Source of the DNA: Deltaproteobacteria bacterium
GTDB taxonomy: Bacteria > JAMCPX01
DNA length: 54,138 nt
Direction of reading: 5' to 3'
NCBI GenBank assembly: GCA_023381995.1
Contig: JAMCVD010000112.1
Coordinates: 1-54,138 of the forward strand
Shown: in pieces, positions 1 to 54,138 of the stretch
Layout: the number at the start of each line of letters is the position of its first letter
Numbering within the stretch: position 1 is the stretch's first letter
Position numbers and translations under genes: made by a program
The notes under the pieces: generated by a model
What the model saw: the letters and a program-made list of their open reading frames with translations, nothing else
Database searches by the model: none
What the model was told of the DNA's origin: nothing

Positions 1-111
1 ACATAATCGCACACATCCATCACCGGTCTTCTTACGCCGCTGCCCTCGCTACCAACAATAAGGACGACCCCAGCCCTCGCGTCCACGTCGCTGAACCGAT
101 CCTTCCCGTCC
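1..111. repeat. Exact inverted duplicate of 1681-1791 (inside rlmB); probable assembly or read chimera at the contig start
   Basis: The reverse complement of 1681-1791 (ggacgggaaggatcgg...tgcgattatgt) matches 1-111 base for base. The match stops at 112, where S8-like coding sequence begins. Confidence 0.9.
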
Positions 112-1149
112 GGCGCATGGATCACCGTGGACACGTTCACGGACACCGCCGGCTGGCAGGACAGGAGCTATGAGCTGCTGTCCTATTTTACCGATACCAG
201 CGCGGACAATCTGAGCGGGTTCGGGCTGAGGTTCACCCTGTCGTCGTCCTCGCCTGCGGACTATGCGATGATAGACGACGTCTCGATCAGCACCGTCACC
301 GACGGCTGGGGCTCGCAGTCATTCTGGGGAGTAACGGCCACGTCGATCGAGGACCAGCGCTATATGTTTCTCGGGGGGACGAGTATGGCGACGCCGGTCG
401 CTGCGGGCAGTGCGGCCATCGTAAGGCAGTGGCTTGCGTCGCAGGGAATTACCGACCCGTCCGCGGCATTGATGAAGGCCGTGCTGATCAATACGGCCCA
501 TGATATGTACCCGGGACAGTACGGCACCGGCAGATATCTCGAGGTGCCCCGGAGACCCAACGGCGTCGAGGGCTGGGGCAGGGTGGACCTGAGCAGGCTG
601 CTGGTGCCTTCAGGCGACTGGCGTATACACACCTTCGACTACCCGGTCGGCAGCGGCATGACGACGACAGGACAGAGGGCCCTTGACTTCGAGGTGCTCG
701 ACCATGACCCGCTCGTGGCCACGCTGGTATGGACGGACTATCCGGCATCGCCCGGCGCAAGCACCGACATCGTCAACCAGCTCGAGATGTCGGTCGTAGG
801 ACCGGCAGGGAGGACGTACTATCCCAACGGGATGGACCGTCCGGACCTCGTAAACAATGTACAGCAGGTAGAGATACAGGACCCCGTAACGGGCATATAC
901 AGGCTGACCGTCAAGGGACACAATGTCCCGGAAGGCGCCCTGCCTGCGGGCGATCAGCCCTACGCGCTTGTCATATCTGGCGGCGTGCCCAGAAGGCCGG
1001 TGCAGGGCAGGCTTTTCCCGGACAGGGGGATTTCGTGCAGCATGTCGCACGGCACGTCCGGCATGGACGATGCGCTCGTGTTCTTATTATTGCCGGCACT
1101 TCTGGCCGGCATGGGACATCTGCTGTTCCGGAGGGACGATGGAGCATAG
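112..1149 (+). CDS. S8 (subtilisin-like) serine peptidase, 5'-truncated, with a C-terminal beta-domain and membrane anchor
   Basis: Catalytic Ser motif GGTSMATPVAAG, plus PSAALMKAVLIN, EGWGRVDL, LVWTDYP and NNVQQV. The Asp and His motifs are missing because of the truncation. The tail is Cys-containing, hydrophobic and ends in RR. Confidence 0.85.
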   Translation, partial: GAWITVDTFTDTAGWQDRSYELLSYFTDTSADNLSGFGLRFTLSSSSPADYAMIDDVSISTVTDGWGSQSFWGVTATSIEDQRYMFLGGTSMATPVAAGSAAIVRQWLASQGITDPSAALMKAVLINTAHDMYPGQYGTGRYLEVPRRPNGVEGWGRVDLSRLLVPSGDWRIHTFDYPVGSGMTTTGQRALDFEVLDHDPLVATLVWTDYPASPGASTDIVNQLEMSVVGPAGRTYYPNGMDRPDLVNNVQQVEIQDPVTGIYRLTVKGHNVPEGALPAGDQPYALVISGGVPRRPVQGRLFPDRGISCSMSHGTSGMDDALVFLLLPALLAGMGHLLFRRDDGA

Positions 1150-1885
1150 GTCCACGGACGTAATCTACGGCATCAATCCCGTAATTGAGGCGCTGACCGC
1201 ACGGAAGAGAAGGGCCCTCAGGCTCTATATATCCGGCTCGAGGAACGACAGGTACGAGGACGTGGTGCGACGCCTTGCCGGAGAGCTGGGCGTACCGGTC
1301 AGCACCGCTACAAGGCAGGAGCTTTTTGCGATCACCTCGACGAGCAGCCATCAGGGCATTGCAGGCGTGTTTGAGACTTACCCATACTCGGATATCCAGT
1401 CCATGCTCGATGCCGCATCGGAGCGCTGTGTACGGCCCTTTCTTATAGCACTCGACGAGGTACAGGACCCCCACAACACCGGTGCGATCGTACGGACGGC
1501 ATCGTGCCTCGGCCTTCACGGCGTGGTGCTGACAAAGAGACGCTCCGCGGGCATAACCCCGTCGGTCGTAAAGGCGTCGAGCGGTGCGACGGAGTTCGTC
1601 AGGATAGCGATGGTCTCCAACCTGCGCTCCGAGATAGACGCTTTGAAGGCAGGAGGTCTGACGGCGGTATCGCTCGATATGGACGGGAAGGATCGGTTCA
1701 GCGACGTGGACGCGAGGGCTGGGGTCGTCCTTATTGTTGGTAGCGAGGGCAGCGGCGTAAGAAGACCGGTGATGGATGTGTGCGATTATGTCGTTTCGAT
1801 ACCCATGTCCGGTCATCCGGCGTCCCTGAACGCATCGGTGTCCGCGGGCATCGCCATGTACGAGCTCGGACGTCTTCCGGGCTAA
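1139..1885 (+). CDS. rlmB: 23S rRNA Gm2251 2'-O-methyltransferase (TrmH/SpoU family)
   Basis: [38 protein letters not shown] and [10 protein letters not shown] motifs. The start is placed at ATG 1139 within ORF 923..1885. Confidence 0.9.
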
Positions 1886-2751
1886 ACTATCTCGGTGCCC
1901 ACGCCCTCCGGCGTGAAGATCTCCAGCAGGATCGAATGGGGGATCCTTCCGTCGATGATATGGCATTTCTTTACGCCGTGCGCTATCGCCTCGAACGCGT
2001 ACGTCACTTTGGGTATCATGCCCCCTGTGATCACGCCGGAGCGTATGAGTCTGTCCACCTCGCCGGATTTTATGTCCGACAGCAGCCTGCCGCGGCTGTC
2101 AAGGACACCCTCCACGTCCGTCAGCAGGATGAGCTTCTCCGCCTTCAATGACGCTGCTATCTTCGCAGCGGCGATATCAGCATTCACATTGAACGCCTCC
2201 CCGTCGTCTCCGACGGCAACGGGAGCTATGACGGGTATGAAATGGTTGATCTCCAGCGTTCTGATGAGCTTGGTGTCCGTGTTTATTATGTCTCCGGTCC
2301 TGCCCATGTCCACGTCCGGGCTTGCACCGCTGTCTCCCTGCACCTCTATCTTTCTGGCGACCATGAGCTTGCCGTCCTTCCCGCTTATGCCCACGGCCTT
2401 TCCCCCGAGATGGTTTATCAGACCGACGATACCTTTGTTTATCTTACCGACGAGCACCATCTCCACGACGTCCATAGTTGTGCTGTCCGTTACCCGGAGA
2501 CCGTTCACGAACCTGCTCTCCTTGCCGAGCTGCTTCAGAAGGTCGTCTATCTGTGGGCCCCCGCCGTGGACTATGATGGGCTTGAGCCCTATGTACCAGA
2601 GCAGGATAATGTCCCGTGCGAAGTTCTCTTTCAGCTGCTCGTCGAGCATCGCATGCCCTCCCAGCTTGAACACGAAGGTCTTGCCGTAGAACTGCTTTAT
2701 GTACGGCAGGGCCTCTATCAGGACCGATGCTTTTTGGATGTATTTTTCCAT
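1882..2751 (-). CDS. argB: Acetylglutamate kinase
   Basis: [36 protein letters not shown] and GGMIPK motifs. Confidence 0.97.
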
Positions 2752-2757
2752 GCTCTC

Positions 2758-4176
2758 CTATAGGATGTATTTGCTGAGGTCTTCGTTCTTGAGGATCGGG
2801 TTGAGCTTCTCTGCCACGTATTTCTCGTCTATGGCGATCCGGGTGCTCCTGTACTTCGCGGTATCGAACGAGATGTCCTCGAGGAGCCTCTCCATGACGG
2901 TGTGCAGCCTCCGTGCGCCGATGTTCTCGAGCCTGTCGTTGCTTACGCTCGCTATCTCCGCTATCTTCTCCACCGCGTCCTTCGTAAAGGAGAGCTCTAC
3001 GTTCTCCGTCTTCAGCAGCTCGATGTACTGCTTCGTCAATGCGTTGTCCGGCTCGGTGAGTATCTGTACGAAGTCCTCCTTTGTCAGGGGCTCGAGCTCC
3101 ACCCGTATGGGAAACCTGCCCTGCAGTTCAGGGATGAGGTCCGAGGGCTTGCTGACGTGGAAGGCGCCGGCGGCTATGAAGAGCATGTGATCGGTCCTCA
3201 CCATGCCGTACTTCGTCATGACCGTCGTGCCCTCGATCAGCGGGAGCAGGTCCCTCTGTACACCCTCCCTGGACACGTCCGGACCGTAACCTGAGTCCTT
3301 GCTCGCTATCTTGTCTATCTCGTCCACGAACACGATGCCGGACTCCTCCACCTTCTTTGTCGCTGCCTTGACGACCTTGTCCATGTCCACGAGCTTCTCG
3401 ATCTCCTGCTGGATGATGATCTCCCGTGCCTCGCTTACCTTTATCTTCTTCTTCTTCGTCTTCTTCGGAAGCATGGTTTCGAACATCTCCCTCAGATTGA
3501 ACTCCATCTCCTCGCTCCCCATGCCCGAGAATACCTCGATAACAGGCATCGGCATATACTGGATGTCCATCTCTATATACCTATTGTCGAACTTGCCGTC
3601 CCTCAGCATGATCCTGAACTTCTCCCGTGTACTCTTCGTGTCCTCGACGACCTCGAGCGCCCTGTGCTCTCCCTCCGGCTGCTTGATGTTCACGGGCCTT
3701 TTCTTTATCGGGAGTAGCAGGTCCAGGAGCCGCTCTTCCGTGAGCTCCTCGGCTTTGGGCAGGAGCTTGTCCTCCTCCTCTTCCCTGACCATCTTGACTG
3801 AAATCTCGACGATGTCCCGTATAATGGACTCCACGTCCCTTCCCACGTAACCAACCTCCGTGTACTTCGAGGCCTCCACCTTTATGAAGGGCGCCTGCGC
3901 AAGCCTCGCAAGCCTCCGTGCGATCTCCGTCTTGCCGATGCCGGTCGGCCCTATCATGATGATGTTCTTCGGCGCTATCTCGTCCCGTATCTCGGCCGGT
4001 ACGTGCTGTCTGCGCCACCTGTTCCTCAGGGCTATGGCGACCATTTTCTTTGCGTCTTTCTGTCCGACTATGTACCTGTCGAGCTCCCTGACTATGGCAA
4101 CGGGCATGAGCGTATCGCTCATCTCGATCTGTTCTGTCTTTTCGATCTGATCGGCGGCGTTCCTTGTTTTCCTCAT
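2758..4176 (-). CDS. hslU: ATP-dependent protease ATPase subunit HslU
   Basis: LRNRWRR, Walker [44 protein letters not shown] and [10 protein letters not shown]. The start could instead be the downstream MSDTL. Confidence 0.97.
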
Positions 4177-4190
4177 CTTCTTTTACCCCT

Positions 4191-4718
4191 TTACAGTTCC
4201 TCGAGCGTAATAGTGCTGTTCGTATAGATGCATATATCAGCCGCTATCTTCATTGCGTTCTCTGCTATGGCCCTTGCGTCGAGATTGGAGAAGTTTACCA
4301 GCGCCTTCGCCGCCGCGAGCGCATAGCTGCCCCCGGAACCTATTGCGATGATACTCTCGTCCGGCTCGATGACGTCTCCGGTGCCGGACAGCAGGAGGGA
4401 CGATGATTTGTCCGCAGCGATGAGGAGTGCCTCGAGCCTCCGCAGGATCCTGTCGGTCCTCCAGTCCTTTGCAAGCTGGACCGCGGCCTTCATGAGGTTG
4501 CCCCTGAACTCCTCCAGCTTGGACTCGAACCTGTTGAACAGCGTGAACGCGTCTGCGGTGGAGCCAGCAAAGCCTACGAGCACCGTGTCGTTGTACAGCC
4601 TTCTTACCTTCTTTGCGGTGTGCTTCATGATCGTGTCGCCCATCGTTACCTGGCCGTCCCCTGCCATCACGACCTTGCCGTTGTGCCTCACCGCTATAAT
4701 TGTGGTCCCGTGAAACAT
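4191..4718 (-). CDS. hslV: ATP-dependent protease subunit HslV
   Basis: MFHG-TTI N-terminal Thr nucleophile, [16 protein letters not shown] and IGSGG. A GAGGAG RBS precedes ATG 4718. Confidence 0.97.
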
Positions 4719-4746
4719 GGTATCTCCTCTCATTGATATCTTACTC

Positions 4747-4775
4747 AATATATTGCAGCACGTATCCAATATCAA
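4747..4775 (-). promoter_or_regulatory. Putative sigma70 promoter for hslV-hslU-argB
   Basis: Minus strand TTGATA-N17-TATATT, about 30 nt upstream of the hslV start. Confidence 0.5.
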
Positions 4776-4906
4776 GGCTCATATTCCTACTTAGGGGTAA
4801 GCTTTTTCGCTATAAGAGAGTTTAAAGGTGATTACAAGCTATTTTTAAGCTTTTCCCACCAGCCGGATTGACAGTTGCCTTTGCTTTCTTCTCATTGTGC
4901 ATAAAA

Positions 4907-5479
4907 TTAACAATCTAAAACTGCTTGATAAAATTCTTTAAACTTCGGACAGCGGTGTTTTAGTGTGGCTATGTCCGCTGCTTTTGCAATTTCTCGTGCT
5001 ACAGCGTCCGTATAGCGAACATCGGCACGCGAAAGTATATCTTCAAGCTTTTCTTTAGGGCGAGCGATTTTCTCTATGGCTTCATTCACCCTTGGTACAG
5101 TCTTCCTTGAACGGGACTGCGTAACCTGAGAGATTGCCTTTTCATCGGCGAGAAGCCACGCTTCCAGTTCTTGAACGGCAAAGGCAAATTTAACTTCAAA
5201 GGGATAATTTCTGTTTGTAATTTTGGAGTTCATCTCACTTTCTAACTTTTTAGGATCTTTACCGTCTGCATCGCGAATTACCAAAGCTTTATCTACAGGG
5301 CCACCTCGTTTTGCATGTCGAAAATCTTCAAGATGAGCCGAAAAAAACTTCATTAAATTTGCCACACCGTTTGTTGGACGGGCGATTATGTCGACGTCGG
5401 GTGATAGGCATTTTTTTATGAGTTCCTCGAGCGCTGCCACGTCATAGACGCCTTCGACTACTATGCCGTAGGCCGTCAT
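4907..5479 (-). CDS. DUF4276-like TOPRIM-fold protein, partner of the ABC ATPase
   Basis: VVEGVYD (TOPRIM Glu), RDAD (DxD), ELEAWLLAD and C-terminal CPKF. It overlaps the ATPase stop by 4 nt (ATGA). Confidence 0.7.
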   Translation of the reverse strand: MTAYGIVVEGVYDVAALEELIKKCLSPDVDIIARPTNGVANLMKFFSAHLEDFRHAKRGGPVDKALVIRDADGKDPKKLESEMNSKITNRNYPFEVKFAFAVQELEAWLLADEKAISQVTQSRSRKTVPRVNEAIEKIARPKEKLEDILSRADVRYTDAVAREIAKAADIATLKHRCPKFKEFYQAVLDC

Positions 5480-6627
5480 TTATCATTACCAAGTGCGCCG
5501 GAATACAACAGATCCCCAAGCCCGAGCTCTTCACGCTCCAAGAGCTTCTTGAGATAAGTTTTTGAAGCAGGCCGTGTGCATTGTGTCGCCCCGTTGCGTT
5601 TTTCGATGACAACTATATCGTCAAGTTTGAATCTGTCTACCAGATAGGGAGAATGTGTCGTTATAATAATTTGCGGCGCCTGTGTACCCAGTTCTCTCTG
5701 TCTTTGACTTAATAGCTCCACAAAAACCTCGAATAGTCTCGGGTGCAGGTGGTTCTCCAGTTCCTCAAAACCAAGCAAAGACGCCCTGAGTTGGGCAGGG
5801 GCAAAAATCAGAGATAACAACGCCAGGAATAGAATCTCACCATCAGACATGTGGGGAAGAAGCACAGACCGTTTAAGATATTTCTCCCTTGTGATCATAT
5901 GCGTTGTACCCGTCTGAGTTGGCGGCGTTAAAATCTCTTCTATGTCCGGAAGCACATCACGAACAACCTGTTTTATCATGCTGAATTCTGTGGGATACGT
6001 TGTTTGTAATGTCATAAACCAGCTCGAGAAATTACTGCCGTCTTCAACCAGAAATGGCTGGGACGTAGCGCTGTTTGGCAGCTTCATGTCGATTGTCATA
6101 AAATTGTAGAAATTCCAGCTTTTAATATAATCTTTAAAGCTCATTCCTTCCCAGCCGGGCACAACAAATTGAAGTATCGATGCATTATTTCCCGGCAAGC
6201 CGAACGCATCCCGGCCGTCCTTATGCATGACCTTACCCTGACCATTTGTAATATCGATTAACGGGAAGGCCTTATCGCCTGTTTTGACCTTCAAATCTTC
6301 TCTTTCAACCGAGAACGTACCAGTTGCCGGGTTCCCATTTATGGAAAGCTCATATTCATATTCGTCCGGTGCAAGCTCTACGGTTACGCTAAATGAAATT
6401 GGACCGCTCTCTTCGCCTTTCCAGACGATTTCTGCAAATCCCCCTCTAATATTAAGGGCGCCATTTACACCATACGCAAGGTTACATATATTGGATAAGA
6501 ATTTAAAACAGTCGAGGAGGCTGCTTTTCCCGGACATGTTCGGACCTACCAACACATTCACCTTGTTCAGTTCCAGATCTACGTCTTTTAAACTTTTATA
6601 GTTTTTTATATGTATCTTTTTAATCAT
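5476..6627 (-). CDS. ABC-type ATPase (AAA_21/AAA_15-like; OLD/PARIS/AbiE-related)
   Basis: IKNYKSL, Walker A GPNMSGKS, signature MSDGE, Walker B FEELENHLHP and H-loop ITTHSP. Confidence 0.85.
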   Translation of the reverse strand: MIKKIHIKNYKSLKDVDLELNKVNVLVGPNMSGKSSLLDCFKFLSNICNLAYGVNGALNIRGGFAEIVWKGEESGPISFSVTVELAPDEYEYELSINGNPATGTFSVEREDLKVKTGDKAFPLIDITNGQGKVMHKDGRDAFGLPGNNASILQFVVPGWEGMSFKDYIKSWNFYNFMTIDMKLPNSATSQPFLVEDGSNFSSWFMTLQTTYPTEFSMIKQVVRDVLPDIEEILTPPTQTGTTHMITREKYLKRSVLLPHMSDGEILFLALLSLIFAPAQLRASLLGFEELENHLHPRLFEVFVELLSQRQRELGTQAPQIIITTHSPYLVDRFKLDDIVVIEKRNGATQCTRPASKTYLKKLLEREELGLGDLLYSGALGNDK

Positions 6628-6774
6628 GTTCTTGCCTCCCCATAACGTTCATTTTGTATCTTCTCCCATAGTTATCCGTCTGTCCAGTGACATGAGCTTT
6701 GTATCTTTATATTTCGGCATGTTTACTCCTTACAAATCGTATTGCAAAATTGAAATGGGGTGTTGGTGCTTTGT

Positions 6775-7716
6775 TCAATTCCACATTCCTAATATCGCGT
6801 GAGAGGCAGCTGCTGATTTTATTTCTCGGACACTTTTTTGTGCCAACCTAGTCAACCCGAAACCAGATAAATTCTTTTTAAATTTGGACCACGAGAAGAG
6901 TTTTGGTTTCTTCTCATCTTCGACAAAAATTAGCAACCGTTTCTGTTTACGATGCGGCAACCGATACTTAGCTATTCGAATAATACGAGCTGGCGGATAA
7001 GCTTTGCTTTTATATAGCTGAACTACTAAGTCACCTTTGCGTGCGAAGCTGCTAAAATGTGGGGCGCCTATCAATCTAAAAACACCGATTTCATGTTTAT
7101 GTGAATCTTTTACTTCTCTGAGCGCCTTTCGAGACTCTTGCTCAGATATGAGATTCTCTTGTTCGGAGAAGTCGGCATCGGATAATCCAATAATCCACAA
7201 CTTTGAGTATGTGGGATGGATTTTCTTTGTCTTTTGTTTGTGAAGATGTCCATATTCAAAGCGAGGAGGGTTATAAACTTGTTTGCATTGTTTGAGGTAC
7301 TCAGGAGTGATTATTTCGACTTGAATGGTTTTGACAAATTCACGAGCAGTTTTCAAAACGGCTGGATCATTGGTAGCAATACCAGCTTCAACAAGTGTCT
7401 CTTGCGAATGGTTGGACAGATTTGAGGAGCTAATGATTGCAGATCTATCAAAAATATAAACTTTGGCATGAAGATTCGCACAGTTGAAGACTTGTACTCC
7501 CGCTTTAAGGTACTTCCCAACCTCATAGGGATTCGTTTGACCTGCTTTTACTGCTTGAAAGCTCATATCGAGAACAAGGGTATCGCCCTTGCCAAGAGGA
7601 ATGAGTTTACTTGCTCCACTGCCCAAATATGCAACGGCAATATGTTTCCTCTTTGCTTTTTTAGCGAGGCTGCCGATTTGATACCAAAGCTCAGATTGCA
7701 AAAAAGTGGTTGTCAT
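6775..7716 (-). CDS. Phospholipase D-superfamily (single HKD) putative nuclease with an unknown basic C-terminal domain
   Basis: IAVAYL, LHAKVYIFD (HxKxxxxD), SSSNLS and a downstream EAG, as in Nuc/NgoFVII-type PLD nucleases. Confidence 0.7.
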   Translation of the reverse strand: MTTTFLQSELWYQIGSLAKKAKRKHIAVAYLGSGASKLIPLGKGDTLVLDMSFQAVKAGQTNPYEVGKYLKAGVQVFNCANLHAKVYIFDRSAIISSSNLSNHSQETLVEAGIATNDPAVLKTAREFVKTIQVEIITPEYLKQCKQVYNPPRFEYGHLHKQKTKKIHPTYSKLWIIGLSDADFSEQENLISEQESRKALREVKDSHKHEIGVFRLIGAPHFSSFARKGDLVVQLYKSKAYPPARIIRIAKYRLPHRKQKRLLIFVEDEKKPKLFSWSKFKKNLSGFGLTRLAQKSVREIKSAAASHAILGMWN

Positions 7717-7770
7717 ATTGTTATCATAATTTGAATGCTATTCTCAAATACTGCGAAGCCTGTTTCCACC

Positions 7771-8712
7771 TTAGCCTCCAATATTCTTATATGCTAAAAG
7801 TATGAACTTCTTTGATTGCTCAAAGTCTTCTTCTGTTTTAATTGCTAATTCAAAGTCACCGGTACCGTAATGACCGATATTCCTCATATCTCTGGAATTT
7901 GTTGGAGCGTCTTTTATAGTATCAGGATTGATTTTTAAGAATAGAATCACCTTGTTCTTTTTCACTTCTATGCAGACAAAATTCTGGGTAACCTTGTAAG
8001 CGACATAAAATTTCTTAGGAGTTTCTTTAATTGAATTATCAATTTCTAATATATAGCTTTGCAACAATAAAACTATCTCTTTCAGTTTTCCTTTAGCTCT
8101 TTGTAAATGTTTTTCGAACGTGTATGTTCCTGTTTTGCGTGTTACAGCAGCCTTCTTACCTGCTGCAATCATAACTGGGTTTTTGTTTTCATTATTGAAT
8201 GGTATTGCTTCAGTTACATATGATGATCTTCTAAAAACTTCATCTAAATAGAATGAACCATTTTCAAACAGTTTGTATTCCCATAGCTCTATATTTGCTC
8301 CCATCATTTGAACCGCGTGTAAATCATATTTTTTATAACCGGGTGCAATACAGATCACTCTAATATCGCCCCAATCAATTTCGGTTTTCTTCCTAAGAGT
8401 CTTGTCGACAGCCACTTGAAAGTCACCTTTGTGATCTTTGATCCATGATAGGTAGAACAAACTTTGATTGATAAGTTCAGACGACTCCACCACTTTATAC
8501 TCTATAAGAACAGGGTTGTTGTCTTCTGATAATGCCAGAGTATCGATTCTCCCTGCATGAATTGGTCCTGTAGAGAATTCTGAGGCGACAAATTTACAAT
8601 TGAAAATAACTCCTAAGTTTCTTTCAACAAGAGATTGCAGTTCCTTTTCATTTTTAAACTTGGTTCCTGTAATAAGAGACAGAGTTTCATTTTCTTTATA
8701 AAAAAGTGGCAT
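7771..8712 (-). CDS. PD-(D/E)XK (NucS-like) endonuclease domain fused to a DUF5655-like C-terminal domain
   Basis: EKELQ, GRIDTLAL, VLIEYK and QSLFY motifs. The C-terminal part has KFYVAYK..NFVC and RDMRNIGHYGTGDFE. Confidence 0.75.
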   Translation of the reverse strand: MPLFYKENETLSLITGTKFKNEKELQSLVERNLGVIFNCKFVASEFSTGPIHAGRIDTLALSEDNNPVLIEYKVVESSELINQSLFYLSWIKDHKGDFQVAVDKTLRKKTEIDWGDIRVICIAPGYKKYDLHAVQMMGANIELWEYKLFENGSFYLDEVFRRSSYVTEAIPFNNENKNPVMIAAGKKAAVTRKTGTYTFEKHLQRAKGKLKEIVLLLQSYILEIDNSIKETPKKFYVAYKVTQNFVCIEVKKNKVILFLKINPDTIKDAPTNSRDMRNIGHYGTGDFELAIKTEEDFEQSKKFILLAYKNIGG

Positions 8713-8876
8713 ATTTACTCCATTTTCCGGGTTGATAGGAGGGTAGCTGTTGACGCGGTATAAAAGAATCCCGGTTTCTTTCCAATCCTTTTATTAGATT
8801 CGGATACTTCATGAAGGAGGCGGTAATTCATATCACACAACCCTTGACCCCCACTTGATAGAGGAAAAATTGGGAA

Positions 8877-8903
8877 TGGATTCCTGTCTCCACAGGAATG
8901 ACG
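8877..8903. repeat. REP/dRS3-like short palindromic element
   Basis: TGG-ATTCCTGT-CTCC-ACAGGAAT-GACG, an 8-bp stem resembling the widespread GTCATTCCC-N-GGGAATCCA repeat (translates as VIPVETGIH). Confidence 0.55.
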
Positions 8904-9206
8904 GCAAAAAGAATGGAACGCACGCTTTTCACCCAACCCGGCGCCTTAGCACCCTGTGCCCGTGTAAGGGATGATACAGAAGTACAGGCAGGTTTGGGAA
9001 GTTGGTTGTCCATGAGAAATTTGTATAGCAGACCCGATCAGAAAGAGCAAGCTTGGGTGGGGATGAATCCAATTGCTCATCGGATTATTTCGCCGGACCA
9101 GAGTCTCTTCAGAAATATGTTCCACGGCAGTATTGGTCAGGCTTTGTTTTCTCTTATACATGCATTATTAAAGTTTCATTATAAAATAACATGTAATAAT
9201 TAAAAG

Positions 9207-10106
9207 TCAGCGGTCTTTCTTGTGCGCCCTAGGGTGGGCGTCATCGTAGACCTTCATCAGCCTGTCCGTGCTCGTGTGGGTGTAGACCTGCGTCGTCGAT
9301 ATGCTTGCGTGTCCGAGGAACTCCTGGATGAGCCTCAGGTCCGCGCCGGCGTCCAGCAGGTGCGTCGCGAAGGTATGCCTCAGGGAGTGCGGGCTTATGT
9401 GCTTGCTGATGCCCGACTGTATCATATACTTTTTTACAATCAATCCAATCGCCCTTCTGGTGATCCTCTTCCCGTACCTGTTTACGAAAAGCGCCTTCCA
9501 CCCGTCATTCCCGAAGGCGCTTTTTCTCGTCTCCAGATACTCCGTGATGGCTTGCAGTGCCTTGCTGTTGACAGGCACTACCCGCTCTTTCCGGCCTTTC
9601 CCGATGACCCTCACATACCCTATAGTAATGTCGATATTCTCGATATCCAGTCCGGCAAGCTCCGAGACCCTCAGCCCGCTTGCGTAGAACAGCTCGAGCA
9701 TCGCCCTGTCCCTCAGGCCGAACACGCTGTCCGCATCGGGCAGCTCAAGCAGTCCGAAGGTCTCGTCGATGTTTAGGAAACCCGGCAGCATCCGGTCTTT
9801 CTTCGGTATGGATATGAGCCCGGCAGGGTTCATTTCGACGATGTGCTCCCTGAGCAGAAACTTGTAGAAGGTCTTCAGTGCGGCGATCTTACGCCCGACG
9901 GAGCTTTTTTTGTCCGTCTTCAGGAGCGAGGCGACGAAGCCCCTCAGCTCGAGGATGCCCGCGGACTCGATGGACCTCGAAGGACGCAGGCCGTCCAAGA
10001 ACAGAGAGAACTGCCCTATGTCGGAGAGGTAGGCATCGATGGTATTGCGTGACGCGGCCTTCTCCACGCTGAGGTAGGTCTTAAACATCTCGATAGAGCG
10101 TTCCAT
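9207..10106 (-). CDS. xerC: Tyrosine recombinase XerC
   Basis: GLRVSEL, GKGRKER, HSLRHTFATHLL, LGHASISTTQVYTH and C-terminal AHPRA. No IntI-specific insertion is seen, and the hslVU neighbourhood fits xerC. Confidence 0.85.
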   Translation of the reverse strand: MERSIEMFKTYLSVEKAASRNTIDAYLSDIGQFSLFLDGLRPSRSIESAGILELRGFVASLLKTDKKSSVGRKIAALKTFYKFLLREHIVEMNPAGLISIPKKDRMLPGFLNIDETFGLLELPDADSVFGLRDRAMLELFYASGLRVSELAGLDIENIDITIGYVRVIGKGRKERVVPVNSKALQAITEYLETRKSAFGNDGWKALFVNRYGKRITRRAIGLIVKKYMIQSGISKHISPHSLRHTFATHLLDAGADLRLIQEFLGHASISTTQVYTHTSTDRLMKVYDDAHPRAHKKDR

Positions 10107-10171
10107 TACAGGACACACGTAACACACTGTGTGCGGTTTTTCAAATACGGGCGAAGGGGGTACGCTTTAAT

Positions 10172-10200
10172 TTGACAATGGCATGCAGTTCATTTAGTTT
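10172..10200 (+). promoter_or_regulatory. Putative sigma70 promoter for yajC-HD-secDF-recJ
   Basis: TTGACA-N17-TAGTTT. Confidence 0.5.
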
Positions 10201-10327
10201 ACAAACAGGCATGGTGAGAAGCAACCGTGGCTTCGACCTGCCGTAAAGAAGGGATGAAGGTTCCCTTTTAGTTACTTACCATACAGGGCAGGGCCTTAAA
10301 ACGAGATAAAAATAAAAGGAGAATAGA

Positions 10328-10703
10328 ATGAATACGATTGCGTATGCGATGGGGACGATGGGCCAGACCGGCACTACCGGTGCCGCGGGGGGGGGGTATG
10401 TCCGGACTGATGGGGATGTTTCTGCCCCTGATCATAATCTTCGCCATCTTCTGGCTGCTGCTGATAAGGCCCCAGCAGAAGAAGATGAAAAAGCACCAGG
10501 AGTTCGTCTCGAACCTGAAAAAGGGCGATGAGGTCATCACCTCGAGCGGTCTCTACGGCAAGATTGCAGGCGTTTCAAACAATGCGATCACGCTCGAGAT
10601 CGCCGAGGGCGTAAAGGTAAAGATAGAGAAGGCCCACGTATCCGGCTATACGGCGCAGAGCCAGCCTGTATCCGCGGAGAAGGTCGGGAATACGGGCAAG
10701 TAA
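10328..10703 (+). CDS. yajC: Preprotein translocase subunit YajC, apparently frameshifted at a G10 run (10387-10396)
   Basis: AAAGGAG RBS and ATG 10328 give MNTIAYAMG...AAGGG. The YajC core (FWLLLIRPQQKK, LKKGDEVITSSGLYGKI) is in the +1 frame, and removing one G joins the two. Confidence 0.9.
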
Positions 10704-10710
10704 CGCACCG

Positions 10711-11385
10711 ATGAACGTCCCGGACAGCAAAGTCCTTCAGCAGGTCATGGATGATCCAAGGACCGCCGTGTACATAGATATGGCGGACCGTCACCTCGAG
10801 CAGATAGGATATACGGAGCACGGCAGGAGGCATGCCCTGTTCGTTTCGCAGAGGTCCGGGTACATACTCGAGAGACTGGGCTTTCCGGAGAAGAGCGTCC
10901 TGCTCGCGAGCACGGCTGGCTACCTTCACGACATCGGCAACTTCATAGGCCGTGCGAGCCACAATGTGTTCAGCGCCTTCGTTGCAAAGGAGATACTCGA
11001 GCACAACGGCTTCGGCATCGAAGACACCGCCGTCGTCATGGGCGCGATCGGCAACCACGAGGAAGATAACGTGGAGATTACGAACGTGGTCACGGCCGCG
11101 ATCATCATAGCGGACAAGGCCGACGTCCACAGGACGCGCGTGCGGAACAGGAACTTCATATCGTTCGATATCCATGACAGGGTCAACTATGCGGTGACCC
11201 AGTCCAAGCTCGAGGTCGATTCGGGGAAAAAGGAGATCGTACTGGGCCTGGAGATCGATACCGAGATATCCGAGGTCGTCGAATACTTCGAGATATTCCT
11301 GACGAGGATGCTCCTGTGCAAGAAGGCGGCTGAGTATCTCGGGACGAAGTTCTCGATGTTCATAAACAACGTAAAATTAATTTAA
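10711..11385 (+). CDS. HD-domain phosphohydrolase
   Basis: GYTEHGRRHA, GYLHDIGN, AIGNHEE and IADKADVHRTRVRN. Confidence 0.85.
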   Translation: MNVPDSKVLQQVMDDPRTAVYIDMADRHLEQIGYTEHGRRHALFVSQRSGYILERLGFPEKSVLLASTAGYLHDIGNFIGRASHNVFSAFVAKEILEHNGFGIEDTAVVMGAIGNHEEDNVEITNVVTAAIIIADKADVHRTRVRNRNFISFDIHDRVNYAVTQSKLEVDSGKKEIVLGLEIDTEISEVVEYFEIFLTRMLLCKKAAEYLGTKFSMFINNVKLI

Positions 11386-11395
11386 AGGAGCTACA

Positions 11396-14032
11396 ATGCG
11401 GAAAAACATAGTGTGGAGGCTGATACTCGTGGGGCTGCTGACGGTCGTGTCCGTCTTCATAGTGCTGCCTTCGTTCATGAACGAACTGCCTGGATGGTGG
11501 AAAAGCCTGCTCCCGTCTGCCAAGCTGAACCTGGGGCTCGATCTGAAAGGGGGCACATACCTCGTGTTCGGCGTCGACCTCGATAAGGCTGTAAAGGACG
11601 ACCTGACTCGGAAGGCGCACGAGCTGAAAGAGGCCATCGACAACAAAAAGATCCCTGCACAGTCGGTCTCCGTCACCACATCGGGCGAGATCGACGTCGT
11701 ACTCGCACACATAGGCGACACGGACAGTTTTTTGAGCGTTTTGAAGGATGACTTCCCGGACCTCCAGAAGCTGGACGAGTCCAGGCCGCCGTCCTTCGTA
11801 CTGGCATTAACGGGCTCGGAGCTCTCCTATATGAAGGGGCACATACTGGACCAGGCGGTGGAGAATATAAGGAACCGCGTGGACCAGTTCGGCGTTGCGG
11901 AGCCGATCATACAGCCGCAGGGCAATGAGCAGATCGTGGTGGAACTGCCCGGCATCAAAGATCCAGAAAGGGCCATAAAGGTCATAGGCAAGACCGCACA
12001 GCTCGAGTTCATGCTCGTCGACGAGGCCCCCCCCTTTCTGACTGAACTCGTCAAGGACACCAAGGCCCTGCCGGACGGGGTCTTTGCAGGGACGAGCCCC
12101 GTCGCCCTGTCGAACGGGGGATCCGTCAACAGCCCGTACCTCTGGGCGTACGATAAGGGCAAGCTCGAGCAGTTCCTCGCGGGCAAGGTCCCGCCCCAGT
12201 ATACGATCGGGTATCAGGTAAACAAGGACACCAATACCAACATCACGACATATCAGACGTACGTGCTGGACAAGGACGTCTCCATGACGGGGGACATGCT
12301 CACGGACGCACGGATGCAGATAGGGGGAGAGTACAATCAGCCGTATGTCTCGATACGCTTCAATTCGAGGGGCGCGAGGCTGTTCGATCAACTGACGGCC
12401 ACACATGTAGGACAGAGGCTGGCGATCGTCCTCGATAACATAGTCTACTCGGCGCCCGTCATACGTGAGCGGATCAGCGGCGGCATAGCCCAGATCAGCG
12501 GCAATTTTACCGAGAATGAGGCAAAGGACCTTGCGATAGTGCTGAGGGCCGGCGCCCTGCCCGCACCCGTCAGGATACTCATGAAGAACGTCGTCGGTCC
12601 TACCCTGGGTTCGGATTCCATACGGGAGGGTATGACTGCGGCAGTTGCGGGCGGAATATTCGTTGTTGTATTTATGCTCTTGTATTACATGATCGCCGGT
12701 GTCATAGCCGATATAGGTTTGATCATCAACGTCATTATGCTTCTGGCGATACTGGCATTGTTCGGTGCGACCTTAACCCTGCCGGGCATCGCGGGTATTA
12801 TCCTGTCCATCGGTATGGCTGTGGACACCAACGTGCTGAACTTCGAGAGGACACGGGAGGAGCTGAAGCTCGGTAAGCCCGTACGGACGGCCGTGGATGC
12901 AGGGTACGACAAGGCCTTCTACACGATCATAGACTCCCATATAACGACCCTGATAACGGCCATTATCCTGTACATATTCGGGACCGGCCCTATCAAGGGC
13001 TTTGCGGTGACGCTTAGCATAGGCGTTACGCTGAACCTCTTTACCGGGCTCTTCGCGACCAGGGCGTTCTTCGATTACCTGAACTCAAAGGTAAGGCTGG
13101 CACGGCTGAGGTTCCTCGAGTTCATCGGCAGACACAGTATCCATTTCATGGAGATGAGGCGGTACACCTACGTCATATCGGGCGTGCTGGTCATGGTAGG
13201 TGTAATCGCGTCTGTCCAGATAGGCAGGGGAAAGGCGAACCTCGGGATCGACTTCGGGGGCGGGACCTCCGTGCAAGTGAAGTTCTCGAAGCCCACCGCC
13301 ATCTCGGATATAAGGAAGGTCTTGAAGAAGACGGACATACCGGGCCCGGAGATCCAGGAGCTACCGAGGCTGAACGAGTTCCTGATAGACGTCAAGAACA
13401 TGAAGGGCCTGCATGAGAACGTGGCGGACGATATCATATCCACGCTGAAGGCCTCGTTTCCGGACAACAGCTTCGAGGTCGAGAGTACGAACGAGATAGG
13501 CCCCGTCGTCGGCAAGGACCTCCAGAAGAACGCCCTCTGGGCCATCATATTCTCGTTGATCGCCATCATCGTCTACATAGCGTGGCGGTTCGAATTCAAA
13601 TTCGGCGTCGCAGCGACGATAGCGACCGCACACGACGTGCTCGTTGTGCTCGGCGTATTCTACCTGCTCGACAAGGAGATAACGCTGCTCGTCGTCACCG
13701 CGCTCCTTACCCTTGCGGGCTACTCGCTCACGGACACCGTCGTCGTGTTCGACAGGATCAGGGAGAGGCTCAGGACGAGAAAGAACGAGACGAACATAGA
13801 GCTGTTCAACAGGAGCATAAATGAGGTGCTCAGCAGGACGATCATAACCTCGCTGACGGTCTTTTTGGTAGTGCTTGCCATGTACCTGATGGGGGGATCG
13901 GTCCTGCATGATTTCTCCCTTGCCATGCTTATCGGCGTCGTTGTCGGGACATACTCGTCCGTATTTATAGCGAGTGCCGTGGTAGTCGACTGGATAGGAG
14001 AGAAGGGCAAGGTCTTCCAAAAGAGAAAGTGA
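11396..14032 (+). CDS. secDF: Fused protein translocase subunit SecDF
   Basis: LGLDLKGG, RNRVDQFGVAEP, GPTLG and GMAVDTNV (SecD part). LGIDFGGG, GYSLTDTVVVFDRIRE and GTYSS (SecF part). Confidence 0.96.
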   Translation: MRKNIVWRLILVGLLTVVSVFIVLPSFMNELPGWWKSLLPSAKLNLGLDLKGGTYLVFGVDLDKAVKDDLTRKAHELKEAIDNKKIPAQSVSVTTSGEIDVVLAHIGDTDSFLSVLKDDFPDLQKLDESRPPSFVLALTGSELSYMKGHILDQAVENIRNRVDQFGVAEPIIQPQGNEQIVVELPGIKDPERAIKVIGKTAQLEFMLVDEAPPFLTELVKDTKALPDGVFAGTSPVALSNGGSVNSPYLWAYDKGKLEQFLAGKVPPQYTIGYQVNKDTNTNITTYQTYVLDKDVSMTGDMLTDARMQIGGEYNQPYVSIRFNSRGARLFDQLTATHVGQRLAIVLDNIVYSAPVIRERISGGIAQISGNFTENEAKDLAIVLRAGALPAPVRILMKNVVGPTLGSDSIREGMTAAVAGGIFVVVFMLLYYMIAGVIADIGLIINVIMLLAILALFGATLTLPGIAGIILSIGMAVDTNVLNFERTREELKLGKPVRTAVDAGYDKAFYTIIDSHITTLITAIILYIFGTGPIKGFAVTLSIGVTLNLFTGLFATRAFFDYLNSKVRLARLRFLEFIGRHSIHFMEMRRYTYVISGVLVMVGVIASVQIGRGKANLGIDFGGGTSVQVKFSKPTAISDIRKVLKKTDIPGPEIQELPRLNEFLIDVKNMKGLHENVADDIISTLKASFPDNSFEVESTNEIGPVVGKDLQKNALWAIIFSLIAIIVYIAWRFEFKFGVAATIATAHDVLVVLGVFYLLDKEITLLVVTALLTLAGYSLTDTVVVFDRIRERLRTRKNETNIELFNRSINEVLSRTIITSLTVFLVVLAMYLMGGSVLHDFSLAMLIGVVVGTYSSVFIASAVVVDWIGEKGKVFQKRK

Positions 14033-15747
14033 TGGCAAGACGGTGGGAGAACAGAAATAGCCCTGCGGCGGACGTCGTCAGGAACCTGTCACGCACGGCG
14101 GGGATTTCGGACATCCTGTCGACCATACTGATAAACAGGGGGATAACGGACCCGGAGAAGGCGATCCGGTTCCTGCATCCGACCCTCCAGCACCTGCCTT
14201 CGCCGTTCCTCATAGAGGGGATGGAGCGGGCCGTGGACAGGATAATACTGGCATTGAAAAAGCATGAGAAGATAATGCTCTATGGAGACTACGACGTCGA
14301 CGGCATATCTTCAGTGTCCGTGGTGTACCTCTATATGAAATCGGTCGGCGCGAACGTAGGCTATCATATCCCGAGCAGGCTCGACGAGGGGTACGGGCTC
14401 CACGTAAACAGCATAAAACAATTTGTCAGCGGGGGATTCAGCCTTCTCATAACGCTCGACTGCGGCATATCGAACAACGAGGAAATACGCTTTGCGAAAC
14501 AGAACAACATGGACACCATAATAGCGGACCATCACGAGATCCCGGACACAAGGCCCCCTGCCTACGCCATACTCGACCCGAAGGACAGCAGCATTGCGGA
14601 ACTCAGCGTCATTGCGGGCGTCGGCGTGGCCTTTAATCTGCTGATGGCACTGCGAAGTACGATGAAGAAAGAAGGGTTCTTTGACCACATGGAGATGCCG
14701 AACTTGAAGCACTATCTCGACCTCGTGGCGCTGGGGACGATTGCGGACATCGTCCCGCTCGTCGGGGAGAACAGGATCTTCATAAGCGCGGGGATACGGG
14801 TGCTCCAGGAGTCCGAGAGGTTTGGGATAAAGGCATTGAAAGACATTTCCTCGTTGTACGGCAACGAGCTCCATGCATCGGACGTGAGCTTCAGGATCGC
14901 ACCGAGGATAAACGCTGCGGGCAGGCTCGACGACCCCGCGATAGGCGTACAGCTCCTGACCGCCGACAACCCGCTGCTTGCCGCCAAGCTCGCCAGTACG
15001 CTCGATAAGATCAATACCGACAGACAGCAGATAGAACAAAAAATATTCAAGAGCGCCAGGGAGCTTATAAAGAAAGACCCGGCCATGCAGGGCAGCAAGG
15101 GGATAGTGCTGGCGTCCGAAGAGTGGCACCCCGGCGTCATCGGCATCGTGGCCTCCAAGCTTGTCGAGGTCTACTACAGGCCCACGATCCTGATATCGCT
15201 GGACAGCGGCATGGGAAAGGGCTCCGCACGGAGCATAAAGCCGATCCACATCTACGAGGCCCTGAAGACCCTCAGCGAGTACCTTGTCGGGTTCGGGGGC
15301 CACAAGCTTGCCGCCGGGCTCCTGATAAAGTCGGAGAACCTGGAAGGCTTCAGGAGCGACTTTTTCAGGCTGCTCGACGCGACGCTGACCGAGGACATGC
15401 TCGTGCCCTCGCTGAGCATAGACGCGGCACTGAGCTTCAGGGAGATCACGAAGAAGTTCGTCCATGATCTGGGGCTCCTGATGCCGTACGGGCCCGGCAA
15501 CACGGAGCCAGTATTCATCTCGCACGACGTCAGGATTGCGGACCCGGTCATGCTGAAGAACAACGTAGTGAGGTGCAAGGCGGTGCAGGACGATTCCGTG
15601 ATGGATCTCATATCGTTCAATGCAGTCGAATCCATAGAGAGCTTGCCAAAGTACGCAAACATAGCTTATTATATCAGGAACAACGTGTTCAATGGCTCCG
15701 AGAACATAGAGCTTGTCTTGAAGGACATTGTGAATTCGCGTCATTGA
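14029..15747 (+). CDS. recJ: Single-stranded-DNA-specific exonuclease RecJ
   Basis: YGDYDVDG, EGYGL, LDCG, DHH, GTIADIVPL, PRINAAGRL, GSARS and FGGHKLAAG. Confidence 0.95.
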   Translation: MMARRWENRNSPAADVVRNLSRTAGISDILSTILINRGITDPEKAIRFLHPTLQHLPSPFLIEGMERAVDRIILALKKHEKIMLYGDYDVDGISSVSVVYLYMKSVGANVGYHIPSRLDEGYGLHVNSIKQFVSGGFSLLITLDCGISNNEEIRFAKQNNMDTIIADHHEIPDTRPPAYAILDPKDSSIAELSVIAGVGVAFNLLMALRSTMKKEGFFDHMEMPNLKHYLDLVALGTIADIVPLVGENRIFISAGIRVLQESERFGIKALKDISSLYGNELHASDVSFRIAPRINAAGRLDDPAIGVQLLTADNPLLAAKLASTLDKINTDRQQIEQKIFKSARELIKKDPAMQGSKGIVLASEEWHPGVIGIVASKLVEVYYRPTILISLDSGMGKGSARSIKPIHIYEALKTLSEYLVGFGGHKLAAGLLIKSENLEGFRSDFFRLLDATLTEDMLVPSLSIDAALSFREITKKFVHDLGLLMPYGPGNTEPVFISHDVRIADPVMLKNNVVRCKAVQDDSVMDLISFNAVESIESLPKYANIAYYIRNNVFNGSENIELVLKDIVNSRH

Positions 15748-15772
15748 CACCGGAAGATATGAATATTAAAAT
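15744..15772 (+). promoter_or_regulatory. Putative sigma70 promoter for rpoZ-rel-ridA
   Basis: TTGACA-N17-TAAAAT, 25 nt before the rpoZ ATG, which has an AAGGAG RBS. Confidence 0.6.
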
Positions 15773-15796
15773 AGCAATAAGCAAGGAGAGGTAACA

Positions 15797-16009
15797 ATGG
15801 CAAGGGTAACAGTGGAAGATTCGCTCAAGATCACCAATAATAGGTTTATTCTGACGCAGATCGTCATGAAAAGGGCAAAGCAGTTGATTAAAGGCGCGCA
15901 TTCGCTTATCGACAACAAAGACGACAACAGAGAGATAGTGCTCGCTTTGAGAGAAATTGCCGCGGGCAAGATCCCGTACACGGTCGACAATATCAAGAAA
16001 AAAAGATAA
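15797..16009 (+). CDS. rpoZ: RNA polymerase omega subunit
   Basis: MARVTVED, NRF, KRAKQL and ALREIAAG; it lies upstream of rel. Confidence 0.95.
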   Translation: MARVTVEDSLKITNNRFILTQIVMKRAKQLIKGAHSLIDNKDDNREIVLALREIAAGKIPYTVDNIKKKR

Positions 16010-16054
16010 TCTTTGTGCCGGCGAGCGTGGGACGACGCTCACAGAAGATAGGTT

Positions 16055-18217
16055 ATGATCAGGCTAAATGAAATCCATGAGAAGATACTTTCCTATAACC
16101 CGGATGCCGATTTAGATCTGATAAACAAGGCGTACGTCTTTTCCGCCAAGGTGCACAACGGACAGGTGCGTATGTCCGGTGAGCCTTACCTCATACACCC
16201 CATGGAGGTTGCGGGGATACTAGCGTCCCTGAAGATGGACGTACCTACCATCGCCGCAGGCCTGCTCCACGACACCGTGGAAGACACATGGGCGACCGTC
16301 GAGGAGATTACCGATCTGTTCGGCAAAGAGGTCGCCGACATGGTAGAAGGTGTAACGAAGATAAGCAACATCACCTTCAATACCGAAGTCGCAAAACAGG
16401 CAGAGAACTTTCGCAAAATGCTTATCGCAATGGCGAAGGACATACGGGTCATCATCATCAAGCTTGCGGACAGACTCAACAACATGAGGACGCTCGAGCA
16501 TATGCCGGAGGAGAAGAGGGAGAGCATCGCAAAAGAGACGCTCGACATATACGCTCCCATCGCGCACAGGCTGGGCATCTACTGGTTGAAGTCTGAACTC
16601 GAAGACCTGTCGTTCCGTTTCACGAAGCCCGAGTTTTACTACCGTCTCTCGAAGCTGGTCGCCAAGAGCCGGAAAGAGCGGGAAAGGTACGTGCACGAGG
16701 TCGAACACATCCTCACGGAGACGCTCGCAAAAGAGGGACTGAAGGCCGAGGTAACGGGAAGGCCCAAGCACCTTTACGGCATATACCAGAAGATGGAAAA
16801 GTCCAATCTCGACTTTGAGCAGGTCTACGACATCACCGCCTTCAGGATAATCGTGGAGGCCGTAAAGGACTGCTACCAAGCACTCGGTATTATCCATACG
16901 ACATGGAGGCCTGTTCCGGACAGATTCAAAGACTACATCGCCATGCCCAAGACCAACATGTACCAGTCGCTCCATACGACGATAATAGGCCCTAAGGGCG
17001 AGAGGGTCGAGATACAGATAAGGACGCGCGACATGCACACCGTCGCAGAGGAAGGCATAGCGGCACACTGGAAGTACAAGGAAGGCAAGCTGCTTGAGAC
17101 GAAGGAGGACATAACCTTCAGGTGGATACGGCACCTCATAGAGTGGCAGCAGGACCTGAAAGACCCGGAGTCCTTCATGCAGTTCGTGAAAGTTGACCTG
17201 TTCCCGGACGAGGTCTATGTGTTTACGCCAAAGGGTGACGTGATAGAGCTCCCTGTCGGCGCAACGCCGCTGGACTTCGCCTATGCGATACACTCGGATG
17301 TCGGCAACCACTGTGCAAGCTCCAAGATAAACGGCAAGATCGTGCCCATCAAGACGCAGCTCAGGAACGGAGATACGGTCGAAGTCATTACCTCTCCGAC
17401 CGCACACCCTACGAGGGACTGGCTGAGGATCGTCGCTGCGTCGAAAACGAAGGCAAAGATCAGACAATGGCTCAGCAAGGAAGAAAGAGAAGAGAGCAGG
17501 AAGATAGGCAGGGAGCTGCTCGAGAGCGAATTCACCAAGTTCAACCTCGATTTCTCAAAATTTGTAAACTCAAGCGAGATACACAAATACCTCTCCGATG
17601 CAAACTTGAAGAACATAGACAGCCTGTACTCGCAGATCGGATACGGGAAACTGTCCCCGCTCCAGACCATAAAGCACCTGATCCCGATAGACAAGCTCAA
17701 GGAGCAGAGACCGCAGACAGACAGTACAATATCGAAGCTGTTCAAGCTGGTGGCGAGAAAGTCATCGACCGCGGTAAAGATAAAGGGCATGGACGATATA
17801 CTGGTGAGGTTTGCCCATTGCTGCAACCCCATCGTGGGGGACTCCATCGTCGGCTTTATAACGAGGGGTAGGGGCATAACGATCCACACGGCGAGCTGTC
17901 CAAAGACGATCGAGCTAGACCCGGAGCGCAAGATCGAGGCGGAATGGCATGCAGCGAGCAACATACTGAGGCCCGTAAAGATCATGGTGACGGGCATGGA
18001 CAAGCCTGGCCTGCTCGCGGGCATAACGAACTCCATCTCGACGCTCGGGGTGAACATAATAAGGGCGTCCGTAGCTCCCGACAGGAACCAGAAATCCACA
18101 CTGATGTTCGAGATCGCAGTCAAAGACATCCATCAGCTTCGGGAAGTCGTCAACAGCATATCGAAGATAAAAGACGTCACGAACGTGGAAAGGATACTAT
18201 CCGGAGAGGCTCCATGA
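16055..18217 (+). CDS. relA: Bifunctional (p)ppGpp synthetase/hydrolase (RelA/SpoT homolog)
   Basis: HD hydrolase LLHDTVED, KLADRLNNMRTL, RFKDYI, YQSLHTT and EIQIRT, followed by TGS (FTPKG), CC and ACT domains. Confidence 0.95.
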   Translation: MIRLNEIHEKILSYNPDADLDLINKAYVFSAKVHNGQVRMSGEPYLIHPMEVAGILASLKMDVPTIAAGLLHDTVEDTWATVEEITDLFGKEVADMVEGVTKISNITFNTEVAKQAENFRKMLIAMAKDIRVIIIKLADRLNNMRTLEHMPEEKRESIAKETLDIYAPIAHRLGIYWLKSELEDLSFRFTKPEFYYRLSKLVAKSRKERERYVHEVEHILTETLAKEGLKAEVTGRPKHLYGIYQKMEKSNLDFEQVYDITAFRIIVEAVKDCYQALGIIHTTWRPVPDRFKDYIAMPKTNMYQSLHTTIIGPKGERVEIQIRTRDMHTVAEEGIAAHWKYKEGKLLETKEDITFRWIRHLIEWQQDLKDPESFMQFVKVDLFPDEVYVFTPKGDVIELPVGATPLDFAYAIHSDVGNHCASSKINGKIVPIKTQLRNGDTVEVITSPTAHPTRDWLRIVAASKTKAKIRQWLSKEEREESRKIGRELLESEFTKFNLDFSKFVNSSEIHKYLSDANLKNIDSLYSQIGYGKLSPLQTIKHLIPIDKLKEQRPQTDSTISKLFKLVARKSSTAVKIKGMDDILVRFAHCCNPIVGDSIVGFITRGRGITIHTASCPKTIELDPERKIEAEWHAASNILRPVKIMVTGMDKPGLLAGITNSISTLGVNIIRASVAPDRNQKSTLMFEIAVKDIHQLREVVNSISKIKDVTNVERILSGEAP

Positions 18218-18591
18218 GGCACGGCATCGTGAGCCATAAGCTGCCGGCCCCTGTTGGCCCTTACTCGCAGATGGTCGAATGCCGCGGGTTCCTGTTCCTG
18301 TCCGGCCAGATAGCGTTGGAGCCTTCGACCGGCGTCGTCGTCAAGGGAGGTATAGCGCTCCAGACAGAGGCGATATTGGGTTCTGTCAAGGATGCACTGG
18401 AGGAACAGGGGCTGGATATGGGCCATATCGTAAAAGTGACCGCGTATCTGGTCGACACAGGGGACTTTGGTGCCTTCAATGGGGTTTATGCAAGCTACTT
18501 CGACGACACTCCACCCGCGAGAACGACCGTGTTTGTCAGCGCCCTACCAAATGGTGCAAGGGTAGAGCTCGACATTATCGCGCATCCATAG
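18214..18591 (+). CDS. ridA: RidA/YjgF family reactive intermediate deaminase
   Basis: PAPVGPYSQ, SGQI, FNGVYASYF, PPART and LPNGARVE. ATG 18214 overlaps the rel stop. Confidence 0.88.
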   Translation: MRHGIVSHKLPAPVGPYSQMVECRGFLFLSGQIALEPSTGVVVKGGIALQTEAILGSVKDALEEQGLDMGHIVKVTAYLVDTGDFGAFNGVYASYFDDTPPARTTVFVSALPNGARVELDIIAHP

Positions 18592-18654
18592 AGCACTTTT
18601 CGTCCCCTGAACAGGCCCTTCCCAACATGGTCTGACCGCAAAACAAGAATTTAC

Positions 18655-18689
18655 TTGACACAAAATAAATATATTGTATATTGTATACA
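18655..18689 (+). promoter_or_regulatory. Putative sigma70 promoter of the sat operon, overlapped by a palindromic operator
   Basis: TTGACA (18655) N16 TATATT. The palindrome TGTATA-TTG-TATACA (18675-18689) covers the -10 region. Confidence 0.55.
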
Positions 18690-18715
18690 TAATATAGGAC
18701 AGAAAGGAGGCAAAG

Positions 18716-19945
18716 ATGGGAAAATTGATTTCACCGCACGGTTCTACGGTATTGAAACCCCTTCTGCTGGAAGGGAAGGCACGGGGGGAAGAGCTTAAGA
18801 AGGCCCAGGACCTGCCCAAGGTAAAGATGACGAGCAGGGAAACGTCCGATCTTATTATGCTTGGTATAGGGGCGTTTACCCCTCTTGAAGGATTTATGGG
18901 ACACGACGACTGGAAAGGCGTATGTGCAGAATATAAGACGAAAGATGGATTGTTCTGGCCTATTCCAATAACCCTTTCGGCACAAAAGTCTGTTGCTGAT
19001 GGTCTGAAGGGCGGCTCCGAGGTAGCCCTTGTCGACGATGAGACGTCCGAGATCATGGGGACGATGAAAATAAAGGAAAAATACTCCATTGATAAGGCCT
19101 ATGAATGCAAGGAGATTTTCAGGACAAACGACACAGAGCACCCCGGCGTTGCAAAGGTCATGGCGCAGGCGGAGGTAAACCTTGCCGGGCCGGTGAAGGT
19201 ATTGAGCGAGGGCTATTATCCGAAACAGTTTAGCGACATATATATGAGACCGGCCGAGAGCCGAAAGCGCTTTGAAGAGAAGGGATGGAAGACGATAGCG
19301 GCCCTCCAGTTGAGGAACCCTATGCACAGATCCCACGAATATCTCGCAAAGATAGCGATCGAGGTCGTTGACGGTGTGTTTATTCACCAGCTCGTCGGAA
19401 AGCTCAAAGAAGGAGATATACCGGCAGATGTAAGAACAAAATGTATCAATGTGCTCGTTGACAAATACTTTGTGAAGAACACCGTTTTGATGGGCGGATA
19501 TCCCATGGAGATGCGGTACGCCGGCCCTCGCGAGGCGCTGCTGCACGGCGTCTTCAGACAGAACTTCGGATGCACGCATCTTATCGTGGGCAGGGACCAT
19601 GCGGGTGTCGGCAGCTACTATGGGCCGTTCGACGCCCAGAAGATATTCGACGAGATACCCAAAGACGCACTGGAACTCAAGCCGTTCAAGATCGACTGGA
19701 CATTCTACTGCTACAAGTGCAGAGGCATGGCTTCGACAAGGACATGTCCGCACGGCAAGGAGGACAGGCTCCTCTTGAGCGGAACAGCACTGCGTAAGTC
19801 ATTGTCGGAAGGGAAGCCGGTGTCGGAGGACTTCAGCAGGCCCGAGGTCCTGGAGATACTGAAGGACTATTATGCGCACCTCGAGCACAAGGTGGAGATC
19901 AAGACACACGCTGCGTCCGAGGGTATAGGGATGGAGAAGAAATAA
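18716..19945 (+). CDS. sat: Sulfate adenylyltransferase (dissimilatory type)
   Basis: [39 protein letters not shown] and [10 protein letters not shown]. Confidence 0.97.
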
Positions 19946-19971
19946 AAGTAAAAATAAAAGGAGGTCAATGT

Positions 19972-20415
19972 ATGCCAAGTTATGTAATAACGGAAAAATG
20001 CGACGGTTGCAAGGCACTCAAGACAACAGCATGTCAGTACATATGTCCGAATGACCTTATGGTTTTGGACAAAGAAAAGATGAAGGCCTACAACAGGGAG
20101 CCGGAAATGTGCTGGGAATGTTACTCATGCGTAAAGATGTGCCCACAGCAGGCAATCGACGTGAGAGGGTACGCGGACTTTGTACCGCTGGGGGCCAGTG
20201 TAACGCCTATGCGGGGTTCGGACAATATCATGTGGACAGTAAAATTCCGTAACGGAACAATCAAGAGGTTCAAATTCCCGATCAGGACAACTGCTGTAGG
20301 GGAAGCCAAGCCATATGCGGAATATAAGCCTGGTACGGACGATCTGAGAAGCCCCTTGCTCGCAACGGAGCCTGATTCATTGGGTCTATCTCAGCTCTCG
20401 GTACCGAAGAAATAA
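19972..20415 (+). CDS. aprB: Adenylylsulfate reductase beta subunit
   Basis: CDGCK..ACQYICP and CWECYSCVKMCP Fe-S motifs, RGYADF and KFRNG..KRFKFPIRTT. Confidence 0.97.
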   Translation: MPSYVITEKCDGCKALKTTACQYICPNDLMVLDKEKMKAYNREPEMCWECYSCVKMCPQQAIDVRGYADFVPLGASVTPMRGSDNIMWTVKFRNGTIKRFKFPIRTTAVGEAKPYAEYKPGTDDLRSPLLATEPDSLGLSQLSVPKK

Positions 20416-20425
20416 GGAGGAAGGT

Positions 20426-22312
20426 ATGGATAACTTTGAAACGGTGGAAGTAAATACGGATCTTTTGATCGTTGGCGGCGGTATGGCTGCGTGCGGTGCG
20501 GCTGTTGAGGCGTCTTACTGGGCAAAGAAGAACGGTCTGAAAGTGACCCTTGTGGACAAGGCGGCAATGGAGAGGAGCGGAGCGGTCGCAATGGGACTTT
20601 CTGCCATAAACACGTACATCGGTATAAAGGACGGAGCAAACACGCCCGAGGACTTTGTCAAGTATGTAAGGAACGATCAGATGGGCACCGTACGGGAAGA
20701 CCTTGTCTACGATATAGCTCGTCATGTCGACTCGACGGTCCACCTCTTTGAAAAATGGGGCTTGCCCATATGGAAAGACGAGAAGGGAAACTACATTCAC
20801 GAGGGCAGGTGGCAGATCATGATAAACGGCGAGTCTTACAAGGTCATAGTGGCAGAGGCAGCAAAGAATGCGCTCGGTATGGACAACATCTACGAGAGGG
20901 TATTCATAGTAAACCTGCTCAGGGACGAGAAAGACCCCAACAAGATAGCAGGGGCCGTGGGATTCAGCGTAAGGGAAAACAAGTTCTACGTATTCAAGGC
21001 GAAGGCCGTCATCGTCGCAGCAGGCGGAGCGGTCCATATATTCAGACCGAGGTCGACGGGCGAAGGACTCGGAAGGGCATGGTACCCCCCATGGAACTCC
21101 GGCTCCAGCTATGCGACAATGCTGCAGGCCGGTGCCGAAATGACGCAGATGGAGAGCAGGTTCATTCCTACACGGTTTAAGGACGGATACGGTCCCGTAG
21201 GCGCATGGTTCCTTCTCTTCAAGTCCAGGGCTACAAACGCATTCGGAGAAGACTATTTGCAGACACAGGCAGAGGAGATCAAGAAATGGGAGCCCTATGC
21301 GAGTGCAAAACCCGTCCCGACACCGCTGCGTAACCATCAGATGATCAAAGAGCTCAGCGAAGGCAGGGGCCCTGTTTATATGAGAACAGAGGAGGCGATA
21401 AAAAAGATAACGGATACGACGCCCGGTACCGACAAAGACAAGAAGAAGAGGCTGAAGGAGCTCGAGTCGGAGGCATGGGAAGACTTCCTTGACATGACGA
21501 TAACCCAGGCAGGCCTGTGGGCATCGCAGAACATAGCACCCGAGGAAAAGCCGTCAGAGATTATGGCCTCGGAGCCATACTTTATCGGCTCGCACGCATC
21601 TTGCGCAGGTGCATGGGTCAGCGGCCCTGCCGATATTGCGCCGAAAGAGTACACGTGGGGCTATAACCGTATGAGCACGGTACAGGGGCTGTTTACGGCG
21701 GGTGACGGCGTGGGGGCATCGGCCCATAAGTTCTCCTCGGGCTCATGCACAGAAGGCAGGATAGCCGGCAAGTCCGCGATAGCCTATATAAAGGACCACC
21801 CCGGGTCCCCGAGCGTGGCCCCGAAGGAGATAGACGCTTTGAAAGAGCGGACGTATAAACCGCTGAAGACTTTCGAACAGTTCAAGGGCCTCTCGAGCGA
21901 TTCAAACATCAATCCCAACTATATAAGGCCGAAGATGTTCCTGTTCAGGCTGAACAAGATTATGGATGAGTATGTAGGCGGGACATCGATGTGGTATACG
22001 ACCAACAAGCCCATGCTTGAAAGGGGGCTCGAGTTGCTGACCTTCCTTAAGGAAGACTCGGAAAAGCTTGGAGCAGAGAACCTCCACGAGCTCATGAGGG
22101 CGTGGGAGAACTACCACAGGCTCTGGACGGCGGAGGTCCATTTAAGGCATGTGATGTTCAGGGAAGAGACAAGGTATCCGGGGTATCTGTACAGGTCCGA
22201 CTTCCCCAAGATCGATGAAGCGAACTGGAAGGTGTTCGTGAACTCGAGGTGGGACCCCCAGACCGGCAACTGGCAGATGTCGAAGAAACCGGTAATAAAG
22301 ATAGTAGAGTAA
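20426..22312 (+). CDS. aprA: Adenylylsulfate reductase alpha subunit
   Basis: GGGMAACG, RSGAVAMGLSAINTY, WQIMINGESYK, GRAWYPPWN, RFKDGYGPVGAWFL and HKFSSGS. Confidence 0.98.
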   Translation: MDNFETVEVNTDLLIVGGGMAACGAAVEASYWAKKNGLKVTLVDKAAMERSGAVAMGLSAINTYIGIKDGANTPEDFVKYVRNDQMGTVREDLVYDIARHVDSTVHLFEKWGLPIWKDEKGNYIHEGRWQIMINGESYKVIVAEAAKNALGMDNIYERVFIVNLLRDEKDPNKIAGAVGFSVRENKFYVFKAKAVIVAAGGAVHIFRPRSTGEGLGRAWYPPWNSGSSYATMLQAGAEMTQMESRFIPTRFKDGYGPVGAWFLLFKSRATNAFGEDYLQTQAEEIKKWEPYASAKPVPTPLRNHQMIKELSEGRGPVYMRTEEAIKKITDTTPGTDKDKKKRLKELESEAWEDFLDMTITQAGLWASQNIAPEEKPSEIMASEPYFIGSHASCAGAWVSGPADIAPKEYTWGYNRMSTVQGLFTAGDGVGASAHKFSSGSCTEGRIAGKSAIAYIKDHPGSPSVAPKEIDALKERTYKPLKTFEQFKGLSSDSNINPNYIRPKMFLFRLNKIMDEYVGGTSMWYTTNKPMLERGLELLTFLKEDSEKLGAENLHELMRAWENYHRLWTAEVHLRHVMFREETRYPGYLYRSDFPKIDEANWKVFVNSRWDPQTGNWQMSKKPVIKIVE

Positions 22313-22320
22313 AATTTTCC

Positions 22321-22349
22321 ATGCAGAAGCGGACACGCCGCTTCTGCAT
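22321..22349. terminator. Stem-loop between aprA and qmoA (terminator or mRNA stabiliser)
   Basis: ATGCAGAAGCGG-acacg-CCGCTTCTGCAT, a perfect 12-bp stem with no clear U-tract on the + strand. Confidence 0.55.
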
Positions 22350-22378
22350 AATAAAAAAGCTATAGATAGCAGGTGCGT

Positions 22379-23644
22379 ATGGCAACGAGTATTGGCAATA
22401 GAAGTGTGTGCGTCATCGGCGGAGGAATCAGCGGGATGACAACGGCCATAGAAGCTGCAGAAGTAGGCTATGAGGTATACCTCATAGAGAAGGCCCCCTC
22501 GCTCGGAGGCAGGGTGGTCCAAATGAATCAATATTTCCCGAAGCTTTGTCCTCCGCAGTGCGGCGTGGAGATCAACTACAGGAGAATACGGGTAAATCCC
22601 AGAATACGACACTTTACGCTTGCAGAGGTTGAGGGCGTCTCCGGCATACCGGGCAATTTTGATGTAACGGTACGGATGGGACCGAGGTATGTTAATGAAA
22701 AGTGCACTTCGTGCAACAAATGTACGGACGCCTGTCCTGTCGAGAGGCAGAGCGACTACGATTATGGTATGGGGAAAACAAAGGCCATCTATCTGCCGCA
22801 CGAGATGGCCTTCCCCATGAGGTACGTCATTGACGATACGGTTTGCTTGAAGGAGCAGTGTTCGAAATGCGTGGCAGCATGCAGGTACGATGCGATTGAG
22901 CTTTCCATGAAGCCAAAGTCTCTTACCATCAACGTCGGCTCCGTTGTCCTGGCAACAGGATGGTCGCCTTACCATGCGATCAAGATAGATAATCTCAAAT
23001 TCGGCATCTATAGGAATGTTATAAGAAACGTCGAAATGGAAAGGCTTGCTGCACCGAACGGACCCACAAAAGGGAAGATACTAAGTCCATCCGACAAAAA
23101 GGAGATCAAGAGCATCGCTTTTGTCCAGTGCGCAGGCTCGAGGGATGAAAACCATCTGGCCTACTGCTCATCCGTTTGCTGTCTCGCGTCGATGAAGCAA
23201 GCTACCTATGTGAGGAGCCAGTATCCGGATGCGGACATATTTATATTCTATATCGATATAAGGGCGACCGGCCGGTTCGAGGACTTCTATGTAAAGCTCC
23301 AGACCGACAGGAAAATATCGTTTATAAAGGGGAAGGTCGCAAAGATAATCGAGGACGAGGGTACGAAGGCACTCACGGTCGTGGCCGAGGATATCCTTTC
23401 TGGGAAAAAGGTCTACAGAAAGGTTGATATGGTGGTACTGGCGACGGGTATGGTGCCGAACGGCATAAAGGCAAAGATGCCGGCTGACATTGTTTACGAT
23501 GAGTTTGGCTTCGCTGTATCAGACCTTCAATCGCCGGGAATCTATGTGACGGGCTGTACAAAGAAGCCAGCAGACGTAGCAAGTTGTATTCAGGACGCAA
23601 CAGGAACAGCGCTGAAAGCGATTCAGACGATCGTGGGGGTATAA
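22379..23644 (+). CDS. qmoA: QmoA (HdrA-like flavoprotein)
   Basis: GGGISG FAD motif, YFPKLCPPQCG, ferredoxin cysteines and QCAGSRDENHLAYCSSVCC; it follows aprA. Confidence 0.93.
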   Translation: MATSIGNRSVCVIGGGISGMTTAIEAAEVGYEVYLIEKAPSLGGRVVQMNQYFPKLCPPQCGVEINYRRIRVNPRIRHFTLAEVEGVSGIPGNFDVTVRMGPRYVNEKCTSCNKCTDACPVERQSDYDYGMGKTKAIYLPHEMAFPMRYVIDDTVCLKEQCSKCVAACRYDAIELSMKPKSLTINVGSVVLATGWSPYHAIKIDNLKFGIYRNVIRNVEMERLAAPNGPTKGKILSPSDKKEIKSIAFVQCAGSRDENHLAYCSSVCCLASMKQATYVRSQYPDADIFIFYIDIRATGRFEDFYVKLQTDRKISFIKGKVAKIIEDEGTKALTVVAEDILSGKKVYRKVDMVVLATGMVPNGIKAKMPADIVYDEFGFAVSDLQSPGIYVTGCTKKPADVASCIQDATGTALKAIQTIVGV

Positions 23645-23648
23645 AGCC

Positions 23649-25793
23649 GTGGACAAAATATTGGGTATATATATATGTTCAGGCTGTGATATTGGTGATT
23701 CGGTTGATGTAGATCGACTTCTGACCGTTGCTAAAGAAGAACAAAAAATACCGATTTGTATTAAACATTCAAATCTGTGTAATGCAGAAGGCGTGGAGCT
23801 TATAAAAAAAGACATTAAAGAACAGGGTGTAAACGCGGTTGTCGTTTCCGCCTGTTCTCCAAGGGTTCACTTCGATACATTTTCTTTTGGCCCATCCGTC
23901 TACGTAGAAAGGGTTAATCTGAGGGAACATGTTGCCTGGTCGCATGTACCCAAAGATGAGGACACCCAGATGCTTGCAGAAGACTACGTAAGGATGGGGA
24001 TTACAAAGGCCAAGAAAGCAAGCCCGCCTAAACCGTATATAGAGAATATTAACAAAACGCTCCTTGTTATTGGCGGAGGCATAAGCGGCATGACATCGGC
24101 TATTGAGTCTGCAAAGGCAGGATATAAGGTCATACTCGTGGAAAAAAGCCCCGTACTCGGAGGCTGGATGCGCAGATGGTACAGGCAGCTCCCACAAAAA
24201 CCTCCGTATAAAGGATTACAGGATGTTGATATAGAAAACACGATCGATGAAGTAAAAAAACATCCTGACATTAAACTTCTCACTTCTGCCGAGATAGAGA
24301 ATATAGCAGGACAGCCAGGCATGTTTGATGTATCGATAAAACAAGGCGGTAAGACCATAGTTGAAAGAGCGGGTTCGATAGTTGTATCGACTGGCTGGAA
24401 GCCCTACGATGCCGGTAAGGTCGACGGCCTTGGCTTTGGCAAGTATCCGAATGTGGTTAACAATATAACAATGGAAGATATAGCTGTCCAGGGTAAGGGG
24501 AAGATTAAGCGTCCGTCGGATAATAAAGATGTAAAATCTGTTGTGTTTGTGCAATGCGTAGGCTCAAGGGACAAGGACCATCTTCCCTATTGTTCCTCTG
24601 TATGCTGTCTTGTGTCTTTGAAACAGGCATCATACATAAGGAGCAGTAACCCGGCTGCGAAAGTTTACATAATTTATAAAGACATGCGTACCCCTGGACA
24701 ATACGAAAATTTCTATAAAGATACGCAGGCGGATGATGGGATATTCCTTACCAAGGGAGATGTTTTTTTACTTCATCGATCGTCGGATAAATCTCTTACC
24801 GTTGAAGTAAAAAATACATTACTCGGTGAAGATATAAGTATAAAGGCGGACATGGTCGTACTTGCAACGGGTATGGTGCCTGCTACAGATTCGAGTATAT
24901 TAAACCTTCGATACAGGCAGGGCAAGGAATTACCAATGCTGAAGTATGGGTTTCCGGATTCCAACTTTATATGTTTCCCGTACGAGACCCAGAGAACAGC
25001 TATATACGCGGCCGGGTGTGTGAGACAGCCGGCTGAGAGCAAAACATGCAAGGATGATGCGACGGGAGCGGCATTGAAAGCAATCCAGGCTGTGGAACTT
25101 GAATCCATAGGCTCTGCTGTTCATCCGAGGGCCGGAGACCTTTCATACCCGATATTCTTTATGCAAAAATGTACACAGTGCAAAAGATGTACCGAGGAAT
25201 GTCCATTTGGAGCGCTTGATGAGGATGAGAAAGGTTCACCAAAACCAAATCCAAACAGGTGCAGAAGATGTGGTGTTTGTATGGGTGCATGTCCTGAGAG
25301 GATTGTTTCATTCGAGAACTATTCGGTGGATATTGTGTCTTCGATGCTTAAATCTATAGAGGTACCCGGTGAAGAAGAAGAAAAACTCAGAATACTTGTA
25401 CTCGCATGCGAGAACGATGCTTACCCGGCTTTTGATATAGCTGGTATAAACCGTACCGTATTCAATCCCAAGGTGAGGATTATACCGGTACGGTGTCTTG
25501 GCTCCGTCAATATCGTATGGATAGCGGATGCGCTTTCGAGGGGCATAGATGGCATCATGCTCATAGGATGCAAGTACGGAGAGGACTACCAGTGCCATTT
25601 TATAAAAGGGAGCGAGCTTGCCAACAGAAGGATGGAAAATCTTAAAGAGGTGCTGCAGAGGCTTGTGCTCGAGCCTGAAAGGGTGCAAGTGCTTCAACTC
25701 GCTATCTCGGACTACGACAATATACCGGGGATTATGGACGACTTTATGGCGAAGGTCACCGAGCTCGGGCCGAATCCGTACAAGAGTTTTTGA
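23649..25793 (+). CDS. qmoB: QmoB (HdrA-like with C-terminal MvhD domain)
   Basis: YICSGC, ACSPR, NLREH, SNFICFPYETQR, two CxxCxxC..CP motifs, CENDAYPA, IPVRCLGS and GCKYGEDYQCHF. Confidence 0.95.
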   Translation: MDKILGIYICSGCDIGDSVDVDRLLTVAKEEQKIPICIKHSNLCNAEGVELIKKDIKEQGVNAVVVSACSPRVHFDTFSFGPSVYVERVNLREHVAWSHVPKDEDTQMLAEDYVRMGITKAKKASPPKPYIENINKTLLVIGGGISGMTSAIESAKAGYKVILVEKSPVLGGWMRRWYRQLPQKPPYKGLQDVDIENTIDEVKKHPDIKLLTSAEIENIAGQPGMFDVSIKQGGKTIVERAGSIVVSTGWKPYDAGKVDGLGFGKYPNVVNNITMEDIAVQGKGKIKRPSDNKDVKSVVFVQCVGSRDKDHLPYCSSVCCLVSLKQASYIRSSNPAAKVYIIYKDMRTPGQYENFYKDTQADDGIFLTKGDVFLLHRSSDKSLTVEVKNTLLGEDISIKADMVVLATGMVPATDSSILNLRYRQGKELPMLKYGFPDSNFICFPYETQRTAIYAAGCVRQPAESKTCKDDATGAALKAIQAVELESIGSAVHPRAGDLSYPIFFMQKCTQCKRCTEECPFGALDEDEKGSPKPNPNRCRRCGVCMGACPERIVSFENYSVDIVSSMLKSIEVPGEEEEKLRILVLACENDAYPAFDIAGINRTVFNPKVRIIPVRCLGSVNIVWIADALSRGIDGIMLIGCKYGEDYQCHFIKGSELANRRMENLKEVLQRLVLEPERVQVLQLAISDYDNIPGIMDDFMAKVTELGPNPYKSF

Positions 25794-25804
25794 AGAGGTG
25801 ATGT

Positions 25805-26968
25805 ATGGCTGACAATTTGGTAGAAAGCGACATCGAATTTGTAAGGGATGTCGCGAGGTTAGGAGGCGGTTCTTTGAAAAAATGCTTTCAATGCGCGACC
25901 TGTTCTGTCGTATGTTCACTGTCATCGGACGAAAAGCCCTTCCCGCGCAAAGAGATGATATGGGCACAGTGGGGATTGAAGGACAGGCTTCTTTCCGATC
26001 CCGATGTGTGGAGGTGTTATCAATGCGGAGATTGCTCGGTTTATTGTCCACGAGGGGCGAAGCCCGGGGAGGTGATGGGCGCCATACGAAACTATAGCTT
26101 TAAAAGTTATGCGTTCCCCCGGTTCATGGGCAGGCTTTTGAGCAGTCCAAGGTATCTGCCGTTGCTCTTCGCGATACCGGGAGTATTGTTTTTGATTGTG
26201 CTCCAACACATGGAGGCCCTTTCCACCGTCCCGTCGGGCCCTATCGCTTTTACCAGGTTTGACAACTATGTCGATTTGATCTTTGTGACCGTAAGTATTC
26301 TGGTCCTTCTGGCAACAGGTACAGGGGTCTTGAAGTTCTGGAAAGGCATGGATCGGAACAATGTCCGCGGTGACGGGTACGGCAGGATCGGCATAGGCAG
26401 CAGCGTCTTCCTGGCGGCCAAAGAGGTCCTGACACACAATAACTTCAAAAAGTGTGACGCGAACAATATACGCTACCTAGGGCACCTTTCGATATTTTAC
26501 GGATTTGCAGCCCTTTTCATAGTCACATCGATTGTATTTATAGGGTTGCGTGTGTTCCATATGGACCTGCCCATGGACCAGACGAACCCGATAAAGGTAC
26601 TGGGGAACCTTGGAGCCGTTACACTTATTGCGGGTTGCTCTATAGCGGTCTATAACAGGCTCGGTAGAAAAGAGCAGTCGGGCGAGAGCCATTACTATGA
26701 CTGGTTTTTTCTGAGCGTCCTGTCTTTGATAGGGGTGACGGGGCTGCTCACGGAAGTTGTGAGGCTGTCGGGCAACGCCGCAGCAGCTTACTGGTCGTAC
26801 TTTGTTCATCTGGTGTTCGTTTTTTCCCTTATTGCATATTTCCCATATTCAAAGTTTGCACATCTTATTTATAGGTTTGTGGCGATCGTATATGCAAGGT
26901 ATGCAGGTCTGGACGAGCCTGCCGAAGAAATGGTATCGGGAAAGATGGGAACGAAGAGTGTCGCTTAG
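25805..26968 (+). CDS. qmoC: QmoC (HdrC-like Fe-S domain plus HdrE-like heme b membrane domain)
   Basis: KKCFQCATCSVVC, PFPRKEMIWAQWG and CYQCGDCSVYCPRGAKP, followed by TM helices with HL and YSKFAH. Confidence 0.95.
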   Translation: MADNLVESDIEFVRDVARLGGGSLKKCFQCATCSVVCSLSSDEKPFPRKEMIWAQWGLKDRLLSDPDVWRCYQCGDCSVYCPRGAKPGEVMGAIRNYSFKSYAFPRFMGRLLSSPRYLPLLFAIPGVLFLIVLQHMEALSTVPSGPIAFTRFDNYVDLIFVTVSILVLLATGTGVLKFWKGMDRNNVRGDGYGRIGIGSSVFLAAKEVLTHNNFKKCDANNIRYLGHLSIFYGFAALFIVTSIVFIGLRVFHMDLPMDQTNPIKVLGNLGAVTLIAGCSIAVYNRLGRKEQSGESHYYDWFFLSVLSLIGVTGLLTEVVRLSGNAAAAYWSYFVHLVFVFSLIAYFPYSKFAHLIYRFVAIVYARYAGLDEPAEEMVSGKMGTKSVA

Positions 26969-26995
26969 CCGGCGCACAGAACTGTCCTACAATAG

Positions 26996-27178
26996 ATGAA
27001 CGTCCTGAATTGGATAGCTCAGATATCGCAGAGTACGGTACCGGGCAAGATATTCGACGCCCGCTGGATTTATGTCGTATGCTCTGTTTTCGTTCCCGCG
27101 GCAATAGGGGCGTCCGTGACATTCATCATAATGGCCCTGGAAAAAATATTTCGGGTGCATGGAGGAGGAGGTCACTGA
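26996..27178 (+). CDS. Small single-TM membrane protein (60 aa)
   Basis: It fills the qmoC-TauE gap, has a hydrophobic segment WIYVVCSVFVPAAIGASVTFIIMAL, and ends 3 nt before the next start. Confidence 0.55.
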   Translation: MNVLNWIAQISQSTVPGKIFDARWIYVVCSVFVPAAIGASVTFIIMALEKIFRVHGGGGH

Positions 27179-27181
27179 ATT

Positions 27182-28141
27182 ATGCACAGCGTGTACCTGC
27201 CTGTTGCACACGTCTCTGTCAACCTGCTGTGGATGTTGTTTTTCGGATTTATTGTAGGCGGCATGGCAGGTTTTTTCGGTGTCGGCGGCGGCTTCCTCAT
27301 AACACCGATGCTGAATGCCATCTTCGGCGTACCCTATCCCATCGCGGTCGGGTCGAGCCTTTCCCTGCTCGTAGGTATAACGGTGGCCTCGACGATACGG
27401 CACAGCAAGTATGGCAATATAGACTATAAGCTTGGATTTATCATGGTTGTGGGTACCGCCCTCGGAGTAAATGCAGGAGCAAAGCTCCTGACGGGAATCA
27501 AGTACGTGCAGGGCCTTCTCTTGACGAACATGGGATACCACATCGATCTCATAGAGATCGTAATGAGCCTTTCTTATCTTGTCATGCTCAGCTTGATAGG
27601 CCTGTCCATATTCAGAGAGTCCCTTAAGGCGCTAAAGATGACCAGGGGAGTTGTAATGGGCACTCCGGTCTCCGGCGAGCCGGAGGCGTCCGCCGGTGTA
27701 AAGAGAATAAGGGCATTGAGGATTAAGCCGATCATCAGTTTCCCGGCGTCCGGCATCTCAGGCATTTCCGTATGGGTGATTACGGGGATCGCGTTCGCCG
27801 TAGGTGTGCTGAGCGGTTTTATGGGCATCGGAGGCGGATTTATAATGATGCCAGCGCTCATATATGTCATCGGGTGCCCGACGGTAATCGCTGTCGGGAC
27901 AAGCCTGTTTGGCATCTTTTTTACGGCCGCTTACGGTGCATTCACGTACTCTCTCGATGGCAATATAGATCTGGTACTGGTCATTCCCGTCCTGATCAGT
28001 TCCGCGATAGGCTCTGTCATAGGGGCGTCATTTACAAGGAAAGCAGGCGGTCCCAGTGTAAGGATGTTGTTTTCCCTGATCGCTTTTGTCGCAGTCATAA
28101 TTGTGGCTGTCAAACTCTGTGCAACCCTGCTGTATGGCTGA
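27182..28141 (+). CDS. TauE/SafE (TSUP) family sulfite exporter / sulfur-compound permease
   Basis: Duplicated GFFGVGGGFLITP / GFMGIGGGFIMMP and AVGSSL / AVGTSL motifs; multiple TM helices. Confidence 0.92.
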   Translation: MHSVYLPVAHVSVNLLWMLFFGFIVGGMAGFFGVGGGFLITPMLNAIFGVPYPIAVGSSLSLLVGITVASTIRHSKYGNIDYKLGFIMVVGTALGVNAGAKLLTGIKYVQGLLLTNMGYHIDLIEIVMSLSYLVMLSLIGLSIFRESLKALKMTRGVVMGTPVSGEPEASAGVKRIRALRIKPIISFPASGISGISVWVITGIAFAVGVLSGFMGIGGGFIMMPALIYVIGCPTVIAVGTSLFGIFFTAAYGAFTYSLDGNIDLVLVIPVLISSAIGSVIGASFTRKAGGPSVRMLFSLIAFVAVIIVAVKLCATLLYG

Positions 28142-28198
28142 TTCTCCCTTTAACTATTTGCTTTACTGTTGTATGATGGTACAAAAACAGAGGTTTGC

Positions 28199-30709
28199 TT
28201 GATAGCAAGAATCAACCTTTTTAAGGAAGGATCTTCGGTCGATAAAATTGCCGTGCAGCTAAAATATGCGAACTATCTGAAGCTGCTGTCTGAGAACGAA
28301 CTCGTCCTCCGCATCATTACGGAGCTTAAGGAGAAAATGTCGGGCGATGAGCCGTTTGAGATAGGATACCTCCGGCTCAATACGGAAACGATCCTGGCGA
28401 CCATAAAAAATATAATAGCCCTCCTCAACAGATTGTCCGATGACAAGTACAGAGGATTGAATGATACCTATGGACGGCTGAAGGCAAATATAGAGCAGGC
28501 ATTATCGAAGAAGAAGGACATTCCTGTTGATAAATTGATACTCGACTTTGCAGAGGTGACGGGAGATATGATTGACAGCGTTGGGGGCAAAAATGCACAG
28601 ATAGGCGAAATCAGGAATAAGCTCAACGTGCCTGTCCCGAAAGGTTTTGTCATCACCGCGTATGCGTATAGGCGGTTCCTCGAATACAACCAGCTTGAGA
28701 AGAAGATACATGTTATGCTGGCCGGGCTCGATATAAATAACTTTGACAGCACTTCATTTGTCAGCAGGCAGATACAGTCGATGATCGGGAACGCCGCGGT
28801 ACAGCCGGAGCTGCTTGAAGCCATAGAGGAGAGGTCCGCCGAGTTCAGCGGTACAGACGCGGGCAGTGCCCTGTTTTCGGTAAGGAGCAGTGCTGTCGGT
28901 GAGAGTACCGAATTCAGCTTCGCGGGGCAGTATGCCACGTTCCTCGGCGTGGCTCCCAAAGATATACCGGGGTGCTACAAAAAGATACTTGCAAGCAAGT
29001 TCGCACCCCGGGCGCTCTTTTATCTTACGAACAGAGGGTTCAGAGAGGACGACATAGCGATGAGTGCAGGGTGCATGGAGATGGTGGATGCAAAGTCGAG
29101 CGGGGTTATGCATACGATCAATCCGTTTCATCCTGACGGTGACAGCATGGTGATAAATTCGATCTTTGGACTCGGCAGGTATATCGTTGAGGGGGACGTG
29201 CCACCCGATCTTTTCGAGGTATCAAAATCCGGAGGCAACGTCATTCAGTCGAAGACGGTACACAAACTGCGAATGCTCGCCTTGAGTGACTCCCCTCCTG
29301 GAGTAGAAGAGAAAGAAGTTCCCGACGAGGCGAAGGACGCACAGTCGATCACGGGCGAGCAGATCAAGGAGCTTGTGTCCTGCGCCGTGATGCTCGAGAC
29401 GTACTATAAGCAGCCCCAGATCATCGAATGGGCCTATGATTACAGCGGCAGGCTCTTTATCCTGCAGACGAGCCCGCTTATCATGCTGAAGCACGATGTA
29501 CGGAACATCGATGTCGATCCGTCCCGGAACAGGCTCCTCGTAGGGCATGCCGAGACCGCATCTCCGGGTGTGGGATATGGCCCAGTTTTCGTCGTAAACA
29601 CAGACGACGATATCCCACATTTCCCCAACGGAGCAATTATGGTCACGCGGTATTCTTCACCGACGTATGTCGGTGTCATGAACAGGGCGAAGGGAATAGT
29701 TGCAGAGATAGGGAGCCCGACTGGGCATATGGCGACGCTTGCGAGGGAATTCCAGATACCGACGATTGTCAATGCCTATAACGCGGGCACTGTCTTGAAG
29801 CAGGGGATGATGGTGAGCATAGACGCCGATCGTGGCTGCGTATACGATGGGTATGCGGAAGTGCTCTTCCGGGAGCCGTACAAGAGGAAAGGCATATTCA
29901 AAGACACACCTGTGTTCGTTACCATGGAAAAGGTCCTTGAACATATCACGCCGCTGAATCTCATCGATCCATACAGTCCGGATTTTACCATGGCGTCAGT
30001 GCATACCCTTCACGATATCGTAAGGTTCGCACATCAGGCCGCGATGGATGAGATGTTTCTTGTTGCCCAGAATGTCACGGATGATACGATACCTGCTGTA
30101 GAGCTTCAGACAGAGTCACAGTTTAAGGTCTACATAATAGATCTCGGAGACGGCGTAAAACGGGAGAAGGACATTTCAGAGTCCTCGATCATATCGGTCC
30201 CGTTCCTGTCGTTCTGGAAGGGCGTGAAGACCGGAGGGGCTGCTCCGAGGGCTGTGAGCGGTGGCGGCTTCATGTCGGTCGTTATGAACACGATGGCCAA
30301 TCCCGGGATTCAGAAGGGGCTGTACGAGAAGAACCTCGCGTTGATAAGCAGGGAGTATATGAATTTCAACATAAGGATGGGGTATCACCTATCAATCATA
30401 GAGGGGTTGTGTACAAAAGAGCCTCATGATAACTATGTACGTTTTATTTTCCAGGGCGGCGGTGCGGACATCGGCAGGAGAATAAAAAGGGCGCAGCTCA
30501 TATCGGCTATATTACAGAGGTATCAATTCCGCGTAAAGCAGGCGGAGGACATGATCAGGGCGCTCTACACAAAATGCGAACGGGACAAATTCGAGGAGCT
30601 TATGGGGATGTTGGGAAGATTGACCGTTTTTACAAAGCAGCTCGATATGAGCATGGAGGGCGATAGTGCCGAGATCGGGCTTTATACCGATATATTTTTC
30701 GGGCCTTAG
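28199..30709 (+). CDS. PEP synthase/pyruvate dikinase-like protein (ATP-grasp plus phospho-His swivel domain, no pyruvate-binding barrel)
   Basis: VGGKNAQIGE, VPKGF, VRSSA..SFAGQY, IEWA, ASPG and GSPTGHMATLARE. The start is uncertain (TTG 28199 after GAGG; the ORF is open from 28169). Confidence 0.85.
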   Translation: MIARINLFKEGSSVDKIAVQLKYANYLKLLSENELVLRIITELKEKMSGDEPFEIGYLRLNTETILATIKNIIALLNRLSDDKYRGLNDTYGRLKANIEQALSKKKDIPVDKLILDFAEVTGDMIDSVGGKNAQIGEIRNKLNVPVPKGFVITAYAYRRFLEYNQLEKKIHVMLAGLDINNFDSTSFVSRQIQSMIGNAAVQPELLEAIEERSAEFSGTDAGSALFSVRSSAVGESTEFSFAGQYATFLGVAPKDIPGCYKKILASKFAPRALFYLTNRGFREDDIAMSAGCMEMVDAKSSGVMHTINPFHPDGDSMVINSIFGLGRYIVEGDVPPDLFEVSKSGGNVIQSKTVHKLRMLALSDSPPGVEEKEVPDEAKDAQSITGEQIKELVSCAVMLETYYKQPQIIEWAYDYSGRLFILQTSPLIMLKHDVRNIDVDPSRNRLLVGHAETASPGVGYGPVFVVNTDDDIPHFPNGAIMVTRYSSPTYVGVMNRAKGIVAEIGSPTGHMATLAREFQIPTIVNAYNAGTVLKQGMMVSIDADRGCVYDGYAEVLFREPYKRKGIFKDTPVFVTMEKVLEHITPLNLIDPYSPDFTMASVHTLHDIVRFAHQAAMDEMFLVAQNVTDDTIPAVELQTESQFKVYIIDLGDGVKREKDISESSIISVPFLSFWKGVKTGGAAPRAVSGGGFMSVVMNTMANPGIQKGLYEKNLALISREYMNFNIRMGYHLSIIEGLCTKEPHDNYVRFIFQGGGADIGRRIKRAQLISAILQRYQFRVKQAEDMIRALYTKCERDKFEELMGMLGRLTVFTKQLDMSMEGDSAEIGLYTDIFFGP

Positions 30710-30756
30710 GCCTGCGTCTGTCGGGAAGCCGTACCGCCTTTAGCGGGGCAGATTTT

Positions 30757-31362
30757 CTACTCTATATCGTTTTCTTCTTCGTTGTTGCCCGTCGTGAATA
30801 TGTCTTTCTCACTCTCGAGCGACTGTTTCAGAGCCTCTTCTTTTTCTACGTTTGAGGCGCAGTCTATGCATAGCTTGGCGAAGGGCAGTATCTTCAATCG
30901 TGCAACGGGTATTTCCTCGCCGCACACCTCGCATACGCCGTATGTCTTGTTTTCTATCTTTGCAAGTGCTTCGTCTATCTGCTTGAGTTTCTTCGTGTCC
31001 ATTGTCGTCAGCAGATACTCGTATTCCCTGTTCCTGTCCTCCGCTATTGCATCGAGGTCCTCTATTTCGATTGTTTTCTCCTCTTCCATGGACGATTTTT
31101 TTCTTACAAGCTGGTCTATGATGTCCGCCTTCATTTTCAAAAGCATCTGTTTGATGTGTTCGTACTCTACGTGAGAGGCTTCCCTTCTCTGTGTCGAAAC
31201 TTTTGGTGTAGCTGATTTGGCCTTCGGCCCGGATTTCACGCCCCCGCTCGGCGCGACCGATTTCGGACTCCTGGTTTTTGTCTTCCTTGTAAGTCTGGAC
31301 GACGGTTTTGCGGTCCCTAAGGCCTTTTTTGTTTTTTTGGTCTTCTTTTTTGGGGCTGCCAT
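30757..31362 (-). CDS. DksA/TraR C4 zinc-finger protein with a Lys-rich N-terminal tail
   Basis: IDEALAKI..YGVCEVCGEEIPVARLKILPFAKLCIDCA. An AAAGGAG RBS precedes ATG 31362. Confidence 0.85.
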   Translation of the reverse strand: MAAPKKKTKKTKKALGTAKPSSRLTRKTKTRSPKSVAPSGGVKSGPKAKSATPKVSTQRREASHVEYEHIKQMLLKMKADIIDQLVRKKSSMEEEKTIEIEDLDAIAEDRNREYEYLLTTMDTKKLKQIDEALAKIENKTYGVCEVCGEEIPVARLKILPFAKLCIDCASNVEKEEALKQSLESEKDIFTTGNNEEENDIE

Positions 31363-31481
31363 ATGAGCTCCTTTGTTTTTAATTAATGTCTTTATGAAAT
31401 TCAGCATACAGACGCTTACGGGGAAATTTTTCAACTATAAAGGACTCTCTCTTTTGAATAGGAATGATAATACCTCTTTTC

Positions 31482-31519
31482 AAAAAAGCAAGGGCCTTCT
31501 GTGTTTTAATCGAAGGCCC
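31482..31519 (-). terminator. Putative intrinsic terminator after the cytochrome gene
   Basis: GGGCCTTC-N12-GAAGGCCC followed on the minus strand by TTGCTTTTTT. Confidence 0.45.
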
Positions 31520-31522
31520 CTA

Positions 31523-32572
31523 TTATTGTCCGTGGCAAACAGTACAGACTTTGTCTCTCGTCGTGCTGAGGCTGGACCTGAAATCGGACGGGTGTGGGTT
31601 GCCGCCTATGCCTCCGACCTTGTGGCACTGCACACATACTGCATCCGCTCCGCCGCTGTGACACGAGGCACAGGTATTGATGTTCTGCCTGGCGAGCCTT
31701 CCGTGAAATTGCGGCGAGGCCGTGTTGAAAAGGAAGTCCGTCCCGGCAGGGTGGGGGGACGCTGTGTTGGGTGTCCCGTTTGCGGCGATACCGTTCCTCA
31801 GGTGGCAATCACGGCAGTTGGATGGCGTGTGGCACCTGTAGCACGATGCCGGGTCCTCCTGTGCATCGATCGAATGGACCGAAAGCCAGTCGCCCCTGTG
31901 TATGAGCGGCTGCTGGGGCGCCTCGGGGTAGCGTACCGAAGGCAGTATCTTCGCATTCGTGTTGTGACAGTTGTCGCAGAAGGACAGTTGATGACATTGT
32001 TCGCACGATTCTATATCGGTCCTTGCGATTTCCCCATGGCTGTTCTTGAAGCCAGCGTTGTGGGTGAAGCGGGACAGCCTCTCTATAGCTATCGAACTCA
32101 ATGAGGTGTGACATCGGGAGCATTGCAGTGTGTCGTAGTCTTTCTGGTGGCATGTCAGGCACACCTGCATCGTTGGTAGATTGCCGGGTGTCGGTGATTT
32201 CTCCAGGGGGATGCGTGTATGGCAGTATGTACAATCGCTGTTGACTTTCGGCAGATGGGCCTTGTGGGAAAATACGATGTCCCGCTTTTCGATCGGAAAT
32301 GGTGCGGCCTTGTCGGGATTGGTATGGCACATGGTGCACTTGTTCTGCACATCGCTGTGGCATTGAAAGCAGATGTCCATCTTTGGTATAAAGCTGCCCG
32401 ACGTCGTGGTCGTCGTATCAATGCCGGAGTGGCACGTGAGGCAATCTATGCCGTTGGCAGTGACGTGTAGTTTATGGGAGAATGTCAGGGTGTCCCTGTT
32501 CGAAGAAAGTACCTTATTGCAGGAAACCGAAAACAATATAAGTGCGACAGCCAAAAAAATCCGTTTTTTCAT
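31523..32572 (-). CDS. Multiheme cytochrome c lipoprotein (13 CxxCH)
   Basis: I count 13 CxxCH motifs. The signal peptide MKKRIFLAVALILFSVSC ends in a lipobox Cys, and FSHKxH repeats are c7/c3-like. Confidence 0.93.
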   Translation of the reverse strand: MKKRIFLAVALILFSVSCNKVLSSNRDTLTFSHKLHVTANGIDCLTCHSGIDTTTTTSGSFIPKMDICFQCHSDVQNKCTMCHTNPDKAAPFPIEKRDIVFSHKAHLPKVNSDCTYCHTRIPLEKSPTPGNLPTMQVCLTCHQKDYDTLQCSRCHTSLSSIAIERLSRFTHNAGFKNSHGEIARTDIESCEQCHQLSFCDNCHNTNAKILPSVRYPEAPQQPLIHRGDWLSVHSIDAQEDPASCYRCHTPSNCRDCHLRNGIAANGTPNTASPHPAGTDFLFNTASPQFHGRLARQNINTCASCHSGGADAVCVQCHKVGGIGGNPHPSDFRSSLSTTRDKVCTVCHGQ

Positions 32573-32584
32573 AGTGCCTCCTTC

Positions 32585-33796
32585 TTAAAGTCCATATTTC
32601 AGGCTGAGCATGCCGAAGCCGCCATGCCGTATAAAGGGACCGTCTATGGAGTCTCCGGACAGCGTGAGCTTGAGGTCGTTTGTGATCGTTTTACCGACGG
32701 CTGCGTGGCCTACGATGCTGTGATCATAGCCGTTGAGCTCGCCGAGATAGGATGTATAGATGACTTCTATGTTCGCATAGAACCCCATTACGAAGCTCCT
32801 GAACAGGTAGAGTCTCGTCCTCAGGTAGTCCGTCGGGGCTGAATCGACCTTTTTCAATTCGAGGCCCATTGCGTAGGGGCGCATATCGTAGTCTACCGTG
32901 CCTCCGTAGCTGTACGCGTTGCCGTCGGAGCTGTACATGTATCTCGTCCCGTCCAAAGAAAGAGAGAGCGCATCGATGATTCTGTATCCCACATTCGCCG
33001 TTACGGTCCTGTACGACTCGGTATTAAACACCCAGAAAATGCTTGTCTTGTCGATGAGCGACGCCGGATCGAAGAGCGCATACTGTGCGTCCACGAACAC
33101 CTTCTTTATCGGGGTCAGGGACAATTTTAATGTGCCGTCGTATGCCCGCTTGTCGATCATGTCGTAGTAGTATCTCCCGAACAGGTACAGCATGTCGACG
33201 GGCTTTATCCATCCGTCTATGCCCCATCTTTCCTGTGAGATATCACCGCTGTTCTCCGCATAGAAGATGGAGCCGCCGACACCGAACAAGGACCTGCTGT
33301 AGGAGAGCCTTCCGCCTGTCGTTACGCCTCCCGGGGCATCGTGGAGCTCCGAGTCGACCTCGCTGCCGACGAATGCTCCGAGCCCCAGTCCGTAGAGGTT
33401 CCCGAGCATAAGCTCCAGGCCGTCGTAGCGGTCGTTTGCGGCGCCGAACCAGCTGGAAATCCTCCCGACCTTGAGGGCGATCGGAGCGCTCTTTGGCCGG
33501 TAGTCCAGATATCCGTAAGGCATGTCCACGGCTGTCCGGTTTGTATACACGGTATTGAGCAGATCGTACCTGAGCCAGCCGGACGCCTCGATGCTGAGTT
33601 CCCTGTCCGATGTGACGGGGTACGCAAGGTTCAAGTCTTCATAAAATGGAATATAACTGTTGTCCATATTGTTCATGTTCAGGCCGTAGGCCCCGAAATA
33701 TGTACTCGAATCGATATTGATGGGGGATGATGCCATTGCAACTTCGGGCAATAGAGCCATGAGAAGTATCGCCCATGTATTCTTCAATATCTTCAT
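32585..33796 (-). CDS. Putative outer-membrane beta-barrel (porin partner of the cytochrome)
   Basis: Sec signal peptide (..PEVAMA), alternating Tyr/Gly-rich amphipathic strands and a terminal strand LSLKYGL. AAAGGAGG RBS; the cytochrome starts 12 nt after its stop. Confidence 0.72.
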   Translation of the reverse strand: MKILKNTWAILLMALLPEVAMASSPINIDSSTYFGAYGLNMNNMDNSYIPFYEDLNLAYPVTSDRELSIEASGWLRYDLLNTVYTNRTAVDMPYGYLDYRPKSAPIALKVGRISSWFGAANDRYDGLELMLGNLYGLGLGAFVGSEVDSELHDAPGGVTTGGRLSYSRSLFGVGGSIFYAENSGDISQERWGIDGWIKPVDMLYLFGRYYYDMIDKRAYDGTLKLSLTPIKKVFVDAQYALFDPASLIDKTSIFWVFNTESYRTVTANVGYRIIDALSLSLDGTRYMYSSDGNAYSYGGTVDYDMRPYAMGLELKKVDSAPTDYLRTRLYLFRSFVMGFYANIEVIYTSYLGELNGYDHSIVGHAAVGKTITNDLKLTLSGDSIDGPFIRHGGFGMLSLKYGL

Positions 33797-33883
33797 TGTG
33801 CCTCCTTTAGAGTCCAGTTCACAATTTTCAATCAAGCATAAACAAATGGTGCTGGCAATAGATACAGAGACCGTGATAAAAAA

Positions 33884-35266
33884 CTAGTCCATGATACCAT
33901 ATTTCTTTATCCTGTATCTCAGCGAGCGCATCGGTATACCCAGCAATTCACAGGCCCTGGTCCTGTCGCCGGAGCATGCCCTGATCGCGTCCTCTATCAG
34001 TCCCTTTTCTATGGTGTTGAGGAGGTTGTCAATCACACCGTTGAATGTAAGCTTGATGTCTTCCAGCGTATACCCGTGCCCGCCCTTGTCCGAGACGACG
34101 TGGGTCAATTCCGGCGGGAGTGATTCGGGCAGTATGACAGGCGTTGACTCTATCGCGACCGCCCTTTCTACGATGTTCTCAAGCTCCCGGACATTGCCTG
34201 GATAATAGTAGCCCTTCAATAGGTCCATTGCCTCTTTTGAGAAGTTCTGGATGCCTTTGTTGAACTCCCCGCTGTATTTTTCGAGGAAGTGTCTCGCCAG
34301 AGGTAGTATATCGTCCTTCCTGTCTCTCAAGGGCCTCATCTCTATCTGTATTACATTCAATCTGTAGAACAGGTCTTCCCTGAACCTGGACTCTTTTATG
34401 AGCTGTTTCAGGTCCCTGTTCGTAGCGGATATTATTCTTACATCTACGGGGTACTCCGTCGGGTCTCCCACGGGCTTTACTTTTTTGTCCTGAATGATCC
34501 TCAACAACTTCACCTGGGTCTGAATCGGCAGTTCGCTGACCTCGTCGAGGAAGATGGTGCCACCGTCCGCCTCGAGAAAGAGTCCCTTTTTGTTTTCTAT
34601 GGCCCCGGTAAACGAACCTCTCTTGTGACCGAACAGTTCGCTCTCGACGAGATTCTCGGGGATTGCTCCGCAGTTGATCGGTATGAAGGGCTCGTCCTGC
34701 CGTGTGCCCTGATTGTGTATTGCACGGGCCACGAGCTCTTTGCCGGTCCCGGATTCGCCGTAGATGAGGATGTTGGTCCTCGTGTCTTTTACCCTGTTTA
34801 TGAGATTGAAGACTTCCTGCATGCTGCTGCTGACGCCCACGATGTCCCATTTCCCGTCCTTCATGCCGAGTTCCTGCCTGAGCCTTTTGTTCTCATGCTC
34901 GATCTTCTTGGTTTCGATGGCACGGCGGATCCGCAGCCTTAGATCGTCGTTGTTGAACGGTTTCGTAATGTAATCGTGTGCGCCGAGCTTTATTGCCTCC
35001 ACGGCGGTCTCTATGGTCCCGAACGCCGTTATGACGATCACCTGTATGTCGGGATAGAGCTCCCGTGCCTTTTTCAGCACTTCCAATCCGTTTATGGCAG
35101 GCATCATAAGATCGGTTACGATGAGATCGAAATAATTTTCCTTTAAGAGCAGGATGGCATCGGCACCATCTCTGGCACACGTCACGCTGTACCGCTCACG
35201 TTTCAGCACGAGTTCGAGGAACTCGCGCATCCCTTTATCGTCGTCCACAACAAGTATTTGGATCAT
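33884..35266 (-). CDS. pilR: Sigma54-dependent response regulator PilR
   Basis: REC domain (VVDDD, DLMMP, KPF), AAA+ motifs GESGTGKE, GSFTGA and FREDLFYRLNV, and a Fis-type HTH; pil context. Confidence 0.88.
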   Translation of the reverse strand: MIQILVVDDDKGMREFLELVLKRERYSVTCARDGADAILLLKENYFDLIVTDLMMPAINGLEVLKKARELYPDIQVIVITAFGTIETAVEAIKLGAHDYITKPFNNDDLRLRIRRAIETKKIEHENKRLRQELGMKDGKWDIVGVSSSMQEVFNLINRVKDTRTNILIYGESGTGKELVARAIHNQGTRQDEPFIPINCGAIPENLVESELFGHKRGSFTGAIENKKGLFLEADGGTIFLDEVSELPIQTQVKLLRIIQDKKVKPVGDPTEYPVDVRIISATNRDLKQLIKESRFREDLFYRLNVIQIEMRPLRDRKDDILPLARHFLEKYSGEFNKGIQNFSKEAMDLLKGYYYPGNVRELENIVERAVAIESTPVILPESLPPELTHVVSDKGGHGYTLEDIKLTFNGVIDNLLNTIEKGLIEDAIRACSGDRTRACELLGIPMRSLRYRIKKYGIMD

Positions 35267-35299
35267 AGTGAGGTCCCTTTCGTCCCTCGCTCTATCGTA

Positions 35300-36940
35300 C
35301 TACAGCGGCAGTCTGACTTCAACGGTCGTGCCCGCGCCCTTCTTGCTCTGTATGGACAGGGCGCCGTTGTGCTGCTCAACGATGGACTGTACGACCGGCA
35401 GGCCGAGCCCCGTGCCCCCGGGGTTTGTCGTCCAGAAAGGCTCGGTGGATGACCGTATCTCGTCCTCATCCATGCCCTGTCCATTGTCCTTAACGAGGAT
35501 CGAGACGTCGCTGTCCCTTTCGATGCATTCGACGGTCACCGTGCCGGCTTCCCTGATTGCATGAATAGCATTAAGGACGAGGTTGAGCAATATCTGTTTC
35601 ATCTTGAGCGTGTCTGCCCTTATGGAGGTCCTGTCCGCTACCGCGTTGAGCATGGTTACCGAAGGATTGTAGTCCACCCTCTCCATGACGCTCTCGAACA
35701 CCTCGTCGACGATCGGCTTCAGCATTACGCCCTCCTGTATGTTCGTAACGGGCTTCGACATGGAGAGGAACTCGGTGACGAGGTTATTTATCCTGTCTAC
35801 CTCCCTGAATACGAGACCCAGCGGCTTCTCAAATCTTTCGTTGTCTCCCAGGTCCTCTCTGAGGAGCTGGATCATCCCGCTGATGGAAGCGAGGGGGTTG
35901 CGTATCTCGTGGGCAACGCTTGCCGCGAGCCGGCCGGCGGTCACGAGTATGTCCGCCCGTTTGAGCCGTGCCTCCATCTTTTTCATCTCGGACAGGTCCT
36001 GAAAGGCTATGACCATGCCTATCGGCCTGGCCGTGCCCTTATAAAGGTTGGATATGGTGTAGCCTATCTGGATCGATGTACCGTCCTTTCTTCTGATGCC
36101 GAGCTCGTTCCTCTTGATGGTGAAGTCCTTGAGCTGGATGCCGGGCAGTATGTCCTCTATGACCTTGCCGGCGACCTCGCCGATGCTGTATCCTGTTATA
36201 TGACAGGCAGCGGGGTTCATTGTGCTGATCCTGTCGGAGGCATCGAGGGTTATCAGGCCGGTATCTATACTGTCGATAATGATGGTATGGAGGTTTTTCA
36301 GTCGTATGAGGTCCGTGCTGCTTGCAGACAGTGCCTTTTTTGCCCTGGTGAGGCTGTCACCAAGGAATGCGCTCAAAACACCCACGATAAACATCGTACT
36401 CATGTACGTGATCATATTGACCAGCGTTCCCCTGGCGGAGGTAAAGAGCTGCGAGGGCGGTATGAGCGACGGGAGCAGCCGGTAGTATTGTACGTCGACG
36501 AGCAACCCATACAGTATCGAAGACAGGGACGCAAACATGAGTGCTCCCTTTTTAGAGAGCAGGAACCCGCCCTCCATGGCGACGAAGAGGTACAGAAAGG
36601 TATAGATGCTGTCGATGCCCCCTGTCATTGTAACAATGGATGATACGAACACCGCATCCAGTGCAGTGACAAAGTAGGCCATGCTTTTGAGCGCCTCTTG
36701 TTTTCTCAGGGTCAGCAGCTCCACAAGACTGAGCACATAGAGGGCCACTATCAGTATGATCAAGGGAGACAGCCACGGGAGCGTGCTGAAGACAGCCCTG
36801 TACCGATATATTGTTACCGCAAGGCCTATGAGCAGGGTGACAATGGTCAGTCGAATCCCCGTGGACCAGTAGAGCCTGCTCAAAAGCTCTTGTTTCTCTA
36901 TCGGCGGTTCCGGCGAGGGGATATCGGTATAGTGTTTCAT
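35300..36940 (-). CDS. pilS: Sensor histidine kinase PilS
   Basis: N-terminal TM domain with TGGIDS, PAS domain, AHEIRNPL, NLVLNA, DNGQG and GTGLGL; it lies between pilC and pilR. Confidence 0.88.
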   Translation of the reverse strand: MKHYTDIPSPEPPIEKQELLSRLYWSTGIRLTIVTLLIGLAVTIYRYRAVFSTLPWLSPLIILIVALYVLSLVELLTLRKQEALKSMAYFVTALDAVFVSSIVTMTGGIDSIYTFLYLFVAMEGGFLLSKKGALMFASLSSILYGLLVDVQYYRLLPSLIPPSQLFTSARGTLVNMITYMSTMFIVGVLSAFLGDSLTRAKKALSASSTDLIRLKNLHTIIIDSIDTGLITLDASDRISTMNPAACHITGYSIGEVAGKVIEDILPGIQLKDFTIKRNELGIRRKDGTSIQIGYTISNLYKGTARPIGMVIAFQDLSEMKKMEARLKRADILVTAGRLAASVAHEIRNPLASISGMIQLLREDLGDNERFEKPLGLVFREVDRINNLVTEFLSMSKPVTNIQEGVMLKPIVDEVFESVMERVDYNPSVTMLNAVADRTSIRADTLKMKQILLNLVLNAIHAIREAGTVTVECIERDSDVSILVKDNGQGMDEDEIRSSTEPFWTTNPGGTGLGLPVVQSIVEQHNGALSIQSKKGAGTTVEVRLPL

Positions 36941-36945
36941 CACTG

Positions 36946-37048
36946 GATTGTACTTGCAATCTTGAAGATTGGTAAGTACATGTTTTCTTGCTCCGATAGC
37001 CTGTACTATTTGATTGTACTTGCAATCTTAAAGATTGGCAAGTACATG
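36946..37048. repeat. 37-bp direct repeat (36946-36982 and 37012-37048) duplicating the pilC 3' end
   Basis: gattgtacttgcaatcttRaagattggYaagtacatg, 35/37 identical with a 66-bp period. Both differences are synonymous. Confidence 0.9.
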
Positions 37049-38217
37049 GCAACGACGAGTCCGCCGATGACGACGCCGAGGAAGACGATCAACAGCGGCT
37101 CGATAAGCGATGTCATCGCGGCGACCGCAGTGTCCACCTCTTCGTCGTAGAAGTCTGCTATCTTCGACAGCATCGCATCCATGTTGCCCGTCGCCTCTCC
37201 CACTGAGATCATCTGAACGACCATGGAGGGGAAGACCTTCGTCTGCGCAAGGGGCTCGGAGATCGTTTTCCCTGCCGCTATGCTCTCCCTCGCCTTCATA
37301 ATGGCGTTCTCTATGATCACGTTGCCCGATGTGCGTGCGACGATCTCGAGGCCGTCCATGATGGGCACACCGCTCGATATCATGGTTGAGAGCGTCCTGG
37401 TGAACCTCGCCACGGCATTCTTGCGTATGATCTCCCCGAACACAGGCGTTTTCAGCAGCAGCCCGTCTATGACGAACTGGCCGCTCGATGTCTTGTAGTA
37501 GCGTCTGATCGCGTACACCACCGCCCCTATCCCGATAATCAGGTAGAGAATATAGTGTTTCAGGAAATTGCTGAGGTCCATGACGAACTGTGTCGGTGCG
37601 GGCAGGGCAGCGCCCACATCGGCGAACATCTTCGCAAAGATGGGTATTACGAAGAGAAGGAGGATCGCGACCGCGCCTGCCGCGACCGACAAGACCACTA
37701 TCGGGTATACCATCGCGCCCTTTACCCTGCCTTTCAGCTTTTCGGCCTTTTCGATATAGGTGGCAAGCCGTGCGAGGATTGTATCGAGCATACCGCCCAC
37801 CTCTCCTGCCGAAACAAGGTTGGTATAGAGTGAGTCGAAGGTCTCCGGGTGCTTCTTCAGGGCGGCGGCGAACGTGGAGCCGCCTTCTATGGACGCTTTT
37901 ATGTCTTTGATGGTCTTCTGAAAGGTCTTGTTGGGCTGCTGGGCACCGAGTATGTCGAGGCACTGGACAAGCGGCAGGCCTGAGTCTATCATTGTCGCAA
38001 ACTGCCTCGTAAAAACGGACAGGTCTTTGCCCGTGACCTTTTCCTTAAAGATGCTTAGATTGGCGAGATCGAGGGATGCCTTCTTTTCCTTGATGGTGAT
38101 GGGCCTTATGTCCTGCTGTCTCAGTATGGCTATTACGGCGTTCTCGTTCTGGGCGTCTGTGCTGCCTTTTACGGTCTCGCCTGTTTTTTTAATCCCTTCC
38201 CACCTAAAAACAGCCAT
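37006..38217 (-). CDS. pilC: Type IV pilus platform protein PilC
   Basis: FTRQFATMIDSGLPL, AGEVGGML, AMVYP, GEATG and MYLPIF. Confidence 0.95.
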   Translation of the reverse strand: MAVFRWEGIKKTGETVKGSTDAQNENAVIAILRQQDIRPITIKEKKASLDLANLSIFKEKVTGKDLSVFTRQFATMIDSGLPLVQCLDILGAQQPNKTFQKTIKDIKASIEGGSTFAAALKKHPETFDSLYTNLVSAGEVGGMLDTILARLATYIEKAEKLKGRVKGAMVYPIVVLSVAAGAVAILLLFVIPIFAKMFADVGAALPAPTQFVMDLSNFLKHYILYLIIGIGAVVYAIRRYYKTSSGQFVIDGLLLKTPVFGEIIRKNAVARFTRTLSTMISSGVPIMDGLEIVARTSGNVIIENAIMKARESIAAGKTISEPLAQTKVFPSMVVQMISVGEATGNMDAMLSKIADFYDEEVDTAVAAMTSLIEPLLIVFLGVVIGGLVVAMYLPIFKIASTIK

Positions 38218-38230
38218 TGCTTACCTCCCT

Positions 38231-39358
38231 TTAAAAGCTTTTCTGGGCATTCTGCATCCGTGCCTGAGCCTGGATGGACGGCGGGACTGGGGAGCCGGAC
38301 TGCAGCATCTGTTTGAGTTCTTCGAGATCCGTCGAGTAGATCATGGCGTCGTCCACCGAGATGAGTTTCCTCTGAAAGAGGTTGAACAAAGATTGGTTCA
38401 TTGTCTGCATGCCGAACTTTGCCTGTCCAACCTGCATATGGGAGTATATCTGATGGACCTTTTCCTCCCTTATCAGGTTCCTTACGGCAGGCGTGGGTAT
38501 CAATACCTCGCACGCCAGCACCCTGCCCGGCTGGTTGTACTTGGGTATAAGAGACTGGGTCAATACGCCTTCGAGGACGAAGGAGAGCTGTGCCCTTACC
38601 TGGGGCTGCTGGTGCGGGGGGAATGCATCGATTACCCTGTTTATCGTCTGGACCGCGGAGTTCGTGTGCAGTGTCGCAAGGACGAGGTGTCCGGTTTCGG
38701 CCGTATTCAGTGCGGCCTCGATCGTCTCGAGGTCCCTCATCTCGCCGATAAGCACGACGTCCGGGTCCTGCCTCAGAATATACTTTAAGGCGTTCGAGAA
38801 ACCCTTTGTGTCTGCCCCCACCTCCCTCTGGTTTACCACGCAGTTCTTGTGGGGGTGAAGATACTCTATAGGGTCTTCTATGGTGATGATATGCTCGTGC
38901 CTGTCCTCGTTTATCTTGGATATTATCGAGGCGAGCGTCGTCGTCTTGCCGCTGCCCGTCGGGCCCGTTACAAGGATCAGCCCTCTTGCCTTTTTTGTGA
39001 TTTCGGACACTACGGGTGGAAGGCCGAGCTCATCAAAGCCCAATATTTTGAAAGGGATTGTCCTGAACGCACCGGCGACTGCCCCCCTTTGCATGAAGAT
39101 GTTCGCCCTGAACCTGCTGAGCCCCTTTACCCCGAAGGACAGGTCGAGCTCGTTGTCCTGCTCGAATTTTTGTTTCTGTGCGTCCGTGAGGATGCTATAG
39201 CACAGCTGTTTCGTCTCGGTTGCAGTCAGGGGCGGCACTTTTAACGGCGCTAATTCGCCGTCTATCCTGAGCTGGGGCGGACTGCCTGTCGTTATATGAA
39301 GATCGCTTGCCCCTTTCTCTATCATTACCTTTAGCAACTGGTGCAGATTGAAACTCAT
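38231..39358 (-). CDS. pilT: Type IV pilus retraction ATPase PilT
   Basis: ASDLH, GPTGSGKTTTLA, TIEDPIE, LRQDPD, ETGHLVLATLHT, AVRNLIRE and GMQT. Confidence 0.96.
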   Translation of the reverse strand: MSFNLHQLLKVMIEKGASDLHITTGSPPQLRIDGELAPLKVPPLTATETKQLCYSILTDAQKQKFEQDNELDLSFGVKGLSRFRANIFMQRGAVAGAFRTIPFKILGFDELGLPPVVSEITKKARGLILVTGPTGSGKTTTLASIISKINEDRHEHIITIEDPIEYLHPHKNCVVNQREVGADTKGFSNALKYILRQDPDVVLIGEMRDLETIEAALNTAETGHLVLATLHTNSAVQTINRVIDAFPPHQQPQVRAQLSFVLEGVLTQSLIPKYNQPGRVLACEVLIPTPAVRNLIREEKVHQIYSHMQVGQAKFGMQTMNQSLFNLFQRKLISVDDAMIYSTDLEELKQMLQSGSPVPPSIQAQARMQNAQKSF

Positions 39359-39371
39359 TGCCCCTCCACAT

Positions 39372-41063
39372 TTAATCTTTGGCTGTTACCCTTACAACCT
39401 CATCCACCGTCGTAAGTCCCTTTCTCAGCAGCTCTATCGAGCTCTGCCGCATCGTCATCATGCCGACCCTCATGGCCTCCTTCTTTATTTCATTAGCAGA
39501 TGCACCCGCCAATATCAATTCCCTTATTTCTTCTCCTATGGTAAGGATCTCGTAGACGGCTATCCTGCCCTTGTAGCCGGTGTTGTTGCACGTCGTGCAC
39601 CCCTTGCCCTTATAGACCTTTATCTTTGCAACTTCCGACTCCGATATGCCTATGTCGAGCAACGCCTTTTTCTCGATGTCAATCTCTTCTTTACACTTTT
39701 CGCATGTTTTCCTGACCAGCCTCTGTGCGAGGATGGCATGGACGGACGAGGCGACGAGGAACGGCTCTATGCCCATGTTCAGCAGTCTGTTGATGGTACT
39801 GGGGGCATCATTGGTATGGATTGTCGACAGCACGAGGTGTCCGGTCAGTGCGGCCTTTACAGCTATCTCGGCGGTCTCATAGTCCCTGATCTCTCCGACC
39901 ATGATGATGTTGGGGTCCTGCCTGAGGAACGACCTCAGTGCCGCTGCGAAGTTGAGCCCTATCTCCTCGTGCATCTGTACCTGGTTGACGCCGGGGATGT
40001 TGTACTCGACGGGATCTTCCGCGGTCGAGACATTCTTGGATATCTGGTTCAGCTCTGACAGTGCGGAATAGAGCGTTGTGGTCTTGCCGCTGCCCGTAGG
40101 ACCGGTGACGAGCACCATGCCGTAAGGCTTATGTACGGCGTCCTTGAAGTCTTTGAGCTGCTTCTCGTTGAAGCCGAGCTTCGTCATGTCGAGCTGCAGG
40201 TTTGACTTGTCGAGCAACCTCAGGACGATCTTCTCGCCGAAGAGCGTGGGAAGGACGGAGACACGGAAGTCTATGTCTTTCCCATCGGCGTACCGGATCT
40301 TGATCCTGCCGTCCTGTGGCCTCCTCCTCTCTGCGATGTCCAGCTTTGCCATGATCTTTAATCTCGAGCTTATGGCGTTCTTGAGCGACACGGGGGGCTT
40401 CATTATCTCGTACAGCATACCGTCGATCCTGAACCTTACCCTGAAGCTCTTCTCGTACGGCTCCACGTGGATATCGCTTGCGCCCCTCTTGATCGCATCG
40501 TTCAGGATCGAGTTCACGAGCTTGATGACGGGCGCCTCCTCGCTCGCTTTCTCGAGGCTCTTGATGTCTATGTTGTCTTCCTCCCCGATGACTTCGTATT
40601 CTTCCGCGGCCTCATCCAGTATGCCCTGATAGTCCGTGGATATCTCGAAGAACTTTTCTATGGCCTTTTTCAGGGCACCCTCCGTGGCCGCGACGAACTC
40701 GACGTTGTAGCCTGTTAAAAACTTTATCTCGTCTATCACAGCGAGGTTGGTCGGGTCCGAAGTCGCCACAATGAGGGTGGCGCCCGTCTGATTGACGGGT
40801 ATGACAAGGTGCTTCTTTGCGATGTTCTCGGGTATCTTGCGAGCTATCTCTTTGTCTATATCGAACTCGTCGAGGTTTATGACAGGAACATTGTACTGTT
40901 TGCTGAGGAAGGTGAGCAGCTCTTCGTCGGTAACAAATCCAAGCTTCGTAAGGCTCGAGCCCAGTCGGCCCCCCTCGGCTTTCTGCTCTTCTATGGCTTT
41001 CTTCAGTTGGTCTGTTGTTATTAAGTTTTCTTTAACAAGAAGCTCACCGAGTCTCGAAGTCAT
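39372..41063 (-). CDS. pilB: Type IV pilus assembly ATPase PilB
   Basis: MshEN-like RLGELL..RLG, ASDIH, GPTGSGKTTTLY, FLRQDPN and Zn-binding CxxC..CxxC. Confidence 0.96.
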   Translation of the reverse strand: MTSRLGELLVKENLITTDQLKKAIEEQKAEGGRLGSSLTKLGFVTDEELLTFLSKQYNVPVINLDEFDIDKEIARKIPENIAKKHLVIPVNQTGATLIVATSDPTNLAVIDEIKFLTGYNVEFVAATEGALKKAIEKFFEISTDYQGILDEAAEEYEVIGEEDNIDIKSLEKASEEAPVIKLVNSILNDAIKRGASDIHVEPYEKSFRVRFRIDGMLYEIMKPPVSLKNAISSRLKIMAKLDIAERRRPQDGRIKIRYADGKDIDFRVSVLPTLFGEKIVLRLLDKSNLQLDMTKLGFNEKQLKDFKDAVHKPYGMVLVTGPTGSGKTTTLYSALSELNQISKNVSTAEDPVEYNIPGVNQVQMHEEIGLNFAAALRSFLRQDPNIIMVGEIRDYETAEIAVKAALTGHLVLSTIHTNDAPSTINRLLNMGIEPFLVASSVHAILAQRLVRKTCEKCKEEIDIEKKALLDIGISESEVAKIKVYKGKGCTTCNNTGYKGRIAVYEILTIGEEIRELILAGASANEIKKEAMRVGMMTMRQSSIELLRKGLTTVDEVVRVTAKD

Positions 41064-41095
41064 ACATGTGCCCCCCCCTTCAGGTATTTGCACGA

Positions 41096-41124
41096 AGTAT
41101 ACGGTAAACCGCTGATGGTGTCAA
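41096..41124 (-). promoter_or_regulatory. Near-consensus sigma70 promoter for the pil operon
   Basis: Minus strand TTGACA-N17-TATACT, about 30 nt upstream of the pilB start. Confidence 0.7.
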
Positions 41125-41230
41125 CCCCATTATTGGAAGGCTGTGCTGTTACGCCGGAGGGCAGGGCTTTTCTCTCGGCGGACAGGGCTTGGGCCGGAAG
41201 CAGCGTGCTCTTTCGTCGGCAGGGAATTTG

Positions 41231-42433
41231 CTAATCGCAGAGCCCGGCGGGATCGACCGCCGCGGCGGGCATGTCCATCGCCTCGAGCACTGCCAGAGCA
41301 AGCTCCATACATTCTCTCAGAGACTCTTCCCGTATGTTCTTAACGGTGTCCTCGACGGTATGCCAGTGTCCCGGTAGGCCGGTTTTGTCGAGCCTCACGA
41401 GGCTTGTTGCCGCGAGGCCTTTCCTGCTGAACGGCGTCGCATCCGTATTGCCAAAGGGCAGGACGCCGGGCCTCGCGTTGATCCCGCTCTTCTGTGCGAC
41501 CCTGCGTACAAAGTCCACGAACGTCCCCGAATGCCTCGACCTGACCTCATACTCTCTTTTCACGATGCGGAGGGTGCCGTCCTCGCCAACCATATCGAAA
41601 TTGAGTACGTAGGTGGGAACCGCCTTCAATGTGTCCATGTGCTTCCTTACAAAATGTTGGGACCCTTTCGTGTTGGGCTCTTCCGCACCAAAGGATATAC
41701 ACATCACCTCGGTGTTGATGGGCCTGTGCGAGCCCAGATAGTCTGCCAGGCCAACAGCGACTGCCACGCTCGAGAGGTTATCGTTCGCCCCTTCGGTCTC
41801 GATGTCCGTAACAAGCCCCTTCCGCATAATCTGGGACGTCACGGCACCGAAGAACCCTACCATGAGGGCACCCGTCCATAGCCTGCCCGGCACAAACGGG
41901 TATACGAGCTCGCCCCTGATCATGGCATAGACCGACAGTGCCAGCATGACCAACATGGACACCGTCGTAAAAAACTCCAGAATGGGCATGAGCCAGACGA
42001 ACTGCCTGTGCAAAAGCGTCATGTTGAATGCGGAATCGTGATGGCCCGAGACTATCAGCCTCTGCCTCGTCTCCCCGGACGGCCTGACGGTACCGATGAC
42101 ATTCGCAGTCTTTTTTTTCTCCATGCATCTATCGATGATCTCCCTATCGTACCACCTCGAGAGAAAGAACAGTGTGCCGAAGACGAGCCCGATAACCAGA
42201 GATAGCGCGGGGGATATGAAAAAAGCTATGAATACGGCCAGGACAGCGTACGTGATGATCTCCGTGAGTCTCTGCAGGACCCTCGGTGCCACGTCGAACT
42301 CCTCGACGTCCACCCTGTCGCATGACCTGCCCATAAACCCCTTTACAAGCCCTATCGCCTTCCTGTCCGGCTCCGAGCCCGTTATTCTCGGACCGCACGC
42401 ATTGACTATCGTTACTATGTAATCTTTCAGCAT
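41231..42433 (-). CDS. Membrane-embedded M28 family metallopeptidase
   Basis: SGHHDS, GANDNLSS, GAEE, NFDMVG, TDATPF and HTVED, with inserted TM hairpins. Confidence 0.85.
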   Translation of the reverse strand: MLKDYIVTIVNACGPRITGSEPDRKAIGLVKGFMGRSCDRVDVEEFDVAPRVLQRLTEIITYAVLAVFIAFFISPALSLVIGLVFGTLFFLSRWYDREIIDRCMEKKKTANVIGTVRPSGETRQRLIVSGHHDSAFNMTLLHRQFVWLMPILEFFTTVSMLVMLALSVYAMIRGELVYPFVPGRLWTGALMVGFFGAVTSQIMRKGLVTDIETEGANDNLSSVAVAVGLADYLGSHRPINTEVMCISFGAEEPNTKGSQHFVRKHMDTLKAVPTYVLNFDMVGEDGTLRIVKREYEVRSRHSGTFVDFVRRVAQKSGINARPGVLPFGNTDATPFSRKGLAATSLVRLDKTGLPGHWHTVEDTVKNIREESLRECMELALAVLEAMDMPAAAVDPAGLCD

Positions 42434-42442
42434 GGTCGTACC

Positions 42443-43450
42443 TTACTTTACGTCCTTTCGCCGGTAGAGCTTTACGTAATGATTGTGTTCCTTCAGCGTC
42501 CTTGAGAACTCATGGCTGCCGTCGTTGTTGGCGACGAAATAAAGGTACGGAACGTTGGCCGGGTACAGTGCGGCGACGATCGACTCCATGCCGGGGTTGC
42601 ATATGGGGCCCGGGGGCAGTCCTTTGATCCGGTACGTGTTGTACGGGTTCCTGGCCCTGAGCTCCTTTTTCGTGATCACGTCGTTGGTTATGTGCATTGC
42701 GTATATGACCGTGGGATCCGACTGCAGCCTCATACCGAGCTTAAGCCTGTTATGGAAGACAGCAGACACGAGAAACTTCTCGGAAGGCACGGAGGTCTCC
42801 TTCTCGATGATGGACGCGAGCGTTACGACCTGCAGCATCGTCATGCCCATCTCCTCTGCGCGCTCCTGCAGTTTCGGGGTATAGACGAGCCTGAACTGGT
42901 TGATCATCTTCTTTATGATCTCTTTCGGCGCAAGGCCCCTGCTGAGTTCGTAGGTCTCCGGGTACAGGAAACCCTCCAGGGTCTCGGCTGTTATTCCCTC
43001 CCCGGCCATGAACGCCCTGTCCCTTGTGAGATGCATAAAGCCATGGACGTCCTTCAAAAGCCCCTTTTCCTCGAGCACCTGTGCGATCTGTTCGTCGGTA
43101 TAGCCTTCGGGCAGGGTTACCTTGTGCAGTTCGACCTCTCCGTTCAAGAGCTTCTCGATTATCGTGGTGGGCCTCATAGAGCCGCTGAGCAGGTACTCGC
43201 CGTACTTCACGCTGTGCGTAGCACCCATGAGGTAGGCAAGCAGCTTCAGGTCCCACTCGTCCTTTACTATGTGCCTGTCCGCGAGTATGCCTGATACCTT
43301 CCTGAACGAGTCGCCCGCCGGGATCTCGATCGTTTGCAGCACCCCGGACGGGTACGGCGGCATGGCGATAAAGCGCATGAACTGCACGGCAAATGCGAGT
43401 GCGGACACGAGCACGAACATAACGCTGTACCATACGATCCTCTTCGTCAT
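42443..43450 (-). CDS. mltG: Endolytic transglycosylase MltG
   Basis: TLPEG, LEGFLYPETY, LASIIEKE, LQSDPT, PYNTY..GLPPGPICNPG and YLYFVA. Confidence 0.96.
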   Translation of the reverse strand: MTKRIVWYSVMFVLVSALAFAVQFMRFIAMPPYPSGVLQTIEIPAGDSFRKVSGILADRHIVKDEWDLKLLAYLMGATHSVKYGEYLLSGSMRPTTIIEKLLNGEVELHKVTLPEGYTDEQIAQVLEEKGLLKDVHGFMHLTRDRAFMAGEGITAETLEGFLYPETYELSRGLAPKEIIKKMINQFRLVYTPKLQERAEEMGMTMLQVVTLASIIEKETSVPSEKFLVSAVFHNRLKLGMRLQSDPTVIYAMHITNDVITKKELRARNPYNTYRIKGLPPGPICNPGMESIVAALYPANVPYLYFVANNDGSHEFSRTLKEHNHYVKLYRRKDVK

Positions 43451-45531
43451 GACGTCTTTTCTACTATAACACGGGCATCGAGTGCAAGCGCTTTTTCCCC
43501 GTCCACAAGTACCGGGTTCAGGTCAAGCTCCACGATGTTGACCTTTTCGATCATCATGGCGGACACCTTTGTTATGAGCCTCGCGACCTGTTCTACTGCA
43601 AGCCGCCGCTGTCCCCTTGTGCCTTCGAGCAGTGCGTATCCCTTCAGGTCTTTGAGCATGCCCAGGGCGTACGCCCCGTCGACCGGGCACAGGCCCATCC
43701 CCGTGTCCCTGAGCAGCTCCGTATAGATGCCTCCTATACCGACTATGACCACCGGACCGAACGAGACGTCCCGCTTCGCGCCTACAATCAATTCGATCCC
43801 CCCTATTAACATCTTCTGGACGACGACCCCGTTCGTGGTGATCTCCGGGTGTGTCTTTCTTATGCCCTCCGTGAGCCATTCGAACGCATCCGTGGCCTTT
43901 CTGTCGCTGTCGATGTCCAGGACCACACCCCCGACGTCCGATTTATGCGACACCGCCATCGACTCGACCTTCATAGCGACCGGGTACCCGAGCTCCACGG
44001 AGATCTTCCTTGCCTCTGCAACGGAACGCGCGTGCGACCATGGCGCAACGCCTATGTCGTGGTACTCGACAGCGTTCAGCGACCCCATAAGGGACAATGT
44101 CGTCGTCTCTCCGTGGACGCTGCTCCTGTCGCCATGTGCCGGGCGCACGCCCTGCCCCCTCCTGAAGAGCCTTGCGTCCCTTATCTTTGCCGCGGACTTC
44201 AGCATCGTCGCGGGGTCGATGAAGAACGGATAATCGATCGTCTCTTTCAGCCTGCTCAGGGTGTCTGTCTCCGTGAAAAACAGCGGCAGCAGCGGCTTGT
44301 TGTACCTCTCTCTCAGCCCCGCGAACGTTTTCGCCATACTCTCGGACGAGCCATTGTCCACGGTGGGGGAATAGGTGTGTATGAAGACCACCGTATCGAA
44401 GGACGGGTCCGCCAGCGCAAGCTCGATCGCACGTCGATAGAAGTCGAAGTCATAGACGTCGCCCATATCGAGCGGGTTGGTAAGGCTTATGACCCCTGCC
44501 CTCACGTGCCTGCCCACCTCCCCGAGGAAATGCCCGGAAAACTGCGGCGTCTCGAAGCCGTACTGCACTATAGCGTCCTGCGTAATGACGGCATGTCCTC
44601 CGGAGCGAGAGAGGACAGCGATCCTCCTGCCATAATCGTGGGAGATGCTCAGCAGCTTCACCGTATCGACAAAGTCCGTCAGAGAGTCCACCCGTATCGC
44701 CCCGGCCTCCCTCATCGCATGAGTCAGGACGAGGTCGTCGTTTGCCATGGCGGATGCGTGCGACATGGCGATGTGCGCGGTACCGGGATAGACGTTGGAC
44801 TTCAGGACGACGACGGGCTTCCTGCCTGCACGTATCAGGTCGACAAACGACCTCCCGTTCTTTATGTCCTCGAGATACATGCCTATCACTGCCGTGCCGG
44901 GGTCCTGCTCAAGGTAGGAGAGGTAGTCTATCTCGTCTATGTCGGCCTTGTTGCCGGCGCTTATCACTTTGTCGATGCCCACGCCTTCGTAGCTGAGCAT
45001 GCCGAGGAGCGTGAGGGACATTCCGCCGCTCTGAGAGATTATCGAGACCCCGCCCTTCCGTATGGGCCGTGTTATGGGAGAAAACGGCGTGCACAGGCCG
45101 TTCTCCGTATTTATGACACCAAGCCCGTTCGGTCCGGTAAACCTGATACCGTACTGTGACGATACCTTCTTGAGATCCTGCTCGAGCAACAGCCCGTCAT
45201 CGCCGGCCTCCGAGAAGCCCCCGGACTCCACCACTGCATACCTGATGCCCCTGAGGCCGCACTCCGACAGCAGCGACGGCACGCTCCGGGCAGGAGTGAG
45301 AATCACCGACAGGTCCACGTGGTCGCTGATCTCGCCTATGCCCGTATGTACCCTCATGCCCTCTACCTCGCCCGCCCTCCTTCCGATCAGGTATATCTTG
45401 CCCATGAACTTGTTGTACAGCATGTTCTTCACGATAATGTGGGCAAGGTTGTCCGGACTCTCGGAGACCCCGAAGATGGCCACGCCCTCCGGATAGAATA
45501 TACCTTTTATCGCTTCAGCATCGCCGCTCAT
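43447..45531 (-). CDS. ADP-forming acyl-CoA synthetase (acetate--CoA ligase family)
   Basis: GGFSE, GPNGLG, SQSGG, GNKAD, YLE, phospho-His SH, NPLD, GYPVAMK, HKSDVGGV and DLNPV. Confidence 0.88.
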   Translation of the reverse strand: MSGDAEAIKGIFYPEGVAIFGVSESPDNLAHIIVKNMLYNKFMGKIYLIGRRAGEVEGMRVHTGIGEISDHVDLSVILTPARSVPSLLSECGLRGIRYAVVESGGFSEAGDDGLLLEQDLKKVSSQYGIRFTGPNGLGVINTENGLCTPFSPITRPIRKGGVSIISQSGGMSLTLLGMLSYEGVGIDKVISAGNKADIDEIDYLSYLEQDPGTAVIGMYLEDIKNGRSFVDLIRAGRKPVVVLKSNVYPGTAHIAMSHASAMANDDLVLTHAMREAGAIRVDSLTDFVDTVKLLSISHDYGRRIAVLSRSGGHAVITQDAIVQYGFETPQFSGHFLGEVGRHVRAGVISLTNPLDMGDVYDFDFYRRAIELALADPSFDTVVFIHTYSPTVDNGSSESMAKTFAGLRERYNKPLLPLFFTETDTLSRLKETIDYPFFIDPATMLKSAAKIRDARLFRRGQGVRPAHGDRSSVHGETTTLSLMGSLNAVEYHDIGVAPWSHARSVAEARKISVELGYPVAMKVESMAVSHKSDVGGVVLDIDSDRKATDAFEWLTEGIRKTHPEITTNGVVVQKMLIGGIELIVGAKRDVSFGPVVIVGIGGIYTELLRDTGMGLCPVDGAYALGMLKDLKGYALLEGTRGQRRLAVEQVARLITKVSAMMIEKVNIVELDLNPVLVDGEKALALDARVIVEKTS

Positions 45532-45651
45532 GATAAAGACCTCCGCATATCAGGTAATCAGCATATTCCACGATCTTCAAGTATAATCGAAGGACAAGAT
45601 CTTATGGCGTCCACCCGTCCGAGCGGTATGTCTTCCTGCGTATGTCGGCGA

Positions 45652-46587
45652 TCACACTGACGAGGGGCAACGCTCCTTTGCCGACCCGACGAGCGCTCTG
45701 AACCGCTGTACGCCCCGTGCGGAGAGGTACTCCTCGAGCTGCCTCACAAGCGTGTCCGCAGTCTCCGGGTTTATGAAGCTGGCGGTCCCTACCTGGACCG
45801 CGGACGCGCCGGCGATCGCGTACTCCACGACGTCCTCGACCGTGATTATGCCCCCCACGCCTATGATGGGGATGCGCACCCTGGCGTACGCATCGTATAC
45901 GAGCTTGAGGGTCATGGGCTTTATCGCGGGCCCGGATAGTCCGCCCGTCTTTGCACCGAGGGACGGCCCCCCGCTCTCCAGGTCGAACGCCATGGCCGGG
46001 TACGTGTTTGCGATGCTTACCGCATCGGCACCGGCACTCTGCGCGGACAGGGCGACGTCGACGATGCTCGTGACCATCGGGGAGAGCTTGACGATGAGCG
46101 TCTTGTCCGTGGCCTCTCGTACTTTCGAGGTAACGGCATGGACGACGAGCGGGTCCTTGCCGAACTCCGCGCCCCCGGCCTCGACGTTCGGACAGGAGAT
46201 GTTCAGCTCGATGCCATCTATCCTCCGGAACCTGTCCACCCTTTCCGCAAGCTCCACGTACTCGTCCACCGTGGTACCGAAGATGTTGACGATGACCGCG
46301 GTATCCGTGCCCTCGAGCCGCGGGAGCACGCTCCTCAGGAACGCATCCATCCCGATGTTCTCGAGTCCTATCGAGTTGATAAGCCCGCACGGGGTCTCCT
46401 TTATCCTCGGGGCCGGGTTGCCCCTCCTCGGCCTGAGCGACAGCCCCTTCGTTACGAAGCCGCCGATCCTTTCGAGGGGGAAGAACCTCTCGTACTCGAT
46501 ACCGTACCCGAACGTGCCGGAAGCGCCGATGACCGGGTTCTTCAGAAGCATGCGTCCGATCCTGGTACTTAACAGCCTTTTATTCAT
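45652..46587 (-). CDS. pyrD: Dihydroorotate dehydrogenase (class 1B catalytic subunit)
   Basis: ASGTFG, GNPAPRI, NSIGLEN, ELNISCPNV, VKLSP, GGLSGPAIKP and GVGGI. Confidence 0.95.
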   Translation of the reverse strand: MNKRLLSTRIGRMLLKNPVIGASGTFGYGIEYERFFPLERIGGFVTKGLSLRPRRGNPAPRIKETPCGLINSIGLENIGMDAFLRSVLPRLEGTDTAVIVNIFGTTVDEYVELAERVDRFRRIDGIELNISCPNVEAGGAEFGKDPLVVHAVTSKVREATDKTLIVKLSPMVTSIVDVALSAQSAGADAVSIANTYPAMAFDLESGGPSLGAKTGGLSGPAIKPMTLKLVYDAYARVRIPIIGVGGIITVEDVVEYAIAGASAVQVGTASFINPETADTLVRQLEEYLSARGVQRFRALVGSAKERCPSSV

Positions 46588-46605
46588 GCAGGTACGCCTC
46601 CGGCC

Positions 46606-47082
46606 CTACCTTTTCCCATCCGGCGCTCCGTTCAGATCCATGATCAGCGCGATCTCGTTGCAGTCCGGAAACTGCGGGCATTTCAGACAGTCGCTCCATA
46701 TCTTCTGCGGCAGGAGCGACTTGTCAACTATCCTGAAGCCGAGCTTCTCGAAAAAGCCAGGCTTGTAGGTCAGCGAGAATAGCTGGTTTATCCCGAAGCC
46801 CCTGGCCTCCTCTATGCACGACCGTGCAAGGGCCGTACCGATCCCCTTATGGGTGTACTCCTCCCGTACCGCAAGGGAACGGATCTCCGCAAGGCCGTCC
46901 CAGAACATGTGCACCGCGCACACGCCTATAATCCCGCCGGCGTCCCCGGCATACACGCTGTAGTCTCGGATGTTCTCGTACAGCTCGAGAAGGGAGCGCT
47001 GCAGCATCTCCCCCTTCTTCGCGTACGCATCGATGAGCCTCTGCATCTCCTTGACGTCGTCCATCCTCGCCTTTCGTATCAC
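46606..47082 (-). CDS. GNAT N-acetyltransferase, short ArgA-like (N-acetylglutamate synthase)
   Basis: IRKA, LAEIRSLAV, GIG, LTY..FFEKLGF and LPQKIWSDCLKCP. Confidence 0.8.
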   Translation of the reverse strand: MIRKARMDDVKEMQRLIDAYAKKGEMLQRSLLELYENIRDYSVYAGDAGGIIGVCAVHMFWDGLAEIRSLAVREEYTHKGIGTALARSCIEEARGFGINQLFSLTYKPGFFEKLGFRIVDKSLLPQKIWSDCLKCPQFPDCNEIALIMDLNGAPDGKR

Positions 47083-48779
47083 TTTATCTCCCTCGCGTAT
47101 CGTAAATATTCCATCGCCTGTCTCCTCCCGAGCTCCGTTACCGTCTCTCCGGAGAGCATCCGTGCGATCTCGTCGATCCTCTCCTTCTCGTCGAGCACCC
47201 TGACGTCCACCTCCGTCTTGCCCCTAAACGCCCGCTTGGACACGTATATATGATAGTCACCGAACCCGGCAATCTGATGGAGGTGCGTTATGCAGATCAC
47301 CTGATGGTACGCAGAGAGCTCCTTCAGCTTCCTGCCGACAATCTCTGCGGTGGGCCCCCCTATCCCAGTGTCTATCTCGTCGAACACGAGCACCGGCACC
47401 GGGGACGCCTTTACAAGCACCCTCTTTATGGCGAGCATGGTCCTCGAGAGCTCGCCGCCGGACACGATCTCCGTCAGCGGCTTTGCGGGAAACCCCGGGT
47501 TTGCCGAGAAATAGAATCTTACCCTGTCCATGCCGTCTGCACCTATGGGCCTGCCGTCTATCTCCACGGCGTCTTTCGCCTCCGGGGCCATCATTCTTAC
47601 CTCGAACACGGCGCCCCCCATTCCGAGGGTCTTCAGCTCGCCGACGACCTTCCTGCCCAGCTCCCCGGCGATCCCCTTCCGTGCCTTTGACAGCCTGTCC
47701 GCGCCGTCGAAGAGCTGTCTCTCGATCTCGGCCTTTCTGTGCCGCAGCCCCTCAAGCTCCTCGGCTGCGCCGGCGAGGCCGGCGAGCTGCCTCTCGATCG
47801 ACTCCGTGGAGGCGATGACTTCTTTGAGCGTGCCGCCGTACTTTTTTTTTAGCCCATCGATAAGCCCCATGCGCAGCTCCGTCCGGCCGAGCCTCTCGGC
47901 ATCGACGTCTATCCTTCCCAGGTATGCGTTGATGTCCGATGCGATGTCCTTCAGCTCAACGGACACGGACTCGAGCCTGTCCGCGTGCTGTTTCAGCGAT
48001 GGATCAAAGGCCTGCAGGCCCGAGAGGAGCTTGAGCGACCGCAGTATGCCGGCCACGGCCCCGTGCCCGTCCCCCTCTATGATCTCGTGCACCGCGCTCA
48101 GGTCTTCGGCCAGGCGGTGCGCATTCGAGAGTATGCGGTGCTCCTTCTCGATCTCGATGTCCTCGTCCGGCACAAGGTTGGCGGACCGTATCTCCGAGAG
48201 CTGGAACCTCAGCAGCTCTTCCTCCCTGCCGGCACCTGCCACGCGTGTCTGCAGCTCATCGTGGAGGTCTGCTGTCTTTCTGAGCTCCGCGTACAGCGTC
48301 TTCACGCCGAGTGCCTCTCCTTGGAGCCCGGCGTAGGCATCGAGCAGCCGGATGTGCGTCGCATCGTCGAGCAGGCTCTGGTGCTCATGTTGGCCGTGGA
48401 TATCCACGAGGAGCCTGGAGAGCTCGGACAGCATGACCAGCGTGGACGCGGAGCCGTTTATGTACGCCCTGCTCTTGCCCTGGGCGGTTATGATCCGCCT
48501 TATGGCAAGCTCTTGGGACGCCTCGAGCCCGTGCCCGTCCAGGAACGCCTGCACAGCGACATTGTCCCCTACCTCAAAAAGCCCTTCTATGACGGCCTCC
48601 GGTGCCCCGTCCCGTACCATGCCCGGGTCGGCTCTTGCCCCGAGCAGGGCGAGCATCCCGTCGACCATGATCGACTTGCCGGCCCCTGTCTCGCCGCTTA
48701 TCACGCAGAGGTGCTCTCCAAACGGTACAGTCACGTCCTTAAAGACGGCGAAGTCTTTCAACCTGATGGACTTCAGCAT
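47079..48779 (-). CDS. recN: DNA repair protein RecN
   Basis: SGETGAGKS, IHGQHEHQ, SGGELSR, FDEIDTG and QVICITHLHQIA. Confidence 0.96.
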   Translation of the reverse strand: MLKSIRLKDFAVFKDVTVPFGEHLCVISGETGAGKSIMVDGMLALLGARADPGMVRDGAPEAVIEGLFEVGDNVAVQAFLDGHGLEASQELAIRRIITAQGKSRAYINGSASTLVMLSELSRLLVDIHGQHEHQSLLDDATHIRLLDAYAGLQGEALGVKTLYAELRKTADLHDELQTRVAGAGREEELLRFQLSEIRSANLVPDEDIEIEKEHRILSNAHRLAEDLSAVHEIIEGDGHGAVAGILRSLKLLSGLQAFDPSLKQHADRLESVSVELKDIASDINAYLGRIDVDAERLGRTELRMGLIDGLKKKYGGTLKEVIASTESIERQLAGLAGAAEELEGLRHRKAEIERQLFDGADRLSKARKGIAGELGRKVVGELKTLGMGGAVFEVRMMAPEAKDAVEIDGRPIGADGMDRVRFYFSANPGFPAKPLTEIVSGGELSRTMLAIKRVLVKASPVPVLVFDEIDTGIGGPTAEIVGRKLKELSAYHQVICITHLHQIAGFGDYHIYVSKRAFRGKTEVDVRVLDEKERIDEIARMLSGETVTELGRRQAMEYLRYAREIK

Positions 48780-49634
48780 CTATCTCTCGCCCCATTTCAG
48801 CTTCTGTCTGAGGACCTCGAAATAGTTCCTGAGGGGCGGCTTTATCATGGTCGTATAGTGCGCCGATTTCGATATCACGACCCTGCTCCCCTTCCTGAGA
48901 GAGCTCGAGAGCTGGCCGTCGAAGGTTATCACGACGTCCTTTTCGTCCGTCTCGAGCTCGACCTCCACGACTGCGCCGGACGAGAGCACGATGGGCCTGT
49001 TCGTGAGCGTGTGCGGCGATATGGGCGTAAGGATTATCACGTCCGTTGTGGGATAGACGATGGGGCCGCCGGACGCCATCGAATACGCGGTCGAGCCCGT
49101 CGACGTGGATATGATAAGCCCGTCGGCCTTGTAGGTGGTAAGATAGTTGCGGTCGACGCTCGTCCTGAGCGCTATCATTCTCGCTATCGTGCCCTTGGAT
49201 ACCACCGCATCGTTGAGCACGCTGTACGATGCCGACACGCTTTCGCCCTCGAGCACCTGCACGCCGAGCCTCATCCTCTTCTCGTACACGGCGCCGCCCG
49301 ATATCACGAGGTCCGTTACCGTATACAGCTCGTCCATCGTTATCTCGGTCAGGAAGCCGAGCCCTCCGATATTTACCCCGATAACGGGTATGTCCTGATC
49401 GTCTATGAGCCGTATCGCCCACAGGAAGGTCCCGTCCCCGCCGAACACCACGACGACGTCCGCATCGGCGGGTATGCGCCCCTTGAAGCGCCCGAGGCGC
49501 GGTGCCACGGCATCTCCCATGCTCTGCTCTATGGCGACGTCGATTCTCCTCTCGGAAAGGTACTCCGTGTACCTCCCTATCTCACGATAGATCTCCGCTG
49601 ATTTCTTGCTTTTTACAACCAACGCTATCTTCAT
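48780..49634 (-). CDS. nadK: NAD kinase
   Basis: GGDGT, GVNIGGLGFL, LND, ADGLIIST.TGSTAY..ASGGP and PISPH. Confidence 0.95.
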   Translation of the reverse strand: MKIALVVKSKKSAEIYREIGRYTEYLSERRIDVAIEQSMGDAVAPRLGRFKGRIPADADVVVVFGGDGTFLWAIRLIDDQDIPVIGVNIGGLGFLTEITMDELYTVTDLVISGGAVYEKRMRLGVQVLEGESVSASYSVLNDAVVSKGTIARMIALRTSVDRNYLTTYKADGLIISTSTGSTAYSMASGGPIVYPTTDVIILTPISPHTLTNRPIVLSSGAVVEVELETDEKDVVITFDGQLSSSLRKGSRVVISKSAHYTTMIKPPLRNYFEVLRQKLKWGER

Positions 49635-50031
49635 ACATGTGCTCCCCACTTATTGCATTTTTCGATGGCACAATACAAGATAAATCTTCGGACGGACCCG
49701 CTCATCGTCCGCAATACGCATCTCTACGGCAAAGGTTGAACATGGGGACGAACCTTGCTATTGTGCCTTTTGGGTTTAACCGGAAAAATGCATTTGCAAG
49801 ATATGGAAGTTTGTGTAATGAGTGATAAGCCTGCGTCAAACAGGGGTATTCTTCGAATATCAGCAAAAACTATGACGTCGGTTTGTGCATATAAACTTAC
49901 AGAGGACCATACCATCCCTTATGACAAAAAGCTCATAGAGCTTCGGTGGATCGCACGACCCATGCCCCGCATGGGTACCCCGAGCGAATGAGCAAACTTC
50001 CCTATTGCATTTTTCGGGTTAATATAGATAT

Positions 50032-51339
50032 ATGAGACAGCCGCTCGCCCATAGACTGAGGCCCAAAAGCCTCGAAGAGCTCGTAGGACAGGAGCACGTC
50101 CTTGGCCAGGGCAAACCTCTGCGCCAGGCCCTCGATGCCGGTGTCCTGCCTTCCATGATTGTATGGGGGCCGCCGGGCTCCGGCAAGACCTCGTTTATCA
50201 AGCTCATCACGGGCAGCACTGCCTGCGAGCCGATCTACCTGACCGCGGTGTCCACCAACACGAAGGAGATAAACGGGATCCTGAAGGCCGCGAGGGACCC
50301 CCTGCTGTCCGGCAAAAAGCCCGTGCTCATCATCGACGAGCTCCAGCACCTCAACCGCTCGCAGCAGGAGGTCCTGCTGCCATACGTCGAAGACGGGAGC
50401 ATCGTGTTCATAGGCATATCCACGGACAACCCATCCTTCGCCCTCAACCGGGCACTGCTCTCGAGGACGACGCTCGTCGTGTTCGAGCCTCTGAAGGAAC
50501 AGGCGATGAAGACGATCATAGGCCGTGCACTGTCCGGAGAGGGACAGGGCGACGGTATCCGAATGGACGACGACGCAATGGACTACATCATCGTGAGGAG
50601 CAGCGGCGATGCAAGAAAGGCGCTGAACGCCGTCGAGCTCCTGTCCGATATCGCTTTTAAAAGGGCCGACAGGACCATAACCCTTCGGGACGCATCGAAA
50701 CTCTCCGAGGTGAACCTGCTGCCATACGACAGGAAAGAGGACGAGCACTATCACACGATCTCGGCATTCATAAAGAGCATGCGCGGGTCCGATCCCGACG
50801 CGGCGCTCTACTACCTCGCAAGGATGATAGAGTCCGGCGAGGACCCCAGGTTCGTCCTGAGGAGGATGATCATCTTCTCATCGGAAGACATAGGCAATGC
50901 GGACCCGCTGGCCCTGACGATCGCCGTTGCCGCGTTCCAAGCCTTCGAGATCGTCGGTATGCCGGAGGGCTTCATACCGATCGCCCATGCCGTCGCCTAC
51001 CTCGCGTCTTCCCCCAAGAGCAACGCATCCTACCTGGCCTACCTGAAGGCAAAGGAGGACATCCGGAAGTCCGGCTACCTCGACATCCCACGGCACATCG
51101 TGAACCCGGTCACGGAGCCCGGCAGGGAGCTCGGCTACGGCGAAGGCTACAAATACCCGCACGACTACGAGGGGGGACACGTCGAGCAACAGTACCTGCC
51201 GGACAGGCTGAAGGACAGGCGCTACTACGTGCCCAAGAACATCGGGTACGAGAGGGTCATAAAGGAGTATCTGGAGCGGATAAAGAAGGGCGCCGGCGAT
51301 AGAGGCACACCCGGCCCCCTTGCAAACGAGGGGAAATAG
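50032..51339 (+). CDS. rarA: Replication-associated recombination protein A
   Basis: PLAHRLRP, WGPPGSGKT, ALLSR, ISAFIKSMRGSDPDAALYY, SEDIGNADP, KSN and YKYPHDY. Confidence 0.96.
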   Translation: MRQPLAHRLRPKSLEELVGQEHVLGQGKPLRQALDAGVLPSMIVWGPPGSGKTSFIKLITGSTACEPIYLTAVSTNTKEINGILKAARDPLLSGKKPVLIIDELQHLNRSQQEVLLPYVEDGSIVFIGISTDNPSFALNRALLSRTTLVVFEPLKEQAMKTIIGRALSGEGQGDGIRMDDDAMDYIIVRSSGDARKALNAVELLSDIAFKRADRTITLRDASKLSEVNLLPYDRKEDEHYHTISAFIKSMRGSDPDAALYYLARMIESGEDPRFVLRRMIIFSSEDIGNADPLALTIAVAAFQAFEIVGMPEGFIPIAHAVAYLASSPKSNASYLAYLKAKEDIRKSGYLDIPRHIVNPVTEPGRELGYGEGYKYPHDYEGGHVEQQYLPDRLKDRRYYVPKNIGYERVIKEYLERIKKGAGDRGTPGPLANEGK

Positions 51340-51634
51340 CAAGACGGCAATTTCTTTATCAGGGCTGCTCTCCCTCTATCGCTAAGGCCCATCTCTATTC
51401 CAACGGCTATGCATGGGAAGGGGGTACTGCGGTAGTAGTTCAGTCCTTTACCAGAAAGAACCTGAAGTTTAGGCATTCACAGCAATCTCGAGAGGATACA
51501 GGACTACTTCGCCCTTGCTTCCGGCAGGCCTTCAGAACCAAAACTTTCAAGGTAAAATTCGAGTCGTCTAACAAGAAAACAGGAACATCTGTCCCTATAA
51601 TACCTATCACTCCCACCCACCGATCTGCCGTCTC

Positions 51635-52363
51635 ATGATCAAAGAGTTTTTCCCGCACTTTCCGCCCGGCGGGTTTACAAACGAGCTGTTCTTCATGCTC
51701 ATGGCAAATATCGGTACGACGATCGCCCCATGGATGCTCTTTTTCCAGCAGAGCTCGGTGGTTGACAAGGGACTCCGGGAAAAGGACATCAATTTCGGAA
51801 AAGTCGATACGATCATAGGCTCGGTACTGACGGTCGTGGTTGCAATGGTCTTGATCATCGTTTGCGGCAAGCTGCTCTACGGTATACCCATCGACGATGC
51901 GGCTGCAGCGGCCATACACATCATGCCGAGCAGCAGGACCATAGGCACCTTGATAGCAATCGGCCTTTTTGACGCCGGTTTTCTTGGCGCGGTCTGCATC
52001 TCTCTTGCAAGCTCATGGGCATTCGGGGAGATATTCGGCTGGGCCCACTCCCTCAACGACAGGGTGAAGGAAGCGCCGTGGTTTTACGCCTACTATTTCT
52101 TTGACCTCACCTTTGCCGGTGTCGTCGTGCTCATACCGCATGCACCCCTCGTCCTCATTACGCTTTTCGTTCAGGTCATAGCAACGACCCTGCTGCCCCC
52201 TGCCCTCGTATTCCTGATCCTGCTGCTGAACGACAAGAAGACTATGGGTGAGTTCGTCAATACCCACTGGCAGAACATCGTAAACATCAGTATCGTCGCC
52301 CTGATCATCGTGTTGTCTACCATGTACGGCGTGAGCACCATGTTCCCGAACATATTCAAATAG
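51635..52363 (+). pseudogene. C-terminal half of an NRAMP-family (NRMT-like) divalent cation transporter
   Basis: ANIGTTIAPWMLFFQQSSVVDKG, SSWAFGE, APWFY and LLNDKKTMGEFVN. TM1-5 and the DxGN-type motif are absent, with an in-frame TAA about 65 nt upstream. Confidence 0.75.
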
Positions 52364-52369
52364 AGGAGG

Positions 52370-52552
52370 ATGACCGTGATAAAGAATTTCTTCAGCCGTA
52401 TCATCAGAAAGATACATGAAATAAACACGGAGTACAAGACCCCGGGCATACAGATGTCTGACTGGGTGAAGTTTTCACTGTTACTGCTGCGGCTCTATCT
52501 CGTTACCCTGATTGGCCTGTCGCTCTACAAATTCATCACCATGTTGCATTAA
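52370..52552 (+). CDS. Small membrane protein (60 aa)
   Basis: GAGGAGG RBS, one C-terminal TM segment (LLLLRLYLVTLIGLSLYKF) and tight operon spacing. Confidence 0.65.
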   Translation: MTVIKNFFSRIIRKIHEINTEYKTPGIQMSDWVKFSLLLLRLYLVTLIGLSLYKFITMLH

Positions 52553-52563
52553 AGGTGGATGCC

Positions 52564-53853
52564 ATGAACACAACAACAGAAAAGAAACCTGATTCGGGGA
52601 AAAGCGTTTTTTTCCTGAGCGATATAATAAAATCGCCTGTTTTCCTGTCTGCCCCGTCTTCGAAGAAAACCGGCAAGTTGACCGACTTGATCATAGAAGA
52701 CAGGGACAAGTTCGCGGAGGTTACGCACCTTGTCGTAGGCCGTCCCTTCGGTGCCCCCCCCCTGATCGTACCGTGGGGAAAGGTCCATTCGATCGAGCCC
52801 GGAGAGATCGTCATCACTATCGAAAGCCAGAGTGCGTATGCCGTAGACCAGCCCAGAAGTGCGGTATTGTTGAGGGACTACATTCTTGATAAAAAGGTGC
52901 TCGACAGCAAGGGCAGGGAGATCGAGGTGGTCTACGATGTTAAGCTTGTGCTGAAGAACAACAGGCTCTTTATTACGGACGTCGATCTGAGCAAAAGCGG
53001 TCTGCTCCGCAGGATCGGCCTGAGCTGGCTTGCGGATTTCATCAATGCCCTTGCCTCCAGCATCATGAACCGGACCGTCGCGTGGAGCTATGTGGAGCCT
53101 CTCCCCGAGCAGATCGGCAGCTTTAAGGGCGACTTGAAGCTCAAGGTTTTGAAGGAACAGATATCCGATATTCCCCCCGTAGACCTTGCCGACATACTGG
53201 AAGAGCTCGATCCTGAACAGAGGATGGCACTATTCGGGCAATTGGAAACCGGTCATGCATCCGATACACTGGAAGAGATCGATCCCAATATCCAGAGGGA
53301 CATGATCGCTGCGATGAATAAGGAAAGGGCTGCCCAGCTCATCAATGAGATGACGCCGGGACAGGCGGCAGACCTGCTGTCTGTGCTCCCGTGGTGGGAA
53401 GTGGAAGCGATCCTCAAGCTGCTCAATAAGGAAAACGCCGTCAAGATCGGGGACATCCTCAAGAAACAGGAAGAAAAGATCGTGAACTTCGCTGCCTCCA
53501 ACTATTTGAAATTCTCGCCCGGTAAAACCGTGCTGCAGGCACGCAGGGCTTTTCAGCATGAGGCAAAGGGAAAGGAAGCGATCATGTACCTCTACATCAT
53601 AGACGAACAGGGAAAGCTGGTGGGTGTGATAGACATCAAAGAACTGCTCATGGCTGAGGATAGTGCCTTCTTAAAAGACATCATGACAACCAATGTCGTA
53701 AGTCTGAATTTCGACAGTACGCTGAAGCAGGCATGGGAAATGTTCAAGAGATACGGCTTCCGGGCTCTGCCCCTTATAAACGACGACAACAGGATGCTCG
53801 GTGTCGTTCCTCAAAGGGACGTGATGAACCTTACCCACCGCTTTGTGGAGTAA
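52564..53853 (+). CDS. MgtE intracellular-type protein (PRC-barrel + MgtE_N + CBS pair, no TM domain)
   Basis: ILDKKVLD..GR..VYDV, DLADILEEL, ASDTLEEI, AADLL and CBS motifs YLYIID..GKLVGVI and LPLI..RMLGVV. The ORF is open from GTG 52555. Confidence 0.82.
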   Translation: MNTTTEKKPDSGKSVFFLSDIIKSPVFLSAPSSKKTGKLTDLIIEDRDKFAEVTHLVVGRPFGAPPLIVPWGKVHSIEPGEIVITIESQSAYAVDQPRSAVLLRDYILDKKVLDSKGREIEVVYDVKLVLKNNRLFITDVDLSKSGLLRRIGLSWLADFINALASSIMNRTVAWSYVEPLPEQIGSFKGDLKLKVLKEQISDIPPVDLADILEELDPEQRMALFGQLETGHASDTLEEIDPNIQRDMIAAMNKERAAQLINEMTPGQAADLLSVLPWWEVEAILKLLNKENAVKIGDILKKQEEKIVNFAASNYLKFSPGKTVLQARRAFQHEAKGKEAIMYLYIIDEQGKLVGVIDIKELLMAEDSAFLKDIMTTNVVSLNFDSTLKQAWEMFKRYGFRALPLINDDNRMLGVVPQRDVMNLTHRFVE

Positions 53854-54138
53854 CCCGTAAAAAACCTCACGCCCCTTCCCTTCGGGCAGGTATCCACCTT
53901 CTCCCCGGGAGAGGGAACTCGGCAGAGGAAACCAGGGACAGCGACCGGTTTCGGATGATTTACAAAAGGGGAATGGAGATGTTAGAGATGAGGCCTCTTT
54001 TTCTCGGCTCTTATCCCAAAAGTGATCATGGGACTGATAGAACAAAAAGAAAGAGTGTTCGACACTGCGAAGGGAAACACATCCGGACTGCCTGCAATGC
54101 TTCCGTGGTACTCTGCGTGGACTGCTTCTCTCTCGCTA

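Follow-up and report, generated by a model that had tools for sequence, protein, structure and literature searches.

Two-gene porin-cytochrome (pcc) clusters have been described in Anaeromyxobacter and Kuenenia, and the single long cytochrome of these clusters has been proposed to span the membrane alone (PMC4245776). In the same source, Pcc porins are given 18-22 strands and are said to co-evolve with the adjacent cytochrome, and earlier work is cited according to which MtrAB can carry electrons across the membrane without MtrC (PMC4245776). An OmcK/OmcL-type pair has furthermore been proposed for interspecies electron transfer (Murali et al., 2023, PMC10553843). Here, we describe two genes behind a type IV pilus cluster in a window of 54,138 nucleotides, meaning the whole stretch of DNA that was analyzed, which would encode a minimal porin-cytochrome (Pcc-type) outer-membrane electron conduit. 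We consider it likely that the pair is such a conduit, that it owes its position to one rearrangement, and that it is not a direct PilR/sigma-54 target and probably has a promoter of its own.

The ORF calls place pilB, pilT, pilC, pilS and pilR in this order on the minus strand, followed on the same strand by the barrel gene and the cytochrome gene. The pilus genes encode the extension ATPase PilB (39,372-41,093; Pfam T2SSE, 4.4e-145, and MshEN, 2.2e-24), the retraction ATPase PilT (38,231-39,358; T2SSE, 2.6e-51), the platform protein PilC (37,006-38,217; T2SSF, 5e-67), the sensor histidine kinase PilS (35,300-36,943; 6TM_PilS, 5.1e-10, with PAS, HisKA and HATPase_c) and the sigma-54-dependent response regulator PilR (33,884-35,266; Response_reg, Sigma54_activat, 2e-71, and HTH_8). 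A sigma-70-like candidate promoter upstream of pilB (TTGACA-17-TATACT; 41,096-41,124, minus strand) matches 11 of 12 consensus positions and was the top hit of a promoter scan that returned nine sites in the region, a count not above that in shuffled sequences (mean 7.7). The genome contains seven full or near-full enhancer-binding-protein genes, pilR among them. A truncated activator on contig C118 was considered as a close paralog of PilR and rejected, the remnant being 35% identical to PilR residues 353-458 and 39-48% identical to other activators.

The barrel gene (32,585-33,796, minus strand; 403 aa) starts at an ATG with an AGGAGG ribosome-binding site, in agreement with the start of its homologs; an alternative TTG start at 33,835 would give a protein of 416 aa. 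After 12 nt follows the gene for a lipoprotein cytochrome c of 349 aa with 13 CxxCH motifs (31,523-32,572, minus strand), and each of the two genes has its own ribosome-binding site. Behind the cytochrome stop codon lies a structure resembling an intrinsic terminator (approximately 31,482-31,520, minus strand), with a G+C-rich 9-bp stem and a 12-nt loop followed by TTGCTTTTTT; the 61-nt stretch folds at -20.5 kcal/mol and went unlisted in the automated scan because loops were limited to 8 nt. Next in line is a gene for a DksA/TraR-type zinc-finger protein with a lysine-rich N-terminus (30,757-31,362, minus strand; Pfam zf-dskA_traR, 5e-15). A zf-dskA_traR gene lies downstream of the pair in nine of the 13 genomes of the phylum, G006 included, the remaining four loci stopping at a contig edge. 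The pair is flanked by pilR and this dksA-like gene, and the cluster contains no gene for an outer-surface cytochrome and none for a periplasmic cytochrome. The pilin motif is absent from both proteins of the pair, and pilin-like genes of the same genome (G000) were found on contigs C50, C55 and C89. ORFs and Pfam matches thus agree with the preliminary description, which had reported a pil cluster followed 87 nt later on the same strand by a predicted barrel and a 13-CxxCH lipoprotein, with no pilin encoded at the locus.

The 403-aa protein, with a signal peptide at approximately residues 1-22, is an outer-membrane beta-barrel as judged from its structural model. Modeling from 14 nearly identical sequences gave a poor result (pLDDT 42.8), but a 79-sequence alignment yielded a confident all-beta AlphaFold2 model (pLDDT 93.3, pTM 0.82) with 24 DSSP strand elements, which we read as approximately 22 strands. 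The connections comprise 2-19 residues, so that the protein would form a wide barrel with very short loops, no plug and no constriction loop. Among the Foldseek matches listed from the PDB there were outer-membrane barrels only, with the best query TM-scores to the 24-strand usher FimD (0.61-0.63; PapC, 0.47-0.55) and the best E-values to general porins such as MOMP; MtrB was not among the 50 matches listed. By sequence, the barrel profile found no solved relative. Porin_4 of Pfam was touched by seven of the 79 family members, and the protein itself matched no Pfam or NCBIfam family. The barrel family is nevertheless common, with 347 representatives and an occurrence in 64 of the 401 sampled genomes, though nameless in both databases: none of 17 proteins from a broad-alignment search was named, and the clusters were unnamed or labeled "hypothetical protein." A locus search with a narrow barrel alignment returned records of the same lineage only, and full-length homologs with 35-42% identity are labeled Myxococcota or "Deltaproteobacteria" in their sources.

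The lack of a family assignment and the similarity to general porins could be taken to mean that the barrel functions as an ordinary diffusion porin, or is another outer-membrane protein, and that it came to lie between pilR and the gene of a periplasmic cytochrome by chance. The number of strands, the very short loops and the missing constriction loop in the model argue against this, as do the short gap and separate ribosome-binding sites of the two genes, and the genomic distribution makes a chance neighborhood very improbable. The barrel occurs in exactly one copy in each of the 13 species representatives of the phylum, every time with the cytochrome adjoining. In other phyla, tblastn identified a cytochrome-homologous segment directly downstream and on the same strand in 40 of 40 barrel loci (38 genomes), starting -6 to +492 nt from the barrel stop codon; five of these links are weak (E-values between 1e-9 and 1e-6), and proteins rich in haem motifs may match one another. 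Counted by ORFs, the downstream gene encodes at least four haems in 34 of the 40 loci, and an ORF with at least four haems is located within 5 kb in 38. The barrel and the cytochrome are an obligately linked pair.

The cytochrome consists of two halves. Residues 29-160 match the c7-type dodecahaem protein 3OV0 (E-value 7.8e-13), and the c7-like N-terminal half holds haems 1-6, while the C-terminal half, with haems 7-13, is predicted to be inserted into the barrel and matches the Pfam MtrC/MtrF domain II/IV (52 bits; cut-off 30). In NCBIfam there were weak matches to QrcA and DsrJ only, below the cut-offs, and none to a decahaem family. Across 64 sequences, 12 of the CxxCH motifs are invariant and one is nearly so. 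The signal peptide ends in ...LFSVSC and the lipobox cysteine is present in 62 of the 64, which suggests that lipoprotein character is conserved in the long 13-haem form and that it is not a soluble periplasmic protein.

A model of the complex seats the C-terminal seven-haem half of the cytochrome inside the barrel. The three runs gave ipSAE scores of 0.76, 0.76 and 0.60, compared to 0.00 for the best control; these scores express the model's own confidence, were obtained with self-built alignments and could reflect the solved MtrAB arrangement. Of 80 solved complexes, 58 reached the mark used for this score, as did two of 110 mismatched pairs. At least 64% of the contacts were in common between runs, the partner pLDDT was at least 67, and the interface residues, which face the lumen, follow an alternating pattern on nearly all strands; the models of barrel and complex were built without haems. 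The difference from the control also speaks against the ordinary porin. Support of another kind comes from the shorter partner cytochromes: those with five haems (147-174 aa) align to residues 143-258 or so of our cytochrome, those with eight haems (220-234 aa) to approximately residues 131-349, and the half that they cover is the half placed in the lumen by the complex model. The partners are therefore predicted to share one lumen-seated module, comprising haems 6-10 and extended to haems 6-13. The cytochrome threads the barrel in the model, and together with the linkage in all outside loci this is consistent with the electron conduit that the preliminary description had proposed.

We hypothesize that residues 168-346 or so (haems 7-13) fill the lumen as an insulated haem wire, and that the lipid-anchored N-terminal half with its six haems protrudes on one side of the barrel. 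This side is probably periplasmic, where the arm may exchange electrons with soluble periplasmic cytochromes, and a single cytochrome would do the work that is elsewhere split between OmaB and OmcB or between MtrA and MtrC. The lipoprotein sorting pathway leads to the periplasmic face by default, and the N-terminal half is similar to the c7-type cytochromes of the periplasm. The counterparts in Anaeromyxobacter and Kuenenia have also been called periplasmic (PMC4245776). Alternatively, in the same architecture, the arm could be extracellular, similar to what has been proposed for OmcB or ExtC/ExtD, and the conduit would mainly import electrons for sulfate reduction, with Fe(II), minerals or a partner organism as their source. 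The lipoprotein cytochromes of the Geobacter conduits have been described as outer-surface proteins (PMC6148476). Two observations on the proteins point the same way: the domain matched in the C-terminal half is a surface-cytochrome domain, and in our reading of the residue lists nearly all odd-numbered barrel connections touch the cytochrome, compared to one of the ten even-numbered turns, the odd-numbered connections being extracellular if the N-terminus is periplasmic. Furthermore, sat-aprBA-qmoABC is encoded in the window, and the DNA recurs in metagenomes from mine tailings and mine drainage, which are iron-rich settings. We regard the surface placement as doubtful yet deserving of attention, and favor the periplasmic arm.

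The position behind pilR requires a separate explanation. In G012, which belongs to a sister family, pilBTCSR is followed by pilA, with a perfect sigma-54 box (TGGCACAGAACTTGCA) in the gap between pilR and pilA. The locus is therefore a genuine pilA slot, as had been supposed. The pair is found behind pilR in ten of the 13 genomes of the phylum, across four genera. G006, of the earliest-branching genus, has a stand-alone pair, and the genes behind its pilR are convergent; this genome branches before the clade with the juxtaposition (support 98). Neither genus g5 nor family f2 has the juxtaposition, and neither pilB, pilT nor pilC was located near the pair in any of the 34 loci of other phyla with listed neighbors. 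Synteny is in other words conserved within much of the phylum and breaks down in G006, in G012 and in other phyla, and a local rearrangement within a single small lineage best accounts for the place of the pair. This rearrangement probably took place a single time, in the common ancestor of g1-g4, genera of a small uncultured phylum of sulfate reducers, and would have relocated pilA together with its sigma-54 promoter. In line with this, a search for pilA elsewhere found that the G000 pilins on contig C55 carry the sigma-54 boxes TGGCAT-N5-CTGCT and TGGTAT-N5-GTGCT.

The preliminary description had instead tied the pair to pilus biogenesis. According to this hypothesis, the two genes are transcriptionally and functionally part of the type IV pilus system, at the distal end of the pilBTCSR transcript, for example feeding pilus-dependent cytochrome filaments or interspecies electron transfer. 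The shared strand, the short distance to pilR, the retention of the arrangement in four genera and the suggestion that conduits and filaments are co-expressed (PMC10553843) are all compatible with it. A derived juxtaposition in one clade is, however, difficult to reconcile with such a tie, since the pair is located away from the pil genes in G006 and G012 and in the loci of other phyla.

The gap itself (33,797-33,883) offers a second line of evidence. As had been noted from the outset, it contains neither a G+C-rich hairpin with a T-run nor a sigma-54 box (TGGCAC-N5-TTGCW, with up to three mismatches), and the first terminator-like hairpin is located behind the cytochrome, which would allow some read-through from the pil operon into the pair. 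At 87 nt, the gap exceeds the others in the cluster (13, 13, 62 and 33 nt). The GG-N10-GC core is absent from the intergenic part in all seven genomes with the pilR-barrel arrangement examined, whereas pilA keeps a box wherever it was found, G012 pilA and the G000 pilins on C55 serving as positive controls. With no -24/-12 box upstream of the barrel gene to place it in the PilR/sigma-54 regulon, the pair would not be under the direct control of PilR/sigma-54. Comparison across genomes revealed a conserved motif in the gap, TTGCCA-N17-TTGATT with a TG before the second hexamer (33,830-33,858, minus strand), which is recognizable in six of the seven genomes and missing in G004. The stand-alone pair of G006 has it upstream as well, which suggests that the pair has its own promoter. 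A strict sigma-70 scan found no promoter in the gap, the second hexamer having no A at position 2, and the motif could possibly be a weak promoter of the pair or a regulator site. We infer that this conserved element probably drives the pair.

Taken together, the motif, the missing sigma-54 box and the synteny make a functional and transcriptional tie to the pilus unlikely. That the conduit of the juxtaposed clade is expressed mainly through read-through of the PilS/PilR-containing pilus operon seems to us quite unlikely. If it were, the pilus machine and the electron exit would be made together, a regulatory coupling that has not been described previously; a possible reason would be that the pilus machine helps to place extracellular cytochrome filaments, which the conduit feeds. 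We favor the local rearrangement, and caution against reading conductive-pilus biology into the proximity to the pilus genes. With this locus, a small uncultured phylum of sulfate reducers from mine wastes joins the carriers of a minimal single-cytochrome conduit.

How does the pair compare to the described conduits? It would work like MtrAB, MtoAB and PioAB, in which a haem wire is sheathed by a barrel (PMC6148476). Membership in this group was nevertheless rejected: MtrB_PioB (PF11854) matched neither the barrel at an E-value of 0.01 or below nor any protein of the genome, which is 84% complete, the barrel has approximately 22 strands compared to 28 predicted for MtrB (PMC4245776), and the cytochrome has 13 haems rather than the ten of the MtrA/DmsE type and matches no decahaem family in NCBIfam. 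In the ExtABCD and ExtEFG clusters of Geobacter sulfurreducens, a barrel predicted to have 18 or 21 strands precedes a five-haem lipoprotein (ExtC, ExtF), and separate periplasmic and surface proteins with 12 haems each are added (PMC6148476). Four sampled loci (L064, L073, L074 and L076) have a barrel followed by a protein with five haems (147-174 aa), which can be aligned to residues 143-258 or so of our cytochrome, and may by their layout be Ext orthologs.

OmbB-OmaB-OmcB of G. sulfurreducens, the Pcc prototype, likewise has a porin gene followed by a co-evolving cytochrome gene (PMC4245776, PMC6148476). Geobacter splits the path between an eight-haem periplasmic protein and a 12-haem surface lipoprotein, whereas here there is one 13-haem lipoprotein and no gene for a TetR-type regulator. 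The Geobacter layout recurs in sampled locus L090, with a barrel, an eight-haem protein of 224 aa that aligns to residues 144-347 of our cytochrome, and a 12-haem protein of 732 aa. The OmcK/OmcL-type pair of Ca. Desulfofervidus and Seep-SRB2 is similar by description, with a porin and one cytochrome, no adjacent gene for a periplasmic cytochrome, and sulfate reducers as hosts (Murali et al., 2023, PMC10553843).

The hallmarks of Pcc conduits (Liu 2014; Shi 2014) recur at our locus: a barrel fold, seen in a confident all-beta model, a porin always accompanied by a gene for a multihaem cytochrome (5-14 haems, here 13 CxxCH motifs) and, in silico only, a cytochrome inside the barrel (0.76; best control, 0.00). 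Neither Pfam nor NCBIfam offers a model of the named Pcc proteins. The suggestion of an undescribed module did not hold, with two-gene clusters encoding a cytochrome of 338-344 aa and 12-14 haems already in print (PMC4245776) and the barrel family present in 64 of 401 genomes. Their cytochrome has been called periplasmic, whereas ours and most of its relatives have a lipobox cysteine, and a position behind pilR is not reported there (PMC4245776). In other respects the pair resembles the two-gene clusters of Anaeromyxobacter and Kuenenia, with a cytochrome of 349 aa and 13 haems, approximately 22 strands within the range of 18-22 (PMC4245776), and a porin with one cytochrome and no outer-surface cytochrome gene, as in this subtype. 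We therefore rate the pair, likened to them through published descriptions rather than by sequence, as a member of the widespread and already described two-gene Pcc clusters.

The two genes stand at the end of a minus-strand run of type IV pilus genes, in which pilB (39372-41093; Pfam T2SSE and MshEN), pilT (38231-39358; T2SSE), pilC (37006-38217; T2SSF), pilS (35300-36943; 6TM_PilS, PAS, HisKA and HATPase_c) and pilR (33884-35266; Response_reg, Sigma54_activat and HTH_8) are followed, after a gap of 87 nt (33797-33883), by an ORF of 403 aa with an AGGAGG ribosome-binding site (the barrel, 32585-33796) and, 12 nt further on, by an ORF of 349 aa (the cytochrome, 31523-32572), which has 13 CxxCH motifs and whose signal peptide terminates in LFSVSC. 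The remaining intergenic gaps of the cluster measure 13, 13, 62 and 33 nt, a promoter-like TTGACA-17-TATACT lies upstream of pilB, and the cytochrome is followed by a hairpin (9-bp G+C-rich stem, 12-nt loop) and then a T-run. A gene for a DksA/TraR-type zinc-finger protein (Pfam) with a long lysine-rich N-terminus lies downstream on the same strand (30757-31362). The preliminary description of the locus was right in every checkable particular.

The barrel has no family match in Pfam or NCBIfam, and a word-indexed search recovered only 15 close relatives. With a full profile search, the number of representative proteins rose to 347 at E <= 1e-3, of which 146 reach E <= 1e-10; most measure 400-450 aa. 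Porin_4 was touched by 7 and OMP_b-brl by 2 of 79 family members searched against Pfam. The protein atlas holds only unnamed clusters, with sources in the Thermodesulfobacteriota, Zixibacteria and Nitrospirota. An AlphaFold2 model from 14 close sequences was poor (pLDDT 42.8); that from 79 diverse sequences was confident (pLDDT 93.3, pTM 0.82), and begins with a signal helix, after which come 24 DSSP strand elements linked by 2-19 residues each, with neither a long constriction loop nor a plug. We read the 24 elements of the model as 22 strands. Every one of the matches listed by Foldseek against the PDB is an outer-membrane barrel; among them MOMP has the lowest E-values and the FimD usher (24-strand) the top query TM-scores (0.61-0.63), with PapC at 0.47-0.55. 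At E <= 1e-10, the barrel is present in 64 of the 401 sampled genomes, and in 51 of the 388 outside the phylum. A family that is this common yet nameless is worth taking further.

The cytochrome matches the Pfam families Cytochrome_C7 (55.9 bits), MtrC/MtrF domain II/IV (52 bits, best stretch 197-349) and Paired_CXXCH_1. In a sequence search, residues 29-160 matched the solved structure 3OV0 (E 7.8e-13), which we take to be the Geobacter c7-type dodecahaem GSU1996. More than 350 homologues of about 350 aa share 35-42% identity with it, some of them labelled Myxococcota or 'Deltaproteobacteria' by their sources. Among 64 aligned sequences, no variation is seen in 12 of the CxxCH motifs and almost none in the thirteenth; nine further histidines do not vary either. 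The cysteine that closes the signal peptide is kept in 62 of the 64, so this is a lipoprotein family. The long 13-haem form, a conserved lipoprotein, merits further study.

The mature barrel (23-403) and the mature cytochrome (18-349) were modelled as a complex from their broad family alignments. The scores were 0.76, 0.76 and 0.60, and the best of three controls scored 0.00; 58 of 80 solved complexes attain the score mark, as against 2 of 110 mismatched pairs; these counts hold only roughly here because our own alignments were used for the complex. At least 64% of the contacts agreed between runs, with a partner pLDDT of at least 67. On the barrel, the confident interface consists of alternate residues along almost every strand, that is, of side chains facing the lumen. 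Its cytochrome side spans residues 168-346, and it is this half that accompanies the barrel from phylum to phylum. The lumen-facing interface supports, but does not prove, an MtrAB-like threading of a haem wire through the barrel; the model itself contains no haems and may repeat a known arrangement. Lipoproteins stay on the periplasmic face by default sorting. We favour this face as the side on which the lipidated N-terminal arm would emerge, both because of that default and because the arm resembles periplasmic c7-type cytochromes.

The association of the two genes extends far beyond this locus. In our GTDB-based collection, each of the 13 species of the source phylum has one copy of the barrel, with a cytochrome homologue adjacent in all 13. 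Outside the phylum, 56 barrel places were listed among the 401 sampled genomes, and flanks were taken for 40 of these, from 38 genomes. The 16 left out comprise three contig-end places (two in G064, one in G061), twelve partial or weak matches and the already examined genome G019, in which the barrel is followed by 5-haem and 4-haem genes. By tblastn, a cytochrome-homologous segment begins on the same strand -6 to +492 nt past the barrel stop in 40/40 loci, five of these links being weak (E 1e-6 to 1e-9). A cruder count of ORFs gave a downstream ORF with at least four haems in 34 of the 40 loci, and any such ORF within 5 kb in 38. The barrel and cytochrome genes are one unit.

What varies is the size of the partner, which falls into classes of 5 haems (147-174 aa), 7-9 haems (187-234 aa) and 10-14 haems (286-431 aa). 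The 5-haem partners align to residues 143-258 or so of the cytochrome and the 8-haem partners to about 131-349, so the module common to the partners is haems 6-10, extended to 6-13. Judged from these alignments, the long form adds the N-terminal c7-like arm (haems 1-5). The common module, predicted to sit in the lumen, is another candidate for closer study. Two loci have unusual reading frames: at L105 (contig C23 of G167, 4382-6040), the 552-aa barrel ORF carries four CxxCH itself and may be a cytochrome-barrel fusion, and at L087 (contig C74 of G244) an 819-aa open frame that overlaps the barrel gene is probably spurious.

We also considered whether the pair is tied to the pilus by its position after pilR, where a pilin gene is expected from Geobacter and Myxococcus. 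The slot is real: in the sister family (G012), pilBTCSR leads into a gene for a 216-aa pilin. At this site (L117, contig C63, 5729-5939), a perfect sigma-54 box, TGGCACAGAACTTGCA, stands between pilR and pilA, an exact TGGCAC-N5-TTGCA whose distance to the pilin start is about 55 nt; the barrel and cytochrome are on a separate contig. The barrel directly follows pilR in 10 of the 13 phylum genomes (G000-G005, G007-G009 and G011); G010, whose contig starts within the barrel gene, was not counted for this order. In G006 (genus g5), the barrel, cytochrome and dksA-like gene are together away from pil; the genes downstream of them are those found in G001, G004, G005 and G007, a divergent gene for an 8-haem cytochrome lies upstream, and convergent genes come after pilBTCSR. 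The dksA-like gene stays directly downstream of the pair even there. A tree of PilT, PilC, PilS and PilR (1801 columns, LG+G4, rooted on G012) took in nine of the 13 genomes, G003, G008, G010 and G011 having incomplete genes, and placed G006 outside a clade (support 98) that holds all juxtaposed genomes in the tree. The simplest history is a single rearrangement in the ancestor of this clade, and the pair occupies the pilA slot because of that lineage-specific event. Moreover, pilB, pilT or pilC lay beside the barrel in none of the 34 other-phylum loci with neighbours listed. The link to the pilus is one of position.

A motif search of the pilR-barrel gap found no sigma-54 box, bearing out the preliminary description. 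The gap contains TTGCCA-N17-TTGATT (33830-33858), recognisable in six of seven genomes with the arrangement and upstream of the stand-alone pair in G006; since it fails a strict sigma-70 rule, its promoter role is one that we infer. On contig C55 of the source genome (11119-12313, plus strand), two type IVa pilin genes lie in tandem, each preceded by a sigma-54-type -24/-12 box (TGGCATAATTACTGCT and TGGTATATTCTGTGCT, at 11097 and 11770), so a plausible PilR target remains elsewhere. These are probably displaced copies of pilA, and more pilin-like genes are found on C50 and C89. As far as these motifs tell, the pair is outside direct PilR/sigma-54 control. A sigma-54 activator remnant by a multihaem island (C118, 62867-63148, minus strand) was considered as a close paralogue of PilR; it aligned only to PilR residues 353-458, at 35% identity, so this reading was rejected.

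In the source assembly (2.1 Mb, 134 contigs, 84% complete), 23 ORFs contain at least three CxxCH motifs. A plus-strand block in the window (18716-28141) encodes ATP sulfurylase (sat), AprB, an AprA-like flavoprotein, three QmoABC-like proteins and a TauE/SafE-type exporter; the source organism probably reduces sulfate or, with the pathway in reverse, oxidises sulfur. At 4000-10000, minus-strand genes lie in a stretch with a GC content of 0.40-0.48, compared with 0.50-0.61 elsewhere, which may be acquired DNA.

Several known conduits resemble the pair. Membership of the Mtr family was examined with Pfam, NCBIfam and an MtrB/PioB scan, and the latter gave no match in the 84% complete source genome; the pair does not belong there by any of these searches. 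An OmcK/OmcL-type pair lacking a periplasmic partner is described for sulfate reducers by Murali et al. (2023; PMC10553843). Some of our sampled loci share the layout of a barrel followed by a 5-haem cytochrome with ExtB-ExtC and ExtE-ExtF, each given as a barrel and then a 5-haem lipoprotein by Jimenez Otero et al. (2018; PMC6148476), and one locus, L090, matches the layout of ombB-omaB-omcB. According to Shi et al. (2014; PMC4245776), the porin-like protein of the pcc clusters has 18-22 predicted strands and always occurs with a co-evolving cytochrome of 5-14 haems, and mostly also with an outer-surface cytochrome. Two-gene clusters are reported there from three Anaeromyxobacter strains and Kuenenia, with a lone cytochrome of 338-344 aa and 12-14 haems that the authors propose to span the membrane alone. 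The present pair fits this type: its barrel has about 22 strands and its 13-haem cytochrome 349 aa, and the cluster has no further cytochrome gene. We place it among the Pcc pairs by its architecture and by its homology with numerous unnamed clusters of like design, the named Pcc proteins being compared by description. The pair is very probably an outer-membrane electron conduit, as had been suggested at the outset, but rather than an undescribed module it would represent the two-gene Pcc type already described in that paper.
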